This document shows positions 1 to 64,000 of a stretch of 64,000 bases of DNA, piece after piece; within the stretch, counting starts at the first letter, position 1, and every line of letters starts with the position of its first letter. Where the stretch lies: contig OZ242281.1 of NCBI GenBank assembly GCA_965207365.1, positions 2,173,331 through 2,237,330 of the forward strand, given 5' to 3'. This stretch comes from Dehalococcoidia bacterium (GTDB taxonomy: Bacteria > Chloroflexota > Dehalococcoidia > Bin125). The position numbers were made by a program, and so were the translations under genes. The notes under the pieces are model-generated. The model made no database searches. It was given only the letters and a program-made list of their open reading frames with translations, and was not told where the DNA came from.

Positions 1-507
1 GACGTGTCGCCACCAGGTCTGGCCCGCGGGCAGGGCCATACGGCCCTCTTCCTCGTCGCGCTTGGCGCTGTGACCGACGCCTTCGATGAGCTGGACGTAG
101 GGCAATCCGTACTGCGCTGCCAGCGGGGTGGCAAACTGCGACGCGCCCTTGGACACGTTGTGCGGGGAGCCGCCGGAGATCGTGAAGTCGTCGCCGCCGA
201 TGACGATGTTGCGGCCGTCGATCTGGCCCATACCCATGACGAACGCGCCGGGCGTGAAGTCGCGCAGGTTTTGGTCTTCGTCGTACTCGTAGCCGCCGAC
301 CAGGGGACCCGCCTCGAAGAACGAGTCTTCGTCGAGGAATTTATCGATCCGCTCGCGGATCGTGTAGCGCCCGCCTCGGTGTTGTCGGGCGACGCCGTAC
401 TCGCCGCCCATCTCTCGGCCGAGCTCTTTGATGTAGTTGATTTCCTCAATCGCGCCTTGCCAGTCCTGGCCCGGCTTCCACGATTCGCGAGTCTGATCTA
501 CGGGCAT
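1..507 (-). CDS. acyl-CoA carboxylase carboxyltransferase (beta) subunit, first 169 codons; remainder lies beyond the left edge
   Basis: Not in the ORF track because it is open at the edge. The reverse strand from ATG (507-505) reads MPVDQTRESWKPGQDW...TIRERIDKFLDEDSFFEAGPLVGG...GQIDGRNIVIGGDDFTISGGS, the typical N-terminal carboxyltransferase-domain pattern. It supersedes + ORF 4..573. Confidence 0.7.
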   Translation of the reverse strand, partial: MPVDQTRESWKPGQDWQGAIEEINYIKELGREMGGEYGVARQHRGGRYTIRERIDKFLDEDSFFEAGPLVGGYEYDEDQNLRDFTPGAFVMGMGQIDGRNIVIGGDDFTISGGSPHNVSKGASQFATPLAAQYGLPYVQLIEGVGHSAKRDEEEGRMALPAGQTWWRHV

Positions 508-607
508 TCGGAGCCTTTCGGTCACTGTTTCGGTCTGTCGGCAGTGTACCGCTGCTCACCTTGGAGGCCGTAACATCAGATAGCGTGGAGGACCGAGGAG
601 CGCGGCA

Positions 608-943
608 ATGGTCACGACCGATCCAAAGGCCAAGGTGGACGAGAGCCCGATCGTGATTTCGGAGATCGAGGTGGATGGGGTCCTCCTCGTGGCGAGGGAA
701 CCGGTGAGCTACGAGGTCACGTTTGTCGCTGATACCTCCGAGCCTTTCTATGAGATTGAGGGTCCACCCGACATCCTGCTGTTCGCAGAAACGCGGGAAC
801 TCTTGCTTGACGTCCTGGAGGATGACTTGCAGTTTCTGTGGCGACGCTTTGCGGTGGGCGACCAGTCCAATCTCGACGGTATGGCGCAACGAGTCGGCGC
901 AGAGATGCGGCGATTGTTCATTAGTGAATCAGATGCCCCGTAA
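608..943 (+). CDS. HicB-like antitoxin candidate (hypothetical, 111 aa)
   Basis: GAGGAG lies 7 nt upstream of the ATG. The ORF overlaps the downstream HicA-like ORF by 11 nt. FYEIEGPPDILLFAETRELLLDVLEDDLQFLW resembles the HicB N-terminal fold segment. No RHH/HTH tail is visible. Confidence 0.4.
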   Translation: MVTTDPKAKVDESPIVISEIEVDGVLLVAREPVSYEVTFVADTSEPFYEIEGPPDILLFAETRELLLDVLEDDLQFLWRRFAVGDQSNLDGMAQRVGAEMRRLFISESDAP

Positions 944-1226
944 GGCGCGACGGATCGAAGCAGCGCTCCTTGCGAAAGGCTTTCAACGGACCGATGCGAA
1001 GCATCGCAAGTTTGCCTACGTCAGCGTTCGTGGAATCGAATCCCGGATTCGCACACTGCTGTCTCATGGTGGAAACCGCGACATTGACGACCGTCTGCTC
1101 GCGACAATGGCGCGGCAATGTGGATTGTCTCGGCGGGAGTTCATGCAGTTGATCGATTGCTCGCTGTCGCAAGAGGAGTACGAGTCACTTCTTGTCGAAC
1201 GAGGAGCCATCGATCCTAGCTACTGA
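933..1226 (+). CDS. hicA: HicA-family toxin-like protein with C-terminal extension (97 aa)
   Basis: Starts at the internal ATG 933 of ORF 723..1226. KARRIEAALLAKGFQRTDAKHRKFAY and TLLSHGGNRDIDDRLLATMARQCGL fit the HicA pattern (K..e...L..GF......H..F ... H....l..g.l..i.kq.GL). An extra tail of about 35 aa follows. Confidence 0.45.
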   Translation: MPRKARRIEAALLAKGFQRTDAKHRKFAYVSVRGIESRIRTLLSHGGNRDIDDRLLATMARQCGLSRREFMQLIDCSLSQEEYESLLVERGAIDPSY

Positions 1227-1295
1227 GCGTCGGCCGTCCCCGTGACAATCACGTGAGACTGTCTCACTTGTTCCTCATCCCCTGCTTCTGCTCCT

Positions 1296-1443
1296 CTTCC
1301 CCCGCTTCACGCGGGGGTCTGCTCGGCGTTCGCGTCCAGACCACCGTCATTCCCGCGCAGGAGCGCGGGAATCTCGCCGACTTGGGCGTCAACTGTCGCG
1401 CGGAGAGGATCGAGATACCCGCGTCAAGCGCGGGTATGACGGA
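1296..1443. repeat. REP-like GC-rich palindromic unit cluster
   Basis: Three hairpins: cccccgc-ttca-cgcggggg (1299-1317), gtcattcccgcgc-agga-gcgcgggaatctcgc (1346-1377), gagatacccgcg-tcaa-gcgcgggtatgac (1412-1440). The first ~90 nt recur nearly verbatim at 5271-5355. Confidence 0.8.
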
Positions 1444-1486
1444 AAAAGGGCGCGAGAGGTCCGGCGTTCCGGCTTTTGAGACAACC

Positions 1487-2428
1487 TCACGTCTGCTCCG
1501 AAACGACGGGAATCACGTCGCTGCTGAAGGCCCGCAATGCGTCCCAGTCCCAGGGTGGGCGCAATGTGATGTTGACGCGATCGACGCCGGCCTCGGCGTA
1601 GGGTGCGAGGATGTCGATTGCCTCGGATGGCGTGCCGAGAATTGCGCCGCGCTGGCGGAACGTGTCTCCTGCCGGTCCGAACACTTCCTCAAAGTGTGCT
1701 TGCGCCTTTGGTCGGTCGGCCTCGGTGGCGGCGAGGTGGAACGAGAGATTGACGTCTCGTTGGATCTCGGCAGGGTCGCGACCGACACGGTCGCACCATT
1801 CGTCCAGCACTCCCGAAAGCCGGAGCCAATCATCGACGTTGAGATACGGGGCATTCCAGCCATGGGCGTATTGGGCGACGAGTTTCAAGGTGCGCCGCTC
1901 GCCGACGCCGCCGATCCAGATCGGGACTCGCTGCTGAAGCGGCTTCGGCTCGCAGAGCGCGTCGGTGAGCTGGAAGTACTGGCCCTCGAAGTTGGCCCGG
2001 GATTCTTCCCACAAAGCCTGCAGCACTTGAATGCCCTCTTCCAGGCGGTCCAACCTACGACCGATGCGCTCGAACGGAATTCCGTAAGCGTTGTACTCCT
2101 GCACGTTCCAGCCTGCCCCGAGTCCAGCGTCCAAGCGGCCACCTGAGAGATGATCGATCGTCGCCAGCGCGTTGGCCAGCACGGCGGGATGCCGGTAGTC
2201 CATGGCAAGCACGCAGGTGCCGACGCGCACGTGATCGGTGTCGGCGGCGAGCGCGGCCAGGCAGGCCAGACACTCGAGGTACGGCCCTTGCTTTTCGGTC
2301 ATGGGCGATTCGTAGAAGTGGTCGGAGACATCGACCCAGGTGAATCCGGCCGTGTCGGCCCAGCGCCAGAGTTCGCGGCACTCGTTGATTGTCGTGTTTT
2401 GCTGGACCAGGTGGACACCGAATTCCAT
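1487..2428 (-). CDS. LLM-class (luciferase-like) F420/flavin-dependent oxidoreductase
   Basis: MEFGVHLVQQ...TAGFTWVDVSDHF...GGRLDAGLGAGW..EY.AYGIPF is the classical LLM pattern. ATG at 2428 is preceded by GGAGAA; the track ORF starts 8 codons earlier. Confidence 0.8.
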   Translation of the reverse strand: MEFGVHLVQQNTTINECRELWRWADTAGFTWVDVSDHFYESPMTEKQGPYLECLACLAALAADTDHVRVGTCVLAMDYRHPAVLANALATIDHLSGGRLDAGLGAGWNVQEYNAYGIPFERIGRRLDRLEEGIQVLQALWEESRANFEGQYFQLTDALCEPKPLQQRVPIWIGGVGERRTLKLVAQYAHGWNAPYLNVDDWLRLSGVLDEWCDRVGRDPAEIQRDVNLSFHLAATEADRPKAQAHFEEVFGPAGDTFRQRGAILGTPSEAIDILAPYAEAGVDRVNITLRPPWDWDALRAFSSDVIPVVSEQT

Positions 2429-2508
2429 GCGGCTTCTCCAAGATCGTCCCACTGCTGGTTTCCTCTATGGTTGCAGCCAATCGAGTAGCTGCCTATCGGA
2501 GCGATGAC

Positions 2509-3048
2509 ATGACCTCTTCAAGAGACTCGGTGCTGGTGGAGGCGGAGTTCGATCGACAAGTCATGCCGTACGGTCGGCTCGCAGTCACGCTGCTCCTACT
2601 GATCACCGTGGCTGGTATTCCGCTGATTCCATTCTGGCTGTTCTGGAGCGTGTCCTATCTGCCCAGGGCATATGCCCGCTTCAGCGCGCGTCTAACGCCA
2701 ACCTCGTTGGAAGTGACGCGAGGCGTCTACTTCCGCTCCGACAGTACAATCCCGCTGGATCGGATCACCGACGTCCGCCTGCACGACGATCCGTTGATGC
2801 GCATGTACAGGTTGCAAGGACTCAAGGTCGAGACCGCCGGCGCCGCGGGCGGCAGCGCATCGGCGGAGGGCAACTTGATCGGTGTGGTCGATGCTCCGGC
2901 CTTCCGCGATGCCGTCCTGCGTCAGCGGGAGGTCTTGCAAGATGGTGGGTCGACGAGGTCCGTGACAACGTCATCTCCACCAAGCGAAGACAGTGAGCTA
3001 CTCGTTGAGATTCGAGACCTGCTCAGGAGTATTGATTCGAAGACCTAA
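2509..3048 (+). CDS. membrane-anchored bacterial PH-domain (bPH_2/YdbS-YdbT-like) protein
   Basis: Two TM segments (LAVTLLLLITVAGIPLIPFWLFW) are followed by LEVTRGVYFRSDSTIPLDRITDVRLHDDPLMRMYRLQGLKVETAG, the bPH_2 signature. Start taken at internal ATG 2509. Confidence 0.65.
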   Translation: MTSSRDSVLVEAEFDRQVMPYGRLAVTLLLLITVAGIPLIPFWLFWSVSYLPRAYARFSARLTPTSLEVTRGVYFRSDSTIPLDRITDVRLHDDPLMRMYRLQGLKVETAGAAGGSASAEGNLIGVVDAPAFRDAVLRQREVLQDGGSTRSVTTSSPPSEDSELLVEIRDLLRSIDSKT

Positions 3049-3063
3049 CCGATCAGCAAAGAC

Positions 3064-3080
3064 CTCCCCCAACGGGGGAG
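3064..3080. terminator. bidirectional hairpin between convergent genes
   Basis: ctccccc-aac-gggggag forms a 7-bp GC stem between the stops at 3048 (+) and 3096 (-). Confidence 0.45.
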
Positions 3081-3095
3081 CTCTTCGTGTTCCTG

Positions 3096-4670
3096 CTACT
3101 TGGTTAGGCCGAGCTTCTCGGCAAGTCCGATTCGTTGGATTTTGCCGGTGGCTCCCTTTGGGATTTCCTCGAGGATGACGACACGCCTTGGCGTCTTGAA
3201 GTCGGCGACTCGCTCTCCGACGAACTTGCGGATGGCTCGCTCGTCTGACTCCTCGCCTTCCCTGAGCACGACGGCGGCGGCGACTTCCTCGCCTAATCGA
3301 TCGTGAGGCATGGCGAAGGTGACGGCCTGGGCGACGGCTGGATGGAGCAGTAGGGCCTCGTCGACTTCGCGTGGCGAGATCTTCTCGCCGCCTCGATTGA
3401 TGATTTCTTTGAGCCGTCCGGTGATCGTGAGGTAGCCGTCGTTGTCGAGCACCCCCTGGTCTCCGGTCCGGAACCAGCCTCTGGTGTACGCAGTCGCGTT
3501 GGCTTCCGGGTTGTTGCGATAGCCGTCGGTGACGTTGTCGCCACGGATCACCACTTCGCCACGCTGACCCATCGCGAGCAGCGCTCCGTCTTCGTCCATG
3601 ATGGCGACTTCGGGGCCTGCTGGTAGCCCGACGCTGCCTGGCTTGCGCTCCTGGGGCGGCATCGGATTGGAGGTCATCTGGTGCGCGGCCTCGGTCATGC
3701 CGTAGGACTCGATCACCGGCGCGCCGAATGTCTCCTCGAGCTCGGCCATCACGGTCGGCGGCAGCGAGGACGAGGACGAGCGGATCATCCGGAGGTTGGT
3801 CTCGGCGAGCACATCGGCGTTGCGTCCGGCGCGAGTCAGGATGAGCTGATGCATCGTCGGGACAGCTGTGTACCAGGACGGCTTGGCCTCGCGCAGCCAG
3901 CCAAAGACCTGCATGGCGTTGAAGCCGGGCGAGCACCAGGTGCAACCGCCAGCGCCGACGCTGGCCAGGATGCCCGCCATCACGCCGTGAATGTGAAACA
4001 GCGGCATGATGTTCAGGCAGCGGTCCTCGGAGCTGAGATCGAGCGTCTCGCGGATGTTGTGCGCAGTCGCGGTCAGGTTGCGTTGCCTGAGCGGGACGAT
4101 CTTGGGTCGCGAGGTCGTGCCTGACGTGTGCAGCACGAGTCCGACATCGTCAGGACCAGCTTCGCCGGGACGCGCTGGCGTTCCGCTGATTGATGCCGCG
4201 AGATTGAATGCGCCGGCCGGTCCATCGGACTCCGGCTGCAGTTCGACCAATGGAACATTGAGGCGCTGGGCGACTCCGCGCACCGGTGAATCGACGCCTT
4301 CCTGGACGACCACGGCTTGCGCTTCGAGGTCCTGGAGGTAGAACTCGAACTCGTCGGCGCGGTATCCGGGGTTGAGCGGAGCTGCGGTCGCAGCGTTCGC
4401 AACTCCAAGAAATGCGGCGGCCATTTCTGCGCCGTTGGGCAGAACGATGGCGACGCCGTCCTCGCGTCCAAGCCCGAAGCTGTTGAGCTGTTCGCCGGTC
4501 TTGGCGATCTGTGCTCGGAGGCCGTTGAAGGTGAGTTCGAGGCGTCCCGGCGCACCGAGCGCGGGGGCGCTGCCATCGAGCGGGGCAAGCAGCTCGGAGA
4601 GTGTCCTGGCGTTGGAGTTGGGCTGAGTCACGGTGTCTCCCGAAGAATGGATGGGGTAGGACGGGCGCAT
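3096..4670 (-). CDS. AMP-dependent acyl-CoA synthetase/ligase (AAE3/oxalate-CoA-ligase-like)
   Basis: Carries the AMP-binding motif LHTSGTTSRPK, plus GYRNNPEAN..GWFRTGD and PKGATGKIQR at the C-terminus. An alternative start is GTG 4631, preceded by GGAG. Confidence 0.85.
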   Translation of the reverse strand: MRPSYPIHSSGDTVTQPNSNARTLSELLAPLDGSAPALGAPGRLELTFNGLRAQIAKTGEQLNSFGLGREDGVAIVLPNGAEMAAAFLGVANAATAAPLNPGYRADEFEFYLQDLEAQAVVVQEGVDSPVRGVAQRLNVPLVELQPESDGPAGAFNLAASISGTPARPGEAGPDDVGLVLHTSGTTSRPKIVPLRQRNLTATAHNIRETLDLSSEDRCLNIMPLFHIHGVMAGILASVGAGGCTWCSPGFNAMQVFGWLREAKPSWYTAVPTMHQLILTRAGRNADVLAETNLRMIRSSSSSLPPTVMAELEETFGAPVIESYGMTEAAHQMTSNPMPPQERKPGSVGLPAGPEVAIMDEDGALLAMGQRGEVVIRGDNVTDGYRNNPEANATAYTRGWFRTGDQGVLDNDGYLTITGRLKEIINRGGEKISPREVDEALLLHPAVAQAVTFAMPHDRLGEEVAAAVVLREGEESDERAIRKFVGERVADFKTPRRVVILEEIPKGATGKIQRIGLAEKLGLTK

Positions 4671-4743
4671 CGACTGGAGGTCATGTAGCGCAGCTTATTG
4701 GTGAAGGGCAACGGGGATGCAGAAGGACGCCCGCTGCCTGCGG

Positions 4744-4776
4744 CATCTCCCCCTGCGAGGGGGAGAGCGGAGTGAC
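4744..4776. repeat. solo arm fragment of the MITE-like family
   Basis: catctccccctgcgagggggagagcggagtgac matches the terminal arm (catctccccccgcaagggggggagagg) and core (actccgtgac, here as its reverse complement) of the elements at 14627, 29738 and 49343. Confidence 0.5.
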
Positions 4777-4794
4777 GCTGCGTATACTGATTTT

Positions 4795-4891
<97 letters not shown>

Positions 4892-4959
4892 CGACCTCGG
4901 CCAACCCGCATCACGTGGTGCGGGCCATGCCGCATGACGCGGCGTCGGCGGGGCAGCAC

Positions 4960-5049
4960 GGAGAGGTGCTGGAGTGGACGATCAGGCACGCCTGGAAAGC
5001 GTGTAGGGCTGCAAGGCCCTCGTGGGTTCGAATCCCACCCTCTCCGCCA
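4960..5049 (+). tRNA. tRNA-Ser (anticodon GGA)
   Basis: Acceptor GGAGAGG/CCTCTCC; anticodon stem CACGC/GCGTG with loop CTGGAAA; long variable arm; T-arm identical to the first tRNA-Ser; encoded CCA. Confidence 0.9.
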
Positions 5050-5084
5050 GCCTTTGCTCGTTTCAATAGCCAGTTCGAATACTC

Positions 5085-5416
5085 CGTCATACCCGCGCTT
5101 GTCGCGGCTATCTCGCAGCTCACTCCACCACTATTGAGTCGGGACTGTCAGGGCCCACGCGCCCGGTCTCTTCCTTTCTGGCAAACGTACAGTTGGCTTC
5201 GAGATTCCCGCGGCAAGCGCGGGAATGACGAATCTGGAGGCCCTTACGTGAGGCTGTCTCAAAAGTCTCTATCCCCCGCTTCACGCGGGGGTCTGCTCGG
5301 CGTACGCGTCCAGATACCCGTCATACCCGCGCTTGCCGCGGGTATCTCGCCGAGCCCAGCGGGAAGGTCGGTGCACGACGCAGCGAGATTGCCGCGACGG
5401 AGTCCGGCAATGACGG
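5085..5416. repeat. REP-like palindromic unit cluster (5 units, both orientations)
   Basis: Units at 5085-5118, 5201-5230, 5271-5292, 5319-5355 and 5386-5416. Consensus is GTCAT(A/T)CCCGCG-loop-CGCGGG(A/T)ATCTCGC or its reverse complement. Confidence 0.8.
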
Positions 5417-5427
5417 ACTACAGGGAC

Positions 5428-6330
5428 TCAGGTCAATCTGAGGAACTGACTGATCAGCGGCACGATGATTTCGGGCGCGTCTTCCTGGCAGAAGTGTCCG
5501 GCGTTGGGCAGGATGGTGACTGGCGCGTCCGGATAGAGTGCGCGGAACCCGTCGATGGCTCTCTCGGGGTCGATCGCGTGGTCCTGCATGCCTTCGACCA
5601 TCATTGCCGGCATCGAGGCCAGCTCCTGTACGTTGTTGATCTCTTCCATGACGAAATCGCGTGTGCGGCCCAGGTAGGCGTCGAGTGGGAACTCAATCCC
5701 GGCGATGCAGGACTCTTTGTCGGGGAAGGGCGCCGAGTATGCGCGGATCCAGGCGTCGTCGACTGCCGCCGAGTTCTCGAAGCCGATGATTTTCATCACG
5801 CTGAGCACATTGCTGCCCAGATGACCGAGCGTCTCTTGCAGTGTGCCTGCCTCGTGGTGCTTACCGATCCACTGGAACCACGGGGATACCGGCGCTCCCG
5901 GCGGCTCGCGTCGTGAGCCGGGAATGATCGTGTTGAGGACGCACATGCGCTTGACCCGATCAAGGTTTCTGACCGCAAACTGCGAGCCCATCGGCCCGCC
6001 CCAGTCCTGCATCACGAGTGTGATGTCGTGGAGGTCAAGCTCTTCGATCAAGGCGGTCAGGTTGCCGACGTGCGTCCTGAGCGTGTACTCGCGATCCTGC
6101 GGTGTTTCGCTCTTGCCGAAGCCCATGTGATCGGGCACCACTACTCGGTTCTTCTCGGAGAGTCCAGGGATGAAGTTGCGATATAGGTAACCCCACGTCG
6201 GCTCGCCGTGCAGCAAGACGACCGGCTCACCCTCGCCCTCATCGACGTAGTGCATCCGGAATCCCGGGGCATCGGTGAAGTGTGGCTCGAACGGGAAGGT
6301 ACCGTCAAAGGTCTCGTTGGCTGGGATCAT
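5428..6330 (-). CDS. haloalkane dehalogenase-family alpha/beta hydrolase
   Basis: FRMHYVDEGEGEPVVLLHGEPTWGYLYRNFIP, the nucleophile elbow VMQDWGGPMG, and C-terminal GHFCQEDAPE. ATG 6330 is preceded by GAGAGG; the track ORF starts at GTG 6357. Confidence 0.8.
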   Translation of the reverse strand: MIPANETFDGTFPFEPHFTDAPGFRMHYVDEGEGEPVVLLHGEPTWGYLYRNFIPGLSEKNRVVVPDHMGFGKSETPQDREYTLRTHVGNLTALIEELDLHDITLVMQDWGGPMGSQFAVRNLDRVKRMCVLNTIIPGSRREPPGAPVSPWFQWIGKHHEAGTLQETLGHLGSNVLSVMKIIGFENSAAVDDAWIRAYSAPFPDKESCIAGIEFPLDAYLGRTRDFVMEEINNVQELASMPAMMVEGMQDHAIDPERAIDGFRALYPDAPVTILPNAGHFCQEDAPEIIVPLISQFLRLT

Positions 6331-6360
6331 GATTGGCCCTCTCAGTTTTCGTGGCACAGG

Positions 6361-7158
6361 TCAGTCATCAAGTCGCTGGCTGTAGCGAGCTATCAAGTCG
6401 TCAGGTAGGTCGTCATGAGGAACCAGGCGGTAGTGCCTCTCGGCAGCGATACCGATGGCGACTCCATCGGTCAAGCGTTCGAACTCGAATAGTGCGATGC
6501 CGTCGTCATCGATGAATTGGGCGCCAAGCGGTCGAGGCGTTAGGTGAGGAAATCGTTGAGCGCACAGCTCGAACATGTTGTCTACCTGGACATAGCCGAT
6601 CACGTCTTTGGCAGACTTCACCTCCACTGGAATCACGTAGTGAGCTCCCTTCCGGTCAAGCCCAACATAAAGCTCATCCACTTCAATCTGACCGGGACCC
6701 TTCAGGCTGGTGCGCAAGTGGCTCTGAACCGAAAAGCAACTGAGCCTCGTAAAGACATCAATCAGGCGATTGTAACGAACGATCGCCAATAGAGCTTGCT
6801 CGTCTGACTGCTTGTACAAGTGAATCAGCGCTGGGGTGCTGTCCGGAATCGATGTCTCTGCAAGCTGGTGGTTCACTGCGAAAGAGGCATGAGGGATAAG
6901 GTCAAAGCGGTAGCGCCCTGTCGCTGTCGTGCGGATCACCCACTCCTTGTTGTCTGGTGCTTTGCTCCGAATCGATTCTGGCAGAAGCTTTCTTGAGCGA
7001 AAGGTGTAAAGAACGTCCCCCACATTGCTTACTTGGGTTAACTTTAAGCTCTCGGCCGCTTCGTTGATTTCCTTCCTGGAAAACTCGAAGCCGGTGGTTT
7101 CGCTGTCGAAGTGCTTGTCGAATATGTAGTTGATTATCCTCTCGTACTTAGTTGGCAT
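6361..7158 (-). CDS. type II restriction endonuclease candidate (PD-(D/E)XK)
   Basis: Lies immediately downstream of the MTase. YVGLDRKGAHYVIPVEVKSAKD fits D...(E)VK of the PD-(D/E)XK fold. Visibly lower GC: 28/60 at 7021-7080. An alternative start at 7176 overlaps the MTase stop. Confidence 0.55.
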   Translation of the reverse strand: MPTKYERIINYIFDKHFDSETTGFEFSRKEINEAAESLKLTQVSNVGDVLYTFRSRKLLPESIRSKAPDNKEWVIRTTATGRYRFDLIPHASFAVNHQLAETSIPDSTPALIHLYKQSDEQALLAIVRYNRLIDVFTRLSCFSVQSHLRTSLKGPGQIEVDELYVGLDRKGAHYVIPVEVKSAKDVIGYVQVDNMFELCAQRFPHLTPRPLGAQFIDDDGIALFEFERLTDGVAIGIAAERHYRLVPHDDLPDDLIARYSQRLDD

Positions 7159-7160
7159 GA

Positions 7161-8495
7161 TCACTCTCCCGGCCAACGCAACACCAGGACTTCTTCATTG
7201 ATTTGTTCTCGAGTGGCCGTCGCGGCTCTGGTCCTGAACAGAGCGCGGTCAAGTACCTCATAGCCCAGTCGCTCCGCGATCTGCCCGAGCAATTCGCCAG
7301 TCCGGATCATGATTCGGAAATACGAAGCTTGGTCGCCAACGACATAAGCGAGCTGCGCGCCCGGCTTTAGGACAGGCTTCAGTGTATCCAAATGCCTCGC
7401 CATACCGCCAAAATAGAGTCGAGTGACTCGGTGATACATTTTCTCGAACCCAGAGGTCTTGCCGAGTTCGATTCGTCGTGCCTCAATGCGGTCTGCAAGG
7501 TCCGTCACTTCAGTGAAGTTTGCTAACCACTGGTCGTCGTCATCGGCTTTGTAGACGCTTCGTGTGTTGGAGCGCACGAGCTCCCGTTTGGTAGCCCGAA
7601 GGGATTCTCGATCCTCAAGGAACCCCAGCAAGACTGATTCGAGTCGAACGGTTCTTGTGTAGTCCTTCTCGTTTGGATAGGGCGGCGAAGTGATTACCGC
7701 GTCAACGCTGGACGGAGTGAGCAAACTGCCAAGGGAACGGGCGTCGCCTTGAATCAATCTGGCCACGGGGCGATTGCGGCGATTCCATTGCTTGAGGTCG
7801 GATGCCATTCGCTCTACTTGTTTCTGCCATAGTTCCACTACGGGAGCGTCGTCCCTGATGCGTCCTAGTCCAATCTCGGGGCCAAAGCGGAGATTGCCGA
7901 TTTCAGTCGGTAGCTGTCGAGCAAGGGCGAGTAGTAAATGATCCTGGCGAGTGCCTCCGACGGCTCGAATCGTGTCGCGGAGGATCAGCGTCTGATGGAG
8001 CGGACTTGGACTAATCGAGTTCTTGAGAATCAGCTTGGCTTGAGTATCTGTCAGGGTCCGCGTGGGCTCGTCCAATGATCGTTCGATCTCTGCCTCGGCC
8101 GCAGAGGCCATCAATTCGGCATCCATCAGAAGATCGTCGGGCCGAACGTCCCAACTCAGTTTTGTCCTCGCGGCGAATGCGGACATTGGCACGGCTTCGA
8201 TGCCCACGGACTCGATGCTGAGCTTCTTGGCTTCCACCAACGTCGTACCGGTGCCGGAGAAAGGATCGAGAATGACAGCGCCTTGTTCAACACCGAATCG
8301 CTCCACGTACTCCCTAACGAGATGAGGCGGAAATGAAAGCACGAACCGATACCAGTCATGGATTGGTCGGTCTTCCGAGAAGATCTGGTTGCGCGACGGC
8401 CGTGTGTCGGCCAAGCCTGGGGGCAAGTCAGCAAACTGGGTCTGTTCCTCGACTTGAGTTTGGGAGACTTCAGAATCTATTCCTGGCGTGCTCAT
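7161..8495 (-). CDS. DNA methyltransferase (N4-cytosine or N6-adenine; SPPY motif)
   Basis: AdoMet motif I ILDPFSGTGTTLVEA lies ~190 aa before catalytic motif IV VITSPPYPNEKDY. Its ATG overlaps the upstream stop (ATGA). Confidence 0.75.
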   Translation of the reverse strand: MSTPGIDSEVSQTQVEEQTQFADLPPGLADTRPSRNQIFSEDRPIHDWYRFVLSFPPHLVREYVERFGVEQGAVILDPFSGTGTTLVEAKKLSIESVGIEAVPMSAFAARTKLSWDVRPDDLLMDAELMASAAEAEIERSLDEPTRTLTDTQAKLILKNSISPSPLHQTLILRDTIRAVGGTRQDHLLLALARQLPTEIGNLRFGPEIGLGRIRDDAPVVELWQKQVERMASDLKQWNRRNRPVARLIQGDARSLGSLLTPSSVDAVITSPPYPNEKDYTRTVRLESVLLGFLEDRESLRATKRELVRSNTRSVYKADDDDQWLANFTEVTDLADRIEARRIELGKTSGFEKMYHRVTRLYFGGMARHLDTLKPVLKPGAQLAYVVGDQASYFRIMIRTGELLGQIAERLGYEVLDRALFRTRAATATREQINEEVLVLRWPGE

Positions 8496-8701
8496 GAGCT
8501 TTCGTCGCTAGGTTGCTCGCCCCGACGGGTTCGTTTGAACTTTTCTCTTTGTTCGGCTTCGGTTTTGGCGGCGGCGATGTCTCCGGCGATTTTGGCTTGC
8601 TTCCACTGCGGGTTTTCTTTGTCCGAGCTGACGACTCGGCCGACCAGCGTTCCGATCACTCCCAGGACCAGGCCCCAGCGCAGGCCTCTCCAGAATCCCA
8701 T
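8492..8701 (-). CDS. small YtxH-like membrane protein
   Basis: N-terminal TM (WGLVLGVIGTLVG) followed by a charged helical tail. Lies 1 nt downstream of the DUF948-like gene. Confidence 0.5.
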   Translation of the reverse strand: MGFWRGLRWGLVLGVIGTLVGRVVSSDKENPQWKQAKIAGDIAAAKTEAEQREKFKRTRRGEQPSDESS

Positions 8702-8702
8702 G

Positions 8703-9026
8703 TCAACTGTCCCCTCGTTTGCCGCCGAGGACGTCGAACATTCTCTGGATTCTGGACGCTGTGGCGTAGGCGCGGATGACTGGTTCGGCAGCGGAGTCGC
8801 CGAGGAATTCGGCCGTGCCCTTGACGGTCTTGACCGTCTCCTGCGCGTTCTCGAGTAGCGGCGGGACGCCTTCCTGGAACGTCTTGCGGGCCGCTCGCAG
8901 CAGCCGGAAGGAGAGGAATCCGACGACGATGGTGGCGATGATCATCACGAACAGGGCGACCACGCCCAGCAATCCGGCCACGATGATCACGATGTCTCTG
9001 ATGTCGGTGATGGTGCTCAACGCCAT
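8703..9026 (-). CDS. DUF948-like membrane protein
   Basis: N-terminal TM (IVIIVAGLLGVVALFVMIIATIVVGFL) plus a helical soluble region. This is the typical partner of YtxH-like genes. Confidence 0.5.
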   Translation of the reverse strand: MALSTITDIRDIVIIVAGLLGVVALFVMIIATIVVGFLSFRLLRAARKTFQEGVPPLLENAQETVKTVKGTAEFLGDSAAEPVIRAYATASRIQRMFDVLGGKRGDS

Positions 9027-9040
9027 GCCGTGAGCCTACC

Positions 9041-10093
9041 TCAAGCAGTCGACTCCACTGTGCCGCCGCCGAGCACGCGGTCGCCGTCGTAGAACACCGC
9101 CGCCTGTCCCCGAGCGACGGCTCGGGCTGGTTGGTCGAGGTTCAGTACTGAGCCCTCCAGCCGGGCGCTGAGTGGACGGGCGCGATAGCGAATCTGTATA
9201 TCGAGCTCTTCCGTTGGCTCCGACAGCCAGTGAATGTCGGACAGTTCAATTCGGTTGACCAGCAGCTCGGCGGCGCTGCCGACGGTGACGACGTTCGACT
9301 CGGCGTCGATGCCGGTCACGAATTGGCGCTCTCCGCCACCGCCGGTCTGAAGGCCCTTACGCTGGCCGATGGTGAAGTGCTGGATGCCCTGGTGCTGGCC
9401 GATTTCGTTGCCCTCGACATCCAGCATTAGTCCGGGGCGGTCGGCGATCTTGGTGGCCACGACGGCTCGGTAGTCGCCGCCGGGGACGAAGCAGATGTCC
9501 GCGCTCTCGGGCTTGTCGGCGACGGCGAGCGCGTGCCGTTCGGCGACAGTCCTGACCTCGGACTTTTGCAGCCCTCCGACCGGGAATGTAGTCATGGCCA
9601 GAGCCTCCGGCGTCAGGGTGTAGAGGAAGTAGGACTGATCCTTGTCCTGGTCGACACCTCGCAGGAGTTGTGGTTCGCCGTTCGACCCAAACTGTGTGCG
9701 TGCGTAGTGACCCGTTGCAATCCAGTCAGCGCCGAGGGCGCGGGCGCGCTCGAGAAAGGCGTCGAACTTGATGAAGGTGTTGCAGTTGAGACAGGGATTC
9801 GGCGTGCGGCCGTTGGCGTACTCGTCGATGAACTGATCAACGACGAACTTGCGGAATGGGCGCTCGAGATTGAGTGTGTAGTGCGGGATGCCCAATCGCT
9901 GGGCGACCCGACGTGCGTCGCCGATGTCCTCGATTGCGCAGCACTGGCTGCGGCCGGTGTAATCCTCGGGACGCGCCTCGGTCCAGAGACGCATCGTGAT
10001 CCCGATCACCTCGTAGCCCTGCTCGACCAGCAGCGCTGCCGCGACGGACGAGTCCACGCCACCGCTCATGCCGACGACGACTCGCTCAGCCAT
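9041..10093 (-). CDS. mnmA: tRNA 2-thiouridine(34) synthase MnmA
   Basis: PP-loop VVVGMSGGVDSSVAAALL, plus NPCLNCN and ATGHYAR. Start taken at ATG 10093. Confidence 0.92.
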   Translation of the reverse strand: MAERVVVGMSGGVDSSVAAALLVEQGYEVIGITMRLWTEARPEDYTGRSQCCAIEDIGDARRVAQRLGIPHYTLNLERPFRKFVVDQFIDEYANGRTPNPCLNCNTFIKFDAFLERARALGADWIATGHYARTQFGSNGEPQLLRGVDQDKDQSYFLYTLTPEALAMTTFPVGGLQKSEVRTVAERHALAVADKPESADICFVPGGDYRAVVATKIADRPGLMLDVEGNEIGQHQGIQHFTIGQRKGLQTGGGGERQFVTGIDAESNVVTVGSAAELLVNRIELSDIHWLSEPTEELDIQIRYRARPLSARLEGSVLNLDQPARAVARGQAAVFYDGDRVLGGGTVESTA

Positions 10094-10136
10094 GCGCGAC
10101 TCCCCGATTGTCAACCTGAGCGTTATCATTGACCGC

Positions 10137-10532
10137 GTGACCACTCAAGCGACGGATCTCAAACCATCCGCTTCGGGCCACATCCGTAGCACAAAGGAAG
10201 ACGCGGAACGGCTTGCTCGCGCTGTCGTGGAACAGCTTGACGAGCGGCAGGCCGAAGCGATCGTCCTGCTTGATGTTGAACCGCACACCGACCTCGCCGA
10301 CTACTTCGTGATTGCCTCTGCGACCTCGCGCCGACAGTTCGGCGCGCTTGAGGATGCGCTGCGTCATGTGCCCGACACCGAACATCCGCGTCGGGAAGGT
10401 GGCTCCGAGGGTGGCTGGCTGCTGTGTGACTATGGCTCGGTCGTGGTGCATATCTTTGACCGCGAAACGCGCGAATACTACGACCTCGATGGACTCTGGT
10501 CGCAGGCGGACACCTTGCTGCGCGTCGAGTAG
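10137..10532 (+). CDS. rsfS: ribosome silencing factor RsfS
   Basis: IVLLDVEPHTDLADYFVIASATSRRQ...GGWLLCDYGSVVVHIFDRETREYYDLDGLW. In-frame GTG 10137 avoids overlap with mnmA. Confidence 0.85.
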   Translation: MTTQATDLKPSASGHIRSTKEDAERLARAVVEQLDERQAEAIVLLDVEPHTDLADYFVIASATSRRQFGALEDALRHVPDTEHPRREGGSEGGWLLCDYGSVVVHIFDRETREYYDLDGLWSQADTLLRVE

Positions 10533-10559
10533 CGACGCGCTTTCGGCGCCACTTCTAAG

Positions 10560-11015
10560 TTACTCGTAAATCCAGCCCTCGACGTCTCGAGACCAGTCGA
10601 CCAGCTCAGCAGCATCGAAGAAGAGCGCCAGTTCGCGCTCGCCTGACTCGGGCGAGTCGGAGCCGTGGATCACGTTGCGGCCCAGGTCGACGCCGAAGTC
10701 GGCGCGGATGCTGCCGGGCGCAGCGTCAACCGGGTTGGTTGCGCCCATCGTGTTGCGGACGAGTTGGACGGCATTCTGACCCTCGAAGGCGGCGGCGACC
10801 AGCGGTCCCGAGGTAATGAAGTCGCGCAGTCCTGGGAAGAACGGTTTCTCGACGTGCTCGGCGTAGTGCTGGTTGGCCAGCGATTCGTCCATCTGCATCA
10901 GCTTGAGGCCGATCAGTTTCAGTCCGCGGTGCTCGAGGCGGGACAGCACCTGGCCAATCAGGCCGCGCTGAACGCCGTCGGGCTTGACCAGGACGAGTGT
11001 GCGTTCGGTGGACAT
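10560..11015 (-). CDS. ndk: nucleoside-diphosphate kinase
   Basis: ERTLVLVKPDGVQRGLIG...NVIHGSDS. ATG 11015 is preceded by GGAG. Confidence 0.92.
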   Translation of the reverse strand: MSTERTLVLVKPDGVQRGLIGQVLSRLEHRGLKLIGLKLMQMDESLANQHYAEHVEKPFFPGLRDFITSGPLVAAAFEGQNAVQLVRNTMGATNPVDAAPGSIRADFGVDLGRNVIHGSDSPESGERELALFFDAAELVDWSRDVEGWIYE

Positions 11016-11134
11016 GGGACGCTCCAAGGAGTGGATTGTGGTGAATGTCGGATGATCGGAGTCAGCCTATGACGGCGTGGCGTATTGGTCGTTGTCGGAT
11101 GGATCAGATCAGTCCCTTGCGCGAGCCACCACTT

Positions 11135-11283
11135 CGTCATTGCCGCGCTCCGACGCGGCAATCTCGCAGGGTACAACTCCGACGTTTGTATCCGTGGAGC
11201 GTCGCCTGGCTCCCCCCCAGCCACCTTCTAACTAACGTGCAGCGCGCTGCGAGATACCCGCGCCGGAGTGCGGGTATGACGGA
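11135..11283. repeat. REP-like palindromic units (two, opposite orientation)
   Basis: cgtcattgccgcgctccgacgcggcaatctcgcag (11135-11169) and gcgagatacccgcgccggagtgcgggtatgacgg (11249-11283). Confidence 0.75.
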
Positions 11284-11313
11284 GGTTGAGGGTTGGCGTC
11301 TCAGAAGTGGACC

Positions 11314-12021
11314 CTATTGCGGAGGCTGCGGACCAATCGCCGGCTCGCGCAGGTAGAGCGGCTCGAGCGCCGCCGGCGGGACTCCTTGTCCGTCCTGCAG
11401 CCGGCGCCAGCCGAGTTCGGCGAGTATGCCGGCGCGGCGGACGTTGAGAGAGGCGGGCGAGCATGTCCAGCCGGCGTCGATGAGCGAGGCTATGGCGTCG
11501 CTCTCGATCCGGTCTGGTTCTCCGCAGATGACGCCGGCATTGCCGACGATCCGTCTGGCATCGCCCAGCGCTCGCAGGAGCTCGAATTCCTCGCCGGTTC
11601 TGGCAGGTCCAAGCTCAGTCCATTGATCCAGCGAGCCGGAAAACATCTGCCATGCCCAGGTTGATCGGGCGGCTCGATGGATGGCGGCAGCGAGGCCGCT
11701 GGCAGCGTGCTGATAGGCCTCAATCTCCAGCCGGCCGACGCCAACGCATTGCAGGTCGAGCGCGACGGCCAGACCTTCGGCCGCAGCCATGCCGGAGCGA
11801 ATGCCGCCGTAGGCGCCGGGACCGACATCCACGAAGACGGCCTCGAGCTCTTGCTTGACCACCCCCGTGTTGCCTGTCTGGCGGCAGACGAAGTCGATCA
11901 TGGGCGTCAGCGACGGCGTATGTCGTCGCCCGGAGCGCCAGTTGATCTCGGTCAGCACGTGTCCCTGTTCGCTGATGGCGACGCTGGACTGTTCGCCAAC
12001 GGTGTCTATCGAGAGTTCCAT
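11314..12021 (-). CDS. tsaB: tRNA t6A37 biosynthesis protein TsaB
   Basis: MELSIDTVGEQSSVAI...VDVGPGAYGGIRSGMAAAEGLAVAL. Overlaps the tsaE stop by 1 nt. Confidence 0.85.
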   Translation of the reverse strand: MELSIDTVGEQSSVAISEQGHVLTEINWRSGRRHTPSLTPMIDFVCRQTGNTGVVKQELEAVFVDVGPGAYGGIRSGMAAAEGLAVALDLQCVGVGRLEIEAYQHAASGLAAAIHRAARSTWAWQMFSGSLDQWTELGPARTGEEFELLRALGDARRIVGNAGVICGEPDRIESDAIASLIDAGWTCSPASLNVRRAGILAELGWRRLQDGQGVPPAALEPLYLREPAIGPQPPQ

Positions 12022-12557
12022 CAGACGGGCACCGATTGGAGCGTCTTGGCCAGTTCGGTCAGCAGCGTCGTCGCGCCATCGCCCTGTGCAGTCAGGACCA
12101 ACTCGCGTGGCGAGGAGTCGAGGGCCTCTTCGGAAATGTCTTCAGAGAGCGGCGCAAGATTGACGTGCAGATGGTCGGTTGGCAGTGCGCCGGACGCGCG
12201 TTCTGGCCACTCGACCAACAGGATGCCGCCATCTGCGGCCTGATCGAGGCCCAGTTCTGCGATCAAGTCGACGTCGTCGAGGCGGTAGAGATCGGCGTGC
12301 CGCATGGGCAGGCGTCCGCCGAGATGTTCATTCATCAGGACGAACGTGGGGGAATTGACGACCGTCGGCGCGTCGAGACCGCGTCCGACGCCTTGCGCAA
12401 ACACCGTCTTGCCCGCGCCCAAATCGCCCTGCAGCAGGACCACAGTCCCCGCTGGCGCGTGGCGTCCGACCGCAGCGCCGACCTCGCGAGTGGCCTCGGC
12501 GTCGACGCAGGTCAGGCGGAGTATCTGTCTCTCAGATGATGGTTTGGCGCGTGTCAT
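12021..12557 (-). CDS. tsaE: tRNA t6A37 biosynthesis ATPase TsaE
   Basis: P-loop LLQGDLGAGKTVFAQGVGRGL followed by SPTFVLMNEH. Confidence 0.88.
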   Translation of the reverse strand: MTRAKPSSERQILRLTCVDAEATREVGAAVGRHAPAGTVVLLQGDLGAGKTVFAQGVGRGLDAPTVVNSPTFVLMNEHLGGRLPMRHADLYRLDDVDLIAELGLDQAADGGILLVEWPERASGALPTDHLHVNLAPLSEDISEEALDSSPRELVLTAQGDGATTLLTELAKTLQSVPV

Positions 12558-12593
12558 AGGTCGAGTTTAACCCTGAGGACGTATTCTGAGCAC

Positions 12594-13616
12594 ATGGACA
12601 AGATTCATATCGCCAATTTCCTGCAGGTTCCAGAGTCTTCGCTCGATGTGATTCGCGCTGTCGATTCACGCATCGAAATTCACAATGTGTCGCACAATCT
12701 GGCCCGCTACATGCGAGAGCCGGACCATCCTCAGGTCGATGTGGGAGCAGCGATCGAGGAAGGCGTTGAGATCCAGCAGCGTGATCGGATCTGGTTCACG
12801 TTCTTCAGCGGCGACCTGGCCGGTGAGGCGTCGGCCTTGGAATGGATTGCCCTGGCGTCGGCTGGAGCGAATCAGATACTCGACCGGCCGATTGGCGAGG
12901 ACGTAGTAATCACCAAGATGCCCGGTCTGGCGGCTCGCGTCATCGGCGAGTGGGTGCTGACCTTTATGTTGATGGACGTGAAGCGAATGATCCGATTGAT
13001 CGAAGCGCATCGCGCAGGCACGTGGGCACGCTCGGATCCCGAGACGCTCGAGGGCGCCACGGTGGGAATCATTGGCTACGGCGCGATCGGCTCTGAGATC
13101 GCGCGATTCTGCGACGCCTTTGGCGCTCGCGTGGTTGGCATCAGACGACGAGCATCGGGCGATGGCACGCCGCCAGCGGATGCGCCCGATTCTGTGGCCT
13201 ATGTTTGGCCGCCAGAACGACTGCACGATGTACTCAGCGAGTCCGACTATGTGGTCCTCGCGGTTCCACTCACAGAAGACACCTACCACTTGATTGGAAA
13301 TCGGGAGTTGGCCGCGATGAAGCCTGGCGCGGCTCTGATCAACATCGCTCGCGGCGAAGTGGTTGACTGGGATGCTCAGGTCGCTGCACTCGAAAGCGGC
13401 GAGCTGCGAGCTTCGTACACGGACGTGACCACGCCTGAACCGCTTCCCGACGGGCACGAGTTGTGGAGCGTGCCGAGCCTGTTCATCACTCCTCACAACA
13501 GCGGTCTGCAGCCCAACTATTTCGGCAAGGCCGCCTATCGGTTCGCCGAGAACCTGCGTCGGTTCATCAACAACGAGCCCCTGCGCGACGTCGTGGACCG
13601 CCATGCCGGCTACTGA
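12594..13616 (+). CDS. D-isomer-specific 2-hydroxyacid dehydrogenase
   Basis: NAD fold GATVGIIGYGAIGSEIARFCDAFGARVVGIRR, plus INIARGEVVD and TPHNSG. Confidence 0.85.
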   Translation: MDKIHIANFLQVPESSLDVIRAVDSRIEIHNVSHNLARYMREPDHPQVDVGAAIEEGVEIQQRDRIWFTFFSGDLAGEASALEWIALASAGANQILDRPIGEDVVITKMPGLAARVIGEWVLTFMLMDVKRMIRLIEAHRAGTWARSDPETLEGATVGIIGYGAIGSEIARFCDAFGARVVGIRRRASGDGTPPADAPDSVAYVWPPERLHDVLSESDYVVLAVPLTEDTYHLIGNRELAAMKPGAALINIARGEVVDWDAQVAALESGELRASYTDVTTPEPLPDGHELWSVPSLFITPHNSGLQPNYFGKAAYRFAENLRRFINNEPLRDVVDRHAGY

Positions 13617-14568
13617 GTCCGACGCGCCTGTCGTAGCGGGGCCGAGCCTGCGTCGCCACGGCATCTACATGCCTCCACGCGGAACGTACGTGGAAGTGGG
13701 CCGGACTCGAGACATCTCGCGGATGCCCAATCCCGACATCCGCTTCGGCTTCTGCCGTTGGCCGTCCGAGCTGATTGCTTACCTGGAACCAGACGACGCT
13801 GTCACTGATGCGGCGGTGCGGCTGCGGCAACTTGGTCCGAAGCTGGTCCTGGCGTTACAAGCGATGCAACTGCCGCTGGAAGATCTGAAGAATCGAACCG
13901 TCGGCGCGATAGAGGAAGAACTCACACAGGAGATGGTCGAGCGTACGCCACTACAGGTCGATCTGGTGGCTCGCTATCTCGCCGAACTGCTTGATCACGT
14001 GGCCACCGTGATTCCGTTCTGTTACGACGACGATGGCGCCGCGCTGCTGGATCGGCGAGGCAGTCTGAGGCGGATGGCACACGGTCCATTGGCCGACGTT
14101 GACCCGCTACTCGCCGAGATTGTCGCGCCAGGTGGAGACTTGCCGGTCTGGGCCGAGACTCTGGCGAGCACAACGATTGGCGCGGATTCCGACTTCTCAG
14201 CGCTGCCGCTGGCCAACGATCCGAACATCTACCTGATCACCAATCATCCCAACTTTGAAGCGGCCGATCCCGAGCAGAAGATTGAGGCGCTCAAGGCGTC
14301 AGCCCGTCAGACGATTGCCGCGGCTGAGGCGATCGATGCGTCGTTGACGGACATGTTCCTCTGGCTCGAGGCGCTGCTCGACCATCTGATCGACGTCGTC
14401 TGCGACCGCGTGGACGATGATGGTCGATTGCGACAGCGGTGGTCGACGGACGAGTGGACGGTGATCCAGCGACTGACGTTCTTCGACACCGACGCAGCGC
14501 TCGCGGTCACCCGGACGTTCCCAGCGATTTCGGATGGGCCACTGCTGCCGGGGACTGAGTCGGAGTAG
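13603..14568 (+). CDS. hypothetical protein with internal duplication
   Basis: Overlaps the upstream stop by 14 nt. Internal repeat: LAELLDHVATVIPFCYDDDGAALLDRRGS versus LEALLDHLIDVVCDRVDDDGRLRQRWST. No family recognised. Confidence 0.5.
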   Translation: MPATESDAPVVAGPSLRRHGIYMPPRGTYVEVGRTRDISRMPNPDIRFGFCRWPSELIAYLEPDDAVTDAAVRLRQLGPKLVLALQAMQLPLEDLKNRTVGAIEEELTQEMVERTPLQVDLVARYLAELLDHVATVIPFCYDDDGAALLDRRGSLRRMAHGPLADVDPLLAEIVAPGGDLPVWAETLASTTIGADSDFSALPLANDPNIYLITNHPNFEAADPEQKIEALKASARQTIAAAEAIDASLTDMFLWLEALLDHLIDVVCDRVDDDGRLRQRWSTDEWTVIQRLTFFDTDAALAVTRTFPAISDGPLLPGTESE

Positions 14569-14605
14569 TTGGGGTCGCATGGGAAATTCGAGCCACTTAC
14601 CAGTT

Positions 14606-14823
14606 CGTCATTCCAGCGGCAAGCGGAGGCCTTTGAAAAACTCCCCTTCTCCCCCCTTGCGGGGGAGATGCCGAAGGCAGAGGGGGGGGTCCGCTGTTCA
14701 GGAGCCCTATCTGGTCATCATCAGCCGTCCCCCCTCTGTCACTCCGTGACATCTCCCCCCGCAAGGGGGGGAGAGGGGATTCGGGAGTTTTGCAAAGGCC
14801 TCCGACAAGCGCGGGCATGACGG
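14606..14823. mobile_element. MITE-like palindromic element, copy 1 (core 14627-14801) inside a REP-like hairpin
   Basis: Imperfect terminal inverted arms of ~45-50 nt (aggcctttgaaaaactcccc..ccttgcgggggagatg / catctccccccgcaaggggggg..ttttgcaaaggcct). Near-identical copies at 29738-29931 and 49343-49515. Confidence 0.7.
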
Positions 14824-14860
14824 AATTCGGATCAGGTTCAGGTCGCCTCTGCTGACTGCC

Positions 14861-15991
14861 CTACTCCACGCAGGCAGCGGCCATCGTGCCGATTCTGGCG
14901 GTACGCTCTCGGATGTTCTCGTCCTGCTGGAAGCCGTTGGTCAGGAATCCCACTGAGAGGCCGGTCTCTGGGTCTCCCCAGGCGATCTGTCCTCCCGCTC
15001 CGGCGTGACCGAAGGCGCTTGGCGATGCGCCCTGGCCGAATCCACGCTCCTCGGTCAGACCGTCTTCCCCTGCGAGGACCACGGTCAGCGCGCGGTTGAC
15101 GTGGATGCCGGAAAGTGGGTCAGTGTGGCGATCGGGATTCGTGCCGACGGTTGTGCCCAGTTCGATCGCGCTCTTTCCGAGCGGGCCGTCTTCCGACGGC
15201 TTGATCAGATGCTGATAGAACATCGCCACATCGGCTGCGTTGGCGAACGCGCCGCCGCCGGGGCATCCCGCTCGGCGCTGGGAGGCGAGGTTGAAGTGCA
15301 GAATGGTCTGCGGGAAGACCTCGCCGCCGTCCACGGGCAGCGGCTCCTCGGTGTAGACGATCGATGCTGCGCGTTCGTGCTCCTCATTGGGCAGGCCGAC
15401 GAAGAGGTTGTCGAGTCCCATTGGGTCGAGCAGATTGGTTCGCAGCCAATCGCGGAAATCCTCACCCGTTTTCTGCTCGATGATTTCAGCCAGTACCCAG
15501 TGGGCTGAGGTCGCGTGGTACTCCCACTGCGAGTCCGGCGTCCAGTTGAGCCGCCAACCCATCATCCGACGCAGCCGCGCGTCTCGATCTTCCCAGAGTC
15601 GTGGGTTCATGGGCGCGTGCGGGAAGCCGCCCGTGTGCAGCATGACGTTGCGAACGGTGACATCGGCGTAGGCAATCTCGCCGTTGCCCTCGGCGCACCA
15701 GCCGGGAATGATGTCGACGACGCGCTCATCGAGATCGAGCAGTCCTTCGTCAAGCAGCTTCCAGACACCGACGCCGACGATCGCCTTGGTCGACGAGAAC
15801 ATGCAGAACAAGGTGTCGTCGCGCGCTGATGCGACCGATGCGCCCTGGTGCGCGACACCGAACGTTTTGAATCCTGCGATTTCGCCGTCGTGCCCGATGG
15901 CGATCTGCGCCGCGGGCACCTTTGCGTCAGTGACGATGCCTTCGACGTAATCGAAGAGATCGTTGAGTTTGTCCTGGTTGATTGAAGTCAT
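14861..15991 (-). CDS. beta-lactamase-family serine hydrolase
   Basis: SxxK motif in FSSTKAIVGVGVWKL, with the class-C/esterase-like pattern. ATG 15991 is preceded by GAGGTGGAG. Confidence 0.8.
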   Translation of the reverse strand: MTSINQDKLNDLFDYVEGIVTDAKVPAAQIAIGHDGEIAGFKTFGVAHQGASVASARDDTLFCMFSSTKAIVGVGVWKLLDEGLLDLDERVVDIIPGWCAEGNGEIAYADVTVRNVMLHTGGFPHAPMNPRLWEDRDARLRRMMGWRLNWTPDSQWEYHATSAHWVLAEIIEQKTGEDFRDWLRTNLLDPMGLDNLFVGLPNEEHERAASIVYTEEPLPVDGGEVFPQTILHFNLASQRRAGCPGGGAFANAADVAMFYQHLIKPSEDGPLGKSAIELGTTVGTNPDRHTDPLSGIHVNRALTVVLAGEDGLTEERGFGQGASPSAFGHAGAGGQIAWGDPETGLSVGFLTNGFQQDENIRERTARIGTMAAACVE

Positions 15992-16075
15992 TCGGCGCTC
16001 CACCTCTGCAAGCCTGTCACTCTGCGAGCCTGGCTAACGTGCGGCAAGTCTAGGCGGTCGCGTAGGCTGTCGCTC

Positions 16076-17011
16076 ATGCCGCCAGCGATCAGTATTCGTG
16101 GAGTCAGCAAACGCTACGGAGCCGTCACGGCTGTGGACGGTATCGATCTGGAGATTGAGTCGGGGCAGGTCTACGCGCTGCTGGGTCCGAATGGCGCCGG
16201 CAAGACGACGCTGATCGAGATCCTCGAGGGATATCGAGAGCGCGACGCTGGGGAAGTCTCGGTGCTCGGTTTCGATCCACAGCGTCAACGTGGAGAGCTC
16301 AACCGGCAGGTCGGCATCGTACTGCAGCGCAGCACTCCGATGGAGGGCCTGACGCCTCGCGAGATGCTCAACTTCACCGCGAAGTTGTATGACCATCCAA
16401 TGCCGACTGACGAAGTGCTCGAGCTGGTTGGCCTGACGGAGCACGCCGATCGTCGGGGCTCGAAACTCTCCGGTGGCCAGAAGCGTCGTGTCGACCTTGC
16501 GACCAGCGTGATTGGTAATCCGGACCTGATTTTCCTCGACGAACCAACCACAGGATTTGACGTCACGGCCCGTCGTCAAGCCTGGGAGGTCGTGCGTGGG
16601 CTCACCGAGCGGGGCGCAACGGTGATCCTGACCACTCATTACCTCGATGAGGCTGAGACCCTGGCGCAGCGCATTGGCCTGATCAAGGACGGCCGGATCA
16701 TGTTCGAAGGCGACATCAACGCCTTGCGTCGTGAGATGGAGACCGACACGCGGATCTCGTGGCACCCACCAATGGGATTCGATCTCTCTGACCTGTTGGA
16801 CGAGTGGAAGTCGGTCCGGATCGGTACCGACGGCCGCTTGTCGTTACCCACACAGGAGCCGACGCGCCACCTGTCGCGTCTGATTGATTGGGCGCGCAAT
16901 CGCGGCTTGGACGAGATTCCTGAGTTGCAAGTCGAACGGCCGGACCTGGAGGAGATGTACCTCGATCTGGTTGACGACAGCAGCGCGTTGGGATCGGTGG
17001 AGCGCTCGTGA
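16076..17011 (+). CDS. ABC transporter ATP-binding protein (ABC-2/DrrA-like exporter type)
   Basis: Walker A LLGPNGAGKTT, signature LSGGQKRR and Walker B LIFLDEPT. GTGA overlap with the downstream ABC-2 permease. Confidence 0.9.
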   Translation: MPPAISIRGVSKRYGAVTAVDGIDLEIESGQVYALLGPNGAGKTTLIEILEGYRERDAGEVSVLGFDPQRQRGELNRQVGIVLQRSTPMEGLTPREMLNFTAKLYDHPMPTDEVLELVGLTEHADRRGSKLSGGQKRRVDLATSVIGNPDLIFLDEPTTGFDVTARRQAWEVVRGLTERGATVILTTHYLDEAETLAQRIGLIKDGRIMFEGDINALRREMETDTRISWHPPMGFDLSDLLDEWKSVRIGTDGRLSLPTQEPTRHLSRLIDWARNRGLDEIPELQVERPDLEEMYLDLVDDSSALGSVERS

Positions 17012-17835
17012 GTACGGCTGCCGCTTGGAGGAGCGTCCGGCTGGGCTACGCCTATACGTTGCTCAGTCTGAAGATGGTCTATCGCGAACCCGCGGCCGTG
17101 TTCTTCATGGTGCTGTTTCCCGTTCTGTTCCTGGTCATCTTCTCGTCGCTGCTGACATTCGAAATCGGTGTGCCCGAAGGCGCCGAGGGCCAGGTGCCTG
17201 CCATCAAATTCAGTCAGTACTTCGTCGCCGGGATTCTTGGCGTCGCGATCTTCGGCACGTCGTTCAACCTGCTTGGTAACTCGCTGGCGATTCAGCAGTA
17301 CGACGGCACGCTCAAGCAACTGGCCGCAACTCCCCTGCCCAAGACGTCGTTCTTCATGGGGCTGGTTGGTACGGCACTCTTCTATACGCTGCTGCAGCTC
17401 GTTGTGATGATTGCGCTCGGCGTGCTGGCCTATGGAGTGGAGTTGCCCGATGCCAGCGGCTGGCTGACACTGATCTGGATCATCCTGCTCGGCGTGCCGG
17501 CCGGCTGTGTCATGGGAGTCGCGATTACGGCGATCATTCCTTCGGCCCGCGCAGCGCCGGCTGTCATCCAGGCCCCGTTCATCATCTTCCAGTTCATTTC
17601 GGGCGTGTTCTTTACGCTCTCCTCCCTGCCGACCTGGCTGCAATGGGTCGCAGGGGTGTTTCCACTGCGCTGGGTGGCGCAGGGACTGCGCTCGGTCTTC
17701 TTGCCCGACGCATACAAGTACGCCGAACCAGGCATGAATTGGCAACTCGACATCGCGGCGATCGTGCTCGCAGTCTGGATCGTGGTCGGTCTGGGATTGG
17801 CCGTGTTGACGTTCAAGTGGGATCGGTCGGGCTGA
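17008..17835 (+). CDS. ABC-2 type transporter permease
   Basis: Membrane protein with six TM segments, translationally coupled to the ATPase gene. Confidence 0.8.
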   Translation: MSTAAAWRSVRLGYAYTLLSLKMVYREPAAVFFMVLFPVLFLVIFSSLLTFEIGVPEGAEGQVPAIKFSQYFVAGILGVAIFGTSFNLLGNSLAIQQYDGTLKQLAATPLPKTSFFMGLVGTALFYTLLQLVVMIALGVLAYGVELPDASGWLTLIWIILLGVPAGCVMGVAITAIIPSARAAPAVIQAPFIIFQFISGVFFTLSSLPTWLQWVAGVFPLRWVAQGLRSVFLPDAYKYAEPGMNWQLDIAAIVLAVWIVVGLGLAVLTFKWDRSG

Positions 17836-17904
17836 ACCGTTGTCTGTGGTGGGTGTGTCGGCTCGATATGATCAATACTGAGTTCCCAAGCAGGGCGCAG
17901 AGCG

Positions 17905-18603
17905 ATGCTGCCAGCCATCATCACTGACCGCAAACGAGAGATAGATGAGCTTTGCCGTGCTCATCATGTGCGGCGGCTCGAGCTATTCGGCTCAGCAGCG
18001 ACGGGAGATTGGGATTCAGCCAACAGCGATCTTGACTTCCTGGTCAAGTTCGACGCCGAAGCGCCGTTCACGACGCACAGCGACCTTGAGGATGCGTTGC
18101 GGCGTCTTTTCCAGCGTGATGTCGACCTAATCTTTGACGGCAGTTTCAGCAACCCGTATCTCAGGCAAGCAGTCGAAGAGAGTCGGACCCACCTCTGGGG
18201 CGACCATCGTCCAGCCAGCCCCCGAAACGGAGTGCGTGTGAGCAAGAGCCGAGCACTGAAGTACCTCTGGGACGTCCAGCAAGAGGCTGACTACCTGACA
18301 AGACTCGCTTCCGATGTCTCGCTCAAAGAGATGATGGAGAGCGAGCACTTGGTCCGCAGTGTTCCCCAGAGCCTGACGACGATCGGTGAAGCGCTCAACA
18401 ATCTAGCTGAACATGACAAGGCAATGGCGGAACGGATTACCAGGCAGCGGGGCTACGTCGGCATGCGCAACATCCTTGTCCACCAATACATGCGAATAGA
18501 TTGGGACCGGGTCTGGCATACGGTCACCAAAGAAGTTCCCGTGCTGGTGCGCGAGGTAGACGAACTGATCGCCGAGCTGGATCCGCGGCAGGAAGACGCT
18601 TAG
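17905..18603 (+). CDS. fused MntA-like nucleotidyltransferase / HepT-like HEPN (DUF86) protein
   Basis: N-terminal half has LELFGSAATGDWDSANSDLDFLV (GSxxxG...DxD). C-terminal half has GMRNILVHQYMRIDWDRVW (Rx4HxY). Both lie in a single 232-aa ORF. Confidence 0.75.
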   Translation: MLPAIITDRKREIDELCRAHHVRRLELFGSAATGDWDSANSDLDFLVKFDAEAPFTTHSDLEDALRRLFQRDVDLIFDGSFSNPYLRQAVEESRTHLWGDHRPASPRNGVRVSKSRALKYLWDVQQEADYLTRLASDVSLKEMMESEHLVRSVPQSLTTIGEALNNLAEHDKAMAERITRQRGYVGMRNILVHQYMRIDWDRVWHTVTKEVPVLVREVDELIAELDPRQEDA

Positions 18604-18616
18604 TGTCCGACACTTC

Positions 18617-19075
18617 CTATGAACGCCGTCGACGCGCCCGCTCTGCCATCTGATCTTGCCGACGCTGGGCTTGCAGCATGGCCTCGTGGATGTCTTCTGA
18701 ACGATCTCCGCCGGCGGTCTCGACTTGTCGTTGTCCGCGCCTGAGTTCGGGATTGTCCGTGAGCTCGTTCGATCGCAAGGCATCGGCGTGGGTTGCTCCC
18801 GTTTCACGTCGCATTCGCTCGACGGTGTCGCCGGTTTTCGGCATCACGCTGGTTTGGTCGGTCAATCCTTCGGCGAGGAAGCCGGAGGCTTGTCCCGACT
18901 TCTCCAGTTCGTAGCGCATCTTGGATTCGGCGCCCATGATGTTCAGGTGATGCAGGATCCAGTTCTCGAAACGCAGGACGCCTCGACCGATGGATGTCTT
19001 CTGTCCCCCGACAATGAAGCGAACTGGCCGAAGCAGCAGCACGACGAGAATCTCGCCGAGGGCGATCATCATCAT
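18617..19075 (-). CDS. hypothetical membrane-anchored protein
   Basis: Starts 10 nt downstream of the SAM-MTase stop with TAGGAG upstream. GC-rich third codon positions, an N-terminal hydrophobic segment and a charged tail. Confidence 0.45.
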   Translation of the reverse strand: MMMIALGEILVVLLLRPVRFIVGGQKTSIGRGVLRFENWILHHLNIMGAESKMRYELEKSGQASGFLAEGLTDQTSVMPKTGDTVERMRRETGATHADALRSNELTDNPELRRGQRQVETAGGDRSEDIHEAMLQAQRRQDQMAERARRRRS

Positions 19076-19085
19076 GGCGAAACTC

Positions 19086-19913
19086 CTAACCGGGCCGTCG
19101 GAAGCGCATGGCGATGGCCATGGGGATCTCGGGCAGCACGTTCCACATCAATCGTGACTCTTCCATCACCTGTTGCGGCGCAGCCAGTTCTTCGAGGCCG
19201 TCGAGCGTCAGCCCGGAGGCGAACGCGTCGCTGAGCAACTCGCTCAGCGGTCGATGGAAATACACTTGCGGTTCCTTCTGGGCCGTGTTGGTCACCCCGT
19301 GGGTGACGTAGCGGGACAGATAACGCTGGATGGTGAGGCCGTGGGGCTCGTCGTCTTTCTCGGATTTCTGGAACTTGTAGCCGGAGGTTGCGAAGGCGGG
19401 GTGCAGGGTCACGACGACGAATGTGCCGCGAGGCTTGAGCACGCGCCAGGCGCCGCCGAACATCGGCTTGAGCAACGGCATCGACATGACGCCCATAATG
19501 CAGACCGCCGCATCAAACGGTCCGCCGCAATTGAGAATGGCGCGCTCGTCCGTCGCATCGACGGTCTGGTAGGAGACCTCGACGGCCTGGTCTGAGATCG
19601 TCTCGGTCCGTCGTTCCGCATGCGCTATCAGCGACGGGGAGAGGTCGGTAGCGACCACTCGCATCCCGGCACGCCCCAGGCGTCTGGCGAATCCTCCGTT
19701 GCCACAGGCGAACTCGATCACCGATGAACCGTGTTCCAGTCCCATCAGTCGCTCGGCAGCCGGTGCGAAGACGCCGTGATGGAACTCGTCGCCCTGGTCG
19801 CCCCATCGCTCGTCAAAGAAGTCCGCGCCTTTCTCCCAGCCGTCGAGCACCTGCTGTTTGAGCTGGGCGAGCATGGCGTCGGCTTCGGCGGGAGTTTCGG
19901 GTGGTTGTGTCAT
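19086..19913 (-). CDS. class I SAM-dependent methyltransferase
   Basis: Motif I VIEFACGNGGFARRL followed by the acidic loop VVATDLS. Confidence 0.8.
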   Translation of the reverse strand: MTQPPETPAEADAMLAQLKQQVLDGWEKGADFFDERWGDQGDEFHHGVFAPAAERLMGLEHGSSVIEFACGNGGFARRLGRAGMRVVATDLSPSLIAHAERRTETISDQAVEVSYQTVDATDERAILNCGGPFDAAVCIMGVMSMPLLKPMFGGAWRVLKPRGTFVVVTLHPAFATSGYKFQKSEKDDEPHGLTIQRYLSRYVTHGVTNTAQKEPQVYFHRPLSELLSDAFASGLTLDGLEELAAPQQVMEESRLMWNVLPEIPMAIAMRFRRPG

Positions 19914-20004
19914 GGGATCAGCCTATCTCTCCCGGATGGCAGACATGTCGAGTGGGTTTCCATCTGAACACCTATAGCCGCGCAACTTCCGATTGGAGCA
20001 CTCC

Positions 20005-20269
20005 ATGACGGAGCAGACGCAGTGGCGACAGCGACGCCGCCGGCTCAGTCGCCGCGAACTGTTGCAGGCATCGGTTCGTGCTGGAGTGGACACATCCGGA
20101 TCACGGGCTCGCCGACATCTCACCAACTCCCGGCGTGATGAACGGGATCGCGCCGTCAATCTGGTGGCCGTTCATCGATCGGGGCGAAGACACCTTGCAG
20201 TTCGCCCACTCCTCACATCGCATGGACGATACCTGTATCGACGTCACACATCCGGACTATCCCGCTTGA
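20005..20269 (+). pseudogene. internally deleted, frameshifted remnant of a family-5 SBP paralog
   Basis: Frame 1 gives MTEQTQWRQRRRRLSRRELLQASVRAGV (the Tat leader of the paralog family). This joins out of frame to ..THPDHGLADISPTPGVMNGIAPSIWWPFIDRGEDTLQFAHSSHRMDDTCIDVTHPDYPA, the last ~60 codons of the full-length SBPs. Confidence 0.75.
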
Positions 20270-20402
20270 TTGCCTGCGCCCACAGTGCGCGCTCCGTTTT
20301 GCTCGTTCAGCGATTGTTCTTGAGCTTCCTGCAGCGCTGTGATATACGCACTATCTTACCTGCATCCATAGTCAATCGGCATGGACGCAAGGAGACGCAC
20401 TA

Positions 20403-22358
20403 ATGACAGAACGAAACTACTGGCAGCGCATGCGACGTAAGCAGATGAGCAGGCGTGCGCTCCTGAGGGCGTCGGGACGCGCAGGAGTCGGCGCTGCCGG
20501 ATTGGCGTTGGTCGGCTGCGGCGACGACGACGATGACGATCAGCAGTCGGCGGCGCAGGCCTCTGCCCAGCAGCAGGCCGTGCAACAACAAGAGGCGACG
20601 GCAGAGTCCCAGGCTCAGCAAGCCGACCAACAGGAAGGGTCCGCTGACGGCGCCGAGGAAGATGCCGAGGATCAGGTGCAGGTGGCGGCGACCGACATTG
20701 TTCGCGGCGGCAATCTGACCTTCTCGACGCCTGCGGCGACGCACGACTACTTTGACCCTGGTCGCGGCGTATTCGGCCCGACGCAGTTCTGGATGGGGTT
20801 CTACATGAACTACCTCATCCGCTACCGCAACAAAGAGCAGGATGTGGTGGAGCCGGACATCGCTTCGCTGCCTGAGATTCCAGACGACGAGACCTACATT
20901 TTCAGCATCGATCAAGGGGCTCGGTTCTGGGATCAGTACCCCACCGAGGGCGGCCGGCTGGTGACGGCAGAAGATATTCGAGTCAACTACCAGCGCCAGA
21001 TCGACGGCGTCGACGCGACCGGCGCGGACGACGGAACCTATCTCGGCGCAGGCGCATTTCGCCGAACCTCGGCGATGGAGGTGCCCGACGAGACCACCTG
21101 GGTGGCCCGGACTGACGGCCCCGACGCGACCTGGATGGGTGTCCCGCTGCGCCCCTTCAGCTGGATCACCAGCCCTGAAGCAATCAGCGAGTTCGGCGAC
21201 CGCTGGCGCGACGAGGCCGGCAATGTCAAGCTCTCCTCGGGCACTGGAATGTTCATTCCACACAGCTATGACCCGGATATCGGCATCAGCATGTCGGCCA
21301 ACCCCAACTACTGGAAGATGGGTGAAGACGGCCAACCGTTGCCCTACTACGACGAGTTGACTCTGGCCAACATGGAGGACCCAACCACGATTGAAGCCGC
21401 CTACCGAGGCAGGGAGATCACCAACGGGCGCTTCCCGCTCTCGACGTTGCAGGCACAGGGCATCATCGAGGACTTTCCCGACCACAACAGTGGCGAGATT
21501 GCGTTCGGCTTCACGATTATCACCCTGGCCAACTACAACAACGACTGGCCCGGTGAGGATGGCCTGGGCAATCCCTGGGTCGACCGACGCTTCGCCCAGG
21601 CTCTGCATGTCGCCGTGGACCCGTACCTGATGATCGACACGGTCTACCTCGGTTCCGGAAAGCCGACCGGCCTGCACGACACTCCCTGGTACAGCTCCTA
21701 TTGGGCGATTCCGGAAGAAGAGTTGTTGCAAACACCCGGCTATCGGCCGGATCGCGAGACCGACATCGCCGAGGCGCGGGCGTTGCTGGACGCGTCGGGC
21801 TATGACAGGAGCCGCGGCCTGCGGATGATCGCGCCTGACATCTGGGAGGGCACCTATCCTGGCATCCTCGAAACCGAGATTGGGATGTACCGAGAGGCGC
21901 TTGACCTCGAAGTCGAGTTCGACGTACAGCCGTACACGGTGATCCTGCAGCGTTTCGTCGACGGCACCTATCCAGGCAGCGGGCCGCAATGGGGCAACCC
22001 ACCGGCCGAACTGGATCCGACCGCGCCGTACAACGACTTCTTCACCCCCGAAGGTTCGGTCAACACGCTCTACTACGACTACGAGCCGATGGCCGACATT
22101 GCGCGGACAATGCGCCGGACGCTGGACAAAGAGGAGCGGCTAGAGATGTCGCACACGGCCCAGCGGATCCTGTTAGGCACGCATCCCGATCACGGCCTGG
22201 ACGGGATCACCACGCTTCCCGGGGTGATGAACGGCATCTCGCCAGTGCTCTGGTGGCCCTTCGTGCATCACAGCGAGGACACCCTGCAGTTCGCACACGC
22301 CAGCCATCGCTACGACGAGACCTGGATCGACGTCAACCATCCGGACTATCCGGCCTGA
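20403..22358 (+). CDS. ABC substrate-binding protein, family 5 (peptide/opine/nickel type), Tat-lipoprotein, paralog 1
   Basis: Twin-arginine SRRALLR followed by lipobox LVGC, then an Asp/Gln-rich tether. Also NPNYWK and PYYDE. AAGGAG RBS. Confidence 0.88.
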   Translation: MTERNYWQRMRRKQMSRRALLRASGRAGVGAAGLALVGCGDDDDDDQQSAAQASAQQQAVQQQEATAESQAQQADQQEGSADGAEEDAEDQVQVAATDIVRGGNLTFSTPAATHDYFDPGRGVFGPTQFWMGFYMNYLIRYRNKEQDVVEPDIASLPEIPDDETYIFSIDQGARFWDQYPTEGGRLVTAEDIRVNYQRQIDGVDATGADDGTYLGAGAFRRTSAMEVPDETTWVARTDGPDATWMGVPLRPFSWITSPEAISEFGDRWRDEAGNVKLSSGTGMFIPHSYDPDIGISMSANPNYWKMGEDGQPLPYYDELTLANMEDPTTIEAAYRGREITNGRFPLSTLQAQGIIEDFPDHNSGEIAFGFTIITLANYNNDWPGEDGLGNPWVDRRFAQALHVAVDPYLMIDTVYLGSGKPTGLHDTPWYSSYWAIPEEELLQTPGYRPDRETDIAEARALLDASGYDRSRGLRMIAPDIWEGTYPGILETEIGMYREALDLEVEFDVQPYTVILQRFVDGTYPGSGPQWGNPPAELDPTAPYNDFFTPEGSVNTLYYDYEPMADIARTMRRTLDKEERLEMSHTAQRILLGTHPDHGLDGITTLPGVMNGISPVLWWPFVHHSEDTLQFAHASHRYDETWIDVNHPDYPA

Positions 22359-22410
22359 GTCGTCTCGGCCCCGTTCGGACTAACAGGCGGACCAACTGGT
22401 GGACCAACAA

Positions 22411-22440
22411 AGGGCGACTTCGGTCGCCCTCTGTTGTGTA
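22411..22440 (+). terminator. intrinsic terminator-like hairpin after SBP1
   Basis: agggcgac-ttcg-gtcgccct (8-bp stem) followed by ctgttgtgt. Confidence 0.55.
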
Positions 22441-22441
22441 G

Positions 22442-22472
22442 TTGGCGCAAAGTGCGTATTGACAGCTACACT
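22442..22472 (+). promoter_or_regulatory. candidate promoter of SBP2 (TTGGCG-N19-TACACT)
   Basis: The same TTGGCG / GCTACACT pair with identical 19-nt spacing occurs upstream of SBP3. A related pair with 26-nt spacing occurs upstream of SBP4. Confidence 0.3.
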
Positions 22473-22515
22473 CGATCAACCTCTCTCAAGAGGATGAGCG
22501 ACCAGGAGGAATCAG

Positions 22516-24552
22516 ATGACCGAGCGATTTGACGGCAGGAACTACTGGCAACGGATGAAGCGGAACCGCGTGAGCAGGCGTGCGCTCTTGCGTGCGTCGG
22601 GACGCGCCGGCGTAGGCGCGGCCGGTCTGGCGCTGGTCGGCTGTGGAGATGACGATGACGACAGCGTCGCACAGGTCGCCCAGCAGCAACAACAGCAGCA
22701 ACAAGCGATGCAGCAGCAGGGCGGGCAGCAACAGCAGCAGCAGGCCATGCAGCAAGAGCAACAGGAACAGGCTGCAGACCAGGCAGCGCAGCAGGCCGAT
22801 CAGCAGGAGCAGCAGGCGGTCGCCGACGCCCAGCAACAGCAACAGCAACAGGCGGCTGCGGCGGTTCCGGAGACGGGCATCCCCGTCCATGGCGGCGTCA
22901 TGCGGCGTGCCTCGACGATCGAGACGCATGACTACTGGGACCCGCACCGAGGCGTGTTCGGACCGACCCAGTTCATGCACTCGATGCTCTACAACAACTT
23001 GATCCGTTGGAAGAACAAGGAGAAGTCGGAGATGGAGGCGGACATCGCCTCCTTGCCGGAGAATCCCGACGCAGAGACCTACATTTTCAACATCAACCCG
23101 GCTGCGCGCTGGCACGACGCTTATCCGACCGAGGGCGGACGCAACATTACCGCTGAGGACATCGTGGTCAACGTCGACCGCAACACTGCCGGCGTTGACT
23201 CGACCGGTGCCGAAGATGGCTCGTTCCTCGGCCTCTCAAGTTGGCGCAAGGTCGCCAGCGTCGAAGCGGTGGATGAGCGCACTCTGCGCACGACATCGGA
23301 CGGCGTCGACTCGACCTATCTCTCAGCGACCTTCCTGCGGCCCTTCGGTTGGATGGCGGCGCCGGAAGGCATCCGCGAGTGGGGCACCGAATCGGATGTC
23401 TGGCGCGACGACCCGACCACCTTGCGTGTGGCCGGCTCTGGTCCGTTCATCGCGGAGAGCTACGAGCCGACCGAGGTGTTCGTCGCCAATCGCAACCCGG
23501 ACTACTGGAAGGAAGACGCCTGGGGTCAGCAGCTGCCCTACGTCGACCGCATGGAGTACTACAACCTGTTCGACGAGACGGCGATCGAGACCGCAGTGCG
23601 CTCCAAGGAGCTCGACGGCGCCTGGCTAAACATCAGTCGCGTCGAATCGCTGCTCAACGACTTCCCGCAGATGCAGCGCAACACCGTCGGCGGCGGATTC
23701 ACGATCATGATCCGCACCAACTACAACCCCGACTGGCCCGGTGAGGACGGCGAGGGCAATCCCTGGCTCGACCGTCGCGTGGCCGCCGCCTTCCACCTGG
23801 CGACAGACCGCTATCTGATGATCGACACGGTCTACCTGGGCTCGGCCAAGCCGTCGGTCCTGGAAGAGATTCCCTGGTTCTCAACATTCTGGTCACCGAG
23901 CCAGGAAGAGATGACGGAGATCCCAGGATTCCGCGCGGACCACGAGGCCGATATCCGCGAAGCAAACGAGTTGATGGACGCCAGCGGGTTCCGCGACTCC
24001 GGCCGCTCGATCTACCTCTTCGCCCCCGACGTCTGGGAGCAGCGCTACCCGGGCATCGTCGAAACCGCGAAGAACATGTACGAGTCGGCGCTCGGTGTCG
24101 GCATCGAGATCAGCATCGACCCGTACACGATCCTGCTCCAGCGCCTGGTCGACGGCACGTCCACCGGCCAGATTCCCTGCTGGACGAACCCGCCCTCCGA
24201 CCTCGACCCGACCAGCTACTGGCTCAATGGTCGCGTGCCGGGTGGATCGGCGAACTTCTACAGCTACGAGAACCCGCGTGTCACCGAGATCGCCGAGGAG
24301 ATGAAGGTCACGCTCGACTTCGAGGCGAAGGGTGAGCTCTCGCGCGAGATGGTGCAACTGCAGCTTGGCATCCACCCCGACTACGGTTGGGAATCGCTCT
24401 CGCCGGGTCTGGGCGTGATGAACCCGGTCTCGAACGAGGCGGCCTGGCCCTGGTACCACGTGATCCCGGATGGCTACCAGTTCGCCCACCAGGGCCACAA
24501 GATCGTCGAGGAGCTGTGGCTCGACACCGCCCACGAGGACTACCAGGCATAG
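22516..24552 (+). CDS. ABC substrate-binding protein, family 5, Tat-lipoprotein, paralog 2
   Basis: SRRALLRASGRAGVGAAGLALVGCGDDDDD followed by a poly-Gln tether, plus NPDYWK. GGAGGA RBS. Confidence 0.88.
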   Translation: MTERFDGRNYWQRMKRNRVSRRALLRASGRAGVGAAGLALVGCGDDDDDSVAQVAQQQQQQQQAMQQQGGQQQQQQAMQQEQQEQAADQAAQQADQQEQQAVADAQQQQQQQAAAAVPETGIPVHGGVMRRASTIETHDYWDPHRGVFGPTQFMHSMLYNNLIRWKNKEKSEMEADIASLPENPDAETYIFNINPAARWHDAYPTEGGRNITAEDIVVNVDRNTAGVDSTGAEDGSFLGLSSWRKVASVEAVDERTLRTTSDGVDSTYLSATFLRPFGWMAAPEGIREWGTESDVWRDDPTTLRVAGSGPFIAESYEPTEVFVANRNPDYWKEDAWGQQLPYVDRMEYYNLFDETAIETAVRSKELDGAWLNISRVESLLNDFPQMQRNTVGGGFTIMIRTNYNPDWPGEDGEGNPWLDRRVAAAFHLATDRYLMIDTVYLGSAKPSVLEEIPWFSTFWSPSQEEMTEIPGFRADHEADIREANELMDASGFRDSGRSIYLFAPDVWEQRYPGIVETAKNMYESALGVGIEISIDPYTILLQRLVDGTSTGQIPCWTNPPSDLDPTSYWLNGRVPGGSANFYSYENPRVTEIAEEMKVTLDFEAKGELSREMVQLQLGIHPDYGWESLSPGLGVMNPVSNEAAWPWYHVIPDGYQFAHQGHKIVEELWLDTAHEDYQA

Positions 24553-24666
24553 CCAATCTCTACGACCAATGGCTCGGCTGCTCACCACGCTCGCTGTTTC
24601 GGCAGCGTGCGAGGCGGGTGAGCAGTCGGGCGCTCGGCGCCGCATTCGACCGCTCGTGTGAAGCAG

Positions 24667-24697
24667 TTGGCGTGTCAGGCGTCGTTTCGCTTACACT
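24667..24697 (+). promoter_or_regulatory. candidate promoter of SBP3 (TTGGCG-N19-TACACT)
   Basis: See 22442-22472; the motifs and spacing are conserved. Confidence 0.3.
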
Positions 24698-24739
24698 CTG
24701 CCAATCTGCACCTCCAATGTCGGAGCAAGGAGCTTCTGT

Positions 24740-26752
24740 ATGACCGAACGGAACTACTGGCAACGAATCCGTCGAAACCGTCTGAGTCGTCGTGATTTGT
24801 TGCGTGCGTCGGGACGCGCCGGCGTAGGCGCAGCAGGGTTGGCCCTGGTCGGTTGCGGTGGCGATGACGACGACAGCATCGCGCAGGTTGAGCAACAACA
24901 GCAGCAGCAACAACAGGCGATGCAGCAGGGCCAGCAGCAACAGCAGCAGGCGATGCAGTCGCAGCAACAACAGCAGCAGTCGCAGCAGGGCCAATCTGCT
25001 GACCAGACCGCACAGCAGGCTGACCAGCAGGAGCAAACAGCCGACGATGCCGACGATCAGCAAGCGCAACAGGCTGCGGTCAGCCAGGTCGTGCGCGGAG
25101 GGGACCTGCGATTCTCCACGCCGGCGGCAACCCACGACTACTTCGATCCGCACCGCGCCGTGTTCGGGCCGACTCAGTTCTGGATGGGGTTCTACATGAA
25201 CTACCTCATCCGCTGGCGCAACAAGGAACAGGGCATCATGGAGGCGGACGTCGCCTCGCTCCCGGAGGTTCCCGACGCGGAGACCTACATCTTCCGCATC
25301 GATCAGGGCGCGCGCTTCTGGGACCTGTACCCGACCGAAGGAGGTCGACTCGTTGACGCCGAAGACATTCGCGTAAATTTCCAACGTCAGATCGAAGCCG
25401 TGGATGCGAACGGAGCCGAGGACGGCACGTTCCTCGGCGCTTCATCATTCCGCAAGACGGCATCCATGGACGTGCCCGACGAGACGACGTTCGTGGCTAA
25501 GACTGCTGGCCCCGATGCAACCTGGATGGGCGTGCCATTGCGCCCCTTCAGTTGGGTCACGAGCCCTGAGGCGATCAATGAGTTTGGCGACCGCTGGCGT
25601 GACGAAGCGGGCAATGTCGAACTCTCCTCGGGCACCGGCATGTTCATTCCGCAGCGCTTCGATCCCGACATTGGGATCGACATGGTCCGCAACGAGAACT
25701 ACTGGAAGATGGGCGTCGACGGGCAGCCGCTGCCGTACTACGACACGGTCACGCTGTCCAACATCACCGACGCAACCGCGGTTGAAGCCGCTTATCGCAG
25801 CAAGGAGATCTTCAACGGCCGCTTCCCGCTGTCGTCGCTCCAGGCGGAGGGCATTCTGAACGATTTCCCCGATCACGGGCAAGGCACGGTGGCCTTCGGA
25901 TTCACGATCATCACCGGCGGCGCGAACTTCAATGCCGACTATCCAGGTGAAGACGGCCTGGGCAATCCCTGGATCGACCGCCGCTTCACGCAAGCGATGC
26001 ATGTCGCCGTTGACCGATATCTGATGATCGACACGGTCTATCTCGGTTCCGGAAAGCCCTCAGGCATGGGTGAGACGCCGTGGTACAACGCCTATTGGGC
26101 CATCCCGGAAGACGAACTGCTACAAACGCCCGGCTTCCGTCCCGACCGGGCGGTTGACATCGCCGAAGCTCGGGCGCTGTTTGACGCATCGGGCTACGAC
26201 CGCAGTCGTGGTCTGACGCTGATCGCACCCGATATCTGGGAAGGCACCTACCCGGGCATACTCGAGACCGAAGTCGGAATGTATCGCGAAGCGCTCGATC
26301 TCGAAGTCAGCTTCGACGTGCAGCCCTACACCGTCATTCTCCAGCGCTGGATCGAGGGCACCTACCCGGGACAGGGCCCGCAGTGGACCAACCCGCCGTC
26401 GGACCTCGATCCAACCACCTCGTACAACAACAACTACATTCCCGGCGGCAGCACGAACAACCTGGCGTACGAACATCCACGAATGACCGAAATCGCCGAA
26501 ACGATGACGGTCACTCTGGATCAGGAACAGCGTCAAGAGTTGGCGCAGGAAGCCCAGCGCATCCTGCTCGGCACGCATCCCGATTACGGACTCGATGGCG
26601 TTGCCAACAGCCCAGGCGTGATGAACGGTATCTCGCCAGTGCTGTGGTGGCCGTTCGTCAATCACGGCGACGACACGCTCCAGTTCGCCCACTCCAGCCA
26701 TCGGTACGACGAGTCCTGGATCGATGTCAACCACCCGGATTACCCGGCGTAA
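24740..26752 (+). CDS. ABC substrate-binding protein, family 5, Tat-lipoprotein, paralog 3
   Basis: Closest to paralog 1 (RFSTPAATHDYFDPHRAVFGPTQFWMGFYMNYLIRWRNKEQ). Same leader and lipobox, with a poly-Gln tether. Confidence 0.88.
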   Translation: MTERNYWQRIRRNRLSRRDLLRASGRAGVGAAGLALVGCGGDDDDSIAQVEQQQQQQQQAMQQGQQQQQQAMQSQQQQQQSQQGQSADQTAQQADQQEQTADDADDQQAQQAAVSQVVRGGDLRFSTPAATHDYFDPHRAVFGPTQFWMGFYMNYLIRWRNKEQGIMEADVASLPEVPDAETYIFRIDQGARFWDLYPTEGGRLVDAEDIRVNFQRQIEAVDANGAEDGTFLGASSFRKTASMDVPDETTFVAKTAGPDATWMGVPLRPFSWVTSPEAINEFGDRWRDEAGNVELSSGTGMFIPQRFDPDIGIDMVRNENYWKMGVDGQPLPYYDTVTLSNITDATAVEAAYRSKEIFNGRFPLSSLQAEGILNDFPDHGQGTVAFGFTIITGGANFNADYPGEDGLGNPWIDRRFTQAMHVAVDRYLMIDTVYLGSGKPSGMGETPWYNAYWAIPEDELLQTPGFRPDRAVDIAEARALFDASGYDRSRGLTLIAPDIWEGTYPGILETEVGMYREALDLEVSFDVQPYTVILQRWIEGTYPGQGPQWTNPPSDLDPTTSYNNNYIPGGSTNNLAYEHPRMTEIAETMTVTLDQEQRQELAQEAQRILLGTHPDYGLDGVANSPGVMNGISPVLWWPFVNHGDDTLQFAHSSHRYDESWIDVNHPDYPA

Positions 26753-26808
26753 CGACCAACGACGTTCCAGCGTCTACTGGACCAGACGCCAACTGATCGG
26801 GAGCAGCG

Positions 26809-28434
26809 ATGCAGCGATACCTCATCCAACGCCTGATCCTTGTGATCCCGACCCTGTGGTTGGTGATCTCGCTCCTTTTCCTGGCGCTGCGCGCGCTGCC
26901 TGGCGACTTTGTCACACGGAAACTCTCGAACCTGGAGAATCAGGGCGCGGAACAGCGTGAATCGGAGATCGTTGGATACATCGAAGTCACCGACACGACG
27001 CATCGCGTGATCTCGGGCGACACGCTGGAGAAGATCGCGACCAACAACAACACGTCGGTGTCGGCGCTGCTTGCGCAGAATCCTGACTTGGACACCTCGG
27101 GCGAGCTGCGACCGGGTACGAGAGTCACGGTGATTCCCGGTCAGTTACTCGAGGCGATTTCAATTGGACAGAGCATTGCTTTGCCTGAAGAAGTCGAACA
27201 AGGAGTGCAACTCCTGATCGACCGCAACCCCGATGTCAACTTCCCGCTGTATCAGGGCAAGCCGTATGCCGAGGCGGGGTCGGTTCTGGTCATCCGCGAC
27301 AGCTTGACGCTCGATGAGTTAGCGCACGTCAATCGCATTGATGCGAGCGACATCCTGGCGGTGAATCCAACCGGTAGCGCCAGTAATCCCGACGGCAATC
27401 TATCGGCCGATACGCAATTGCTGCCAACGGCGCTAGTGGTCACCGATGAAGGTGACACCCTGGAGCAGATTGCCGTTGCCTACGGTCGCGATCTAGAAGA
27501 AATGACTACAGCGAACCGGGGCATTGATCCGGCTGAGCCACTAGAAGCCGGAGTCGCGATCCACGTCCCATCCGACCGGATCGTCACGCCAACCACCAAG
27601 ATTACCGAGGCCAACATCAGGCACCGCCTGGGCATCGATAAGGGGCTCGGCACCCAGTACATCGACTTCCTTTGGGAGACGGTGCGGTTGAAATTCCGTC
27701 CGTCGTTCCAGACCCAGGAGGGGTCGCTGGATATCTTCCTCCGAGCATTACCACGTACGTTGCATCTCAACGTGTACGCATTGATCGTGGCGCTGACCAT
27801 CGCGTTGCCGGTCGGCATCCTCTCGGCTATGCGTCAGGACCGCCCGCTGGACTATGCGCTGCGAGGGTTTGCCATCCTCGCACTGGCGGCGCCCTCCTTC
27901 TGGATCGCGACCATGATGATCTTCGTGGTCACGCCGGGCGGCATCTCGGATAGCGGGATCTGGTCGATCCCGCTGACCTCTGAGGAGGCGCGATCGGTGT
28001 TCACATCGTTCACCGGAGCGCTGGCGTTGTACACGATTCCTGCCGTCGCGGGCGGACTTGCCGCCGGCGCCGGTCTGATGCGGATTACGCGGTCCGAGTT
28101 GCTCGAAGTGCTGCGTCAGGACTACGTCCGCACCGCCTGGTCGAAGGGTCTGCGCGAGCGGACCGTGATCCGCCGACACGCGATGCGCAACGCCTTGGTC
28201 AATGTGATGAGCGTGCTCGGCTTGCAGGTGGCGGCCCTGGTTGGCGGCAACATCATCCTCGAGCTGCTATTCAACATTCCCGGCATCGGTTTGCTGCTGA
28301 TTCAGCGGATCAACCAGGCCGATCTGCCCGTCGTACAAACGATGGTCTTCTTCTTTGCGCTGTTCATCATCGTGGTGAACATCATCATCGACATTTCATA
28401 CGCGGTCATCGATCCGCGTATCCGCTTCGCCTAA
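26809..28434 (+). CDS. DppB/OppB-type ABC permease with LysM-like insert (B1)
   Basis: Canonical N-terminus and C-terminal half (EVLRQDYVRTAWSKGL EAA loop; DPRIRFA end). A ~260-aa insert after TM1 holds LysM-like segments. Confidence 0.85.
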   Translation: MQRYLIQRLILVIPTLWLVISLLFLALRALPGDFVTRKLSNLENQGAEQRESEIVGYIEVTDTTHRVISGDTLEKIATNNNTSVSALLAQNPDLDTSGELRPGTRVTVIPGQLLEAISIGQSIALPEEVEQGVQLLIDRNPDVNFPLYQGKPYAEAGSVLVIRDSLTLDELAHVNRIDASDILAVNPTGSASNPDGNLSADTQLLPTALVVTDEGDTLEQIAVAYGRDLEEMTTANRGIDPAEPLEAGVAIHVPSDRIVTPTTKITEANIRHRLGIDKGLGTQYIDFLWETVRLKFRPSFQTQEGSLDIFLRALPRTLHLNVYALIVALTIALPVGILSAMRQDRPLDYALRGFAILALAAPSFWIATMMIFVVTPGGISDSGIWSIPLTSEEARSVFTSFTGALALYTIPAVAGGLAAGAGLMRITRSELLEVLRQDYVRTAWSKGLRERTVIRRHAMRNALVNVMSVLGLQVAALVGGNIILELLFNIPGIGLLLIQRINQADLPVVQTMVFFFALFIIVVNIIIDISYAVIDPRIRFA

Positions 28435-28470
28435 CCGGGTGACTGCACCGGCTGACCGGGGAGGGGCAAC

Positions 28471-29709
28471 ATGAGTGATGACCGACAGTCTCAAACGCAA
28501 CTCGAGGAGTTCGCGCAGGCGCAGGGCCTGCGCGTTGAGGAACGCAGCTTTCTGCAGCTGCTTGGCCGCGCGTTGGTGTCATTTTTCCGGACTAAGCCAT
28601 TGGGCGCCGCTGGGCTGACGCTGGTTGTGGTCTGGTCGGTCATCGCCGTGGGGACGGTCGGTTCCGGCGGCGGTTGGTTGGGCTTGGGTCGTTACGACTC
28701 GCAGGATGTCTTCAAAGTCGCCAACGCCAACTTCGCCGACGACAAGATTGCCAACGAACTCGACGGCAAATCGGCTGATATCTCCGACAGCGAGCTTCGC
28801 GAGCTTCTGTTACAACCCGCCGTCTATGGCGATCTGGCTGAGCAGTCCGGTGTCCTTGACGACATGCTGGAGTACGTCGAAGGTCTGATCGCAAGCGGAA
28901 CGCTGCTGACTCACCTGGCGGAGTTCGACCCAGCCCAGATTGAGATCGTTGACGGCACGATCAACGATGTCGATGACTTGCTCGCGACCGGCACGAACAC
29001 GCCGCTGACAACGGCCTCGCTGCAAGGGCCCTCGGGCAAGCACTGGTTCGGCACCGACCGCGCGGGACACGACCTCTTCTCCCGGGTGACTGAAGGCGCG
29101 CGGTTGTCGCTCTACATTGGCTTCTTCGCCACGCTGATCGGTGTGGTCGCTGGAACAGCCATCGGACTCATTTCTGGCGCCCTGGGCGGCAACATCGACC
29201 TGGCGATCAACCGTCTGATGGACGCGCTGCTCTCCTTCCCGCCAATCGTGCTGTTGCTGTTGTTGCGCTCGGTGACGGAGCCATCTGCGCTGTGGGTGAC
29301 GTTGGCGCTCTCGGTGCTGGCTGTGGGGCCCGTCCAGCGGATTGTCCGCGGCGCGGTGATCGCACTGCGCGAGATGCCCTTTGTCGAGGCCGCCCGGACG
29401 GTCGGCGCGACGAACGCCCGAATCATGCTGATGCACATTCTGCCTAACATCGTTGCCCCGTTGATCGTGATCTTCTCGATCACCATCGGCGCGTTCATCC
29501 TCGCCGAGGCCGCGCTCAGCTTCCTCGGACTGGGCACGCTCGATGTCTCCTGGGGCAAGATGATCGCCGACGGTCGCCAGTTCATTGTGCAGTCGCCATG
29601 GACCTCGTTGTTCGCCGGCCTGGCGCTGACCAGCCTGGTGTTTGGCTTCAATGTCCTCGGCGATGCGCTGCGAGATGTCTTCGACCCGAGACTGCGTGGC
29701 AGCCGCTAG
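28471..29709 (+). CDS. DppC/OppC-type ABC permease with extended outside loop (C1)
   Basis: HWFGTDRAGHDLFSRV, EAA loop REMPFVEAARTVGATNARIM and GDALRDVFDPRLR. An insert of ~130-150 aa follows TM1. Confidence 0.85.
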   Translation: MSDDRQSQTQLEEFAQAQGLRVEERSFLQLLGRALVSFFRTKPLGAAGLTLVVVWSVIAVGTVGSGGGWLGLGRYDSQDVFKVANANFADDKIANELDGKSADISDSELRELLLQPAVYGDLAEQSGVLDDMLEYVEGLIASGTLLTHLAEFDPAQIEIVDGTINDVDDLLATGTNTPLTTASLQGPSGKHWFGTDRAGHDLFSRVTEGARLSLYIGFFATLIGVVAGTAIGLISGALGGNIDLAINRLMDALLSFPPIVLLLLLRSVTEPSALWVTLALSVLAVGPVQRIVRGAVIALREMPFVEAARTVGATNARIMLMHILPNIVAPLIVIFSITIGAFILAEAALSFLGLGTLDVSWGKMIADGRQFIVQSPWTSLFAGLALTSLVFGFNVLGDALRDVFDPRLRGSR

Positions 29710-29737
29710 CCGGATACCCGCTGGGCACCGCTCCAGG

Positions 29738-29931
29738 AGGCCTTTGAAGAACTCCCCTTCTCCCCCCTTGCGGGGGAGATACCGAAAGCCTGCCCCTGGC
29801 CTGAACAGGGGGCAGAGTGGGGTCCGCTGTTTGGCAGCCATATCTGGTCATCATCCGCCCCCCCTCTGTCACTCCGTGACATCTCCCCCCGCAAGGGGGG
29901 GAGAGGGGATTCGGGAGCTTTTCCAAGGTCT
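29738..29931. mobile_element. MITE-like palindromic element, copy 2
   Basis: Same arms and core as copy 1, bracketed by complementary REP-like arms (ggatacccgctggg ... cccagcgcgggtatc). Lies between C1 and SBP4. Confidence 0.7.
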
Positions 29932-29966
29932 CCCCAGCGCGGGTATCACCAAAACAACGGCGCCCC

Positions 29967-30004
29967 TTGGCGAATGTTCCACTGGACGCCTTGTACGCTA
30001 CACT
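29967..30004 (+). promoter_or_regulatory. candidate promoter of SBP4 (TTGGCG-N26-TACACT)
   Basis: Same two hexamers as upstream of SBP2 and SBP3 but with longer spacing, so weaker. Confidence 0.2.
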
Positions 30005-30054
30005 TTCACAACCATCGACGCGCGTCCGCCGCGCTTCTGAAGGAGCGAGAACTG

Positions 30055-32064
30055 ATGACCGAACGTAACTATTGGCAGCGCATGAAGCGCAATCGGCTTA
30101 GTCGCAGAGATCTGTTGCGAGCCTCAGGTCGGGCTGGCGTTGGAGCCGCCGGCCTGGCTCTGGTCGGTTGTGGTGACGATGACGACGATGCTCAGCCAGC
30201 GGCTGCTTCCCGTCAGCAGGACCAGCAGCAGGACCAGCAAGAGGTCATGCAGCAACAGCAGCAGGACCAGCAGCAACAGGCGATGCAGCAGCAGGATCAG
30301 CAGCAGCAAGCCGAGCAGACCGCTGCCGCTGCCGATCAACAGGACCAGCAGCAACAGCAGGCGATGCAGCAACAGCAGCAGCAATCCGGCGACCTCCGCT
30401 CGTACGGCGGCACGCTGCGCTTCTCAACTCCTGCCGCCACGCACGACTTCTTCGACCCGCACCGCGGCGTCTTCGGCCCCACCCAGTACTGGATGGGGTT
30501 CTACATGAACTACATGATCCGCTGGGCCTCGAAAGAGGGCGGGATCATGGAAGCGGACATCACATCTCTGCCCGAGACGCCCGATGCCGAGACGTACATC
30601 TTCAACGTCGACCGCGGCGCCCGCTACTGGGACCAATACCCGACCGAGGGCGGTCGTGATGTCACCGCCAGCGATATTGTGATCAACTTCGACCGCCAGA
30701 TCGCCGCGCTCGACGCCGAAGGCAACCCCGACGCGCGATTCCGCGGCCAGGACGCCTTCAAGAAAACCGCCTCGCACGAAGCGGTTGACGAGACGACCTT
30801 CGTCGCTAAGACTGCAGGTCCCGACGCGACCTATCTCGGTGGCACCATCCTGCGACCCTTCTCCTGGATCACCTCGCCGGAGGGCATCCAGGAGTTCGGT
30901 ACTCGCTGGCGCGACGAGACCGCAAACGTCGAACTCTCCTCCGGCACGGGCCCGTTCATCCCGCAGACCTTCGACCCGGATATCGGCATCTACCTGGAAC
31001 GCAACTCCAACTACTGGAAGGACGGTCCCGACGGCCAGCAGCTTCCCTACCCGGACGCCGTTGAGTTCGTCAACCTGACCGATGCGACCGCAGTCGACGC
31101 GGCATACCGCGGCAAGGGCATCGACATCGGCGGGTTCCCGCTGTCTTCGGTGCAGGTCGAAGAGCTGACCGGCGACTTCCCCGACCACCCGGTCGAGGAA
31201 GGCGCATTCGGCTTCACGATCGTCACCGTCATGGGCACATATGAGCCCGGCTGGGAAGGCTCGGACGGGCAGGGGAACCCATACCTCGACCGTCGTTTCG
31301 CCTACGCGATGCAGGTTGCGGTCGACCGCGACCTGTTGATCGACGCCGTCTACCTGGGCGCGGCCAAGCCGTCGGCGACCCACTTCTGTCCATGGTTCAG
31401 CCAGTACTGGACCGTTCCGCCCGAGGAGCTGCGCACGGTTCCGGGCTTCCGCCTCGACCGCGATGCCGACATCGCACTCTGCCGCGAACTGATCGAAGCC
31501 TCCGGCTTCGACAAGGACCGCACGGTGACGATCTACATCCCCGACCTCTGGGAGCAGACCTACCCGGGTATCACCGAGACCACGCGCAACATGTACGCCG
31601 AGGCGACCGGCATCAACGTCGAGCTGGACATCCAGCCCTACACCGTGATGCAGGACCGCTACGACAACAAGACGTTCCCCGGCCGGGCGCCGACCTGGAC
31701 CAACCCGCCGGCCGACCTCGACCCGACGGCGCAGTTCACCCTGTCGCTGAAGGTTGGTGGCGCGTCGAACCTGACGCAGTACAGCTACCAGCCGGTTGAG
31801 GACATCGTTGACACGATGTCAGTCACGCTTGACACCGAGCAGCGCCGCGACATGGCGCTGGAGGTGCAGCGGATCGGCCTTGGCGTTGACGAGGAACACG
31901 GCCTTGAAGGCATCTTCGGCTGGTTTGGCGTCATGAATGGCATCGCGCCAACCATCTGGTGGCCGTATGTCAACCGACCCGACGACACCTGGCAGTTCGC
32001 GCACGACTCGCACAACTGGGACACCGTTTGGATGGACAGCAGCCACCCGGACTTCCCGGCCTAG
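30055..32064 (+). CDS. ABC substrate-binding protein, family 5, Tat-lipoprotein, paralog 4
   Basis: Starts at internal ATG 30055 preceded by AAGGAG. Leader MTERNYWQRMKRNRLSRRDLLRASGRAGVGAAGLALVGCGDDDDD, with a Gln/Asp tether. Confidence 0.88.
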   Translation: MTERNYWQRMKRNRLSRRDLLRASGRAGVGAAGLALVGCGDDDDDAQPAAASRQQDQQQDQQEVMQQQQQDQQQQAMQQQDQQQQAEQTAAAADQQDQQQQQAMQQQQQQSGDLRSYGGTLRFSTPAATHDFFDPHRGVFGPTQYWMGFYMNYMIRWASKEGGIMEADITSLPETPDAETYIFNVDRGARYWDQYPTEGGRDVTASDIVINFDRQIAALDAEGNPDARFRGQDAFKKTASHEAVDETTFVAKTAGPDATYLGGTILRPFSWITSPEGIQEFGTRWRDETANVELSSGTGPFIPQTFDPDIGIYLERNSNYWKDGPDGQQLPYPDAVEFVNLTDATAVDAAYRGKGIDIGGFPLSSVQVEELTGDFPDHPVEEGAFGFTIVTVMGTYEPGWEGSDGQGNPYLDRRFAYAMQVAVDRDLLIDAVYLGAAKPSATHFCPWFSQYWTVPPEELRTVPGFRLDRDADIALCRELIEASGFDKDRTVTIYIPDLWEQTYPGITETTRNMYAEATGINVELDIQPYTVMQDRYDNKTFPGRAPTWTNPPADLDPTAQFTLSLKVGGASNLTQYSYQPVEDIVDTMSVTLDTEQRRDMALEVQRIGLGVDEEHGLEGIFGWFGVMNGIAPTIWWPYVNRPDDTWQFAHDSHNWDTVWMDSSHPDFPA

Positions 32065-32092
32065 ACCGGGTCCAGTAGACGATGAGTTCTCT

Positions 32093-32115
32093 GCTCCCCC
32101 CATCGCGGGGGGAGC
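32093..32115 (+). terminator. intercistronic GC hairpin between SBP4 and permease B2 (attenuator/mRNA-stabiliser candidate)
   Basis: gctcccccc-atcgc-ggggggagc: 9-bp stem, no U-tract. Confidence 0.4.
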
Positions 32116-32151
32116 GAGGCCTCAAGTGCGCTCACGGCGCAAGAGCAGGCA

Positions 32152-33633
32152 ATGCAGAAGTACCTGATCCGGCGCATCATATTGGTGATCCCGACGCTGT
32201 GGCTCGTGATCTCCATTCTGTTTCTGGTGCTCAACGCACTTCCTGGTGACTACGTCACGATCAAGCTCGCCAATCTCGAAGCGTCGGGCGCGACCAAGAT
32301 CGAGGCTGAGATTGTCGGCGAGGTTGAAGTTGAACGGACGCTACACCGCGTCGTCGGCGGCGACACGCTGGACACTCTTGCGTTGAAGTACGGTGTCGGT
32401 GTTGCGGATATCGTCGCCAACAACCGTAGCCTGGATGCCAACTCCGAGTTGAGACCCGGTTCGACGATTGTCATTATCGATGGCCAACTCTTGTCCTCGA
32501 TCTCAAGGACGGCGCGGTTGGCGCTGCCGGAAAACACAGAGGACGGCGTTGCGCTGCTCGCGGAACGCAATCCCGATGTTGAGTTCGGTACGTTCTCTGG
32601 TGAGCTGTTCGCGCCCGCGGGCGTCACGCTGACGTTGCGCGAAAGCACCACACTGCGCGAGCTAGCGGTGGTCAACCGGGTCAGCCCCGACGACTACATG
32701 AACGTCAACGAAGAGGGCACGCCGGCGAACGAAGATGGCTCGCTGACCGTTGACACACCGTTGTTGCCTGGTCAGAAGTTCATCTCGCCGACTCGGGAAA
32801 TCACCGAGGCCAGCATCAAGAACCAGCTCGGCATCGACAAGCCGCTCGGCACGCAATACCTCGAATATCTGTGGGACACGATCCGCTTCCAGTTCCGGCC
32901 CTCGTTCCAGACCAACGAACCGTCGATGGACATCTTCCTGCGTTCCCTGCCGCGTTCGCTGCATCTCACCGTGTACGCGCTGATCGTGGCCGTCGTGGTG
33001 GCGTTGCCGGTTGGCATTCTTTCGGCGATGCGCCAAGACCAATGGGTCGACTACGCCCTGCGCGGGTTCGCGATTCTGGCCCTGGCCGCACCGGCGTTCT
33101 GGATCGCAACGATGATGATCTTTGTCGTCTCGCCTGGAGGCATTTTTGAGGGCGGCTTATGGTCGATTCCATTGACCGAGGAGAGCGCGAGGAGCATTTT
33201 CACCTCTGTTGATGGGTTCTTTGCGCTCTACACGATCCCCGCTGTCGCGGGCGGCATCGCCGCCGGGGCCGGGCTGATGCGGATCACCCGCTCCGAATTA
33301 CTTGAAGTGTTGCGGCAGGACTACGTACGTACCGCCTGGTCCAAAGGACTGCGCGAGCGCTCGGTCATCCGCCGGCACGCCCTGCGTAACGCACTGGTGC
33401 CGGTCTTGAGCGTGTTCGGCCTACAGCTCGCAGCGCTGGTTGGCGGCAACATCATCCTCGAAATTCTCTTCAATATTCCCGGAATCGGCCTGATGCTGAT
33501 TCAACGGCTCTACCAGGCCGACATCCCGGTTATCCAGACTGCGGTGTTCTTCCTGGCGCTCTTCGTGATCATCGTCAACATCGTGATCGACATTAGCTAT
33601 GCGCTGATCGATCCACGCATCCGCTACGACTAG
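32152..33633 (+). CDS. DppB/OppB-type ABC permease with LysM-like insert (B2)
   Basis: MQKYLIRRIILVIPTLWLVISILFL; LysM-like HRVVGGDTLDTLALKYGVGVADIVANNRSLDANSELRPGSTIVII; intact EAA loop YVRTAWSKGL. Confidence 0.85.
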   Translation: MQKYLIRRIILVIPTLWLVISILFLVLNALPGDYVTIKLANLEASGATKIEAEIVGEVEVERTLHRVVGGDTLDTLALKYGVGVADIVANNRSLDANSELRPGSTIVIIDGQLLSSISRTARLALPENTEDGVALLAERNPDVEFGTFSGELFAPAGVTLTLRESTTLRELAVVNRVSPDDYMNVNEEGTPANEDGSLTVDTPLLPGQKFISPTREITEASIKNQLGIDKPLGTQYLEYLWDTIRFQFRPSFQTNEPSMDIFLRSLPRSLHLTVYALIVAVVVALPVGILSAMRQDQWVDYALRGFAILALAAPAFWIATMMIFVVSPGGIFEGGLWSIPLTEESARSIFTSVDGFFALYTIPAVAGGIAAGAGLMRITRSELLEVLRQDYVRTAWSKGLRERSVIRRHALRNALVPVLSVFGLQLAALVGGNIILEILFNIPGIGLMLIQRLYQADIPVIQTAVFFLALFVIIVNIVIDISYALIDPRIRYD

Positions 33634-33640
33634 GGCCGAT

Positions 33641-34891
33641 ATGAGTCAGCAACCAGGCGCTAGCCAGCAACCTGATCAGGGTCAGCAGCTTGACGAATTC
33701 GCTGCAGCGGAAGGGTTGCAGGTTGACCAGGCGACCGGCCTGCGGCGCTGGCTGGTTGGTTTCCGACAGTTCATGTCGTCCAAGCGTCTCGGGGCCGCCG
33801 GTGTTGTGATCGTGGTGCTCTGGAGTGTCATCGCGGTCGGCACAGTCGGTGATGATGGTGGTTGGCTGGGTATCGGGCGATACGACTCTCGAGACGTGTT
33901 CGAAATCGCATCGGTGAGCTATGCCGATGACAAACTCGCTAACGCTCTTGATGGAGTGAGCGCAGATGTTTCAGCTTCTGAACTGCGAGCCATTGTCAGC
34001 GATCCCGACATCTTCGAAGAGGCGGCGTGGAATGTCGGCGTCGAGCTTGAGATGGTCGAGTACGCGCTTGGACGGGTTGAAGCGGGTGATCTGATTGACT
34101 GGTTGGTCCGGGAGCAACAGATCGAGATTGACGACGGTGTGATCGCCGACCATGATCGATTGCTCGCTGCCGGAACCGACAATCCCTTGATCACGGCGTC
34201 GTTGCTGGGACCGTCCGGCAAGCACTGGTTCGGCACGGACCGGGCTGGTCACGATCTTTTCTCTCGCGTGACCGAAGGCGCTCGCCTCTCGCTCTACATC
34301 GGATTCTTCGCCACGCTGATTGGTGTGGCCGCCGGAACGGTGACGGGATTGGTTTCCGGATCCCTTGGCGGGTCTGTCGACCTGATCATCAACCGAATCC
34401 TCGACGCGGTGCAGAGCTTCCCGCCCATCGCATTCCTCCTGCTGATCGCCTCGATCACCGACCCCTCAGCGCTCTGGGTGACCTTGTCGCTGTCAGTGCT
34501 GGGTATCGCGCCAACCAATCGAATTGTGCGCGGTAGCGTGATCCAGATTCGTGAGATGCCCTACGTCGAGGCGGCTCGCACCATTGGCGCCACCTCTTCC
34601 CGAATCATGAGCTTTCACATTCTGCCAAACATCTTCGCGCCGCTGATCGTAATCTTCTCGATCACCATCGGTGCGTTCATCCTGGCCGAGGCGGCGCTGA
34701 GTTTCCTCGGTCTGGGCACGTTGGATGTCTCGTGGGGCAAGATGATCGCCGACGGACGCCAGTTCATCGTCTATTCGCCCTGGACATCGCTCTGGGCCGG
34801 CCTGGCGCTGACGTCGCTGGTGTTTGGATTCAACGTCCTCGGCGACGCCCTCCGCGATGTCCTCGACCCACGCCTGCGGGGCAGTCGCTAG
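33641..34891 (+). CDS. DppC/OppC-type ABC permease with extended outside loop (C2)
   Basis: Paralog of C1. HWFGTDRAGHDLFSRV and EAA loop REMPYVEAARTIGATSSRIM. Confidence 0.85.
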   Translation: MSQQPGASQQPDQGQQLDEFAAAEGLQVDQATGLRRWLVGFRQFMSSKRLGAAGVVIVVLWSVIAVGTVGDDGGWLGIGRYDSRDVFEIASVSYADDKLANALDGVSADVSASELRAIVSDPDIFEEAAWNVGVELEMVEYALGRVEAGDLIDWLVREQQIEIDDGVIADHDRLLAAGTDNPLITASLLGPSGKHWFGTDRAGHDLFSRVTEGARLSLYIGFFATLIGVAAGTVTGLVSGSLGGSVDLIINRILDAVQSFPPIAFLLLIASITDPSALWVTLSLSVLGIAPTNRIVRGSVIQIREMPYVEAARTIGATSSRIMSFHILPNIFAPLIVIFSITIGAFILAEAALSFLGLGTLDVSWGKMIADGRQFIVYSPWTSLWAGLALTSLVFGFNVLGDALRDVLDPRLRGSR

Positions 34892-34900
34892 CCTCACGAC

Positions 34901-36310
34901 ATGCGTGTTCCGCCGGAGTTGCGAAGCCGAATCGCTATGCGGTTCGTGTTGGCGTTGGTCTCCGTTTGGGTGGCCGTATCGATCATCTTTCTGCTGACCA
35001 CCGGGACGGTGGGCGATTTCGTTACGCAGAAGTTGACCAACCTGGAGAATCAAGGAGCTGAAACTCGCCTGACCGAGATCGCCGGCGAGATTGAGGTCGG
35101 CGTCACTAGAGTGCCTGCCGTCAACGGCCAGACTATCGCCGACATCGCCGCTGAGCGAGGCCTGTCACTGGCCGATCTGCTGACCCTCAACCGAGAGCGC
35201 GATCCTCAAGAATCGCTACCCCATGGCGCGCGAGTCACGGTGCTGGCGGGCGAATGGCTCTCCGATCTGGCAATCAAGTGGCGTGTCGTGCGTCCAGAAG
35301 ACGGCGATCACGGCGTCGCACTGTTGCGCGAACGGAACTCCGAGATCGACTTCGCGGTTTCTGAAGGACGCCTATACGCGCCGACGGGCGCCATCCTGAC
35401 TTTGCATCACGGCGTCAGCGTGGCTGAGCTCGCGGAGGTCCACCGGATCGCTGCCGCCGACATCCTGGAAGTCAATCCGGCGGGCAGCCCAGGCAATCCG
35501 GATGGAGCGCTCACCGAAGACTCGCTTCTGTATCACGGCGACCAGATTGCGTTGCCGATGTCGAAGATTACGTCAGCCACGATTCGGTATCGGCTGGGCG
35601 TCGACCGCTCACTAGCCGACCAATACGTGCAGTTTCTCTGGGATGTGGTCCGTTTCGACTACAGCGCCTCGTTCCAGACGCAGGAGAATTCGCTGGCCAT
35701 CGTCGCACGAGCGTTGCCGCGCACGGTTCAGCTCAATCTATTCGCGCTGATCATTGCGCTCGTGATCGGTGTACCGCTCGGTTGGTTGGCGAGCGGACGC
35801 ACTAGTCGGCTGGTTGCTCTCCCGGCGCGCAGCCTCGCCCTGTTGAGCCTGGCGGTGCCCTCGTTCTGGATCGCCACGTGGTTGATCGTTGCTGTCGATC
35901 CGGGCGGCATTCTCGAAGACGGGCTCTGGAACATTCCGTTCACGGATCCCGCCGCACGTGCGATCACAGATTCGCCTGTGCAGTTCTTTGCGCTCTATGG
36001 CATCCCGGCGTTTAGTGGTGGACTCCTCATGGCCGGCGTGATTGGGTTCGCTCTCCGTTGGGGTGTCACGTGGGAGGAGATCCTGCGTCGGCTCCGCGGC
36101 TGGATACCAGTGTTCGTCGGCCTGAATCTGGTGTTGGAGTTGCTGTTCAATATCCAGGGACTCGGCCTGCTGCTGATTCAACGGGTGAATCAGGCCGATT
36201 TGCCCGTGATCATTGCCGTCTGCGCAATCACCGCGCTCTTCATCGTCTGGTGTCTATTCGTGATCGACAGCGCCCGCGACGTGCTGCAGTGGAAGGAGCG
36301 GCGGACATGA
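34901..36310 (+). CDS. divergent DppB-like membrane protein with LysM-like insert, EAA loop missing (B3)
   Basis: Retains the TM1/GDFV/LysM/LELLFNIQGLGLLLIQRVNQADLPV blocks. The ~60-aa EAA region of B1 and B2 is replaced by ~30 unrelated residues. Confidence 0.75.
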   Translation: MRVPPELRSRIAMRFVLALVSVWVAVSIIFLLTTGTVGDFVTQKLTNLENQGAETRLTEIAGEIEVGVTRVPAVNGQTIADIAAERGLSLADLLTLNRERDPQESLPHGARVTVLAGEWLSDLAIKWRVVRPEDGDHGVALLRERNSEIDFAVSEGRLYAPTGAILTLHHGVSVAELAEVHRIAAADILEVNPAGSPGNPDGALTEDSLLYHGDQIALPMSKITSATIRYRLGVDRSLADQYVQFLWDVVRFDYSASFQTQENSLAIVARALPRTVQLNLFALIIALVIGVPLGWLASGRTSRLVALPARSLALLSLAVPSFWIATWLIVAVDPGGILEDGLWNIPFTDPAARAITDSPVQFFALYGIPAFSGGLLMAGVIGFALRWGVTWEEILRRLRGWIPVFVGLNLVLELLFNIQGLGLLLIQRVNQADLPVIIAVCAITALFIVWCLFVIDSARDVLQWKERRT

Positions 36311-37416
36311 ACACCCGCACGCTTGGCCGCTCCACCATCGCCGGACTCACGGCCGTCGGCCGACTGGTCCGGCGCGAACCCGTTGGTACGTTCGGATTCC
36401 TGATCCTGCTTGTCTGGAGCGTCGTCGCCCTGGGCGCTATCGGTTCAGGTGGCGGCTGGCTCGGCATCGGTCGCTACGACAGCAGTGAAGTATTCAGGAC
36501 GCTGAATATCGAGTTCGCGCATCTCAAGGCCGCCGCCGCTCTGGATGGGTCGCCCGCAGACCTCTCCCACCAGCAGATCCAGGAGCTATTGGCCTCGCCG
36601 GACGTATACGGTCCCTTTGCCGAAGCCACCGATGTACAAGGCGTGATTCAGCACTACTTGCAACCACTGATCGCTGAGGGAGAACTGATCCCGCTCCTCT
36701 CAGCCGGCAGATCGCCCCACATCGAGGTGACGGGTGGGGTGATTCACCAAGTGGGCCAAGGATTTTCCAGAGACGCAAATCGGCCTCTGGTCATCAACTC
36801 GCTGCAACCGCCCTCAGGGGCGCACTGGTTCGGTACCAACCAGACAGGCAACGACATCTACGCGGTGATTGTCGATCGCGCCTGGCGAGTCCTCTACATC
36901 GGCTTCCTCGCAGCGGTAACCGGAGTCGCCGCCGGCGTGCTCCTAGTGCTCGCCGCGCAGCCGCTGCGAGCCACACGGATCGGCCGCGCTCTCGCGGCGC
37001 TGATCGGTTCAGTGCTGGACGGCCTACTGGCGCTACCGCCGCTGATCCTGCTGCTCCTGGCTGTGTTTGGACACGGACCGCGGGATCTCGCACTAATCTT
37101 GCCGCTCGCCGCGTTCGCCCTCCCGTTCGTCTGGCGGACATTCAGCGAGTCCGATTCGGGCGTCGCGCCAGCGGCGCTGATCGTCGTCTTCCGAAATGTG
37201 ATGTTGATCGCCATCCTGTCCGAGGCAGCCCTGAGTTTCATCGGCCTCTCCTGGGGTTGGGGGCTGTTGGTCGCGCATGGTCGCCAGTACATTGTTCAGG
37301 CGCCCTGGCTGACTCTGTCTGCCGGACTGGCGATAACCTCAGTGCTGCTGGGTGTGTGCGCCCTGGGCTATGGACTCCGCAACCTGACCGAAACACGCAA
37401 AGGCGAGGCGCAATGA
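36307..37416 (+). CDS. divergent DppC-like membrane protein, EAA loop missing (C3)
   Basis: ATG 36307 overlaps the B3 stop (ATGA). Retains GGGWLGIGRYDS, HWFGTNQTGNDIY and SEAALSFIGL, but has no FVEAAR..G motif. Confidence 0.75.
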   Translation: MNTRTLGRSTIAGLTAVGRLVRREPVGTFGFLILLVWSVVALGAIGSGGGWLGIGRYDSSEVFRTLNIEFAHLKAAAALDGSPADLSHQQIQELLASPDVYGPFAEATDVQGVIQHYLQPLIAEGELIPLLSAGRSPHIEVTGGVIHQVGQGFSRDANRPLVINSLQPPSGAHWFGTNQTGNDIYAVIVDRAWRVLYIGFLAAVTGVAAGVLLVLAAQPLRATRIGRALAALIGSVLDGLLALPPLILLLLAVFGHGPRDLALILPLAAFALPFVWRTFSESDSGVAPAALIVVFRNVMLIAILSEAALSFIGLSWGWGLLVAHGRQYIVQAPWLTLSAGLAITSVLLGVCALGYGLRNLTETRKGEAQ

Positions 37417-38456
37417 CATCCTTTGACCACGCCACCGACGCTCCTGAACTCCCCGGTGGCATTCTTCGATTCACGCTGCCGATGCCTCCTCCGTTGGGCC
37501 ACGTGCATGTCTGGTTGATCTCGACCGGCAATGGCTGGGCCATGTTCGACGCCGGCTTCCCGTCACCGCAGGGCGTCGACAAACTCGAGCAAGAGATCCA
37601 GCCGCTGCTCACCGACGGCCGCCGGCTCGAGGCCGTCTTCATCAGTCACTACCACCCTGATCACACCGCGTTCGCCGGTCGGTTGCAACGTGCGTTCGAT
37701 TGCGATGTCTACGTCCACGAGGCCGACTGGGAACGCATGCAGATGATGAACGCCATGCGCCAGGCCGACGACGGCTCCGGCGAGGCATTCCGTCGCAGGT
37801 TCTCCAGCGGCTGGACGGAATCGCTTGACGACCATCAATTCGATGGAGAACAGTCGCAGGACGCCAGCGACAGCATGTTCTCGCGGATGCGCGACGCAAT
37901 GAAAGATATCGAGCTGCCGATGCCGGAACCGACCGTCCTGCAGGGCGGCGAAGTGATCGAGGTCGGCGGACGCAACCTGGAAGCAATCTGGACGCCCGGA
38001 CACACCGACGGTCACCTGTGCGTCCGCGAGCTCGACCAGGACGCGCTGTTCACCGGCGACCATCTGCTCGGCCGGATCACGCCGCACATCGGGATGTGGC
38101 CGGATCAGGAGCGGTCGCCGCTGCCAGACTTCGAAGAGTCACTCAAGCTGGTCCAGGAGTTGAACTCATCGATCGCGCTACCCGCTCACGAGGCGATCAT
38201 CGAGCATCCGGCCGAGCGTGCCGCTGAGATTCTGGAACACCATCAGGAGCGACGGGTGGAGATGCTCAATGCCGTCTCGGACGGCAATCACTCGGTCAAA
38301 GACATCGCAATCCAGACCTTCCCCAAGCGAGCCCACGACCGGATGCAGTTGACGATGGCAATGTCCGAAACCGTCGCCCATCTCGAAGCGCTGGTTGAGG
38401 AAGACAAGCTGACCCGCAGCGGCGGCGATGTCGAACGGCGTTACACGCTCGTCTGA
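37413..38456 (+). CDS. MBL-fold metallo-hydrolase
   Basis: ATG 37413 overlaps the C3 stop (ATGA). Carries the HxHxDH motif ISHYHPDHTAF and TPGHTDGH. Confidence 0.85.
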   Translation: MTSFDHATDAPELPGGILRFTLPMPPPLGHVHVWLISTGNGWAMFDAGFPSPQGVDKLEQEIQPLLTDGRRLEAVFISHYHPDHTAFAGRLQRAFDCDVYVHEADWERMQMMNAMRQADDGSGEAFRRRFSSGWTESLDDHQFDGEQSQDASDSMFSRMRDAMKDIELPMPEPTVLQGGEVIEVGGRNLEAIWTPGHTDGHLCVRELDQDALFTGDHLLGRITPHIGMWPDQERSPLPDFEESLKLVQELNSSIALPAHEAIIEHPAERAAEILEHHQERRVEMLNAVSDGNHSVKDIAIQTFPKRAHDRMQLTMAMSETVAHLEALVEEDKLTRSGGDVERRYTLV

Positions 38457-38525
38457 TCAGGTCAAGCGACCGCGATTCCTCTACCTTCTACCTCGACGTA
38501 GAGCACGACTCATGTGGAGGTTCGC

Positions 38526-39401
38526 ATGGCTGATCAGTCTGGCAAGGTCGCATTCATCACGGGAGCGGGTTCGGGAATCGGTCAGGGCACTGCCGTCCGG
38601 CTGGCGCGCGACGGCGCCGACGTTTGCATCGCCGAGATCGACCTGGACGGCGCAGCGGAGACTGCGTCGATGGTTCGCGAGTTCGGACGCTCAGCTCATG
38701 TCGTGCAATGCAATGTTGCGTCGCAGTCGCAGGTGCAAGCCGCGGCAGACGAATGTGTCAAGGAGCTGGGCGGTATCAACATCGCGGTCGCTAACGCAGG
38801 CATCGGACGCGGCGGTTCGGTCCTCGACATGCCGCTGAAGGACTGGCAAGACCAGGTCGACATCAACCTCACGGGCGTCTTTCTGACGGTTCAGGCCGCA
38901 GCGCAGCGGATGGTGGCGCAGGGCGACGGCGGACGGATCGTCTGCATCTCTTCATTGGCTGCGCTCAGCACCAGTCAGTGGATGTGGAGCTACTCCGCAA
39001 CAAAGGCCGGCGTGGCTATGATGGTCCGCGGCTGGGCCTCTGACCTCGGGCCACACGGGATCAACATCAACGCGATCGGTCCCGGCGTGATCGACACCCC
39101 GCTGGCGCATGGTCTCGCCGGAGACGAAGGCGGCCCAATTCGAACCGCATTGGAAGAGGCGACTCCGCTCGGTCGCTCAGGCGCACCATCCGATATCGCC
39201 GGCCTGATCTCGTTCCTGGTCGGCCATGACGCCGACTTCATGACCGGCAGCTACCTCGTCATGGACGGTGGCATACGCGACGCGCGCGGAGGGAATCTGC
39301 TCGAAGATCCTGAGACGCCGCTTGGTCAGGAGCGTGCACGTCACATGCACGCCTCTGAGGAGCGCAACGCACGAATGCAGCCGCTGATCGATCAGCGATA
39401 G
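38526..39401 (+). CDS. SDR-family oxidoreductase
   Basis: VAFITGAGSGIGQG, NAG, and YSATK (YxxxK). Confidence 0.88.
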   Translation: MADQSGKVAFITGAGSGIGQGTAVRLARDGADVCIAEIDLDGAAETASMVREFGRSAHVVQCNVASQSQVQAAADECVKELGGINIAVANAGIGRGGSVLDMPLKDWQDQVDINLTGVFLTVQAAAQRMVAQGDGGRIVCISSLAALSTSQWMWSYSATKAGVAMMVRGWASDLGPHGININAIGPGVIDTPLAHGLAGDEGGPIRTALEEATPLGRSGAPSDIAGLISFLVGHDADFMTGSYLVMDGGIRDARGGNLLEDPETPLGQERARHMHASEERNARMQPLIDQR

Positions 39402-39419
39402 AGCGATGGGGAGGTTCCA

Positions 39420-40520
39420 ATGGCCGCAATGCCCGATCTTCCCGACGCCGCGCGCGCCATGGTGCTGACCGGCGTGCGCCAACTGGAGATGCAGGAGTTT
39501 CCGATTCCCGACATCGGCCCCGACGACGGCCTGCTGCGCATGGAAGTCTGCGGTATCTGCGGATCGGACTATGAGCAGTTCAATGGCGAATTCTCTGTGC
39601 ACTTCCCGGTGATTCCGGGCCACGAACCGGTCGGACGGATTGCGGCACTGGGCGAGCGCGGGCAAGAGCGCTGGGGCGTTGAGGTTGGTGACCTCGTCTC
39701 CGTCGAGCCTGGAGTGCGTTGTGGTCGCTGCAAGCAATGTCTGGACGGTCGACAGTGCAGCGACGGCGCAGGCATTGGCTACACCTTGACAGATCGCGCG
39801 CCGGCTCTCTGGGGTGGCTACGCGGAGTACCTCTATCTGCATCCGGCAACCGTGATGCACCGGATGCCCAACGACATGCCGCCTCGACTGGCTGCCCTCT
39901 ACAACCCATTGGGCGCCGGCTTCGCCTGGGCGGTCAACGCGACCGACCTGCAAGTCGGACAGACGGTGGTGGTGCTCGGCGCAGGGCAACGCGGCATCTG
40001 CTCGGTCATTGCGGCGCGAGCCGCCGGCGCCGGCACGATCATCACCACCGGCCTGGGTCGCGACGAGCACAAACTCGCGCTGGCCAGGGAGTTCGGCGCC
40101 GACATGACCCTGGTCGCCGATAGCGATCCCGTCGTGGAGCGAGTGCTCGAAGCCACCGATGGTCGAGGGGCTGATGTCGTGATCGATGTCACACCCTACG
40201 CCACCGATCCCGTGTCGGATGCGATGAAGATGGCGCGTCGAGGCGGCACGGTCGTGCTTGCCGGACTCAAAGGCGGCCGTCGTGTGCCTGAGTTCAATTC
40301 CGACGACATCGTGACTCGCCAACTCACGGTTAAGGGAGTCTTCGGCGTCGATCATGAGTCGTTTGTCCAGGCAGTCGATACCATCCGATCAGGTCGCGTT
40401 CCACTGGACAAGTTGCACTCGCATGCATTTGCCTTGGAGGACGCTGCAACGGCAATCGACACGCTCGCTGGCGAGACTGGCGAGCCAGCCGTCAATGTCA
40501 CGATCGAGCCCTGGCTCTGA
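39420..40520 (+). CDS. zinc-dependent MDR alcohol dehydrogenase
   Basis: EVCGICGSDYE, GHEPVGRI and VVVLGAGQRG. Confidence 0.85.
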   Translation: MAAMPDLPDAARAMVLTGVRQLEMQEFPIPDIGPDDGLLRMEVCGICGSDYEQFNGEFSVHFPVIPGHEPVGRIAALGERGQERWGVEVGDLVSVEPGVRCGRCKQCLDGRQCSDGAGIGYTLTDRAPALWGGYAEYLYLHPATVMHRMPNDMPPRLAALYNPLGAGFAWAVNATDLQVGQTVVVLGAGQRGICSVIAARAAGAGTIITTGLGRDEHKLALAREFGADMTLVADSDPVVERVLEATDGRGADVVIDVTPYATDPVSDAMKMARRGGTVVLAGLKGGRRVPEFNSDDIVTRQLTVKGVFGVDHESFVQAVDTIRSGRVPLDKLHSHAFALEDAATAIDTLAGETGEPAVNVTIEPWL

Positions 40521-40627
40521 GTCGGCAGCGATGCACCATCGATACTGAGGGCCGCTAAAGGTCGGTTAGGATTGCTCTATCTGCAATACCGTCGGAGTCG
40601 GTGTCGAGGCATCGATAGAGCCACTAG

Positions 40628-41293
40628 ATGAAGGGAACAGTGATGCCCGAACTCTCTATCAGCGATCAGATCGTTCTGCTGGGCTTGGGTGAAGACGGCG
40701 TGCTCGACCGCCCGTACGACGGGCGGCTGGACTACGCCATCGCTGGGGCTTCCTTGCTTGATTTGTCATTCCTGAACCGAATCGACACTGACCCCAATCG
40801 GCTCTTTATCATCTCCGCCGACTCAACCGGCAATCCGCTGCTCGATAGCGTGCTGCACCAGATCAACTCTGGTCCTCCCAACCAGCCGATCTCGTACTGG
40901 ATATCTGAGATCGCCCGTTACTCGCTCGTTCTGCGACAACAGGTGATCGAGGACCTCCTCGAGCGCAACATCATCCACCGCGAGGCCGGCCGTCGGTTGA
41001 TCGTGCTGAAGTCGGAGAAGTTCCCGCCGACCGACCCACAGGTTGTGCGCGATGTGCAGCGCCGGTTGATCGACACGCTGCTCTCCGATGAGATCCCCGA
41101 GCCGGATGTCGTCGCGCTGATCGGCCTCGCCCGAGCCAGCCGCCTGCTTGAACTGCTGCTGCCCCGTGAGTACCTGGACCGCGTTGAAACCCGTGTCGAG
41201 CAGCTCGCTCGCATGGACCTGATCGGGATGAGCGTCAACCGGACGCTGGACGAGATTCAGGCCGCAGTCGCGCTTGCGGTGCCAGGACTGTAG
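40628..41293 (+). CDS. GPP34 (GOLPH3/VPS74-like) family protein
   Basis: IVLLGLGEDGVLDRPYDGRLDYAIAGASLLDLSFLNRI and the later helical pattern are typical of bacterial GPP34 proteins. Confidence 0.6.
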   Translation: MKGTVMPELSISDQIVLLGLGEDGVLDRPYDGRLDYAIAGASLLDLSFLNRIDTDPNRLFIISADSTGNPLLDSVLHQINSGPPNQPISYWISEIARYSLVLRQQVIEDLLERNIIHREAGRRLIVLKSEKFPPTDPQVVRDVQRRLIDTLLSDEIPEPDVVALIGLARASRLLELLLPREYLDRVETRVEQLARMDLIGMSVNRTLDEIQAAVALAVPGL

Positions 41294-41334
41294 GGCTACC
41301 TCGATCGAGCCTGAGTAGACGAGCGGAGGCGACT

Positions 41335-42543
41335 GTGGATTGGCGAGACACACCGGAACAGGCCGCCTTCCGCGACGAAGTCGCGACCCTGATCGACCAG
41401 CGCTTGCCCCAGCGCTATCGCGAGTTCGCTGCTCGCGGAGCGATGCCGGAACGAGCCTGGGAGAACGACCGCAAGTCGGACAATCCGGTTGCGCTTTCGG
41501 CCGCAGTCGACTGGCACGCTGCGCTCGCCGAGCGTCACTGGGTCGCGCCGCACTGGCCGTCCGAGTACGGCGGCGGCGGTCTCTCGCCGATGGAACAGTT
41601 CATTTTCAACCAGGAACTGGCCGAGTCGGGCGCTCCAGGCGTCGGAGGCTCGGGCGTAAACATGCTCGGACCGACCCTGATCGTCCACGGCTCGGACGAG
41701 CAGAAGGAACAGTACCTGCCGCCGATTCTCAACGGCGAAGTGACCTGGGCGCAGGGCTACAGCGAGCCGGGCTCCGGCTCCGACCTCGCCTCGCTCACGA
41801 CCCGCGCCGTGCGTGATGGCGACGACTTCATCATCAATGGGCAGAAGATCTGGACATCGGCCGCGCACACGGCCGACGCAATGTTCGCGTTGGTCCGCAC
41901 CGATCCCGACGCGCCCAAGCATCGCGGTATCTCCTTCGTCATGATCGACAGCATCAAGACGCCGGGCATCACCGTGCGACCGCTGATCAACATCAACGGA
42001 GACCACTACTTCAACGAGGTCTTTTTCGAGGATGTGCGAATCCCGGCCAGCAATCTCGTCGGTGAGCTGAATCGCGGCTGGTACGTGGGTATGACGCTGC
42101 TCGACTTCGAGCGTTCAAACATCGGTGGCGCGGTCGCGGCTCGACGGCAGTTGCGTCAGTTGATCACGCACATTCATCAGAATGACCAGGGCGCCCGAGA
42201 GCGAGTTACGCCTGAACTGCGTCAGGAAATCGTTGATCGCTGGGTGGAGACCGAGACGCTCTACCAGTTCAGCTTCCGCATCATCTCGATGCAGTCATCG
42301 GGACTTGTCCCGAACTACGAGGCGTCAACAGCCAAACTCTTCGCCTCGGAGCTGAGTCAGCGTCTCGCACAGACGGCAACCAAGGTCTTCGGCCTCCACG
42401 CCCAAACCTGGAGCGATGCACCACCGGCGAGCACGTTCACCAGAAACTACGTCGGCATGGTCCCGGCCACCATCCGAGGCGGAACCTCCGAAGTCCAGCG
42501 AAACGTGATAGCCACCAGGGGTCTGGGCCTGCCGCGGGCCTAG
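41335..42543 (+). CDS. acyl-CoA dehydrogenase
   Basis: GYSEPGSGSDLASLTTRA and C-terminal IRGGTSEVQRNVIATRGLGLPR. GTG start preceded by GGAGG. Confidence 0.88.
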   Translation: MDWRDTPEQAAFRDEVATLIDQRLPQRYREFAARGAMPERAWENDRKSDNPVALSAAVDWHAALAERHWVAPHWPSEYGGGGLSPMEQFIFNQELAESGAPGVGGSGVNMLGPTLIVHGSDEQKEQYLPPILNGEVTWAQGYSEPGSGSDLASLTTRAVRDGDDFIINGQKIWTSAAHTADAMFALVRTDPDAPKHRGISFVMIDSIKTPGITVRPLININGDHYFNEVFFEDVRIPASNLVGELNRGWYVGMTLLDFERSNIGGAVAARRQLRQLITHIHQNDQGARERVTPELRQEIVDRWVETETLYQFSFRIISMQSSGLVPNYEASTAKLFASELSQRLAQTATKVFGLHAQTWSDAPPASTFTRNYVGMVPATIRGGTSEVQRNVIATRGLGLPRA

Positions 42544-42567
42544 GTGACGAAACATGTTCATGTGGTT

Positions 42568-42697
42568 ATATCGCCTGCCATGCGCGATATGTCATGCATC
42601 GATATCTGAACCTTCCCAAATGCGCATGGCCCGTGCGATATATCGCTTGCTCCTTGTGATATATTCCCTTTCACATAGGGCATGTGCGAGATATCGC
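42568..42697. promoter_or_regulatory. cluster of GCGATAT/ATATCGC palindromic operator-like sites upstream of fic
   Basis: ATATCGC-N9-GCGATAT (42568-42590); perfect palindrome GCGATATATCGC (42635-42646); degenerate GTGATATATTCC (42656-42667); TGCGAGATATCGCA (42685-42698). The spacer is relatively AT-rich (30/60 GC at 42601-42660). Confidence 0.45.
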
Positions 42698-42715
42698 ATG
42701 GAGTAGGTCGATTTC

Positions 42716-43810
42716 ATGGCGTACGAGTTGAGGCTCTCCCATCACTCAGATGACGAGCGAACGCTGCGGGCCTTAGACGCAATAGAGCGAAGGCGCGAGA
42801 TTGCGCGAGCGCTCGTGCCAGCGGGTTATGAGGCGTATTTCCAGGATCAGGCACGATTTCTCAGCGCGCACACCACGGTGTCCATCGAAGGGAACCGCTT
42901 GGACTATCAGTCCGTGCAAGTAGCTCTGCTGCATGAGTCAACCGACCCCAACCGGCGAGAAGCGAAGAATGCGGTGGAAGCCTACGAATTCGCGGGCGAG
43001 ATGGCTCAGGATCCCAACCTGCACATCGATTCTGGACTGATGCGGACCTTCAACTCATTCTTGCTCAAAGGACTACCAGGCCGTGTCGGCAGTGAGCGAG
43101 GCCGCTATCGACCAGGTGGCGCCTTGATTCAGGACAGCGTCACCGGGCAGATCAACTACTACGCGCCACCGCCACAATGGGTGGCGGACCTTATACGCTC
43201 TCTCGAGCTTGGGATCAGTGAGTGGATGCAGACGGATCCTCCAGAAATTGCTGCTGCCAAGTCGCATTTCGGCTTGATCAGCATCCACCCGTTTTTCGAC
43301 GGCAACGGTCGCACAGCACGACTCATCGCCGACCTCGTTCTAAACATGACCAACCGCTCTGCTGAAGGCATGCTGTCGATCAGCGGGGTTCTGCTCAAGC
43401 GCCGAGCGGAATACTACGAAGCGCTTCGCACCTCGCAAGGTCCTGAGTTCACGGAGCACGTTGACGTCACCGAGTTTGTCCGATTCCACACAGAGTCGCT
43501 CGCAACTGCAGTTACTGAGCTGGAGGAGAGGACGAGAGTAATGGACATGAGGCGAATTGCATTAGAGCGGGCATACCTAGAGGTACTGAACCCACGCCGT
43601 CTCATTGGCCTGCTTTACCTCTTCGACATTGGCCCGCTGTCGACTTCAGCGTATGCGCGCTTTGCCGGCTGCTCTCAGCAAACCGCACTATCGGACCTGA
43701 ATGAACTCACCGAAGCCTCAGTGGTCGAGCGTCTCGGCAGAGCTTCGGCTACGCGATATGAGCTCACGCGCGCTGCGAAAGCACTGATCGAGGGCGTGGA
43801 CCGGGTCTGA
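42716..43810 (+). CDS. Fic-family AMPylase-type protein with N-terminal inhibitory motif and C-terminal wHTH-like region
   Basis: Active site HPFFDGNGRTARL. TVSIEGN fits the (S/T)xxxE(G/N) inhibitory helix. The C-terminus (TALSDLNELTEASVVERLGRASATRY) looks wHTH-like. Confidence 0.85.
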   Translation: MAYELRLSHHSDDERTLRALDAIERRREIARALVPAGYEAYFQDQARFLSAHTTVSIEGNRLDYQSVQVALLHESTDPNRREAKNAVEAYEFAGEMAQDPNLHIDSGLMRTFNSFLLKGLPGRVGSERGRYRPGGALIQDSVTGQINYYAPPPQWVADLIRSLELGISEWMQTDPPEIAAAKSHFGLISIHPFFDGNGRTARLIADLVLNMTNRSAEGMLSISGVLLKRRAEYYEALRTSQGPEFTEHVDVTEFVRFHTESLATAVTELEERTRVMDMRRIALERAYLEVLNPRRLIGLLYLFDIGPLSTSAYARFAGCSQQTALSDLNELTEASVVERLGRASATRYELTRAAKALIEGVDRV

Positions 43811-43855
43811 CCCCGGTGTGAGGTATCTGGCTGCTTTCTGAGACGAAACAAGGAC

Positions 43856-46492
43856 ATGATGACCAGCACTGACTCACATCTCCTCGACGGCGTTCGCGTG
43901 ATTGAGATTGGAGACGAAGTCTCCGCCTATGCCTGCAAGCTACTGGCCGGGCTTGGCGCTGACGTGATCAAGGTTGAACCGCCGGAAGGCTGCTCGACAC
44001 GCAACATCGGACCCTTCTACGAGGATGAGCCGGGTCCGGAACGGTCGCTGTATTGGTGGCACTACAGCATCGGCAAGCGCTCGGTCACGCTCGACTTCGA
44101 GTCGGAGGACGGTCGTTCGTCGCTGCTGACTCTGTTCAAGACGGCCGACCTCTTCCTCGATGCACGATCCAAGAACGACATCGACGCCTACGGCCCTGAT
44201 GAAGACGTCATTCGTCAAGCGAACCCGGATATCGTGATTGCTCGCATGTCACCCTTCGGTGATTCTGGACCGTGGGCTGAGTATCGAGGCTCGGACCTCG
44301 TGCACCTGGCGCTCGGTGGGCCGATGATGAACTGCGGCTACGACCCGCAGCCGGATGGCACCTACGACACTCCGCCAATCGCGCCGCAGATGTGGCAGGC
44401 GTACCACATCGCCGGCGAGCTGACCTGCATGAATGCCATCGCGGCACTGATTGATCGTCACCGATCGGGTCGCGCCCAAACGTTGCACACCGCCGTCCAC
44501 GACGCGGTAGCCAAGAACACCGAGCTCGATCTGATGAGCTGGGTCTACCGACGCGCCCGCTACTTCCGCCAGACTTGCCGACACGCCGCCGAGGTCGTCA
44601 CGCCGCTGCCGATGATCGGTCCGACCAAGGACGGACGCTGGGTCATGGCGCTGCCTCGCGGACGCTCGCAATCGCTGATCGACTTCCTCGACGACTACGA
44701 CATGTCCGCCGACCTCAAGGAAACGCCGCCAGAGACGGGCGGAGCCAGCACCAGGTCGAGAGGCGAAACAGCGGCGCATTTGCAAGAGGTCTCGCAACGC
44801 CTAATCCGCAAGTTCCGTTTCGAGGACGTGCCCTGGCGAGATGCGCAGGACCTCGGACACCTCTGGGCGCCGCTGCGCAAGCCGCACGAGAACGCCCTCG
44901 ATCCTCACTGGTGGGAACGAGGCAGTTTCGCCAAGGTTGAACATCCTGAACACGTAGTCGACGGCAAGCCAGCGGAATTCATCTATACCTCAAGCAAGTG
45001 GGTGTCGTCCGAGACCTCATGGAAGGTCGGCCCGCGCGCCCCGTTACTCGGCGAGCACAACGACGAAATCCTGGCAGATCTGAAACCAGATTCCCAGGCC
45101 GCTAGTTCTTCGCTCCCCCCCTTGCGGGGGGAGCTGCCGAAGGCTGAGGGGGGGTCCCTCTCCCGATGGGGAACCCCATTCCCCCTCGACGGTATCCGCA
45201 TCCTCGACTTCACCTGGTGGCTCGCTTCAGGCGGAGCTCCCCGATTCCTTTCCGCACTGGGTGCCGAGGACATCAAGGTCGAGTGGCATCAGAACATGGA
45301 CCTGCGCGTCGGCATGGCGCAGTTCCCGCAGGGCGGTCAGGCAGCTCGACAGGCGCTCGGCGTCAACGAGGGTCCGTTGCCGCCCGACAATTCCACAATC
45401 AACCGCTCCGGCCAGTTCAACGACTTCCACGCTGGACACCGCGGACTCTCGCTCAACCTGCGCGACCCGCGCGGCCTCGAGATCGCCAAGCAGCTCGTCG
45501 CAGTCAGCGACATCGTCGCCGAGGGCTTCTCGCCCGGCGTGATGGAGCGTTGGGGTCTCGGTTATGAGGTAATGAAGGAGATCAAGCCCGATATCATCTA
45601 CCTCTCGCAGTCGGGCATGGGACAGGTCGGCGTCTACGGTCGCTACCGCACCGTTGGACCGATTGCCGCCTCGTTCGCCGGGATCTCCGAGCTGTCCGGC
45701 CTGCCTGAACCCTACGCGCCCGCCGGCTGGGGCTACAGCTATCTCGACTGGTTCGGCGCCTACAACCTGGCCAATGCGATGATGGCCGCGCTCTACTACC
45801 GCTACCGCACCGGCAAAGGCCAGTGGATCGATTCTTCGCAGGTCGACGCGGGTATCTACCTGAACGGCACCTCGGTGCTCGAGTGGTCGGCCAACGGCAA
45901 GGTCTGGCAGCGCTACGGCAACCGCTCGCCTTACAAGCCGGCCGCGCCTCATGGCGCGTACCAGTGCCGCCACGACATCGAATCCAACGACCGCTGGATC
46001 GCCTTCGCCTGCTTCGACGAGCCCAACTGGCAGTCGCTGCGCCGGGTCATGGGAGACCCGGAATGGGCCGCCTCAGACCGCTTCGCCAGTCTCGCCGACC
46101 GTCTCCAACATCAGGACGAACTGGACCAGAGAATCGGCGAGTGGACCCGGCAGCACGACCGCTGGGACCTGATGCAGCGCCTGCAGGAAGCCGGAGTCGC
46201 CGCCGGAGTCTGCCAGGACGCGCAAGACCGATTCGAGGCCGACCCACAGCTCAGCCACCTCAACTGGCTGACCGAGGTCGAGCACTCAGAAATGGGTCCC
46301 TGGCCAACCAAGGAAGTCCCCGTCAAGTGGAGCGAAACCCCACCATTCATGGGAGGCCCCATCGATCGAGGATCCCCGCTCTACGGAGAAGACAATCACT
46401 ACGTCTTAGGGGAGCTGCTGGGAATGAGCACGTCAGAGATTTCGCGCTTGGCGGATGACGGCGTGATCGCTGAGGATCTCACATCGGTGTGA
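43856..46492 (+). CDS. tandem fusion of two family-III (CaiB/BaiF) CoA-transferase modules
   Basis: Module 1 begins LDGVRVIEIGDEVSAYACKLLAGLGADVIKVEPPEG. Module 2 begins LDGIRILDFTWWLASGGAPRFLSALGAEDIKVEW. Each module is ~400 aa. Confidence 0.85.
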   Translation: MMTSTDSHLLDGVRVIEIGDEVSAYACKLLAGLGADVIKVEPPEGCSTRNIGPFYEDEPGPERSLYWWHYSIGKRSVTLDFESEDGRSSLLTLFKTADLFLDARSKNDIDAYGPDEDVIRQANPDIVIARMSPFGDSGPWAEYRGSDLVHLALGGPMMNCGYDPQPDGTYDTPPIAPQMWQAYHIAGELTCMNAIAALIDRHRSGRAQTLHTAVHDAVAKNTELDLMSWVYRRARYFRQTCRHAAEVVTPLPMIGPTKDGRWVMALPRGRSQSLIDFLDDYDMSADLKETPPETGGASTRSRGETAAHLQEVSQRLIRKFRFEDVPWRDAQDLGHLWAPLRKPHENALDPHWWERGSFAKVEHPEHVVDGKPAEFIYTSSKWVSSETSWKVGPRAPLLGEHNDEILADLKPDSQAASSSLPPLRGELPKAEGGSLSRWGTPFPLDGIRILDFTWWLASGGAPRFLSALGAEDIKVEWHQNMDLRVGMAQFPQGGQAARQALGVNEGPLPPDNSTINRSGQFNDFHAGHRGLSLNLRDPRGLEIAKQLVAVSDIVAEGFSPGVMERWGLGYEVMKEIKPDIIYLSQSGMGQVGVYGRYRTVGPIAASFAGISELSGLPEPYAPAGWGYSYLDWFGAYNLANAMMAALYYRYRTGKGQWIDSSQVDAGIYLNGTSVLEWSANGKVWQRYGNRSPYKPAAPHGAYQCRHDIESNDRWIAFACFDEPNWQSLRRVMGDPEWAASDRFASLADRLQHQDELDQRIGEWTRQHDRWDLMQRLQEAGVAAGVCQDAQDRFEADPQLSHLNWLTEVEHSEMGPWPTKEVPVKWSETPPFMGGPIDRGSPLYGEDNHYVLGELLGMSTSEISRLADDGVIAEDLTSV
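45111..45160. repeat. MITE-family fragment embedded in-frame in the CoA-transferase linker
   Basis: ctcccccccttgcggggggagctgccgaaggctgagggggggtcc matches MITE copy 1 (ctccccccttgcgggggagatgccgaaggcagaggggggggtcc). It encodes SLPPLRGELPKAEGGS. Confidence 0.7.
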
Positions 46493-46498
46493 GTGCTG

Positions 46499-47194
46499 CT
46501 ACAGCTGAAGCGCCAACTGTTCAGGCTCCCGCTCGGAGCTTGTCTCCGCTAGCTCCAAGTGCACTTGGATCGCCTCGAGGAGCGCGGCTTCTGAGTCAAC
46601 GATGGTCACTAGTTCCTGCGACACAAACTGATCGAGATGTTGGCGGCCGATTTCAGGTTTCGACCAACCGATCACGACTGGCATCTGCCGCTTGACCGCC
46701 TTCTTGATCGCGTCGAGCGTGCCGCCCTTTTCGCCGGGATCGACCGCGACCAGGACGCGGCCAAGCGCGCAGATCGTATCGTTGCGCTGCATCGCTCGCC
46801 ATACGGTCCATCGGGCATTCGACTCGAACTGTGAGACCACAGTGAGATGGTCGCGAATGTCGTCCCATGGTTCTATGGCTGCCTGTAGTTCGCGCCGCGG
46901 TCTGAACTTGTCCGGAAGTCCCTCCGCCAGTACCGCGATTGTGTGTCCACCAGCGGCGACGCATGCCACATGGCCAGCCATATCGACTCCCCTAGCGTAT
47001 CCGCTGACGAGGGGCAGATTCAATTCGGCCGCGAAAGAGCCTGCTGCTCTTGCGAACTCAATGCCCCGCTCTCCAGCGGCGCGAGAGCCACACAGGGCTA
47101 TACCGGGATCGTTTAGACGCTCTATCTGACCGAAGACTGCCAGATTGCCAAGTGAGCCCGCACGGATTGAAGTAGTGGAATCTGTTGTGGTCAT
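46499..47194 (-). CDS. shosA: DprA/Smf-fold (SLOG) protein, ShosA-like antitoxin candidate
   Basis: LVSGYARGVDMAGHVACVAAGGHTIAVLAEGL...MQRNDTICALGRVLVAVDPGEKGGTLDAIKKAV matches the DprA Rossmann core. No SAM or DML1 domains. Lies 11 nt downstream of the PRTase gene. Confidence 0.6.
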   Translation of the reverse strand: MTTTDSTTSIRAGSLGNLAVFGQIERLNDPGIALCGSRAAGERGIEFARAAGSFAAELNLPLVSGYARGVDMAGHVACVAAGGHTIAVLAEGLPDKFRPRRELQAAIEPWDDIRDHLTVVSQFESNARWTVWRAMQRNDTICALGRVLVAVDPGEKGGTLDAIKKAVKRQMPVVIGWSKPEIGRQHLDQFVSQELVTIVDSEAALLEAIQVHLELAETSSEREPEQLALQL

Positions 47195-47205
47195 TGGACG
47201 GCCTG

Positions 47206-48099
47206 TCAGCAGAAGAGTAAGTCGTTGCGGTCATTTTCGGTGGATTCAGGATGCCAATCAGGCCAGTTGTCCACACTTGCGGGAAGTCCATTGCAGTGTT
47301 TGGCGGTCTTGGTAAGCGAAAGACAATGGACGGCAGTGGCTCCTGCACGTCGAAGTGTTTTGACACCTGCCATCATCGTGTCTCCGCTGCGATAGAGGTC
47401 GTCAACAAGCAGTAAACGTTTTCCGAACACGTCTCTGTCCGCGTTCATCATTGCACTAAGAGCGTTGACATTGCGTACGTTTGATTCCGCCCTACCCTTT
47501 TGTGGCGTCTGATTGCGTGAGCGCAACCAAGCCCGCTTCTTCCCGAATCTCAAGCAGATCGCATCTGCAATCGCAGCAGGCAGGTCGAAATTCTTGGCTT
47601 GAGTCCCTGGTATTGCTGCAACTGCATCGACGGATTGGATCGGAATGTAGCTTGTCAGCCAATCCAGACACGCGCGCCGCAGCTGGTCAACTGCCTGAGG
47701 CTCGGAAGGGTTGCCAAGACCGTAGTCCTTGGCCTGCTGTACGAGATCGCCCAAAATCGAACGCTCTTCAATGTCTGCAAACCGTTGAAGCCCCAGGGCG
47801 TGCGACGAGTCGGCCTCGTCGTCGATAGTCACGCTCTTGCCCAGCAACTCCAGAAATGCCCGCGTCGGTGCGTAGACGTCACCGCGACGCGCGGAGACAA
47901 CCACCGAGTGCGTAGTCACGCTCTGCCTCACCTCAACATCTATCGGCAGTGCCCGTTGAATGAGGGACTGGAAGCGACTGAGCATGCGCTCCGGCTGAAT
48001 TTTGGCAGCCAGTTGCCACCCACCAGGCACCTGGGCATAATCAACGCCTTTCACACGACCACAGTCTGGCATTTCTCCATGCTCCTCAGCAGGGAACAA
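47206..48099 (-). CDS. shosT: ComF-like phosphoribosyltransferase, ShosT-like toxin candidate
   Basis: PRPP loop KRLLLVDDLYRSGDTMMAG, preceded by NVRNVNALSAMM (ComF-like). No ComFC Cys4 zinc finger. An alternative start is ATG 48072. Lower GC: 31/60 at 47461-47520. Confidence 0.6.
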   Translation of the reverse strand: MFPAEEHGEMPDCGRVKGVDYAQVPGGWQLAAKIQPERMLSRFQSLIQRALPIDVEVRQSVTTHSVVVSARRGDVYAPTRAFLELLGKSVTIDDEADSSHALGLQRFADIEERSILGDLVQQAKDYGLGNPSEPQAVDQLRRACLDWLTSYIPIQSVDAVAAIPGTQAKNFDLPAAIADAICLRFGKKRAWLRSRNQTPQKGRAESNVRNVNALSAMMNADRDVFGKRLLLVDDLYRSGDTMMAGVKTLRRAGATAVHCLSLTKTAKHCNGLPASVDNWPDWHPESTENDRNDLLFC

Positions 48100-48142
48100 T
48101 ATAGCATGGATGGTCTATGTAAACCTAATGGGCGCAAATCGG

Positions 48143-49303
48143 CTACAACGACCCATAGATCGCGTCGATCAGCGCGGCTGCCCTGATATCGTGGGCGACT
48201 TCGGTGCCCATTCGGTTCATTACGTAGCCGAAGCCGATTCCGGCGTCGAGATCGGCGTAACCCAACGAACCTCCGGCACCGGGGTGGCCGAAGACTCTTG
48301 GGTTGGGGCCCCACGGCGTTGAATCTGCTGTCAGGGCCCAGCCGAGACCGAAGCGTGTGTTGATTCCAATGCAGGTGTCGGGTCCGTTGGTCTGCTCGGT
48401 GATGCCCTGCTCAATGGTCTCGGGGTTGAGCACGTGAATCCCGTCGATTTCACCGCCGTTGGCCGCGCCTCCGTAGATCCTTGCCAGCGCGCTCGCGGTG
48501 GCGTGTCCGTTGGCGGCGGGGATCTCCGCGGCTCGCCAGGCCCGTTGCGAGGCCACTGCGGGGCCTCCTGGATTGAACACCGGCGGGTTGATCACAGCGA
48601 CGATACCGACACTGTCCGGGTCGCCGAAGAGATCGCTGGTCGGAGGGAAGTCGGCTGCGATCTGTGGTTCGATCACCGTTGATATGCGGGCGTCAAACTC
48701 TGGGCCCGTGCCGATGTGCGCATCCAGTCCGAGCGGCGCCGCAAACTCTTCTCGGAAGTAGGCGCCGATCGAGCGCCCGTCAACTCGTCTCACCACTTCT
48801 CCGACGAGCCAGCCGAAGGTCATGGCGTGGTAACCGTGTTTTTCGCCCGGTGTCCACCACGGTTTCTGTGCAGCCAGGGCTTCGGTCATGGTCTCCCAGT
48901 CGTACATGTCTTCTTGCACGAGGGGCTTTGAGATCGCGGCCAAGCCCGCCTTGTGACAGAGCAGCCAGCGAACCGGGATCGATTCCTTACCGGCGGCGGC
49001 AAACTCCGGCCAGTATTCGGCGACCGGAACGTCGAGGTCGAGCTTGCCCTCCTCGACCAATCGATGCGCGCAGAAGGCGACCAGCCCCTTGGTTGACGAA
49101 TACACGTTGACCAGGGTGTTGCGGTCCCACTCGCGCTCCCGATCAGGCGCGTACCAACCGCCCCAGAGGTCGACGACCGGCTCGCCGTTGAGATAGACGG
49201 CGATGGCCGCGCCTACTTCGTCGCGCTCGGCGAAGTTGTTTTCGAAGGCCTCTCGAACGGCTTCGAATCGTGGGTCGTTCCAGCCGTGGATTGGGACTGC
49301 CAT
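48143..49303 (-). CDS. beta-lactamase-family serine hydrolase (paralog A)
   Basis: YSSTKGLVAFCAHRL (SxxK). AGGAGA RBS. Confidence 0.82.
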   Translation of the reverse strand: MAVPIHGWNDPRFEAVREAFENNFAERDEVGAAIAVYLNGEPVVDLWGGWYAPDREREWDRNTLVNVYSSTKGLVAFCAHRLVEEGKLDLDVPVAEYWPEFAAAGKESIPVRWLLCHKAGLAAISKPLVQEDMYDWETMTEALAAQKPWWTPGEKHGYHAMTFGWLVGEVVRRVDGRSIGAYFREEFAAPLGLDAHIGTGPEFDARISTVIEPQIAADFPPTSDLFGDPDSVGIVAVINPPVFNPGGPAVASQRAWRAAEIPAANGHATASALARIYGGAANGGEIDGIHVLNPETIEQGITEQTNGPDTCIGINTRFGLGWALTADSTPWGPNPRVFGHPGAGGSLGYADLDAGIGFGYVMNRMGTEVAHDIRAAALIDAIYGSL

Positions 49304-49342
49304 CAGAGTTCTCCTGATTGTGTCTCAGTCCCCGCTCTACGG

Positions 49343-49515
49343 AGACCTTCGAAAAACTTCCGAATCCCCTCTCCCCCCCCTTGCGGGGGGAGATGTCACG
49401 GAGTGACAGAGGGGGGGCGGCGGATGATGACCTGATAGGGCTCCCGAACAGCGGGCCCCCCCTCCGCCTTCGGCATCTCCCCCGCAAGGGAGGAGAAGGG
49501 GAGTTTTCAAAGGTC
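49343..49515. mobile_element. MITE-like palindromic element, copy 3 (inverted relative to copies 1 and 2)
   Basis: Reverse complement of the copy 1/2 sequence, bracketed by gtccccgct / agcggggac arms. Sits between two paralogous hydrolase genes. Confidence 0.7.
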
Positions 49516-49578
49516 TCCGCAAAGCGGGGACTGGAAAGCTCGATGTTTGAGCCACCCTCTCAAGTGCGCGTCTAGCTG

Positions 49579-50742
49579 CTACAGCGAGGCGTAGATCGCA
49601 TCGATCAGGCCGTTGACACGCGGGTCGCCGCTGAGATTTTGCTGCATCTGGTTCATCGTGTAGCCGAAGCCGATGCCGGCGTCGAGGTCGGCATAGCCGA
49701 GGGAGCCTCCGGCGCCGGGATGACCAAAGGCGCGAGGATTGGGTCCGAGCGGCATGAACTCGGAGGTCAGCATCCAGCCGAGGCCGAAGCGGGTCTCGAT
49801 CTGCAGACACGTGTCCGGGCCGAAGGACTGTTCGACCAGCGCGTTGTCTAGGGTCTCAGGATTGATCACATGGATGCCGTCGATGCTGCCGCCATTGGCC
49901 GCGCCTCCGTAGACGCGGGCCAGGGCTCGCGCAGTGGCGTGTCCGTTGGCTGCGGGGATTTCCGCGCCTCGCCAACCTCGGCTGGCGGTGATGTTCTGGT
50001 CGTCGGGGCCGCCGAGCGGGGGATTTGAGAACGCAGCCGCGCCGACGCTGTCGGGACCGCCGAACACATCGATGATGTTGGGAGCATCTGGATCGATAGG
50101 TGCGTCCATCAGCGTTGAGATTCGGCCATCGAATTCAGGTCCCGTGCCAATGTGCGCGTCGAGACCCAGCGGTCCTGCGAACTCTTCCCGCCAGTAGTTG
50201 CCGACTGAGCGTCCATCAATCCTGCGTACGACTTCGCCTACCAGCCAGCCGTAAGTCAGTGCGTGGTAGCCATGTTGCTCACCGGGCGTCCACCAGGGCT
50301 CCTGTTCGGCCAGTGCCTCGCACATGGTGTCCCAGTTGTACAGGTCTTCCATGACCAGCGGTCGGCGCACGGCGGCCATGCCGGCGCGGTGCGACATCAG
50401 CCAGCGGACGGGGATGTCACCCTTGCCGGCCTGGGCGAACTCGGGCCAGTACTCCGCCACCGGAGCGTCGAAGTCGAGCAGGCCCTGCTCAGCCAATCGG
50501 TGCGCGCAGAACGCGGCCAGACCCTTGGTCGTCGAGAAGACGTTGACCAGCGTGTTGCGATCCCACTCGCGCTCGTGGTCGGTGTCGTACCAGCCGCCCC
50601 AGAGGTCGACGACTGGCTCGCCATTCTGGTAGACCGCGACCGATGCTCCGACCTCGCCATGCTCGGCAAAGTTGGTAGCAAAGGCCTCGCGGACTGCGTC
50701 AAATTGTGGTTCGTTCCATCCACCAATCGGAGCGTCGGTCAT
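49579..50742 (-). CDS. beta-lactamase-family serine hydrolase (paralog B)
   Basis: FSTTKGLAAFCAHRL, collinear with paralog A. ATG 50742 is preceded by AAGGAA. Confidence 0.82.
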   Translation of the reverse strand: MTDAPIGGWNEPQFDAVREAFATNFAEHGEVGASVAVYQNGEPVVDLWGGWYDTDHEREWDRNTLVNVFSTTKGLAAFCAHRLAEQGLLDFDAPVAEYWPEFAQAGKGDIPVRWLMSHRAGMAAVRRPLVMEDLYNWDTMCEALAEQEPWWTPGEQHGYHALTYGWLVGEVVRRIDGRSVGNYWREEFAGPLGLDAHIGTGPEFDGRISTLMDAPIDPDAPNIIDVFGGPDSVGAAAFSNPPLGGPDDQNITASRGWRGAEIPAANGHATARALARVYGGAANGGSIDGIHVINPETLDNALVEQSFGPDTCLQIETRFGLGWMLTSEFMPLGPNPRAFGHPGAGGSLGYADLDAGIGFGYTMNQMQQNLSGDPRVNGLIDAIYASL

Positions 50743-50850
50743 GGTTGAATTCCTTGTGCTGATTGAGTGTTCGCCTGTCCGCAAGCAACGCTAACAGGTC
50801 AACCAACGAGTAGCCTGTCGGCGTCACAATGACCTTGAAAGGACTTCTGA

Positions 50851-51801
50851 ATGCCGAGTATCCCGACTGAAGCTGAAGTGATGGCAATGATGGACTCGCT
50901 CTCCAACTGGGGACGCTGGGGCGACGATGACCAGTTGGGCACGCTCAATCTGGTCACTCCCGAGGTGCGCAAGGCTGCAGCAGGGCTGGTCTCGGAAGGC
51001 GTTTCGGTCTCCTGCGCCTGGGACATTGAAAACACGCATCAACCGGACCATGCAATGGGTACTCCTCAACGGTTCATGGTCGCGACCGGCGAGTCGGCGG
51101 CGGCGATAGCCGAGGCTGGCGTCTCGCGCATGGGCGGTGCGATGGAGTTCTTCGGGCTGGTCTATCACGGATACGCAATCACGCACCTCGACGGCCTTTG
51201 CCACATCTTCTGGGACGGCAAGATGTACAACGGCCAGCCCGCGCGTTTGGTGAATGCAACCGGCGGAGCAACGAACCTGCCGATCACCGAGCTATGCGAT
51301 GGTATCGTCACGCGCGGCGTGCTGTTGGATGTCGCCGCAGCCAAGGGCGTCGACTGGATGGAGCCGGGCGAGGGTGTCTTCCCTGAGGATCTGGAAGCGG
51401 CTGAAGAGCGCCAGGGCGTTCGCGTCCGTGAGGGCGACGCCGTCCTGTTGCGCACCGGCTACGGCAAGCGCAAGCGCCAGGTCGGTCGCGAGGCGCTGCT
51501 GGAAACCGGCTTCCCCGGCTACCACGTGGCCTGCCTGCCCTGGCTCCACGAGCGTGGTGCAGCCGTGATCGGCGCCGACACCGCTACCGATGTCAACCCA
51601 TCGGGCTACGAAACGCTGGGCATTCCAATCCACGCGGTCGGGATCGTGCACATGGGGCTCTGGCTGATGGACAACATGCAGCTCGAGGATGTCGCTGAAG
51701 CGGCCAACCGCTACGGCCGCCACGAGTTCCAGTTCGTGCTGAGTCCGCTCAGGATCATCGGTGGCACTGGCAGTCCGGCGAATCCTCTGGCAATCTTCTG
51801 A
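50851..51801 (+). CDS. putative cyclase / arylformamidase-family hydrolase
   Basis: NWGRWGDDDQLGTLNLVTPE and HGYAITHLDGLCH (HxxxH-D-x-x-H-like metal motif). Confidence 0.7.
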   Translation: MPSIPTEAEVMAMMDSLSNWGRWGDDDQLGTLNLVTPEVRKAAAGLVSEGVSVSCAWDIENTHQPDHAMGTPQRFMVATGESAAAIAEAGVSRMGGAMEFFGLVYHGYAITHLDGLCHIFWDGKMYNGQPARLVNATGGATNLPITELCDGIVTRGVLLDVAAAKGVDWMEPGEGVFPEDLEAAEERQGVRVREGDAVLLRTGYGKRKRQVGREALLETGFPGYHVACLPWLHERGAAVIGADTATDVNPSGYETLGIPIHAVGIVHMGLWLMDNMQLEDVAEAANRYGRHEFQFVLSPLRIIGGTGSPANPLAIF

Positions 51802-51871
51802 CGCGTCACCGTCGCCGCAGCCAAGATCTCGATACGCTTGCGGATAGAACGACCACCCACGGAGAGCGGAA

Positions 51872-52210
51872 ATGAGCACGGAACGTCGAACAGTCACTGT
51901 AGAGCTCGAGGCCGAGATCGAGGGTCGAGCACAGATCGCTGCGGCGCGTCGCGGTATGAGCTTGAGTCGCTACTGTGAAGCAGCAATCGCGGGGGAGGTC
52001 GACCGCGATGAAACTGAGACGCTAAGGCCTCATTTCACCGGCGCCAAGATCATTGTCCGCACGAAGAAGCGCGGCAACCGGGAGGCGATTGAACGCTTGC
52101 GAGAGTCTCGCAACAAAATCTTCAAGGGCAGACCACTGCAAAGCGATTCCGTGGATATCGTCCGAGAGATGCGGGAGGAGCGTGACGCCCAGTTAGACGA
52201 GTGGAGATGA
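51872..52210 (+). CDS. vapB: RHH (CopG-like) antitoxin, VapB-type
   Basis: TVTVELEAEIEGRAQIAAARRGMSLSRYCEAAI. Its stop overlaps the PIN gene start (ATGA). Confidence 0.6.
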   Translation: MSTERRTVTVELEAEIEGRAQIAAARRGMSLSRYCEAAIAGEVDRDETETLRPHFTGAKIIVRTKKRGNREAIERLRESRNKIFKGRPLQSDSVDIVREMREERDAQLDEWR

Positions 52211-52647
52211 CAGAGCCAGTCGTCGTCGATTCGAATCTCGTGGTTAAGTGGTTAGTTCTTGAGGGAGACTCGCACTTGGCGGACGAGCTGCAGACGCATT
52301 GGGACAATCAAGGGATAGAGCTGCTGGCTCCGTCTCTGTTGTTTTTCGAGCTGACGAACGTCCTCCATAAGTATGTTCGACGAGGGGCGCTGTCCGATCT
52401 CTCCGCTATCGAGTTGCTCGATCGAATGAGAGCATTTGATATCACGCTGGTTCAAGACCTCTCGCTCCATCGCAGAGCACTGCAGCTCGCAAGCGAGCTC
52501 GGGCAGGGTGCCGTGTACGACTCCCACTACCTCGCCTTAGCCGAAAATGTCGACTGTGAGTTCTGGACCGCCGACGGTCGATTTTACCGAGCAGCATTAC
52601 CCCGTTTCGACCGTGTTCGTTGGCTGGGTGAGGTCGCCCTCAGATAG
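52207..52647 (+). CDS. vapC: PIN-domain toxin VapC
   Basis: VVVDSNLVVKWLV (first acidic residue), followed by YDSHYLALAE and FWTADGRF. Confidence 0.75.
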   Translation: MTEPVVVDSNLVVKWLVLEGDSHLADELQTHWDNQGIELLAPSLLFFELTNVLHKYVRRGALSDLSAIELLDRMRAFDITLVQDLSLHRRALQLASELGQGAVYDSHYLALAENVDCEFWTADGRFYRAALPRFDRVRWLGEVALR

Positions 52648-52661
52648 AGAAGGCCGACCCC

Positions 52662-53702
52662 TCACGCGTTCGGCGTGATGTGGACCTTGATTGACTTCGA
52701 CGACTTGTCGAGCGCAGTATCGAAGGCTTTGTTGACGTCGTCGAGACCGTAGCGGTGTGTTATCAGCGACCGCGCTTCCTCTGTGCATCCGGTGAGTACT
52801 TCCAGCGCCTGTTGATAGTCGGGCGCTCGGCCGCCGATGGCTCCGTAGGTGACTGCGCCGACCATGGTGATCTCTTTGCCGAGCAGCGTGAGCGGGTTGA
52901 AGCCGGCGTTGTCAATGGCGAAGACTCCGAGCACGATCACGCGTCCCAGCCGACGGACAACGTCTACCGATTGACGGATAGTGTCGGCGTGGCCACCGAC
53001 GCACTCGGCGACGACGTCGATGGCGTCGTCTCTGGTCAATTCTTCCAGTCGCTGTTGTCCGGCCTCGTCCTCGCCGATCACCTCGGCAGCGCCGAGTTGG
53101 CGCGCTGATTCTTGCTGATGTGGGTGTCGGGCGAGGACGATCACGTTGGCTCCGGCGGCCTGGGCGGCGAGCTGGGCAGTAAGTCCAATGGTTCCTGCGC
53201 CGATGACCAGCACGGTCTCGCCCTGTCCGAGCGTGGCCATGTTGTAACCGTGGACTCCGCAGGCCAGCGGTTCGGCCATAGCCGCGACTTCGCCGTCGAT
53301 ACCTTGAGGCGCTTTGAAGACCGCCGGCGCCGGCGCGAAGACGTCCTGGGCTATGCCGCCGTCGACCGCGATGCCGATGAGTCCGCCGGCGACCTGGCAC
53401 TGGTTGTAGTGACCGGAAATGCAGTGTCCGCACTCGCCGCAGCGCAGCAACGGCTCGACGCCGACAACATCGCCTTCCTTGACGTGATCGACGCCTGCAC
53501 CGACAGCCGAGACGATGCCACCGATTTCGTGACCTGGCGTTCGCAGTGAGGTTGGCTCGAAGTCGCCTCGGTACCAGTGCAAGTCGGAGCCGCAGATACC
53601 TGCATTGACGACCTGGACGCGGACTTCGCCCTCGCCGGGCGCTCGCTGGGGATCGTCGTGGACGCTCAGAGATCGGTCGGCATTCCAGGCAGCGCGTCGC
53701 AT
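52662..53702 (-). CDS. zinc-dependent MDR dehydrogenase (threonine/sorbitol dehydrogenase-like)
   Basis: GICGSDLHWYRG, GHEIGGIV, the CGECGHC structural-Zn loop, and VLVIGAGTIG. ATG 53702 is preceded by GGAG; the track ORF is 21 codons longer. Confidence 0.85.
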   Translation of the reverse strand: MRRAAWNADRSLSVHDDPQRAPGEGEVRVQVVNAGICGSDLHWYRGDFEPTSLRTPGHEIGGIVSAVGAGVDHVKEGDVVGVEPLLRCGECGHCISGHYNQCQVAGGLIGIAVDGGIAQDVFAPAPAVFKAPQGIDGEVAAMAEPLACGVHGYNMATLGQGETVLVIGAGTIGLTAQLAAQAAGANVIVLARHPHQQESARQLGAAEVIGEDEAGQQRLEELTRDDAIDVVAECVGGHADTIRQSVDVVRRLGRVIVLGVFAIDNAGFNPLTLLGKEITMVGAVTYGAIGGRAPDYQQALEVLTGCTEEARSLITHRYGLDDVNKAFDTALDKSSKSIKVHITPNA

Positions 53703-53855
53703 TGTGGGCTCCATTCGGCTGCGTTCCAGGATCGGCAAGTGCGTCGCAAGGCTAACAGTCGGCAAGGTGGTCCGAAGGGGGTGGTGCGAAGGCGTGGTCC
53801 GAAGGCGTGGTGCGAATGACTCTTGCCGATAGAGACTGATGAATAACCTCTCAAC

Positions 53856-53997
53856 CGCCCCCGCCCCCGAGCGGGGGCCCGCTCCTTCCCCGGCCCCGGC
53901 GCGGGGGCCATTCTTACGCCTCGTATCTGGTCATCCGTAGCCAGTCGGTGCTGCCGTGGACCAGCCAGAGCGGGTCCCCGCTCGGGGGCGGGGACGG
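53856..53997. repeat. variant palindromic element related to the MITE family
   Basis: Inverted arms of ~30 nt: ccgcccccgcccccgagcgggggcccgctc / gagcgggtccccgctcgggggcggggacgg. The centre, tatctggtcatc, is shared with the MITE core. Confidence 0.6.
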
Positions 53998-54037
53998 GAA
54001 TCTCAGTTGTGCATCAGTCTCCGATAGGCTGACTCCC

Positions 54038-56047
54038 ATGCGCCCAATTGTGATGCTCCTACTGGGATTGCTCTTCGCGGCATTGGTCGTCATGGGCTGC
54101 AGCGGGGACGAGGCCGGGGAACCATCTCTGGAGGAACAGGTCCAAACGGTTTCGGCTGAGCAGCAAGCAGACGCAGCAGAGCAAGAAACGCAATCGCCGG
54201 CGCCTGAGCAGCCGACGGGACAAGATCAAACTGAACAGGTCGCAGACACCTCTGATCGAGGGCAGCAGCAACATGCCGATCAAGCCGATCAAGCCGATCA
54301 GGTTGGTCAGGCTGATCAGGCCGAGCCGGCACAATCCGAGCAGCGAGACCAGCAGCAGGCAGAGCCTGGGGAAGCAAGCAAGCTTGTAATCGGTGGGGAC
54401 AGACCGGCGACGTTGCTGTTGCCCAAAGACGCTGATCGGGCGGACCCGCGACCGCTCATCGTCCTGCTCCACGGCTACGGAAGTAATGCAGCAGAGGCCG
54501 ATGGCTACTTCCGATTCTCAAGTGAGGTTGACAAGCGTGGATTTGGGTTGCTCCTGCCCTACGGCACCCAGGATCGCAACACCGCTCGCTTCTGGAACGG
54601 CACACCTGAGTGCTGCGACATCTACGGCGCTGAGACCGACGATGTTGGATACATCAAGTCCCTGATCGATGAGGCGCGAGCCATCGCTGTATTCGATCAG
54701 GTCTTCGCCGTCGGACACTCCAACGGCGGGTTCATGTCATATCGCCTGGCCTGCGAGGATGTTGCGGGCCTGACAGCCATCGTCAGTCTGGCCGGTGGCG
54801 CACACTCTGACGGGGCGGAATGTCGGGTACCGACGCCGCTCTCGGTGCTGCAGATTCACGGCACCGAGGACGCACTGGTCCTCTATGAAGGCGGACGGTT
54901 GCCAACGCATCCCAATCCTCATCGCATACCCGTGCCAAGCGCCAAAGGTTCGGTGCTGCGATGGGCAGAACGCGCCGGCTGCGACATCGAAGCCGCCGAG
55001 CAGCGATCGCCAATCGACACCGACTCGGCAGTTGAGGGCGACGAAACCGCGGTCTGGCGCTGGTCCAGCGAATGCGCGGATGGTGTGGTCACGGAGCTCT
55101 GGACGATTGAGGGCGGTGGCCACGTGCCGCTTGTCTGGGGTACGGATTTCACCCAGGGAATCCTAAAATGGCTCACCGAGCGTTATGAGGGTTTGGGTGC
55201 GACTGACGAGTCGCTATCAGAGATTGAGCAACGGAGCATCGGCGGAGAACGCATGGCATCGCTCATATTCCCCGCCGACCGTGCTGCAGAACCGATTCCG
55301 CTCGTCGTCTCGCTGCATGGATATGGCAGTGATGCGCAGGCGCATGACTGGTTCTTCGGATTGTCGGATCGGATCCTGCAGTATCACTTTGCGTTGATTA
55401 CACCTCAGGGCACGGTCGATCAGGCGGGCAACCAGTTCTGGAATGGGGCTGACGGCTGCTGCGACCTCTATGGCAGTGGAGTTGATGACTACGCCTGGAT
55501 CAGCAGCCTGGTCGCGGAGGCGCAGGAGACAGTCGAAATCTCAGGCGTGTACGTCGTCGGATACTCCAATGGCGGATTCATGGCCTATCGGCTCGCGTGC
55601 GACGGCCTGGATGGCTTGGTCGCGATCGCCAGCCTGGCCGGCTCGTCTTATGGCGATCCGGAGCGCTGCGCCGACGCCGCACCCGTCTCGGTACTGCAAA
55701 TCCATGGCACTGAAGACTTCAATGTTCCCTTTGCAGGAACGATGGAAGAGGATGGCGGCTATCCAGGCGCGTTCGAACTCGTGACCCGGTGGGCTGAACG
55801 AGCCGGATGCGACGTGGGCTCCGGCTACACACCCGACCACGCACCCGGCTACGCACTGCCCGATATCGATCTTGAGGTGACCATTCCTGGCGCCGAGACA
55901 TCGGTACAACGCATCCGAGACGGATGCGCCGACGGAATCGCGATTGAACTGTGGACGATTGATGGCGCCGAGCACTTCCCGCAATTCAAGGACTCTTGGC
56001 CTGACCACCTGCTCGACTGGCTGTTCAAAGAATCGCGGACGAGTTAA
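54038..56047 (+). CDS. lipoprotein with two tandem PHB-depolymerase/LpqC-like esterase domains
   Basis: Signal plus lipobox MRPIVMLLLGLLFAALVVMGC, then a Gln/Asp-rich tether. Two copies of the pattern LHGYGS...FWNG...CCD(I/L)YG...VGxSNGGFM.YRLAC...LQIHGTED. Confidence 0.8.
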   Translation: MRPIVMLLLGLLFAALVVMGCSGDEAGEPSLEEQVQTVSAEQQADAAEQETQSPAPEQPTGQDQTEQVADTSDRGQQQHADQADQADQVGQADQAEPAQSEQRDQQQAEPGEASKLVIGGDRPATLLLPKDADRADPRPLIVLLHGYGSNAAEADGYFRFSSEVDKRGFGLLLPYGTQDRNTARFWNGTPECCDIYGAETDDVGYIKSLIDEARAIAVFDQVFAVGHSNGGFMSYRLACEDVAGLTAIVSLAGGAHSDGAECRVPTPLSVLQIHGTEDALVLYEGGRLPTHPNPHRIPVPSAKGSVLRWAERAGCDIEAAEQRSPIDTDSAVEGDETAVWRWSSECADGVVTELWTIEGGGHVPLVWGTDFTQGILKWLTERYEGLGATDESLSEIEQRSIGGERMASLIFPADRAAEPIPLVVSLHGYGSDAQAHDWFFGLSDRILQYHFALITPQGTVDQAGNQFWNGADGCCDLYGSGVDDYAWISSLVAEAQETVEISGVYVVGYSNGGFMAYRLACDGLDGLVAIASLAGSSYGDPERCADAAPVSVLQIHGTEDFNVPFAGTMEEDGGYPGAFELVTRWAERAGCDVGSGYTPDHAPGYALPDIDLEVTIPGAETSVQRIRDGCADGIAIELWTIDGAEHFPQFKDSWPDHLLDWLFKESRTS

Positions 56048-56053
56048 CCGCCG

Positions 56054-56977
56054 ATGCTGCGCAAGCTGGGCATTCTCGGACTCGGTGTTCCGCTGATCGC
56101 AATTGTCGTCGCGCTGATCTACCTGTTCTTCTTCGGCGAGACCGAGCCGACGTTCGAGGATGCGACTCAACAGTTAGCGTCCGATCACACGGTCTACGGA
56201 CTCGATCTCGAAGGCCGTCGCGCCGCCGTCGTCGCACCCTTCGCTGCTGACCCTTCGCAAGAGCTTCCGATGATCATTGCCCTGCACGGTTATGGGTCGA
56301 ATGTCTGGGAGTTCTCGCAGTACCTGGGCCTGATCGAGCGAATCAATCTTGATCGTTTCCTGTTGTTGATGCCCAACGGCACGCGAGACAACGATGGCAA
56401 TCGCTTCTGGAACGCCACTGACTACTGTTGCGATTTCGAGGATTTGGAAGTAGACGACGTGCAGTACTTGCGCTCCCTGATCGACGAGGCGTCAGAGCTC
56501 GTGCGGGTCGGTTCAATCTTCGCGGTTGGGCATTCCAACGGAGGCTTCATGTCGTTTCGACTCGCTTGCGAACGCTTGCCGGGGCTGGCAGGTATCGTCT
56601 CGCTCGCCGGAACCACGTTCTCCGATGAGTCGCGTTGCGCCGACGCCGCGCCCGTCTCAATGCTGCAAATCCACGGTAACGCGGACGATGTCATCCTCTA
56701 CAACGGCGACGAATACCCCGGAGCTCCCGAAACCGTCATGCGTTGGGCGAGGCGACTGGGATGTGACTTCAACAACGCCGAAACGTTGGATGACATCGAC
56801 GTTGACGTCGCGATTCAGGGCGTTGACACAAGAATCGTTCGCTATCGTCAGGGTTGCGCTGAGGGCGTAACCATTGAGCATTGGCGCATTGTTGGTGGCG
56901 AACACACGCCCCAATTCGACTCCGAACTGATTGGCGAACGAATAGTCGGCTGGTTGCTGGAAGAGGCAGGTCGCTGA
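56054..56977 (+). CDS. PHB-depolymerase/LpqC-like esterase, membrane-anchored (third domain copy)
   Basis: N-terminal TM, then ALHGYGSN, RFWNATDYCCDFE, VGHSNGGFMSFRLACE and LQIHGNAD. Confidence 0.8.
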   Translation: MLRKLGILGLGVPLIAIVVALIYLFFFGETEPTFEDATQQLASDHTVYGLDLEGRRAAVVAPFAADPSQELPMIIALHGYGSNVWEFSQYLGLIERINLDRFLLLMPNGTRDNDGNRFWNATDYCCDFEDLEVDDVQYLRSLIDEASELVRVGSIFAVGHSNGGFMSFRLACERLPGLAGIVSLAGTTFSDESRCADAAPVSMLQIHGNADDVILYNGDEYPGAPETVMRWARRLGCDFNNAETLDDIDVDVAIQGVDTRIVRYRQGCAEGVTIEHWRIVGGEHTPQFDSELIGERIVGWLLEEAGR

Positions 56978-57441
56978 TGAGCGATGTGGAAGCAGCACTT
57001 GCGGCTCTTTCGGTCGAGTACGACGACTATGTGGCAGTCGCAGTCTCCGACCAACTCGCTCCGGAATTGGCTTCGAGACTCTTCTGGTTGATCAATGATC
57101 GATTGGATCAGGTCGGCGTTCCGCTGACTCAGCGGACATGGATTGTTGCAACCAGCGGCGATGACCCAGCAGCCGCGGGAATCGCTGCCGTCGTTTCCGA
57201 TGTCAGCGGCGCCGCGCGATTGATCGTCCACGATCCGCAAGAGCCGGACGATTTGATCTTTCAGCGGCGTATCCCTGGTCAGCGACGCGGCGGGATCTAC
57301 CTAAACGCTGCGTGGCAGTCGGCCAGCGTTCGAATCGGGTGTGGAGACGCAGATGACCTCGTGGTTGGCCTCGCCGCATGGTTCAACGCGCCTGGACAGG
57401 TCCAGCCCCAGGACCTACAGGCCAATCTGACTGTTGGTTGA
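56977..57441 (+). CDS. hypothetical protein (154 aa)
   Basis: ATG 56977 shares 1 nt with the esterase stop (TGATG). No family recognised. Confidence 0.45.
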   Translation: MSDVEAALAALSVEYDDYVAVAVSDQLAPELASRLFWLINDRLDQVGVPLTQRTWIVATSGDDPAAAGIAAVVSDVSGAARLIVHDPQEPDDLIFQRRIPGQRRGGIYLNAAWQSASVRIGCGDADDLVVGLAAWFNAPGQVQPQDLQANLTVG

Positions 57442-57464
57442 GCGGCGTGGCTGGGGCAAAGACT

Positions 57465-57902
57465 TCAATCGACGTAGCGGCGAAGCAACGGGGTGAATCC
57501 GGCACGAGTGAACTCCTGGTCGGCAGTAAGGATCGAGGTGATGCCGTACTCGCGCATAATCAGAATCGAAACGCAGTCCTGAAGGGAGAGTGAGGAGCTG
57601 GCGAATTCGCCTCTGTAGATGTCGAGGGCGTTCTCCATCAGAGGCTGCTGATGGGGCACGAAGCGGTAGAAGGGGTCGCGCTTCATGGCTTGAACGTGAT
57701 CGACAAGGTTGATTCGGAACTCCCGAGGCGCCCGCGAGAAGTGGGCAAGCGTCTCAAGAATGATGCCGTCGCTTAACACCATGGTGATATGGCTGGGGAC
57801 TTGGCGTTCGGCGGCGATGGCGGCCTTCCGCCAATCGTCGTTTGGTGAGAGGAGCGCGATCAGGTACACGCTATCCACGAAGATCGGACCGAGGTCCGGC
57901 AT
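57465..57902 (-). CDS. vapC: PIN-domain toxin (VapC-like)
   Basis: IFVDSVYLIALLSPNDDW near the start and ILTADQEF near the end. Its start shares 1 nt with the upstream antitoxin stop. Confidence 0.7.
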   Translation of the reverse strand: MPDLGPIFVDSVYLIALLSPNDDWRKAAIAAERQVPSHITMVLSDGIILETLAHFSRAPREFRINLVDHVQAMKRDPFYRFVPHQQPLMENALDIYRGEFASSSLSLQDCVSILIMREYGITSILTADQEFTRAGFTPLLRRYVD

Positions 57903-58117
57903 TAGTCCTCTCGAGCTACTTGGTACCGGTCGAGCTCGGCAACCATCTCGTCTCGCACATCGTCTGGCACGTCAGGGGGCGTGGTGCCGAATAAGTCGAC
58001 CAGGGATTGGCGCTTCATGCGACCGTCGCCTTCGATCGGCGCGATGGGTACGTACCAGTCAGGACGTTCTCGCGTAGCCCCTTGGTCGGCGCCGTTGCGG
58101 CTGGGATTGTGGGTCAT
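57902..58117 (-). CDS. putative antitoxin of the PIN toxin
   Basis: 71 aa, with GAGGAG 7 nt upstream of ATG 58117. Small and acidic at the C-terminus, and coupled to the PIN gene. Confidence 0.5.
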   Translation of the reverse strand: MTHNPSRNGADQGATRERPDWYVPIAPIEGDGRMKRQSLVDLFGTTPPDVPDDVRDEMVAELDRYQVARED

Positions 58118-58150
58118 TGGTGTCTCCTCGACCAATGGTACCCGTCTGAC

Positions 58151-59332
58151 TTACCCGCGCGGCAGGCCCAGACCGCGTGTCGCGATGATGTTTCGCTGGA
58201 TCTCGGAGGTTCCGCCCTCGATCGTGTTCGCGATGCTGCGGATGAAGGCGTATGCGTGTCGGCCTCTTCGCGGTGCGTCCTTGCCCTGGAGCTGACCGTG
58301 CAGACCCAGCACCTTGACGGCGGTGCTCTGGATGCGCTGGTTCAGTTCCATCGCGAACAACTTCGCCATCGATGCCTCGTGGTTCGGAATCAGACCCTGG
58401 TTCTGCATCGAGACGATTCGATACGAGATCATCCGCGCCGTCTGCGTTTCGATGTAGCGGTCGGTCAGGGCGAGCTGCGTCTCGCGCTTGTCAACGGTTG
58501 AGACGCCGCCTCGGTTGTCCTTGGCGTAGCGGATGATGTCCTCGACCGACTGTTGCATGCCGACGGCCGAGCCGATGCTCGAACGCTCGAAGTCGAGCGT
58601 GGTCACTGCGCCGTACCAACCGCGGTTGACCTCGCCCAGAACGTTGCGCTGCGGGATGCGGACATCCTCGAAGAAAACTTCATTGAACTCGTGTGTCCCA
58701 GCCATGTTGACCAGCGGTCGCGTTGAGACGCCCGCTGAATGCATGTCGAGGACGAAGTAGGTGATGCCTCGGTGCTTGGGCGCATCGGGATCGGTACGGG
58801 CGAGCAGGATCATCCAGTCCGACTTGTGTGCACCCGAGGTCCAGATTTTCTGTCCGTTGACGACGAAGTCGTCGCCGTCCTTGACGGCTCGAGTCTGCAG
58901 GGAGGCGAGGTCGGAGCCCGATCCCGGCTCTGAATAACCCTGGCACCAGATCGAGTCTCCATTGAGGATCGGCGGCAGGTGCTCTTCCTGCTGCTCGTCG
59001 GTACCGATCGTGATGATCGTCGGTCCAGCCATGCCAATGGCAATGCCGCCGGGACGCGGCGCCCGAGCTTCGGCCATTTCCTCGTTGAAGATGAATTGCT
59101 GCATGACCGAGAGGCCGGCGCCGCCGTACTGCTTCGGCCAGGCAGGAGCGATCCAGCCTCGTCCGGCGAGTTGCTTTTCCCACTCGCGCTGGGCCGGCGG
59201 GCGGTCAAACATCTGCGCCGCGCGAGCTTCCTCGCGCATCTTCTGGCGTCGCGGCTGGAATTCGTCGCTGATGAATGAGCGCACCTCGGTGCGAAATTCG
59301 GCTTCTTCGGTGTTGTCGTGGAAATCAACCAT
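58151..59332 (-). CDS. acyl-CoA dehydrogenase (paralog of 41335..42543)
   Basis: GYSEPGSGSDLASLQTRA and IEGGTSEIQRNIIATRGLGLPRG. Confidence 0.88.
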   Translation of the reverse strand: MVDFHDNTEEAEFRTEVRSFISDEFQPRRQKMREEARAAQMFDRPPAQREWEKQLAGRGWIAPAWPKQYGGAGLSVMQQFIFNEEMAEARAPRPGGIAIGMAGPTIITIGTDEQQEEHLPPILNGDSIWCQGYSEPGSGSDLASLQTRAVKDGDDFVVNGQKIWTSGAHKSDWMILLARTDPDAPKHRGITYFVLDMHSAGVSTRPLVNMAGTHEFNEVFFEDVRIPQRNVLGEVNRGWYGAVTTLDFERSSIGSAVGMQQSVEDIIRYAKDNRGGVSTVDKRETQLALTDRYIETQTARMISYRIVSMQNQGLIPNHEASMAKLFAMELNQRIQSTAVKVLGLHGQLQGKDAPRRGRHAYAFIRSIANTIEGGTSEIQRNIIATRGLGLPRG

Positions 59333-59404
59333 CGTTCGTCTCCATCTCGGGGCAGTTCACCGCAGCGTATCTCACTGGACGGGTCGAGCGGCTAGAATTG
59401 GTCA

Positions 59405-60142
59405 ATGGTTCGCAAACGCATGCTTGAGGAAGACGCCCGACGCATACTCGGCGGCTCGCCGGTCGCGCTGGTGAGCACGAATTGGCGCGGAGTCGGCAAT
59501 GCAGCGCCGATCGCCTATGTGATGCCGGTGTCGGTCAATCCGCCTCTGGTCGCGATCGCGGTGCATCCGTCTCGCCGAACTCACGACATGATCAAATTTG
59601 GGGAAGAGTTCGCCATCAACATTCCCTCCAAGGTGCTACTCAATCACACGCAGTGGCTGGGCATGGTTTCGAACACGATTGGCGACAAGATCGAGGCCTC
59701 TGGCGTGCCCACGTTCAAGGGCAAGGAGATCGATTCGCCGCTATTGGAAGGCTGCCTCGGCTGGATCGAATGTACGTTGCACGATTTCTACACCATGGGC
59801 GATCATACGTTGTTCATTGGCAAGGTGGTATCCGCCCAGGCTGACACCGATGGGTTCGACTTCAATACCGGCATGTGGTCGCTCGACGATGATGAGTACA
59901 AACCGCTGATGTACCTCGGAGGCCGCAGTTACAGCACGCTCGACGATGGGTTTGATTCCACCGTTGAGCAACGTCCAGTTGAGCAGATGATCGAGGAAGG
60001 TATCGGTCGTGAACTGGAAGAAGCTGAGGCTGAACGACGTATCAAGCGCGAGGAAGAAGCAGAGCGGCGGGAAGAAGCAGAACGGCGTGGAGAATCGGAG
60101 CCTGACTCCTCCAGCTTGCCTCGTGAGCTTCCGGATGCCTAG
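59405..60142 (+). CDS. flavin reductase-like domain protein with Glu/Arg-rich tail
   Basis: PVALVSTNWRGVGNAAPIAYVMPVSVNPPLVAIAV, plus GDHTLFIGKV. The tail is ELEEAEAERRIKREEEAERREEAERRGE. Confidence 0.75.
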   Translation: MVRKRMLEEDARRILGGSPVALVSTNWRGVGNAAPIAYVMPVSVNPPLVAIAVHPSRRTHDMIKFGEEFAINIPSKVLLNHTQWLGMVSNTIGDKIEASGVPTFKGKEIDSPLLEGCLGWIECTLHDFYTMGDHTLFIGKVVSAQADTDGFDFNTGMWSLDDDEYKPLMYLGGRSYSTLDDGFDSTVEQRPVEQMIEEGIGRELEEAEAERRIKREEEAERREEAERRGESEPDSSSLPRELPDA

Positions 60143-62354
60143 TACAGGCATCAGCAGAGGGACTGCCAGCGTGCTAGCGCTGGGGTTGCTAGGGATTGCG
60201 CTGTTGGTAGCGCTCTTGACGTTGCCTGGATCGGTCAAGCCCGGCGTTGCTCAGACTGGCGATGACGACCTGAGCGCACGCATCGTCGCTCGAGTGGTCG
60301 AAGGCGAGCGCAGCGAGTTTGGCCTGCGTATTGGCGACCGAACTTACTTGCCTGATCTGCGATACCTCCCACGAAACATAACAATGGCGAGCTGGCGAAC
60401 GAGTTCCGAGATCGTCATCGCCGATGGCCGGACACTGTTTGTCCGTGCGCGGCAACTGGCGGACGGGCGGACGGAGCTTGGGATCCGCGTTGAAGGTGTT
60501 GATGAGGATGTGCTGCCCAGGCTGAGATTTATTCCGGCCGATATTGATCACGGGCGCTGGCTGAGAAGCACTGCGGTGACGATTCCGAATCCCCCGAGCC
60601 TGCTAACTGTCGCAGTCAAGTCGCCCCAACTCCTTGGGCTCGGTAGCAGCCATAGTTGCGCAGTGATTGCCGATGGGACCATCGAATGTTGGGGATCGCA
60701 TGAGTTTGGTCAGAACGATCCGCCGGAGGGCAAGTTCCTCACATTGACTGCGGATGCAGGTCACAATTGCGCACTGAACGTTGGCGGTGGCATCGTTTGC
60801 TGGGGCGACAACAGCCTGGGTCAGCTGGATGCGCCCGTGGGACGATATGTGGCGGTCAGTATGGGCTCACTTCATGGTTGCGCCTTGGACCACGGCGGTT
60901 CGATCGATTGCTGGGGACTGGACATCTACGGACAGGCCTCGCCGCCGGACGGGACGTATGTGTCTCTGAGCTCTGGTCCGTACCACAGCTGCGCACTTTC
61001 AACATCTGGCGACGTGGAGTGTTGGGGCGACAATCCGTTTGGTCAAACCGATGCTCCCGATGGACGATTCGTTGCCCTTGATGTGGGCGGCGCCCATAGT
61101 TGCGCCCAGGACAGCGAAGGCGCGATCCACTGCTGGGGCTATGGCGGCGACGGTCAGCTGGACATTCCGCCCGGAGAGTACACGAGCTTTGTGGCAGGGG
61201 ACTGGCATACGTGCGCGATCGATAACGATGCCGAGCTCGGTTGTTGGGGCTGGGACGGTCATGGCCAGAGCAGCCCGCCGCCAGGGAGCTACTCAGCAGT
61301 AGGCGCCGGCAATGCGCATACCTGTGGATTTACGAGTGATGGCGCCGTTCGCTGTTGGGGATCGAACGGCAGCGGACAGACGGAGTCGCCGGGTGGTAGG
61401 TACAGCACGCTTGTCGCGGGAGCGTTGCACACCTGTGCGCTGGACGAAGACGGCAGCGCCTCTTGCTGGGGATCGAATGGCGATGGTCAGTCGAACGCAC
61501 CTGCCGGTTCGTTTGTCTCGATCGGTCCCGGCCTCTCGCACACTTGCGCAGTTGACCAGGAGAATGAGCTGGTCTGTTGGGGCTGGGACGGATACGGACA
61601 GACGGACGCGCCGGCCAGCGAGCTGCCCGAGGACGCATCAAGATTGACTCCATTCAGAATCGGCGAGAGTGACTGCGATCGCGATGAGTTTGGCGCCTTT
61701 AGTCGTGACACCTGTTGGGGCACGGGAGCGGGGTCGGCACTGAGCCCGCCCACCGTGAGTCATTATCGGATGGTCGGCAGCGGAGCCTCATTCTCCTGCG
61801 CGCTGACCCTCGAAGGAACAATCGACTGTTGGGGTACCGGGCGCAGCGGACAGCTTGAACCGCCAACAGGTCAATGGCAGAGCCTCAGCGTCGGTTATGC
61901 CCACTCCTGCGCTCTCAACGAAGCTGGCGAGGTCTCTTGTTGGGGTGCGAACGCCTACGGACAGTCAGAAGCGCCCGAAGGTCCGTTCGTGGCCATCTCG
62001 GCGGGATTCGCACATGCTTGCGCGTTGAACGACGCGGGCGAAATCACTTGCTGGGGCGACGATGAATACGGCAAGCTCGAAATCGGTGAGGGCGCATACG
62101 TCTCCGTCTCTTGCGGTGGAGAACACACATGCGCGATGACCGCGTCCGGAGAGATCTCTTGTTGGGGTCGCGACGTCTGGGGTCAGGCGAGTCCGCCGGA
62201 GGGCGTCTTTACGGCTCTATCGGTGGGCGCGGAGCACAGTTGCGCGTTGAACGAGGACGGCGAAGTCGTTTGCTGGGGCATCAACAAGTACGGCAACACC
62301 GATGTCCCCGAGGCACTGCAGCAACCAGGCGCGGTTGCCGTGGGGAACGAATAG
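60135..62354 (+). CDS. membrane-anchored protein with ~14 RCC1-like (short, ~37-aa) beta-propeller repeats
   Basis: ATG 60135 overlaps the flavin-reductase stop. N-terminal TM LALGLLGIALLVALL. Contains 15 CWG motifs, each within H(S/T)CA...G.(I/V).CWG...GQ...P.G.(Y/F). Confidence 0.8.
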   Translation: MPSTGISRGTASVLALGLLGIALLVALLTLPGSVKPGVAQTGDDDLSARIVARVVEGERSEFGLRIGDRTYLPDLRYLPRNITMASWRTSSEIVIADGRTLFVRARQLADGRTELGIRVEGVDEDVLPRLRFIPADIDHGRWLRSTAVTIPNPPSLLTVAVKSPQLLGLGSSHSCAVIADGTIECWGSHEFGQNDPPEGKFLTLTADAGHNCALNVGGGIVCWGDNSLGQLDAPVGRYVAVSMGSLHGCALDHGGSIDCWGLDIYGQASPPDGTYVSLSSGPYHSCALSTSGDVECWGDNPFGQTDAPDGRFVALDVGGAHSCAQDSEGAIHCWGYGGDGQLDIPPGEYTSFVAGDWHTCAIDNDAELGCWGWDGHGQSSPPPGSYSAVGAGNAHTCGFTSDGAVRCWGSNGSGQTESPGGRYSTLVAGALHTCALDEDGSASCWGSNGDGQSNAPAGSFVSIGPGLSHTCAVDQENELVCWGWDGYGQTDAPASELPEDASRLTPFRIGESDCDRDEFGAFSRDTCWGTGAGSALSPPTVSHYRMVGSGASFSCALTLEGTIDCWGTGRSGQLEPPTGQWQSLSVGYAHSCALNEAGEVSCWGANAYGQSEAPEGPFVAISAGFAHACALNDAGEITCWGDDEYGKLEIGEGAYVSVSCGGEHTCAMTASGEISCWGRDVWGQASPPEGVFTALSVGAEHSCALNEDGEVVCWGINKYGNTDVPEALQQPGAVAVGNE

Positions 62355-62366
62355 CGGATTGTCACT

Positions 62367-63206
62367 GTGCCCGCTGAGCGCGCCGGCCGGATTGTCGAAG
62401 GTGACAACCTCCCGATCCTGCAAGCGCTGCCCGGCGAGTGCGTGCAACTTGTCTACACCGACCCGCCATTCAACACGGGCAATGTGCGTACCTATCAGCG
62501 ATTGCGCACGACGCGGGACAACGACGGTGACCGCACTGGGTTCGGCGGTCGGCGATATCGGTCCGAAACAGCGTCATCGCTCTCTTATACGGATGCGTTC
62601 GAACAGTACATCGATTTTCTGAGGCCGCGACTGACTGAGATCTGGCGCGTTCTACGTGCAGATGGCACGTTGTACTTACATCTCGACGCTCGAGAAGTTC
62701 ACTATGTGAAGGTCCTGCTCGACAGCATCTTCGGTCGCGATTGCTTTCTCAATGAGATCATCTGGGCCTACGACTATGGCGGCCGCCCCAAACGGCGTTG
62801 GCCAGCCAAGCATGACAACATCCTGGTGTATGTCAAAGACAGAGAGCGATACATCTTCAACCGGAATGAGATCGATCGTATTCCCTACATGGCACCGGGA
62901 CTGGTTGGCAAAGAAAAGGCGGCGCGCGGCAAGCTACCCACAGACGTCTGGTGGCACACGATTGTCGGCACGAACGCCAAGGAGCGAACCGGATACCCCA
63001 CGCAGAAGCCGCTCGCGCTGGCAGAGCGCATCATTCGAGCGTCAAGCGATGAAGGGGAACTCGTACTGGATCCATTCGCGGGAAGCGGGACCGTGGGTGA
63101 AGCCTCCTTGGCGCTGGGCAGACGTTACCTGCTGATTGACAGCAACCCGGAGGCGATCGAAGTGATGGAGCGGCGCTTGCCCGACGCTGATGTCGTCAGA
63201 CAGTGA
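62367..63206 (+). CDS. beta-class DNA methyltransferase (N6-adenine/N4-cytosine), no cognate nuclease nearby
   Basis: Motif IV LVYTDPPFNTG precedes motif I VLDPFAGSGTVGEA. GYPTQKPLAL is also present. GTG start lies 12 nt after the RCC1 gene. Confidence 0.85.
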   Translation: MPAERAGRIVEGDNLPILQALPGECVQLVYTDPPFNTGNVRTYQRLRTTRDNDGDRTGFGGRRYRSETASSLSYTDAFEQYIDFLRPRLTEIWRVLRADGTLYLHLDAREVHYVKVLLDSIFGRDCFLNEIIWAYDYGGRPKRRWPAKHDNILVYVKDRERYIFNRNEIDRIPYMAPGLVGKEKAARGKLPTDVWWHTIVGTNAKERTGYPTQKPLALAERIIRASSDEGELVLDPFAGSGTVGEASLALGRRYLLIDSNPEAIEVMERRLPDADVVRQ

Positions 63207-64000
63207 TGTTGGGTGCGCATTCCTTCATGAACAGGCTCATCGACCTGGTCACCTGATCATTGGGGACCATCCCGCCCGCATTGCACCAGGTTAGGAAGTG
63301 CCCGACACCGTAGCGGGCGCCCAACTCCGTGAGCTTGACTGTGACTTCGTCGGGATTGCCGACTGCACACAGCGTGTCAATGACCTCTTCGTAGCTGGCG
63401 TTGCGATTTCGAGCCAGCAGTGGCGGTAGGTCATTAGGGTCGCCGCCGCGTTTGGTCCAGCCTCTGAAGCCGGTGTCGCTGACGACTTTCATGTAGCTTA
63501 TCAGGCTGGTCCTGAGCTCATCTTTGGCAGTTTCCGACGACTCGTGCACGTGCACAGGCAACAGGAGACCAGCGTCGCTGGCAGGGGCCTCGGGTCTTGC
63601 TTGCTGGTACATGGCGAAGCGGCGGTCGAGGTCGTCTTCGAAGGCGGTGATCGGACTGGCGAAGACACGCCACTGCTCGTTGCAGGCGCGGACGAATGAT
63701 TCATCGCTGTTGGCAGCCATCCGCAACGGTGGTCCCGGACGCTGGATCGGCTTGGGCACGACCTGCACGTTGCGGTAGCTGAAGTGGTCGCCTTCGAAGT
63801 TCACCGGGCCATCGCCCCAGGCCTGCTGGATCACGGCAAGCGCTTCATTGAATCGCCCGGCGCGATCACTCATGTTGACGTTGAAGCCGGCGAAGTGCTC
63901 GGCAATGCTCCCGCGACCCACGCCATACTCCAGCCGTCCGCCGGAGATGATGTCGACCGTGGCGGCGTCTTCGGCGGCGCGAATGGGGTCGGTCAGCGCG
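63196..64000 (-). CDS. LLM-class F420/flavin-dependent oxidoreductase, N-terminus beyond the right edge
   Basis: The reading frame continues upstream of the track start: ..DIISGGRLEYGVGRGSIAEHF.. is the LLM signature. Confidence 0.8.
   Translation of the reverse strand, partial: ALTDPIRAAEDAATVDIISGGRLEYGVGRGSIAEHFAGFNVNMSDRAGRFNEALAVIQQAWGDGPVNFEGDHFSYRNVQVVPKPIQRPGPPLRMAANSDESFVRACNEQWRVFASPITAFEDDLDRRFAMYQQARPEAPASDAGLLLPVHVHESSETAKDELRTSLISYMKVVSDTGFRGWTKRGGDPNDLPPLLARNRNASYEEVIDTLCAVGNPDEVTVKLTELGARYGVGHFLTWCNAGGMVPNDQVTRSMSLFMKECAPNITV

What the first reader, a model, noticed from the sequence alone, without database searches (positions are those of the whole stretch)
14627..14801. MITE-like ~175-195-bp palindromic element family (at least 3 full copies, plus fragments and a variant)
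Full copies lie at 14627-14801, 29738-29931 and 49343-49515 (inverted). They share imperfect terminal inverted arms of ~45-50 nt (aggcctttgaaaaactcccc..ctccccccttgcgggggagatg) and a common core (..ccgaaggc.gagggggg.tccgctgtt...ctatctggtcatcatc...cccctctgtcactccgtgac). Each arm itself contains a ctcccccc-ttgc-gggggag hairpin.

Related sequences are fragments at 4744-4776 and 45111-45160, and a variant with different arms but the same tatctggtcatc centre at 53856-53997. No transposase is present in the window.

All full copies are intergenic at operon boundaries: after a hypothetical gene, between C1 and SBP4, and between two hydrolase paralogs. They may act as terminators, insulators or recombination substrates.
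Basis: seen in the sequence. Interest (0 to 1): 0.62.

Follow-up and report, generated by a model that had tools for sequence, protein, structure and literature searches.

The report
Orphan IS5-type MITE in hairpin loops
The repeat is a real miniature transposon (about 160 full copies in this 3.46-Mb Dehalococcoidia genome) that shares its ends with IS5-family insertion sequences found only in sister species and lands in the loops of other GC-rich hairpin repeats, so it is an ordinary kind of element with an unusually clear, self-nesting anatomy.

Summary

- **Termini.** There are two terminal subfamilies, TIR_I (GAGACTGATGCAYAACT) and TIR_II (GAGRCCTTTGAAAAACTC). The window copies are TIR_II.
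- **Autonomous partners.** Sister species carry intact 1.17-1.25-kb IS5-family elements with exactly these ends. The TIR_I element is in G002 and G051, the TIR_II element in G006. The window's own genome has neither transposase.
- **Target duplications.** TIR_I MITEs and the TIR_I element both make 5-bp duplications (39/67 exact). TIR_II copies duplicate the whole loop of the hairpin they enter.
- **Sites.** Orthologous sites are empty or differently filled in relatives.
- **Targets.** The preferred targets are loops of REP-like hairpins, including the hairpin each MITE carries in both arms, which explains the nesting.

The arms are hairpin plus mirror G-run modules of the BoxC/"intrastrand triplex" type. 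The same modules bracket every DUF559 nuclease gene. The "variant" at 53.9 kb is a second MITE family with TIR_I ends and a perfect CGATA duplication. A terminator role is not supported. No RAYT gene is present.

The parts
14626..14802 (+). Family-1 MITE, copy 1 (TIR_II subfamily): GAGGCCTTTGAAAAACTCCCC ... GGGAGTTTTGCAAAGGCCTC
   Evidence: Its nearest paralogue is 98.8% identical.
14606..14625 (+). Left half of the host REP-B hairpin (CGTCAT-T-CCAGCG-loop). Positions 14617-14625 (CGGCAAGCG) form the left copy of the flanking direct repeat.
   Evidence: (I14). The orthologue L002 has an uninterrupted REP-B hairpin at this site.
14803..14822 (+). Right half of the host REP-B hairpin. Positions 14803-14811 (CGACAAGCG) form the right copy of the direct repeat (8 of 9 bases match the left copy).
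14649..14689 (+). Left arm module: CTCCCCCC-TTGC-GGGGGAG, then AT, the mini-hairpin GCCGAAGGC, then A-GAGGGGGGGG. The last block mirrors the second, which is the BoxC/triplex-type design.
   Evidence: 403 such modules in the genome, and the mini-hairpin co-varies. The design is compared with the TMECO consensus in PMC4666352.
14708..14717 (+). Central motif TATCTGGTCA at the apex of the palindrome
   Evidence: It is the best-conserved part of the core. It occurs 164 times in the genome against about 26 expected, and is shared by at least 3 families with unrelated arms.
14729..14773 (-). Right arm module, inverted relative to the left module, with mini-hairpin GTCACGGAGTGAC
29737..29932 (+). 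Family-1 MITE, copy 2 (TIR_II). It carries an extra ~20-nt hairpin (ctgcccc..ggggcag) in the left arm. Flanks are TCCAG / CCCAG.
   Evidence: The nearest relative G016 (97% identity in the flanking gene) lacks it.
49342..49517 (-). Family-1 MITE, copy 3 (TIR_II), inside a REP-C hairpin (CAGTCCCCGC...GCGGGGACTG at 49524-49533 / 49326-49335). The flanking loop halves are inverted, not direct.
   Evidence: G051 has an orthologous copy. G001, G003 and G042 have 10-59-nt gaps with no repeat. G006 has a different, independent insertion.
53832..54021 (.). Family-2 MITE: TIR_I ends (GAGACTGATGAATAAC ... TTGTGCATCAGTCTC), arms with a GTCCCCGC..GCGGGGAC hairpin, the same centre motif, and a perfect 5-bp duplication CGATA (53827-53831 / 54022-54026)
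4730..4773 (-). Solo arm module upstream of the tRNA pair
   Evidence: (I15).
45113..45154 (+). Solo arm module

Best explanation
The element is a non-autonomous DNA transposon (MITE). It is moved in trans by IS5-family DDE transposases that recognise its 17-18-bp terminal inverted repeats.

**Families and partners.** Two related transposases (52% identical) define two terminal subfamilies. At least three MITE families with different interiors share the TIR_I ends.

**Integration.** Insertion is aimed at the apical loop of GC-rich hairpin (REP-like) repeats.
- The TIR_I system makes a fixed 5-bp duplication.
- The TIR_II system, which includes the three window copies, duplicates the whole loop of the hairpin it enters.

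**Nesting.** Each MITE carries two copies of the preferred target hairpin in its arms. Every insertion therefore adds two new targets, which gives nested and clustered copies.

**State in this genome.** The copies are orphans, because neither transposase is encoded here.

**Shown:** the termini, the duplications, the targets, the partner elements in sister species, site polymorphism, and the absence of the transposases from this genome.

**Inferred:** that these transposases act on the MITEs, that the target is recognised as a structure, and that the copies are currently immobile.
For: **Family size and subfamilies.** About 355 loci and about 160 near-full copies. Alignment of 141 copies shows two terminal subfamilies.

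**TIR_I duplications.** Of 67 copies with both TIR_I ends, 39 have an exact 5-bp duplication and 52 have at most one mismatch. No signal appears at other lengths or offsets. Seven exact duplications lie in non-hairpin targets.

**TIR_I targets.** 45 of 67 copies lie in C-run/G-run hairpin loops.

**TIR_I partner element.**
- Size 1170-1189 bp, with ends GAGACTGATGCATAACT on both sides.
- ORF of 323-329 aa.
- Present in G002 (1 copy) and G051 (5 copies).
- Four of the G051 copies could be delimited. Their duplications are TTAGA, TTGCA, TCAAA and TTGCG, three of them in hairpin loops.

**TIR_II partner element.**
- Size 1234-1248 bp, with ends GAGACCTTTGAAAAACTC and GAGACCTTTGATTAACTC.
- ORF of 338 aa.
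- Present in G006 (3 copies).
- Two copies have 6-bp flanking repeats CTTGCG and CGCAAG. The third has none.

**Transposase family.** Both proteins match NF033581 (IS5 family) at 248 and 263 bits against a cut-off of 140.

**Absence from the own genome.** tblastn finds only weak partial matches of 27-41% identity. The genome search finds 0 matches at 1e-30.

**Site polymorphism.** Seen at all three window sites.

**Distribution.** Restricted to one genus, with full-length copies only in G000, G001, G006 and G016.

**TIR_II MITEs in G006.** 16 of 29 have exact direct repeats of 6-7 bp, of the form C-loop-G, in hairpin loops.
Against: - The MITE shares only 17-18 nt with the IS elements, so common descent is not shown, only common termini.
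- The canonical duplication for the IS5 group is 4 bp (own knowledge of ISfinder). Here it is 5 bp for TIR_I.
- For TIR_II the length varies with the target: 6 bp in REP-A, 7 in REP-C and 9-10 in REP-B (4, 5 and 7-8 if the ends are read as GGAGRCC). A fixed stagger does not fit.
- Several TIR_II copies, including window copy 3, have inverted rather than direct flanks.
- The single TIR_I element in G002 has no duplication.
- Some copies are 98-99% identical although no transposase is encoded here.
- No transposition was observed directly.
Confidence: 0.85

Rival explanations
1. The inner part of the element, two inverted hairpin plus G-tail modules around a short spacer, is a REPIN-like doublet. 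On this view it is spread or maintained by the DUF559 (Vsr-fold) nuclease genes, whose own flanks have the same layout. The IS5-type ends would be a secondary acquisition.
For: - 5 of 5 DUF559 genes in this genome are bracketed by inverted modules.
- Most DUF559 genes in the genus are bracketed the same way.
- 52 of 63 DUF559 genes from diverse phyla are bracketed, against 1 of 63 distal controls.
- The DUF559 protein clade tracks the module type.
- The MITE interior has the same module - spacer - module geometry.
Against: - No activity of DUF559 on these repeats is known.
- Genomes of the genus without a stand-alone DUF559 gene still hold the modules.
- The DUF559 units lack the GAGAC termini.
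- The duplications and shared termini are fully accounted for by the IS5 partners.
- Because the modules are palindromic, direct comparison of the flanks also scores high (33 of 63 at 30 or more).
Confidence: 0.1
2. It is a REPIN moved by a REP-associated tyrosine transposase (RAYT).
For: The architecture is a doublet of inverted hairpins, copy number is high, and copies are intergenic.
Against: - No Y1_Tnp (PF01797) match anywhere in the genome, while the control genomes give matches.
- Clear target duplications and terminal inverted repeats, which the HUH/Y1 mechanism does not produce.
Confidence: 0.02
3. It is an immobile dispersed structured repeat with a host function, such as a terminator, an mRNA stabiliser or a structured RNA.
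For: The fold is very stable, the centre motif is conserved, and copies lie at gene boundaries.
Against: - Target duplications, partner IS elements and site polymorphism show mobility.
- There is no Rfam match.
- There is no terminator-like hairpin plus T-run.
- A secondary host role is not excluded.
Confidence: 0.03

Closest known systems
Bacterial MITEs that share termini with an insertion sequence (Correia/NEMIS, Nezha, Chunjie, MITEPsy; reviewed in PMC3184786)
   Same: - Size of 175-196 bp.
- Terminal inverted repeats and target duplications.
- No coding capacity.
- Hundreds of copies, mostly intergenic.
- Folds into a long hairpin.
- A cognate IS exists with the same ends.
   Different: - Only 17-18 nt are shared with the IS.
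- The partners are absent from this genome.
- The arms are built from another repeat class.
- The element carries its own preferred target, so it nests.
REP-targeting insertion sequences (IS1397/ISKpn1 of IS3; IS621, ISPpu9/10, ISPa11 of IS110; ISNm1106 of IS5; PMC1525189)
   Same: Insertion is into palindromic extragenic repeats. IS5 and IS110 families are both among the known REP-targeting families. Here an IS110 element also sits site-specifically in the modules.
   Different: - Here both the IS and its MITEs target the loop.
- For TIR_II the duplication spans the whole loop, whatever its length.
- The lineage is Chloroflexota, which is not among the genomes covered by that study's passages read here.
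IS5 family, IS5 group (E. coli IS5)
   Same: - Size of about 1.2 kb.
- A single transposase gene of about 312-338 aa that matches NF033581.
- Short terminal repeats beginning GA/GG.
   Different: The duplication is 5 bp (TIR_I) or loop-length (TIR_II), not the usual 4 bp. The usual value is from my own knowledge and was not tested here.
BoxC / PIT / TMECO intrastrand-triplex repeats (PMC4666352)
   Same: The arm modules have a pyrimidine block, a loop, a purine block, a second loop and a mirror purine block. The D-type modules in this genome fit CCCTCNCCC-N3-6-GGGNGAGGG-N3-GGGNGAGGG closely.
   Different: - In the MITE arms the second loop is 12-16 nt long and holds a co-varying mini-hairpin.
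- The blocks are C/G runs.
- TMECO was reported as not associated with mobile elements, whereas here the modules sit inside a MITE and are IS targets.
REPIN-RAYT systems (PMC3116915, PMC3333891)
   Same: Doublets of inverted hairpin repeats, and a single-copy enzyme gene flanked by the same repeats. Here that enzyme is DUF559.
   Different: There is no Y1 transposase. The element has duplications and terminal repeats. The associated enzyme has an unrelated Vsr-type fold (PDB 3hrl).

Membership tests
MITE | Small size (under about 300 bp) and no transposase gene | tested here: met
   Copies are 175-196 bp. No transposase-sized ORF can fit.
MITE | Terminal inverted repeats | tested here: met
   The ends are GAGACTGATGCAYAACT or GAGRCCTTTGAAAAACTC, and the arms are imperfectly inverted over about 45-50 nt.
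MITE | Target-site duplication | tested here: met
   - TIR_I: exact 5-bp duplication in 39 of 67 copies and at most one mismatch in 52 of 67.
- Window 53832-54021: CGATA on both sides.
- TIR_II: direct repeats in most copies, but of variable length.
- Window copy 3 has none.
MITE | Autonomous element with the same termini | tested here: met
   IS5-family elements with identical 17-18-nt ends are present in G002, G051 (TIR_I) and G006 (TIR_II). None is present in the own genome.
MITE | Presence/absence polymorphism at orthologous sites | tested here: met
MITE | Mobilisation by the partner transposase | not testable with these tools
   This needs a transposition assay.
IS5 family (partner elements) | Transposase matches the curated IS5 model above its cut-off | tested here: met
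   NF033581 scores 248 and 263 bits against a cut-off of 140, and PF01609 also matches.
IS5 family (partner elements) | 4-bp duplication typical of the IS5 group | tested here: inconclusive
   The TIR_I element gives 5 bp in 4 copies. The TIR_II element gives 6 bp, or 4 bp if its ends are read as GGAGACC...GGTCTCC.
REPIN/RAYT | A RAYT (Y1 transposase) gene in the genome, flanked by the repeat | tested here: not met
   PF01797 gives 0 matches in the own genome, while the control genomes give matches.
REPIN/RAYT | No target duplication | tested here: not met
   Duplications are present.
BoxC/PIT/TMECO triplex motif (arm modules only) | Three consecutive blocks: pyrimidine, purine, mirror purine | tested here: met
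   The blocks are CTCCCCCC / GGGGGAG / GAGGGGG. There are 403 such modules. The published consensus was read.
BoxC/PIT/TMECO triplex motif (arm modules only) | Short second loop (N3) | tested here: not met
   The second loop is 12-16 nt long and holds a mini-hairpin.
BoxC/PIT/TMECO triplex motif (arm modules only) | Forms an intrastrand triplex | not testable with these tools
   This needs CD or NMR on oligonucleotides.

The most novel reading that the evidence does not exclude
The MITE is a chimera of two selfish systems.

**First system.** Its arms are BoxC/triplex-type modules. These would be the cognate repeats of DUF559 (Vsr-fold) nuclease genes, forming a RAYT-like repeat-and-enzyme partnership that uses an unrelated enzyme. 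The evidence is that DUF559 genes across bacterial phyla sit between inverted copies of such modules.

**Second system.** The outer ends belong to IS5-family transposases, which recognise the loops of those same modules as a DNA structure and duplicate the whole loop.

**Consequence.** The IS5 system would both feed on and multiply the nuclease's repeats.
Probability: 0.2. Interest if true: 0.8.

Novelty: new member of a known kind. Interest (0 to 1): 0.45.

Why it matters
- **Assembly and annotation.** The family explains about 1% of this genome and most of its intergenic palindromes. It also explains why short-read assemblies of these Dehalococcoidia break at these sites.
- **A MITE-IS pair in an uncultured lineage.** The pair is cleanly documented, with the partner in sister species only. 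Such a pair can serve as a marker of recent gene flow or loss.
- **A model for hairpin-loop targeting.** An IS5-type transposase enters hairpin loops, and for TIR_II the duplication equals the loop. That would be mechanistically unusual if confirmed.
- **Genome rearrangement.** Recombinant copies and the IS110 and IS1595 insertions inside MITEs show that these repeats are rearrangement hot spots.
- **An open question made testable.** The link between the arm modules and DUF559 genes bears on which protein, if any, partners the BoxC/triplex repeats.

Tried and rejected
- **RAYT / IS200.** No PF01797 match in the own genome, so the REPIN reading was dropped.
- **Rfam.** At gathering thresholds over the whole window, only two tRNAs matched.
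- **Autonomous element in the own genome.**
  - TIR pairs 0.6-5 kb apart with matching duplications were all separate MITE copies, or a MITE carrying an IS110.
  - Self-megablast found IS110, IS481, IS1595 and other IS5 elements, none with these ends.
- **Exact-pattern scan.** Scanning all species genomes for the TIR_I sequence followed by a purine gave only chance hits in unrelated taxa. That scan was wasted.
- **The 330-aa IS5 element of G006.** It has unrelated ends (GGAAAGCTCTGAACAAG) and a CTAG target.
- **Public reads.**
  - Only short-read contigs were available, and they end at the repeat.
  - No informative empty-site joints were seen.
  - No RNA runs were identified, so read-through could not be tested.
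- **Terminator and promoter consensus scan on copy 1.** Nothing was found.
- **Fixed duplication length for TIR_II.** No single length or offset fits.
- **Literature searches.** Searches on DUF559 plus repeats or palindromes, and on MITEs in sponge Chloroflexi, found nothing relevant.

Full report
**1. The observation**

The three copies are in the sequence as described, and repeat detection recovers them (I3, I6-I9, I12-I14). Read by their conserved ends they are 14626-14802 (+), 29737-29932 (+) and 49342-49517 (-).

The window lies in a single 3.46-Mb contig with 62% G+C. Orthologous loci come from Dehalococcoidia/Chloroflexota MAGs. Several isolate names suggest sponge metagenomes; that inference is mine and was not verified.

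blastn of copy 1 against the genome gives about 355 merged loci covering 37.6 kb. About 160 are 120-200 bp long and about 150 are 20-60 bp.

Copy 1 with its flanks folds as one long DNA hairpin at -72 kcal/mol, z = -9.7.

**2. Anatomy**

An alignment of 141 near-full copies with flanks shows a constant interior and two kinds of outer end.

| Subfamily | Left end | Right end | Share |
|---|---|---|---|
| TIR_I | GAGACTGATGCAYAACTCCCC | GGGGAATCGGAGGATATGCATCAGTCTC | the majority |
| TIR_II | GAGRCCTTTGAAAAACTCCCC | GGGGATTCGGGAGTTTTKCAAAGGYCTC | includes all three window copies |

The interior is two inverted modules around a spacer of about 40 nt. Each module has these parts:
- A C-run/G-run hairpin, CTCCCCCC-TTGC-GGGGGAG.
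- Two bases.
- A mini-hairpin.
- A G-run, GAGGGGGG, which is the mirror image of the hairpin's 3' half.

There are 403 such modules in the genome. The mini-hairpin stem co-varies (GCC/GGC, GTCAC/GTGAC, GTCGC/GCGAC, GCCCC/GGGGC, GTCCC/GGGAC), so its structure, not its sequence, is kept.

This pyrimidine - purine - mirror-purine design is that of the BoxC/PIT/TMECO 'intrastrand triplex' repeats, whose consensus is CCCTCNCCC-N3-6-GGGNGAGGG-N3-GGGNGAGGG (PMC4666352). The module here differs in having a long second loop.

The spacer holds TATCTGGTCA, the best-conserved part of the core.

**3. Mobility signatures**

*TIR_I duplications.* For the 67 copies with both TIR_I ends, the 5 bases before GAGAC equal the 5 bases after GTCTC exactly in 39 and with one mismatch in 13 more. 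Other lengths and offsets give essentially nothing.

*TIR_I targets.* 45 of the 67 lie in the loop of a C-run/G-run hairpin. That is the same hairpin the element carries in each arm, which explains the nested copies. Thirteen lie elsewhere, seven of them with exact duplications such as AGATA, TGTCA, TGGTA, TAGTA, GTCCT and CCGGA.

*The 'variant'.* The window's 'variant' is the inner part of a 190-bp element at 53832-54021. It has TIR_I ends, different arms (a GTCCCCGC..GCGGGGAC hairpin) and CGATA on both sides. At least three families with different interiors share the first 16-17 nt of TIR_I.

*TIR_II copies.* These lie in the loops of two other REP-like hairpins:
- REP-B: CGTCAT/CGAGAT-n-CCCGCG-loop-CGCGGG-n-ATGACG/ATCTCG.
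- REP-C: CAGTCCCCGC-loop-GCGGGGACTG.

Most have direct flanking repeats that span the whole loop, for example CGCTTGTCG, CAGCAAACG, CGACGGAGCG and CGAAAAG. Their length is 7-10 bp when the ends are read as GAGRCC/GGYCTC.

| Window copy | Flanks |
|---|---|
| Copy 1 | CGGCAAGCG / CGACAAGCG |
| Copy 2 | TCCAG / CCCAG |
| Copy 3 | inverted, not direct |

**4. The autonomous partners**

No pair of these ends encloses a transposase in the own genome.

A search of four close relatives for DDE_Tnp_1 genes, followed by a scan of the returned loci for the two termini, found both partners.

| Partner | Size | Ends | ORF | Where found |
|---|---|---|---|---|
| TIR_I element | 1170-1189 bp | GAGACTGATGCATAACT on both sides | 323-329 aa | G002 (1 copy), G051 (5 copies) |
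| TIR_II element | 1234-1248 bp | GAGACCTTTGAAAAACTC / GAGACCTTTGATTAACTC | 338 aa | G006 (3 copies); pseudogene or remnants in G004, G001, G052 |

Other points on the partners:
- **Family.** Both proteins are IS5-family transposases by the curated NCBIfam model NF033581 (248 and 263 bits; cut-off 140). They are 52% identical to each other.
- **TIR_I element in G051.** Four copies have distinct flanks with 5-bp duplications TTAGA, TTGCA, TCAAA and TTGCG, three of them in hairpin loops. The behaviour matches that of the MITEs.
- **Not an IS inside a MITE.** Inside the 17 nt the IS sequence is unrelated to the MITE, so this is not an IS inserted into a MITE. It also means the MITE is not a simple deletion derivative.
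- **TIR_II MITEs in G006.** There they lie in module hairpin loops with exact 6-7-bp repeats of the form C-loop-G in 16 of 29 copies. The TIR_II elements show CTTGCG and CGCAAG.
- **Ambiguity in TIR_II length.** If the ends are read as GGAGRCC...GGYCTCC, these become 4 bp (the loop itself), and the REP-C and REP-B cases become 5 and 7-8 bp. Either way the duplication follows the loop, not a fixed stagger. I could not resolve this, because both the targets and the ends are palindromic.
- **Absence from the own genome.** tblastn finds only weak partial matches of 27-41% identity, and the genome search finds 0 matches at 1e-30.

**5. Sites in relatives**

*Copy 1.*
- The orthologue L002 (96% protein identity) has an uninterrupted REP-B hairpin at the site.
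- Other close relatives have other repeats or nothing.

*Copy 2.*
- The nearest relative G016 (97% nucleotide identity in the flanking gene) shares the left flank up to the insertion point and lacks the MITE.
- More distant species have 24-76-nt spacers.
- G006 has an independent TIR_II insertion.

*Copy 3.*
- G051 has an orthologous, diverged copy.
- G001, G003 and G042 have 10-59-nt gaps with no repeat.
- G006 has a different nested insertion.

*Distribution.* Full-length copies occur only in G000, G001, G006 and G016. Other members of the genus have diverged elements or solo modules, and other families of the class have none.

**6. Age and after-effects**

- Mean pairwise identity is 82%. 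Nearest-neighbour identity has a median of 95% and reaches 99.4%. Some copies are therefore young even though no transposase is encoded here. The transposase may have been lost recently or supplied transiently, or gene conversion may be at work. This is unresolved.
- Thirteen of 156 copies have one TIR_I and one TIR_II end and sit between halves of different host hairpins. I read these as recombination between copies.
- Four full copies of an IS110-family element each interrupt a MITE at CAGAG|GGGGGG of a module.
- An IS1595-family duplicate sits in TIR_II ends.

**7. What it is not**

- There is no RAYT or IS200-type gene and no Rfam family.
- There is no hairpin plus T-run terminator and no sigma-70-like promoter on copy 1.
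- Read-through could not be tested. No RNA runs were identified, and the public runs are short-read contigs that stop at the repeat.

**8. Side result: DUF559**

I tested it.

- All five DUF559 genes of this genome are bracketed, within tens of bases of start and stop, by inverted modules with the G-run facing the gene. The modules are either the MITE-arm type or a CCCTCTCCC..GGGAGAGGG..GGGTGAGGG type.
- Most genes in the genus are bracketed the same way.
- The protein tree separates the genes by module type.
- In 63 loci from many phyla, the flanks align as inverted repeats at a score of 30 or more in 52, against 1 of 63 for distal control windows.
- The nearest solved structures are an 'endonuclease-like protein' (3hrl) and a 'mobile intron protein' (3r3p).
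- I found no paper on this association. Many notes of this scan already describe it.
- The DUF559 units lack the GAGAC ends, so this does not compete with the IS5 explanation of the MITE's mobility. It bears on where the arms come from.

**9. Verdict**

This is a well-supported MITE family: a new member of a known kind. Its IS5-family partners are in sister species, it targets hairpin loops, and its self-nesting design is notable. Open points are the loop-length duplications and inverted flanks of the TIR_II copies, the conserved centre motif, and the role of DUF559.

Noticed in passing
genome 857.7 kb, 2434.4 kb, 3226.9 kb and 3274.8 kb, plus a partial copy at 15.8 kb (all outside the window): An IS110-family element of about 1.2 kb is present; the copy read at 3226.9 kb has a frameshift near the 3' end of its transposase gene. 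Every full copy interrupts a family-1 MITE at CAGAG|GGGGGG of an arm module, in either arm. This is site-specific targeting of the repeat.
   Followed up: partly
genome 680752-681066, 708215-708532, 462471-462791, 2865762-2866079 and 3346063-3346386; loci L074-L101 and L238-L317: DUF559 (Vsr-fold) nuclease genes are bracketed by inverted hairpin plus mirror G-tail (BoxC/triplex-type) modules. This holds for 5 of 5 genes here and for 52 of 63 in diverse phyla, against 1 of 63 distal controls. The protein clade tracks the module type.
   Followed up: yes
window 14708-14717 and genome-wide: TATCTGGTCA sits at the apex of at least three palindromic families with unrelated arms. It occurs 164 times against about 26 expected. 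It is absent from the partner IS elements, and its function is unknown.
   Followed up: partly
genome 1734846-1737849 and 2168993-2171996 (the second lies just upstream of the window): A 3-kb segment is duplicated at 100% identity and carries an IS1595-family transposase. Both copies are inserted in the outer TIR_II end of a MITE.
   Followed up: no
genome, e.g. 325.7 kb, 541.9 kb, 673.9 kb, 1878.6 kb: Another MITE family has IS5-like ends (GGGCGTGTTCACAT...) next to TA/CTAG. It carries a single arm-type module in its middle.
   Followed up: no
genome 458.8-471 kb: A 12-kb cluster holds dozens of tandem and nested modules and MITE pieces around one DUF559 gene.
   Followed up: no
window 1344-1442, 5083-5416, 11135-11186: REP-B units (CGTCAT/CGAGAT-n-CCCGCG-loop-CGCGGG-n-ATGACG) cluster near the two tRNA genes at 4795-4883 and 4960-5046. 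There are about 170 such hairpins genome-wide, and they are the hosts of TIR_II MITEs.
   Followed up: partly
window 20.0-32.1 kb: Four paralogous solute-binding-protein genes carry long CAG/CAA (Gln-rich) repeat stretches near their 5' ends (repeat finder D3, D8).
   Followed up: no
Read laying on window 14200-15200: Summed contig word depth over the arm modules is up to about 1000 times that of the unique flanks in four metagenome runs. Short-read contigs end at the element. The module is therefore extremely abundant in these communities and breaks assemblies.
   Followed up: no

What the first reader, a model, noticed from the sequence alone, without database searches (positions are those of the whole stretch)
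26809..28434. LysM-like modules built into the first outside loop of all three DppB/OppB-type permease paralogs
B1 (26809-28434), B2 (32152-33633) and B3 (34901-36310) start like canonical DppB/OppB, with TM1 LILVIPTLWLVISLLFL followed by PGDFV. The conserved LG(I/V)D(K/R)..G.QY..(F/Y)LW block normally follows within a few dozen residues, but here it is pushed ~170-260 aa downstream.

The insert contains 2-3 segments with the LysM signature (..V..GDTL..IA......L...N.....L..G..h.hP):
- B1: HRVISGDTLEKIATNNNTSVSALLAQNPDLDTSGELRPGTRVTVIPG and VVTDEGDTLEQIAVAYGRDLEEMTTANRGIDPAEPLEAGVAIHVP
- B2: HRVVGGDTLDTLALKYGVGVADIVANNRSLDANSELRPGSTIVIIDG
- B3: VPAVNGQTIADIAAERGLSLADLLTLNRERDPQESLPHGARVTVLAG

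LysM is a GlcNAc-glycan (peptidoglycan/chitin) binding fold usually found on secreted or wall proteins. I do not know of it being described as an integral loop of an ABC importer membrane domain. It could tether the translocator to the wall or capture muropeptide or chito-oligomer substrates.
Basis: partly seen in the sequence, partly recalled or inferred. Interest (0 to 1): 0.78.

Follow-up and report, generated by a model that had tools for sequence, protein, structure and literature searches.

The report
LysM array inside an ABC permease
Three peptide-type ABC importer membrane subunits of an uncultured Dehalococcoidia bacterium carry a chain of sugar-binding LysM modules in the outside loop that normally reaches into the substrate-binding protein, an arrangement I found described in no paper.

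Summary
B1, B2 and B3 are DppB/OppB-type permeases with 180-230 extra residues between TM1/PGD and the LGIDK block. Pfam LysM is significant in B1 (two modules, 5.6e-17) and B2 (one, 2.8e-8). In B3 it is below threshold (0.019), but B3 is homologous by alignment.

An AlphaFold model gives four consecutive beta-alpha-alpha-beta modules in B1, and B2 and B3 lack the last one. Foldseek matches multi-LysM proteins. Two modules per protein are degenerate LysM copies.

The insert lies inside the "scoop motif", the element that in E. coli DppB enters the cleft of the docked binding protein. It evolves under purifying selection, and the first module keeps the canonical G-D-T...A...N signature in about 120 relatives.

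The family is small: eight clusters at 50% identity among 1.84 billion representatives. Every genome hit that carries the insert is a Dehalococcoidia/Chloroflexota MAG. The class is reported to lack peptidoglycan, so tethering to the cell's own wall is unlikely.

My best reading is a carbohydrate-binding ectodomain at the binding-protein/translocator interface, which either captures a glycan substrate or docks the binding protein.

Other findings:
- The C subunits carry a helical insert.
- B3/C3 lack the EAA coupling loop.
- No ATPase gene is in the locus.

It is a new variant of a known kind, and its function is untested.

The parts
20403..22358 (+). SBP1: family-5 solute-binding lipoprotein with a Tat-type signal (SRRALL), a lipobox (LVGC) and a Q/D/E-rich linker
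   Evidence: Pfam SBP_bac_5 9.4e-26. The signal, lipobox and linker are read from the translation.
22516..24552 (+). SBP2: paralogous family-5 binding lipoprotein with a long poly-Q linker
   Evidence: Pfam SBP_bac_5 1.1e-33; translation.
24740..26752 (+). SBP3: paralogous family-5 binding lipoprotein
   Evidence: Pfam SBP_bac_5 1.6e-28. A profile of the four SBPs is nearest to E. coli DppA, 1.8e-16.
26809..28434 (+). B1: DppB/OppB-type permease with a four-module LysM-type ectodomain
   Evidence: BPD_transp_1 8.3e-38 and LysM 5.6e-17. DppB 8z1v_A 5.9e-43. AF2 model and Foldseek.
26899..26952 (+). B1 residues 31-48: scoop helix alpha1 plus the near-invariant motif ..KLSNLENQGAE
   Evidence: Helix 32-43 in the model. 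L39, N41 and E43 are invariant, and G46 and A47 are at least 90% conserved, in all three paralog types. Corresponds to the DppB scoop motif.
26992..27138 (+). B1 module M1 (residues 62-110): canonical LysM
   Evidence: Pfam LysM stretch 65-108. Beta-alpha-alpha-beta at 63-109. The G70-D71-T72...A77...N91 signature is kept in 106-122 of 122 relatives.
27139..27279 (+). B1 module M2 (residues 111-157): degenerate LysM-like module
   Evidence: Beta-alpha-alpha-beta at 111-155, pLDDT about 85-89. hhalign to M1: probability 73.5%, E 2.9e-5, 28 columns. No Pfam hit.
27280..27441 (+). B1 module M3 (residues 158-211): degenerate LysM module with a 9-residue loop insertion
   Evidence: Beta-alpha-alpha-beta at 159-211. 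hhalign to M1: probability 95.5%, E 1.6e-8. No Pfam hit.
27442..27576 (+). B1 module M4 (residues 212-256): canonical LysM, absent from B2 and B3
   Evidence: Second Pfam LysM stretch. A 48-residue block is present only in the 541-aa orthologues. Beta-alpha-alpha-beta at 208-253.
27592..27684 (+). B1 residues 262-292: scoop helix alpha2 and the LGIDK..QY..FLW block, where alignment to DppB resumes
   Evidence: Helices 262-274 and 280-292. Aligned to DppB from residue 50.
28471..29709 (+). C1: DppC/OppC-type permease partner
   Evidence: BPD_transp_1 2.1e-24. OppC 8z21_B 1e-44.
28660..29040 (+). C1 residues 64-190: extra, mainly helical ectodomain in loop 1
   Evidence: Homology to solved OppC starts at C1 residue 188, which matches OppC residue 79. 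Helices at 77-151, pLDDT mostly 79-89 over residues 91-160 (one block 66), plus a hairpin at 157-166. No PDB fold match outside the membrane domain.
30055..32064 (+). SBP4: fourth family-5 binding lipoprotein. The likely start is the ATG at 30055; the listed ORF starts at 29974.
   Evidence: Pfam SBP_bac_5 3.4e-33. MTERNYWQRM..SRRDLL..LVGC begins at residue 28 of the listed ORF.
32152..33633 (+). B2: DppB/OppB-type permease with a three-module ectodomain (M1 canonical at nt 32335-32481; M2 and M3 degenerate at nt 32482-32784)
   Evidence: BPD_transp_1 7.7e-39 and LysM 2.8e-8. Aligns to B1 minus M4.
33641..34891 (+). C2: DppC/OppC-type partner with the same loop-1 insert
   Evidence: BPD_transp_1 9.8e-28. 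69% identical to C1.
34901..36310 (+). B3: diverged B paralog with three LysM-like modules (about nt 35102-35551), all below the Pfam threshold. The EAA coupling-loop region is deleted (about nt 35993-36160).
   Evidence: LysM 0.019; BPD_transp_1 26.4 bits, exactly at the cut-off. About 30 residues are missing where B1 and B2 have LLEVLRQDYVRTAWSKGL.... The same deletion is in orthologues P0129, P0131, P0132, L003 and L015.
36307..37416 (+). C3: diverged C paralog. It keeps the loop-1 insert and lacks the EAA region. Its ATG overlaps the B3 stop codon.
   Evidence: No Pfam hit. NCBIfam gives split OppC-type hits. About 27 residues are missing relative to C1 and C2. ATGA overlap. Orthologues in L003 and L015 show the same deletion.
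37413..38456 (+). MBL-fold hydrolase. Its ATG overlaps the C3 stop codon. It lies downstream in most of the related loci that extend that far.
   Evidence: Lactamase_B 2.7e-27. ATGA overlap. Synteny.
38514..39401 (+). SDR oxidoreductase (nearest model: glucose 1-dehydrogenase subfamily), conserved downstream
   Evidence: NCBIfam NF005559 3e-62. Synteny.
39420..40520 (+). Zn-dependent alcohol/polyol dehydrogenase, conserved downstream
   Evidence: NCBIfam: tdh and scyllo-inosose dehydrogenase-like hits, 1e-45 to 1e-48, all below the cut-offs. Synteny.

Best explanation
B1/C1 and B2/C2 are the membrane subunits of two Opp/Dpp-family (type I) ABC importers. They are served by four lipid-anchored, long-tethered family-5 binding proteins.

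In the B subunits the extracytoplasmic scoop motif has been expanded. In E. coli DppB this motif enters the cleft of the docked binding protein and seals the outward-facing cavity. Here helix alpha1, a conserved NLENQGAE loop and helix alpha2 are kept, and an array of tandem LysM (CBM50) modules is inserted between the loop and alpha2. B1 has four modules and B2 and B3 have three. One or two modules keep the canonical ligand signature and the other two are degenerate.

Most likely the array is a carbohydrate-binding ectodomain standing beside the docked binding protein at the mouth of the translocation path. There it would bind a GlcNAc-type glycan or glycopeptide, such as chito-oligosaccharide or wall fragments of other bacteria. 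It would either collect the ligand for the system or hold it when the binding protein releases it.

Shown: the architecture, the LysM homology and fold, the position within the scoop motif, purifying selection, and the narrow phylogenetic range.

Inferred: outside topology (by homology to solved DppB and from charge distribution), glycan binding, and coupling to transport.
For: - **LysM identity.** Pfam gives 5.6e-17 for B1 and 2.8e-8 for B2. The AF2 insert has pLDDT mostly 79-89 (two blocks 70-74) with four beta-alpha-alpha-beta units. Foldseek matches Ecp6 (4b8v, 4.3e-4, 235 columns), the CERK1 ectodomain, the Thermus NlpC/P60 LysM pair, and single LysM domains at TM 0.86-0.88 and rmsd 1.2-1.3 A. 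The degenerate modules relate to M1 by profile comparison, at 95.5% and 73.5% probability.
- **Permease identity and insert site.** DppB 8z1v_A matches at 5.9e-43, with B1 2-35 aligned to DppB 2-35 and B1 268-540 to DppB 50-337. DppB residues 32-62 are the scoop motif, which docks into DppA (PMC12136057).
- **Outside location.** The short N-terminus is basic, TM1 is at residues 9-27, and the loop is acidic, with 42 D/E against 23 K/R.
- **Functional constraint.** dN/dS of the insert is 0.08-0.24. M1 keeps G70, D71, T72, A77 and N91 in 106-122 of 122 relatives, while M2 and M3 have lost that signature. This argues that the ligand site of M1 is maintained.
- **Working importer parts.** B1 and B2 keep the EAA region. 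C partners and SBP_bac_5 genes are adjacent.
- **Non-peptide cargo is possible.** Residues R355 and D408 of DppA bind the ends of the dipeptide. At the aligned positions these binding proteins have E and P. The operon continues into an MBL-fold hydrolase and two sugar/polyol-type dehydrogenases.
- **Own wall unlikely as the ligand.** SAR202 and other Dehalococcoidia are reported to lack peptidoglycan synthesis.
Against: - No binding data exist. LysM folds can also serve protein-protein contacts.
- Two of the three or four modules have lost the LysM signature. B3 has lost most of it in M1 as well.
- The binding proteins are nearest to DppA, HbpA and OppA. That fits peptides as well as anything else, and the alignment behind the R355/D408 comparison is at about 20% identity.
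- The C subunit has a co-occurring helical insert, and the binding proteins have unusually long tethers. Together these could mean the whole ectodomain is a docking platform.
- I could not check whether this genome really lacks mur genes, or where its ATPases are.
- The membrane part of both models has low confidence, and no complex was modelled.
Confidence: 0.42

Rival explanations
1. Docking or sealing platform. The LysM-fold array of B, together with the helical insert of C, forms a raised extracytoplasmic crown. It recognises, positions or seals the tethered binding proteins by protein-protein contact, as the MalF P2 loop does for MalE. The LysM fold has been co-opted and binds no glycan.
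For: - The insert sits in the scoop motif, whose known job is contact with the binding protein.
- The C subunits carry a co-conserved insert of about 125 residues in their own first loop.
- All four binding proteins have long Q-rich tethers, and their number varies from one to five or more per transporter unit between strains.
- Two modules per protein have lost the LysM signature but remain folded and conserved.
- The ectodomain persists in B3/C3, whose M1 falls below the Pfam threshold.
Against: The canonical signature of M1 is almost invariant across about 120 relatives, and M4 also keeps GDTL...N. That is not expected for a pure scaffold. No complex model or interaction data are available.
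Confidence: 0.3
2. Envelope anchor. The LysM array fixes the translocator to a glycan layer of the cell's own envelope, either peptidoglycan (if this lineage has it) or a glycosylated S-layer.
For: LysM is typically a wall-anchoring module. The canonical signature is conserved. The binding proteins have long tethers that could span an envelope layer.
Against: - Dehalococcoidia, including SAR202, are reported to lack peptidoglycan synthesis and to be monoderm with an S-layer-like coat.
- The insert is placed in the mobile scoop motif rather than in a peripheral loop. Fixing that motif to a static layer would hinder the transport cycle.
Confidence: 0.1
3. Non-functional relic. The insert is an accidental domain insertion that is tolerated but has no role.
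For: B3 and M2/M3 are degenerate. The family is narrow.
Against: - dN/dS is 0.08-0.24 across species with dS above 1.
- The insert is kept in three paralog lineages and in 15 representative species with conserved synteny.
- The signature residues are kept.
Confidence: 0.03

Closest known systems
E. coli DppBCDF / OppBCDF and M. tuberculosis DppABCD / OppABCD (PepT family, type I ABC importers; PDB 8z1v, 8z21, 8wd9, 8j5q)
   Same: - B1 and B2 match DppB/OppB, and C1 and C2 match DppC/OppC, over the whole six-helix membrane domain, EAA coupling region included.
- They use family-5 binding proteins.
- Scoop helix alpha1 and alpha2 are recognisable.
   Different: - An array of 180-225 residues made of LysM modules is inserted in the scoop motif of B.
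- An insert of about 100-125 residues sits in loop 1 of C.
- No DppD/DppF genes are in the locus.
- There are several binding-protein paralogs on long tethers.
- The third pair, B3/C3, has no EAA loop.
MalF P2 loop of the E. coli maltose transporter MalFGK2
   Same: A large folded extracytoplasmic domain is inserted in a loop of one membrane subunit of a type I ABC importer. In MalF it contacts the binding protein (established knowledge; review PMC6906923 listed).
   Different: - The fold differs: Ig-like in MalF against tandem LysM here.
- The loop differs: TM3-TM4 in MalF against TM1-TM2 (the scoop motif) here.
- The importer family differs.

This is an analogy of design, not homology.
Multi-LysM glycan receptors and effectors (Ecp6, AtCERK1, CEBiP, Thermus NlpC/P60 N-terminal LysM pair)
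   Same: Tandem beta-alpha-alpha-beta modules. Foldseek aligns 190-240 columns of the B1 insert to them. M1 and M4 have the canonical signature.
   Different: - Those proteins are secreted or single-pass, whereas this array is a loop of a polytopic transporter subunit.
- The overall packing differs (rmsd 16-18 A over the multi-module alignments).
- Two modules here are degenerate.
Opp/Dpp-type transporters for non-peptide or wall-derived cargo (Vibrio chitobiose system with binding protein CBP; Thermotoga oligosaccharide systems; MppA-OppBCDF for murein tripeptide)
   Same: The same transporter family carries GlcNAc oligomers, other oligosaccharides or muropeptides (my own knowledge, not tested here). 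MppA appears among the PDB matches of the binding-protein profile, at 3e-6.
   Different: In those systems, as far as I know, specificity lies only in the binding protein, and none has a carbohydrate-binding module in the permease. No specific similarity of these binding proteins to the chitobiose or oligosaccharide binders was found.

Membership tests
LysM domain (Pfam PF01476 / CBM50) | Sequence match to the family HMM above the curated threshold (20.9 bits) | tested here: met
   B1 scores 61.9 bits with two stretches and B2 scores 34 bits with one stretch. B3 does NOT meet it (15.3 bits, E 0.019). Modules M2 and M3 of all three are not detected by Pfam.
LysM domain (Pfam PF01476 / CBM50) | Beta-alpha-alpha-beta fold of about 45 residues | tested here: met
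   The AF2 model of B1 has four such units at pLDDT mostly 79-89 (two blocks 70-74). Foldseek matches single LysM domains at TM 0.86-0.88 and rmsd 1.2-1.3 A, and multi-LysM proteins at E down to 4e-4. This is a prediction, not an experimental structure.
LysM domain (Pfam PF01476 / CBM50) | Conserved ligand-site signature (G-D-T-L/V ... I-A ... L-x-x-x-N ... G) | tested here: met
   In M1, G70 is kept in 116, D71 in 106 (plus 13 N), T72 in 112, A77 in 122 and N91 in 122 of 122 relatives. M4 has GDTLEQIA...ANRG. The signature is not met in M2, M3 or the B3-type M1.
LysM domain (Pfam PF01476 / CBM50) | Binds GlcNAc-containing glycans (peptidoglycan or chitin) | not testable with these tools
   Needs binding assays with the purified ectodomain.
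LysM domain (Pfam PF01476 / CBM50) | Extracytoplasmic location | tested here: inconclusive
   Inferred from alignment to the solved DppB topology and from the charge distribution. No dedicated topology predictor or experiment was available.
Opp/Dpp (PepT) family ABC importer permease, B subunit | BPD_transp_1 membrane domain homologous to DppB/OppB over six helices | tested here: met
   B1 8.3e-38 and B2 7.7e-39. DppB 5.9e-43 and OppB 1.1e-36. B3 reaches only 26.4 bits, exactly at the cut-off, and only the first half of its membrane domain matches in NCBIfam.
Opp/Dpp (PepT) family ABC importer permease, B subunit | EAA coupling loop that engages the ATPase | tested here: met
   B1 and B2 have LLEVLRQDYVRTAWSKGLRER, aligned to DppB MLEVLGEDYIRTARAKGLTRM. 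It is NOT met in B3 and C3, where about 27-30 residues are deleted and the remainder is diverged.
Opp/Dpp (PepT) family ABC importer permease, B subunit | Partner C subunit and a family-5 binding protein encoded alongside | tested here: met
   C1, C2 and C3 and four SBP_bac_5 genes lie in the same strand-continuous cluster. The synteny holds in 15 species.
Opp/Dpp (PepT) family ABC importer permease, B subunit | Cognate DppD/DppF-type ATPases | tested here: not met
   There is no Dpp-type Walker A or LSGG motif in the 64-kb window, nor within 10 kb of the gene in L001-L015. Most canonical DppB loci of related Dehalococcoidia also lack adjacent ATPases, so supply in trans is likely. The rest of the genome could not be searched.
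MalF-P2-type binding-protein docking domain | Homology to the MalF P2 Ig-like domain | tested here: not met
   Foldseek finds no match of the insert to MalF; only membrane-domain matches to MalF/MalG appear, at E above 0.05. The resemblance is functional analogy only.

The most novel reading that the evidence does not exclude
The scoop motif of an ABC importer has become a ligand receptor of its own. The LysM array would take a GlcNAc-type oligomer from the tethered binding protein, or catch it directly from the surroundings, and feed it into the translocation path of a peptidoglycan-less bacterium. The EAA-less B3/C3 pair would be a non-transporting derivative that uses the same ectodomains as a receptor or as a parking site for binding proteins.
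Probability: 0.2. Interest if true: 0.8.

Novelty: new variant of a known kind. Interest (0 to 1): 0.62.

Why it matters
In type I ABC importers, substrate recognition is assigned to the soluble binding protein. The membrane subunits contribute only a short scoop element.

A folded carbohydrate-binding array grafted into that element would be a second, membrane-fixed recognition or hand-over site. That would change how specificity and capture are thought to work in this transporter class.

It occurs in uncultured Dehalococcoidia. Some of the bin names suggest sponge symbionts, but I did not verify this. The substrates of these bacteria are largely unknown, so the locus, with its conserved downstream hydrolase and dehydrogenase genes, is a concrete lead to what they take up.

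The conserved B3/C3 pair without coupling loops is a natural case of an ABC membrane dimer that may have left transport for another role.

Tried and rejected
1. A word-indexed homology search with the insert alone returned only eight fragments or truncated gene calls and gave no new context.
2. Profiles of the degenerate modules M2 and M3 searched against PDB sequences gave no significant hit; LysM receptor kinases appeared only at E about 2. Their LysM nature rests on the predicted fold and on profile-profile comparison.
3. Two full-text searches for LysM in ABC permeases or importers found nothing relevant.
4. The binding proteins could not be assigned a ligand. A single sequence matches OppA only at 1e-4. 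NCBIfam hits are far below the cut-offs. The profile is nearest to DppA.
5. The C1 insert has no recognisable solved fold.
6. L076 looked like a different long insert but is three tandem canonical DppB paralogs.
7. I considered B3/C3 as recent pseudogenes and rejected that. The ORFs are intact, there are ATGA overlaps at B3/C3 and C3/MBL, and EAA-less orthologues at 43-59% identity occur in other species.
8. I considered the missing ATPases to be special to this locus and rejected that. It is a trait of most DppB loci retrieved from this class.
9. Chance similarity is excluded by the E-values and the fold match.
Full report
**1. Checking the observation**

The ORF list confirms three same-strand genes at the stated positions:
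- B1: 26809-28434, 541 aa.
- B2: 32152-33633, 493 aa.
- B3: 34901-36310, 469 aa.

Each is followed by a DppC/OppC-type partner:
- C1: 28471-29709.
- C2: 33641-34891.
- C3: 36307-37416.

Four family-5 binding-protein genes precede or interleave them: 20403-22358, 22516-24552, 24740-26752 and about 30055-32064.

Pfam results for the B subunits:

| Protein | BPD_transp_1 | LysM |
|---|---|---|
| B1 | 8.3e-38 | 5.6e-17, two stretches |
| B2 | 7.7e-39 | 2.8e-8, one stretch |
| B3 | 26.4 bits, exactly at the cut-off | 15.3 bits, below the 20.9-bit cut-off |

Against solved structures, B1 residues 2-35 align to E. coli DppB 2-35, and residues 268-540 align to DppB 50-337. About 230 residues therefore stand where DppB has about 14. 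The LysM call is significant for B1 and B2. For B3 it holds only through homology, because B3 aligns without gaps over this region and is 44% identical to B1 overall.

**2. Anatomy of the insert**

An AlphaFold2 model of B1 was built on 28 family sequences. It gives pLDDT mostly 79-89 (two blocks 70-74) over residues 51-290 and low confidence for the membrane part.

The insert is four consecutive beta-alpha-alpha-beta units:
- M1: residues 63-109.
- M2: residues 111-155.
- M3: residues 159-211.
- M4: residues 208-253.

Foldseek against the PDB finds DppB/OppB for the membrane part (1e-9 to 1e-5). For the insert it finds multi-LysM proteins: Ecp6 at 4.3e-4 over 235 columns, the CERK1 ectodomain, CEBiP, and the Thermus NlpC/P60 LysM pair. 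Single LysM domains match at TM 0.86-0.88 and rmsd 1.2-1.3 A.

M1 and M4 are the two Pfam stretches. M3 is a diverged LysM with a nine-residue loop insertion (hhalign to M1: 95.5% probability, E 1.6e-8). M2 is more remote (73.5%, E 2.9e-5 over 28 columns). B2 and B3 equal B1 minus M4, a clean 48-residue difference.

The insert is under purifying selection. dN/dS is 0.08-0.24 against orthologues with dS above 1, although its dN is about 2.5 to 5 times that of the membrane domain in those comparisons. In 122 family members M1 keeps the canonical LysM signature: G70 in 116, D71 in 106 (plus 13 N), T72 in 112, A77 in 122 and N91 in 122. M2 and M3 have lost it.

**3. Where the insert sits**

The published E. 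coli DppABCDF structures define residues 32-62 of DppB as a periplasmic "scoop motif" (alpha1-loop-alpha2). This is the segment between TM1 and helix alpha3. It is disordered in the free translocator. In the pre-catalytic complex it occupies the cleft between the two lobes of DppA, makes salt bridges through E41 and R42, and seals the outward-facing cavity. Deleting it impairs transport (PMC12136057).

B1 keeps three elements of this motif:
- A helix at residues 32-43, equivalent to alpha1.
- A stretch ..KLSNLENQGAE that is close to invariant in all three paralog types.
- A helix at residues 262-274, equivalent to alpha2, where homology to DppB resumes.

The LysM array lies between the loop and alpha2. 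It is therefore grafted onto the very element that touches the binding protein and its ligand site, not onto a neutral loop.

An outside location follows from this homology. It also fits the basic N-terminus, TM1 at residues 9-27, and the acidic loop (42 D/E against 23 K/R). No dedicated topology predictor was available.

**4. The rest of the system**

*C subunits.* They carry their own loop-1 insert. Homology to solved OppC begins at C1 residue 188, which matches OppC residue 79. The extra segment, about residues 64-190, is predicted to be mainly helical with pLDDT mostly 79-89 over residues 91-160 (one block 66). It matches no solved fold.

*Binding proteins.* They have Tat-type signals, a lipobox, and Q/D/E-rich linkers of roughly 70-100 residues. 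Their profile is nearest to E. coli DppA (1.8e-16), then HbpA and OppA, with MppA at 3e-6. Residues R355 and D408 of DppA hold the ends of the dipeptide. At the aligned positions these proteins have invariant E and P. The alignment is remote, so this is only suggestive.

*Operon.* C3 overlaps by ATGA with an MBL-fold hydrolase gene. An SDR (nearest model: glucose 1-dehydrogenase subfamily) and a Zn-dependent polyol/alcohol dehydrogenase follow. These downstream genes follow the transporter genes in most related loci that reach that far.

*ATPases.* No Dpp-type ATPase gene lies in the 64-kb window or near any of the 15 related loci. Most canonical DppB loci retrieved from Dehalococcoidia also lack one. 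This is a trait of the lineage, and the ATPases are probably supplied in trans.

**5. B3/C3**

Both proteins lack about 27-30 residues that cover the EAA coupling loop, and what remains there is diverged.

The same is true of B3-type proteins P0129, P0131 and P0132 (43-47% identical over the N-terminal 300 residues), and of the B3/C3 orthologues in L003 and L015.

The genes are intact, and B3 and C3 overlap by ATGA. The pair is present in some species and absent from the closest relatives of the window (L009 at 97% and L081 at 99% B1 identity).

This is a conserved but dispensable derivative. It keeps the ectodomains and most likely cannot engage an ATPase in the usual way.

**6. Distribution and prior knowledge**

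An exhaustive HMMER search of 1.84 billion cluster representatives with B1 residues 1-300 found only eight clusters below 1e-30. All belong to this family. The remaining hits are ordinary multi-LysM proteins without a permease domain.

In one-genome-per-species contigs, the 15 loci that carry the insert are all Dehalococcoidia/Chloroflexota MAGs. Some bin names suggest sponge metagenomes. That rests on my own reading of the names and was not verified.

The precomputed Pfam labels already show PF01476 together with PF00528 for these proteins. The source names, however, are only "ABC transporter permease subunit" or "hypothetical protein".

Two literature searches found no description of LysM within an ABC importer permease.

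Published genome analyses report that SAR202 and other Dehalococcoidia lack peptidoglycan synthesis and have a monoderm envelope with an S-layer-like coat. One sponge study found CBM50/LysM only in Anaerolineae and Caldilineae (PMC6306507 and PMC10444878). I could not test this genome for mur genes.

**7. Interpretation**

Firmly supported: B1/C1 and B2/C2 are Opp/Dpp-family importer membrane dimers, and the scoop motif of the B subunit carries a tandem LysM ectodomain.

*Most likely mechanism (about 0.4).* The array is a carbohydrate-binding appendage at the interface between binding protein and translocator. It would bind a GlcNAc-type glycan or glycopeptide of external origin and help to collect it, or to retain it when the binding protein opens. 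Three things support this:
- The ligand signature of M1 (and M4) is maintained, while neighbouring modules drifted.
- The binding proteins lack the DppA residues that anchor the peptide ends.
- The downstream genes are of sugar/polyol type.

*Main rival (about 0.3).* The B array and the C insert form a docking or sealing crown for the long-tethered binding proteins, an analogue of MalF P2, with no glycan involved.

*Other readings.* Anchoring to the cell's own envelope (about 0.1) is weakened by the reported lack of peptidoglycan in the class and by the position in a mobile motif. A relic without function is excluded by the selection data.

**8. Novelty and score**

This is a new variant of a known kind. 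It combines two known components, a type I ABC importer membrane subunit and the LysM fold, in an undescribed and mechanistically suggestive position, within a narrow uncultured lineage. I score interest at 0.62. The architecture would surprise a transporter specialist and is directly testable, but no function is shown.

Noticed in passing
window 34901-37416 (B3 about 35993-36160; C3 about 37100-37200): B3 and C3 both lack the EAA coupling-loop region (about 27-30 residues deleted) but keep their ectodomains. EAA-less orthologues exist in other species, and the pair is absent from the closest relatives of the window.
   Followed up: yes
window 28660-29040 (C1); the same region in C2 and C3: The DppC-type partners carry an extra, mostly helical ectodomain of about 100-125 residues in their first outside loop. 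It is conserved in all three paralogs and matches no solved fold.
   Followed up: partly
whole window; loci L001-L080: No Dpp/Opp-type ATPase genes lie next to these permease genes. Most canonical DppB loci of related Dehalococcoidia also lack them, which suggests shared ATPases encoded elsewhere.
   Followed up: partly
window 20403-26752 and 30055-32064: There are four paralogous family-5 binding lipoproteins with a Tat signal, a lipobox and Q/D/E-rich low-complexity linkers of about 70-100 residues. Their total number per locus varies from about three to six between related strains.
   Followed up: partly
window 36307-36310 and 37413-37416: ATGA start/stop overlaps join B3 to C3, and C3 to the MBL-fold hydrolase gene. 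The transporter genes and the downstream hydrolase, SDR and ADH genes look like one transcription unit.
   Followed up: partly
window 17905-18603: A single 232-aa ORF combines a nucleotidyltransferase domain (NTP_transf_2) with a HepT-like RNase domain. It looks like a fused MNT-HepT toxin-antitoxin pair.
   Followed up: no
window 14861-16003 (-), 48143-49303 (-), 49579-50784 (-): Three paralogs of the serine beta-lactamase/esterase family (PF00144) lie within 64 kb, in an organism whose class is reported to lack peptidoglycan.
   Followed up: no
window 43856-46492: An 878-aa ORF gives two matched stretches to CoA-transferase family III, so it looks like a duplicated or fused enzyme.
   Followed up: no
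L076 8664-11841: Three tandem canonical DppB-type paralogs are followed by one DppC-type gene in another Dehalococcoidia MAG. None carries an insert.
   Followed up: partly

What the first reader, a model, noticed from the sequence alone, without database searches (positions are those of the whole stretch)
34901..37416. Third permease pair (B3/C3) is ORF-intact but has lost both EAA coupling loops
B1 and B2 keep the cytoplasmic coupling loop LEVLRQDYVRTAWSKGLRER.VIRRHA.RNAL. C1 and C2 keep REMP(F/Y)VEAART.GA...RIM..HILPNI.

In B3 the equivalent ~60 aa are replaced by ~30 unrelated residues (GFALRWGVTWEEILRRLRGWIPVFVGLNLVLE). In C3 they are replaced by FSESDSGVAPAALIVVFRNVMLIAIL. The flanking TM blocks survive (LELLFNIQGLGLLLIQRVNQADLPV; SEAALSFIGL; RQYIVQAPW).

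The EAA loop is what docks ABC membrane domains onto the ATPase Q-loop. B3/C3 therefore look like maintained permease derivatives, with no stops or frameshifts, that cannot be energised conventionally. Candidate roles are sensor/receptor, scaffold, facilitator or regulator of the B2/C2 translocator.
Basis: partly seen in the sequence, partly recalled or inferred. Interest (0 to 1): 0.72.

Follow-up and report, generated by a model that had tools for sequence, protein, structure and literature searches.

The report
ABC permease pair without ATPase-coupling loops
Two adjacent membrane-subunit genes of a peptide-type ABC importer have lost the loops that normally connect them to the ATPase motor, yet they are kept intact and under selection in a small group of uncultured Dehalococcoidia, so they probably do something that does not need ATP.

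Summary
B3 (34901-36310) and C3 (36307-37416) are intact, translationally coupled Dpp/Opp-type permease paralogs. Each has an in-frame loss of about 30 residues that removes the EAA coupling loop between TM4 and TM5. Both have also lost the C-terminal DPR tail.

This is not a one-off decay.
- All 14 B3-type and 16 C3-type relatives (down to 43-47% identity) lack the motif. All 32 canonical paralogs keep it.
- The pair sits at the same operon position in seven genomes.
- dN/dS is 0.21-0.27, against 0.005-0.05 for B2/C2. By topology it is 0.19 outside, 0.24 in the membrane and 0.60 on the cytoplasmic face.
- The EAA-less and canonical clades share no near-invariant cytoplasmic residue, but many in the ectodomains and gate helices.
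- AlphaFold models keep the six-helix DppB/DppC fold, with a 5-residue turn where the coupling helices should be.

Two caveats apply. A relative about 94% identical lacks exactly this 2.5-kb segment, so the pair is dispensable. No ABC ATPase gene lies in any of these loci.

Best reading: a maintained, ATPase-uncoupled accessory dimer that acts at the outer face, probably by docking the operon's binding proteins. That function is inferred, not shown.

The parts
34901..36310 (+). B3: DppB/OppB-type permease paralog (469 aa) without the EAA coupling loop or DPR tail
   Evidence: ORF. Alignment with B1/B2. Orthologs P0001-P0014 all lack the motif. AF2 model pLDDT 80.7. Foldseek matches OppB 8z21_A and DppB 8wd9_B/8z1v_A at E about 1e-6.
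36307..37416 (+). C3: DppC/OppC-type permease paralog (369 aa) without the EAA coupling loop or DPR tail. Its ATG overlaps the B3 stop (ATGA).
   Evidence: AF2 model pLDDT 82.2. Foldseek matches OppC 8j5s_C and DppC 8z1w_B at E about 1e-6. No Pfam hit.
36056..36103 (+). B3 residues 386-401 (RWGVTWEEILRRLRGW): a short cytoplasmic TM4-TM5 connection where canonical paralogs carry the ~45-aa EAA loop
   Evidence: Alignment gaps. AF2 gives helix 359-385, a 5-residue turn at 386-390, then helix 391-415. Lowest conservation within the clade, 0.43 against 0.80 in canonical.
37138..37170 (+). C3 residues 278-288 (TFSESDSGVAP): a short cytoplasmic TM4-TM5 connection replacing REMPYVEAARTIGATSSRIMSFHILPN
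   Evidence: Alignment gaps. AF2 turn at 282-286 between helices 271-281 and 287-311. Conservation 0.48 against 0.85.
35006..35689 (+). B3 ectodomain (residues 36-263) between TM1 and TM2. It is inserted in the DppB scoop-motif position and contains two LysM-like beta-alpha-alpha-beta units.
   Evidence: AF2 secondary structure. Weak Foldseek LysM matches. 45 near-invariant residues shared with canonical B proteins. Together with the other extracytoplasmic segments of B3 and C3, pooled dN/dS is 0.19.
36436..36855 (+). C3 ectodomain (residues 44-183) between TM1 and TM2, ending in the conserved PSxxHWFGT motif
   Evidence: AF2. 25 near-invariant residues shared with canonical C proteins.
32152..34891 (+). 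B2 (32152-33633) and C2 (33641-34891): canonical EAA-bearing permease pair immediately upstream. The gap from C2 to B3 is 9 nt.
   Evidence: B2 aligns end to end with E. coli DppB, including the EAA region.
30055..32064 (+). SBP_bac_5 lipoprotein substrate-binding protein of the same operon, the fourth of four tandem paralogs (20403-32064)
26809..29709 (+). B1 (26809-28434) and C1 (28471-29709): the second canonical permease pair
37413..38456 (+). Metallo-beta-lactamase-fold hydrolase gene. Its ATG overlaps the C3 stop (ATGA). It is present in 4 of 7 B3/C3 loci.

Best explanation
B3 and C3 are real protein-coding genes under selection. They descend from an ancient duplication of a Dpp/Opp-type ABC-importer permease pair. 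The whole ATPase-coupling apparatus has been removed from them: the EAA coupling helices between TM4 and TM5, and the DPR C-terminal tails. The six-helix membrane core, the periplasmic gate helices and the large ectodomains were kept.

They are co-transcribed and translationally coupled with the canonical B2C2 pair and its lipoprotein binding proteins. They most likely form an ATPase-free B3-C3 heterodimer. Because selection acts on the membrane core and outer face and hardly at all on the cytoplasmic face, the dimer most probably works from the outside. It would act as an accessory, non-energised docking partner for the operon's substrate-binding proteins. Whether it holds, releases or passively passes their ligand cannot be told here. 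It is not an essential part of the uptake system.

Shown here: the motif losses, clade-wide conservation, the selection pattern, the predicted fold, operon position and dispensability.

Inferred: no NBD binding, B3-C3 pairing, binding-protein docking and the physiological role.
For: - Motif loss in both genes with no alternative frame. It is clade-wide: EAA in 0-1/14 and 0-1/16 against 13/13 and 19/19; DPR tail in 0/30 against 32/32.
- Monophyletic B3 and C3 clades, each sister to the canonical B1+B2 or C1+C2 clades, so the duplication and loss are old.
- Same operon position, with 4-bp B3/C3 overlap, in seven genomes. All ORFs are intact although dS exceeds 1 in three of the four deep genome pairs compared.
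- dN/dS is 0.21-0.27 with 95% bootstrap limits of 0.16-0.39. By topology: outside 0.19, membrane 0.24, cytoplasmic 0.60.
- Within-clade conservation is lowest at the cytoplasmic loop and tail (0.42-0.51, against 0.80-0.93 in canonical). The B3 ectodomain and gate helix stay close to canonical values; the C3 gate helix less so (0.71 against 0.96).
- Near-invariant residues shared with canonical paralogs are 60/86 (B) and 33/60 (C) extracytoplasmic, and none is cytoplasmic.
- AF2 models keep the DppB/DppC fold with a 5-residue TM4-TM5 turn.
- Literature: the EAA coupling helix mediates each TMD-NBD contact, and the region after TM1 (the scoop motif) docks the binding protein in E. coli DppABCDF (PMC12136057). 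Paired EAA mutations release MalK (PMC6906923).
- Native codon usage.
Against: - No direct evidence of expression, of B3-C3 pairing or of binding-protein docking.
- Constraint is much weaker than on B2/C2.
- The pair is absent from a ~94%-identical relative (L009) and from four other Dehalococcoidia operons of this type, so whatever it does is dispensable.
- In the ATP-free resting state, type I importer TMDs are inward-facing with the periplasmic entrance occluded (PMC12136057). How an NBD-free dimer would use a docked binding protein is therefore unclear.
- The AF2 models rest on shallow alignments (30-35 sequences) that include canonical homologs.
- The dN/dS pairs share the window sequence and use the Nei-Gojobori approximation.
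Confidence: 0.5

Rival explanations
1. B3/C3 are still ATP-energised by an unconventional route. One route would be mixed dimers with the canonical subunits of the same operon (B2-C3, B3-C2), so that one coupling helix per complex remains. The other would be a new, non-EAA contact with an ATPase encoded elsewhere.
For: - They are co-transcribed with B2C2, with a 9-nt gap.
- The membrane core is conserved.
- ATPase genes are absent from all loci of this transporter family, so the partner is unknown even for the canonical pairs.
- There are clade-specific conserved residues, R399 and P403, at the cytoplasmic start of B3 TM5. Part of the C3 clade has a 5-aa PLRxxR insertion in the TM2-TM3 turn.
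Against: - Cytoplasmic segments have dN/dS of 0.60 and the lowest conservation.
- No cytoplasmic residue is shared with the canonical clades.
- B3 and C3 always co-occur, and both lost the loop and the tail. That is what is expected if the two act together without an ATPase.
- No precedent for single-coupling-helix importers was found.
Confidence: 0.2
2. B3C3 is an ATP-independent facilitator that depends on binding proteins. On this reading, a type I ABC-importer membrane dimer has become a passive or secondary carrier, and flux is pulled by the catabolic enzymes encoded downstream (SDR, ADH, acyl-CoA dehydrogenase, CoA-transferase).
For: - TM5, the gate helix and the pore-region motifs (LELLFNIxGLG..Q..QAD.PV in B3; EAALSF.GL..WG...GRQ in C3) are among the best-kept parts.
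- Membrane dN/dS is 0.24.
- Synteny with catabolic genes is conserved.
Against: - No conserved new charged residue was seen in the membrane that would suggest ion coupling.
- No known type I importer TMD transports without its NBDs.
- The pair is dispensable in close relatives.
- There is no functional data.
Confidence: 0.12
3. B3/C3 are a functionless relic of a duplicated permease pair, decaying slowly and on the way to deletion.
For: - dN/dS is 5-40 times that of B2/C2.
- The Pfam signal is eroded and the LysM domain is no longer detected.
- The segment is a local divergence hot spot, at 85-89% nucleotide identity against 94-97% in the flanks.
- It is cleanly absent in L009 and absent from L011-L014.
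- The family is tiny: about 5 clusters at 50% identity among 1.84 billion representatives.
Against: - dN/dS is well below 1, with upper bootstrap limits of 0.30-0.39.
- 840 codons remain open in at least seven genomes and in all 30 database clusters, although dS exceeds 1 in three of the four deep genome pairs compared.
- The ATGA start/stop overlaps are preserved.
- Constraint is patterned by topology, which neutral decay would not produce.
Confidence: 0.1
4. B3C3 is a membrane anchor for its LysM-like ectodomain. It would bind glycan or the cell envelope as a scaffold, independent of the binding proteins and of transport.
For: - The ectodomain has the lowest dN/dS and 45 residues shared with canonical B proteins.
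- Canonical B1 and B2 carry bona fide LysM domains at the same place.
- The AF2 model keeps two beta-alpha-alpha-beta units, with weak LysM structural matches.
Against: - Pfam no longer detects LysM in B3.
- C3 has no LysM, yet it is equally conserved and always co-occurs with B3.
- The gate helices and membrane core are also constrained, which a mere anchor would not need.
- SAR202-type Dehalococcoidia are reported to lack peptidoglycan synthesis (PMC6306507). Whether this organism belongs to them was not established.
Confidence: 0.08

Closest known systems
DppBC / OppBC permeases of type I ABC peptide importers (E. coli DppBCDF 8z1v, E. coli OppBCDF 8z21, M. tuberculosis DppABCD 8wd9 and OppABCD 8j5q)
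   Same: They are homologous by sequence. The predicted six-helix fold is the same. They form a heteromeric B+C gene pair in an operon with SBP_bac_5 binding proteins. The TM5/gate motifs and the HWFGT motif of the C subunit are conserved.
   Different: There is no EAA coupling helix and no DPR tail in either subunit. Large ectodomains lie between TM1 and TM2. In the B subunit the ectodomain is inserted at the scoop-motif position. No ATPase genes are in the locus.
Canonical paralogs B1C1 and B2C2 of the same window, and their Dehalococcoidia orthologs
   Same: The architecture is the same, including the ectodomains. Identity is 40-44%. They share the operon.
   Different: The canonical pairs keep the EAA loop, the DPR tail and Pfam-detectable LysM. 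They evolve 5-40 times more slowly at non-synonymous sites.
Transporter paralogs turned into non-transporting receptors, such as UhpC, yeast Snf3/Rgt2 and Ssy1 (recalled from general knowledge; an analogy only)
   Same: A duplicated transporter keeps its ligand-facing side while losing the normal transport cycle.
   Different: Those proteins are MFS or APC family members with known signalling partners or tails. B3/C3 have no added cytoplasmic domain, their cytoplasmic face is unconstrained, and no regulator gene is conserved next to them.
Solitary S-components of ECF transporters, such as BioY acting without its ATPase module (recalled from general knowledge; an analogy only)
   Same: A membrane component of an ABC-type importer that can act without its ATPase.
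   Different: The fold and the family are unrelated, and S-components bind the substrate themselves. There is no evidence here that B3C3 transports anything.

Membership tests
Type I ABC importer membrane subunit, Dpp/Opp subfamily (Pfam BPD_transp_1, PF00528) | Significant sequence homology to DppB/OppB and to DppC/OppC | tested here: met
   phmmer against the PDB places B3 with DppB 8z1v_A at E 1.2e-8, in two pieces that skip the EAA region. NCBIfam Opp2B/NikB and Opp2C hits have E 1e-17 to 1e-29 but lie far below the equivalog cut-offs. Identity to B1/B2 and C1/C2 is 36-44%.
Type I ABC importer membrane subunit, Dpp/Opp subfamily (Pfam BPD_transp_1, PF00528) | Pfam gathering threshold reached over the domain | tested here: inconclusive
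   B3 scores 26.4 bits, equal to the cut-off, and matches only profile positions 120-179 of 184. C3 has no hit. The paralogs score 87-134 bits over positions 1-183.
Type I ABC importer membrane subunit, Dpp/Opp subfamily (Pfam BPD_transp_1, PF00528) | Six-helix DppB/DppC fold | tested here: met
   AF2 models have pLDDT 80.7 and 82.2. The top Foldseek PDB hits are OppB/DppB and OppC/DppC chains at E about 1e-6 to 1e-7. These are predictions, not experimental structures.
Type I ABC importer membrane subunit, Dpp/Opp subfamily (Pfam BPD_transp_1, PF00528) | EAA motif (EAA---G---------I-LP), the coupling helix between TM4 and TM5 | tested here: not met
   Alignments. No motif in other frames. Regex finds 0-1/14 and 0-1/16 against 13/13 and 19/19. 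AF2 gives a 5-residue turn instead.
Type I ABC importer membrane subunit, Dpp/Opp subfamily (Pfam BPD_transp_1, PF00528) | Conserved C-terminal DPR(I/L)R tail of this transporter lineage | tested here: not met
   0/14 B3-type and 0/16 C3-type proteins have it, against 13/13 and 19/19 canonical.
Type I ABC importer membrane subunit, Dpp/Opp subfamily (Pfam BPD_transp_1, PF00528) | Encoded with a cognate substrate-binding protein | tested here: met
   Four SBP_bac_5 genes lie upstream in the same gene cluster on the + strand. The same holds in seven related loci.
Type I ABC importer membrane subunit, Dpp/Opp subfamily (Pfam BPD_transp_1, PF00528) | Physical and functional association with two nucleotide-binding subunits | not testable with these tools
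   There is no Dpp/Opp-type ATPase gene in the 64-kb window or in 13 related loci. Binding cannot be assayed in silico here, and no multimer prediction was available.
Pseudogene | Stops or frameshifts, dN/dS near 1, and no conservation of the reading frame in relatives | tested here: not met
   ORFs are intact in seven genomes and in 30 database clusters. dN/dS is 0.21-0.27 with upper limits of 0.30-0.39.
LysM domain protein (PF01476) | Pfam LysM match in the B-subunit ectodomain | tested here: inconclusive
   B1 has two LysM domains (61.9 bits) and B2 has one (34 bits). B3 has none at E<=0.01. Some B3-clade members still carry PF01476 in the precomputed annotation. The AF2 model keeps beta-alpha-alpha-beta units with weak LysM structural hits at E 0.07-0.4.
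Transporter-derived receptor (transceptor) | Loss of transport plus a signalling output (cytoplasmic domain or partner regulator) | not tested
   There is no extra cytoplasmic domain. No Pfam regulator family is recorded among the genes next to the pair. Transport and signalling cannot be assayed here.

The most novel reading that the evidence does not exclude
A type I ABC-importer membrane dimer has been converted into an ATPase-free transporter that still depends on binding proteins. It would capture ligand through the operon's high-affinity lipoprotein binding proteins and let it move downhill, pulled by immediate catabolism. That would be a new, energy-saving transport mode in oligotrophic Dehalococcoidia, and a natural experiment on what an importer's membrane domains can do without their motor.
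Probability: 0.12. Interest if true: 0.85.

Novelty: new variant of a known kind. Interest (0 to 1): 0.58.

Why it matters
The coupling helix is regarded as the defining mechanical link of ABC importers. Here both partners of a permease pair have excised it, and have then been kept for a long evolutionary time with selection focused on the outer face and membrane core. That would show that importer membrane domains can have a selectable role independent of ATP hydrolysis.

It also gives a concrete pair to test, against its canonical sister pair in the same operon: what does binding-protein docking, gating or passive permeation look like without the motor?

For genome annotation, such genes are currently called 'ABC transporter permease' or left unnamed. 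They should not be counted as functional ATP-driven importers in metabolic reconstructions of Dehalococcoidia/SAR202-type MAGs.

Tried and rejected
- **Double frameshift hiding the EAA loop: rejected.** Three-frame translation and tblastn of the B1/C1 EAA segments against 34901-37416 find only the flanking TM5 blocks.
- **Shifted but intact motif: rejected.** Regex with canonical paralogs as positive controls. My first regex failed on the controls and was discarded (first part).
- **Simple pseudogenisation: rejected**.
- **Foreign or horizontally acquired segment: not supported.** GC3 is 0.73-0.74 and ENC is 47-48, within the range of neighbouring genes.
- **Internal promoter or terminator separating B3/C3 from B2/C2: nothing above shuffled expectation**.
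- **ATPase genes nearby: none found.** A Walker A/LSGGQ scan found only an unrelated ABC-2-type ATPase at 16076-17011 in the window. No ABC ATPase gene is evident in 13 related loci; isolated motif matches there lack the partner motif.
- **GTDB genome scan with the C3 profile: only canonical C genes returned.** It did give the taxon (Dehalococcoidia MAGs) and, by luck, the close relative L009 that lacks the pair.
- **Literature: no description found.** Searches for permeases lacking the EAA loop, and for SAR202/LysM/ABC, found nothing on such proteins in the held library. That is absence of evidence only.
- **Link to the downstream MBL hydrolase: rejected as obligatory.** The hydrolase is present in 4 of 7 B3/C3 loci, and in L009 without B3/C3.
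Full report
**What is there.** The + strand of 20.4-38.5 kb carries one long transporter cluster.
- Three SBP_bac_5 lipoprotein genes: 20403-22358, 22516-24552, 24740-26752.
- B1 (26809-28434) and C1 (28471-29709).
- A fourth binding-protein gene (30055-32064).
- B2 (32152-33633) and C2 (33641-34891).
- B3 (34901-36310) and C3 (36307-37416).
- A metallo-beta-lactamase-fold hydrolase (37413-38456).

The B3 stop and C3 start overlap as ATGA, and so do the C3 stop and hydrolase start. C2 and B3 are 9 nt apart. No promoter-like or terminator-like site above shuffled expectation separates them. The only ABC ATPase in the 64-kb window is an unrelated ABC-2-type gene at 16076-17011.

**Checking the observation.** MAFFT alignments show that B3 lacks 30 residues and C3 about 27 residues exactly across the EAA region of their paralogs. 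The residues left there are unrelated to the paralogs.
- Nothing EAA-like is encoded in another frame.
- B2 aligns end to end with E. coli DppB, including ...TRSSMLEVLGEDYIRTARAKGL...HALRNA.... B3 aligns only in two pieces that skip DppB residues about 157-278.
- Pfam sees full BPD_transp_1 domains in B1, B2, C1 and C2. In B3 it sees only a C-terminal fragment, at exactly the cut-off. In C3 it sees nothing.
- I also found that the C-terminal DPR(I/L)R tail, present in all 32 canonical relatives examined, is absent from both.
- B3's LysM domain is below Pfam detection.

**It is a family, not an accident.** Searches of the 5.8-billion-protein collection found B3-type proteins from 93% down to 47% identity, and C3-type proteins from 86% down to 43%.
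- Every one lacks the EAA segment, although the size of the gap varies (19-30 residues in B3-type). The canonical homologs in the same alignments keep it.
- With canonical proteins as positive controls, an EAA regex hits 13/13 and 19/19 canonical proteins. It gives at most one loose, misplaced match in each of the 14 B3-type and 16 C3-type sets.
- Neighbour-joining trees place the B3 clade as sister to B1+B2 and the C3 clade as sister to C1+C2, on longer branches. The duplication and loss therefore predate the B1/B2 split.
- A profile search of 1.84 billion cluster representatives found only about five C3-type clusters, all EAA-less, before scores drop to canonical C and then to generic OppC/DppC proteins. 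The family is small and lineage-restricted.
- Related genome records are titled 'Dehalococcoidia bacterium' MAGs.

**Context elsewhere.** Six further genomes carry the pair: L001, L002, L003/L004, L005, L006/L007 and L008. In each it sits at the same place: binding proteins, B, C, B3-type, C3-type with a 4-bp overlap, then optionally the MBL hydrolase, then SDR, zinc-ADH and acyl-CoA dehydrogenase. GPP34 and CoA-transferase follow in some of them. No ABC ATPase gene is evident in any of these loci or in other operons of this type from Dehalococcoidia.

The pair is not universal. L009 is about 94% identical in nucleotides to the window on both sides. L009 11457-16359 matches window 29980-34891, and L009 16403-20958 matches window 37435-41999. 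L009 goes directly from the C2 stop to the hydrolase start, so it lacks exactly the B3+C3 segment. L011-L014 also have canonical operons without it. More distant genomes carry the pair at the same site, so loss in L009 is the parsimonious reading (inference).

**Selection.** All five genes (binding protein, B2, C2, B3, C3) are intact in all seven genomes. Nei-Gojobori estimates for the three close genomes (dS 0.13-0.50):

| Genes | dN/dS |
|---|---|
| B2, C2 | 0.005-0.05 |
| B3, C3 | 0.21-0.27 |

In deep pairs dS is mostly above 1 (saturated), and B3/C3 values are 0.25-0.50. Bootstrap 95% limits for B3/C3 in the close pairs are 0.16-0.39.

Splitting codons by predicted topology and pooling B3 and C3:

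| Topology | dN/dS | 95% limits |
|---|---|---|
| Extracytoplasmic | 0.19 | 0.15-0.26 |
| Membrane | 0.24 | 0.19-0.32 |
| Cytoplasmic | 0.60 | 0.38-0.94 |

Column conservation tells the same story.
- Within the EAA-less clades, the cytoplasmic loop and tail are the least conserved parts, at 0.42-0.51. In canonical proteins they score 0.80-0.93.
- The second half of the B3 ectodomain (0.71 against 0.72) and the B3 gate helix (0.85 against 0.92) are nearly as conserved as in canonical proteins. The C3 gate helix is less so (0.71 against 0.96).
- Of the near-invariant residues shared by the EAA-less and canonical clades, 60 of 86 in B and 33 of 60 in C are extracytoplasmic. None is cytoplasmic.
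- Shared blocks include KLxNLENQGA just after TM1, the pre-TM2 segment, the TM5/gate block LELLFNIxGLGLLLxQRxxQADxPV, and in C the GGGWLGIGRYD, PSxxHWFGT and EAALSFxGL...WG...GRQ blocks.

Codon usage is native. The caveats are that the close pairs share the window sequence, the method is approximate, and the topology comes from predicted models.

**Structure.** AF2 models (pLDDT 80.7 for B3, 82.2 for C3) keep six transmembrane helices.
- In B3, helix 359-385 is joined to helix 391-415 by a 5-residue turn. In C3, helix 271-281 is joined to helix 287-311 by residues 282-286. Canonical proteins have two short coupling helices at these places.
- The best PDB matches are OppB/DppB for B3 and OppC/DppC for C3, at E about 1e-6 to 1e-7.
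- The B3 ectodomain (residues 36-263) contains two beta-alpha-alpha-beta units with weak LysM matches.
- Aligned to E. coli DppB, this ectodomain is inserted at the position of the scoop motif. In DppABCDF the scoop motif enters the cleft of the binding protein (PMC12136057).

**Interpretation.** In E. coli DppBCDF each TMD-NBD contact is made by the EAA coupling helix linking TM4 and TM5 (PMC12136057). In M. tuberculosis DppABCD the ATPase is held mainly through the EAA loops (PMC10954201). Paired EAA mutations in MalF and MalG abolish transport and release MalK (PMC6906923).

Removing these loops and the conserved tails from both partners, together with near-neutral evolution of the whole cytoplasmic face, makes conventional ATPase coupling very unlikely. 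This is an inference.

Selection on the ectodomains, gate helices and membrane core, together with co-expression with binding proteins and a canonical pair, points to a role at the outer face. My best reading (confidence 0.5) is an accessory, ATPase-free B3-C3 dimer that still docks the operon's binding proteins.

The rivals are:
- unconventional energisation, for example mixed dimers with B2/C2 (0.2);
- a genuinely ATP-independent facilitator dependent on binding proteins (0.12);
- a slowly decaying relic (0.1);
- a glycan-binding or envelope scaffold (0.08).

None can be separated further without multimer models, expression data or biochemistry.

**Comparison with known systems.** B3/C3 are homologs of DppBC/OppBC and share their fold. 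They fail the family's functional hallmark, the EAA loop, and C3 fails the Pfam model altogether. They should be described as permease-derived proteins rather than as ABC-importer permeases.

I found no description of importer permease pairs lacking the EAA loop in the searchable literature, which is weak negative evidence. Transporter-derived receptors (UhpC, Snf3/Rgt2, Ssy1) and solitary ECF S-components are functional analogies recalled from general knowledge, not relatives.

**Verdict.** I rate it a new variant of a known kind. Interest is moderate to high (0.58), because the function is unknown and the family is small, accessory and confined to uncultured organisms.

Noticed in passing
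window 26809-28434 (B1), 32152-33633 (B2), 34901-36310 (B3): All B-type permeases here carry a 170-220 aa ectodomain inserted at the position of the DppB scoop motif, between 'PGDxV' after TM1 and 'ISP...LGxDKP'. Pfam finds two LysM domains in B1, one in B2 and none in B3. LysM in an ABC permease loop is unusual. SAR202-type Dehalococcoidia are reported to lack peptidoglycan synthesis (PMC6306507), so the glycan target is unclear.
   Followed up: partly
whole window 1-64000; loci L001-L014, L024, L028, L038: No Dpp/Opp-type ATPase gene accompanies any of the permease pairs, canonical ones included, in the window or in 13 related Dehalococcoidia loci. The ATPases must be encoded elsewhere and perhaps shared.
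   Followed up: partly
window 20403-32064: There are four tandem SBP_bac_5 paralogs. Each has a Tat-like RR motif (SRRxLLRASGRAG), a lipobox (LVGC) and then a poly-Asp and Gln-rich low-complexity linker of about 60-100 residues. This suggests long flexible tethers for lipid-anchored binding proteins.
   Followed up: no
window 34901-37416 vs L005 and L006: B3/C3 form a local divergence hot spot among close relatives: 85-89% nucleotide identity against 94-97% in the flanks. Synonymous divergence is 2-3 times that of neighbouring genes. The boundaries are mosaic: window against L005 gives B3 at 94-95% but C3 at 85-89%. This could reflect recombination between divergent alleles or relaxed codon constraint. 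It is unexplained.
   Followed up: partly
L009 16359-16403 vs window 34891-37435: A Dehalococcoidia MAG chromosome (OZ219805.1), about 94% identical to the window on both flanks, lacks precisely the B3+C3 segment. The C2 stop is followed directly by the hydrolase start, with a different hydrolase N-terminus.
   Followed up: yes
window 33641-34891 (C2), 28471-29709 (C1), 36307-37416 (C3): The C-type subunits also have an unusual ectodomain of about 140 aa between TM1 and TM2 (GGGWLGIGRYD ... PSxxHWFGT), plus an N-terminal cytoplasmic extension in C1 and C2 that is shortened in C3. Its structure and role were not examined.
   Followed up: no
window 38514-46492 and L001-L008 downstream regions: A conserved catabolic gene set follows the transporter: SDR, zinc-ADH, GPP34-domain protein, acyl-CoA dehydrogenase and a large CoA-transferase. 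Between them lie variable insertions, either a Fic-domain gene or giant DUF4011/AAA_11/AAA_12 helicase genes. The transported substrate is probably not a simple peptide.
   Followed up: no
window 30124-31383 (-), 34493-35053 (-), 35738-36181 (-) and others: Long antisense ORFs overlap the transporter genes. They look like the usual by-product of 62% GC, with no independent support.
   Followed up: no
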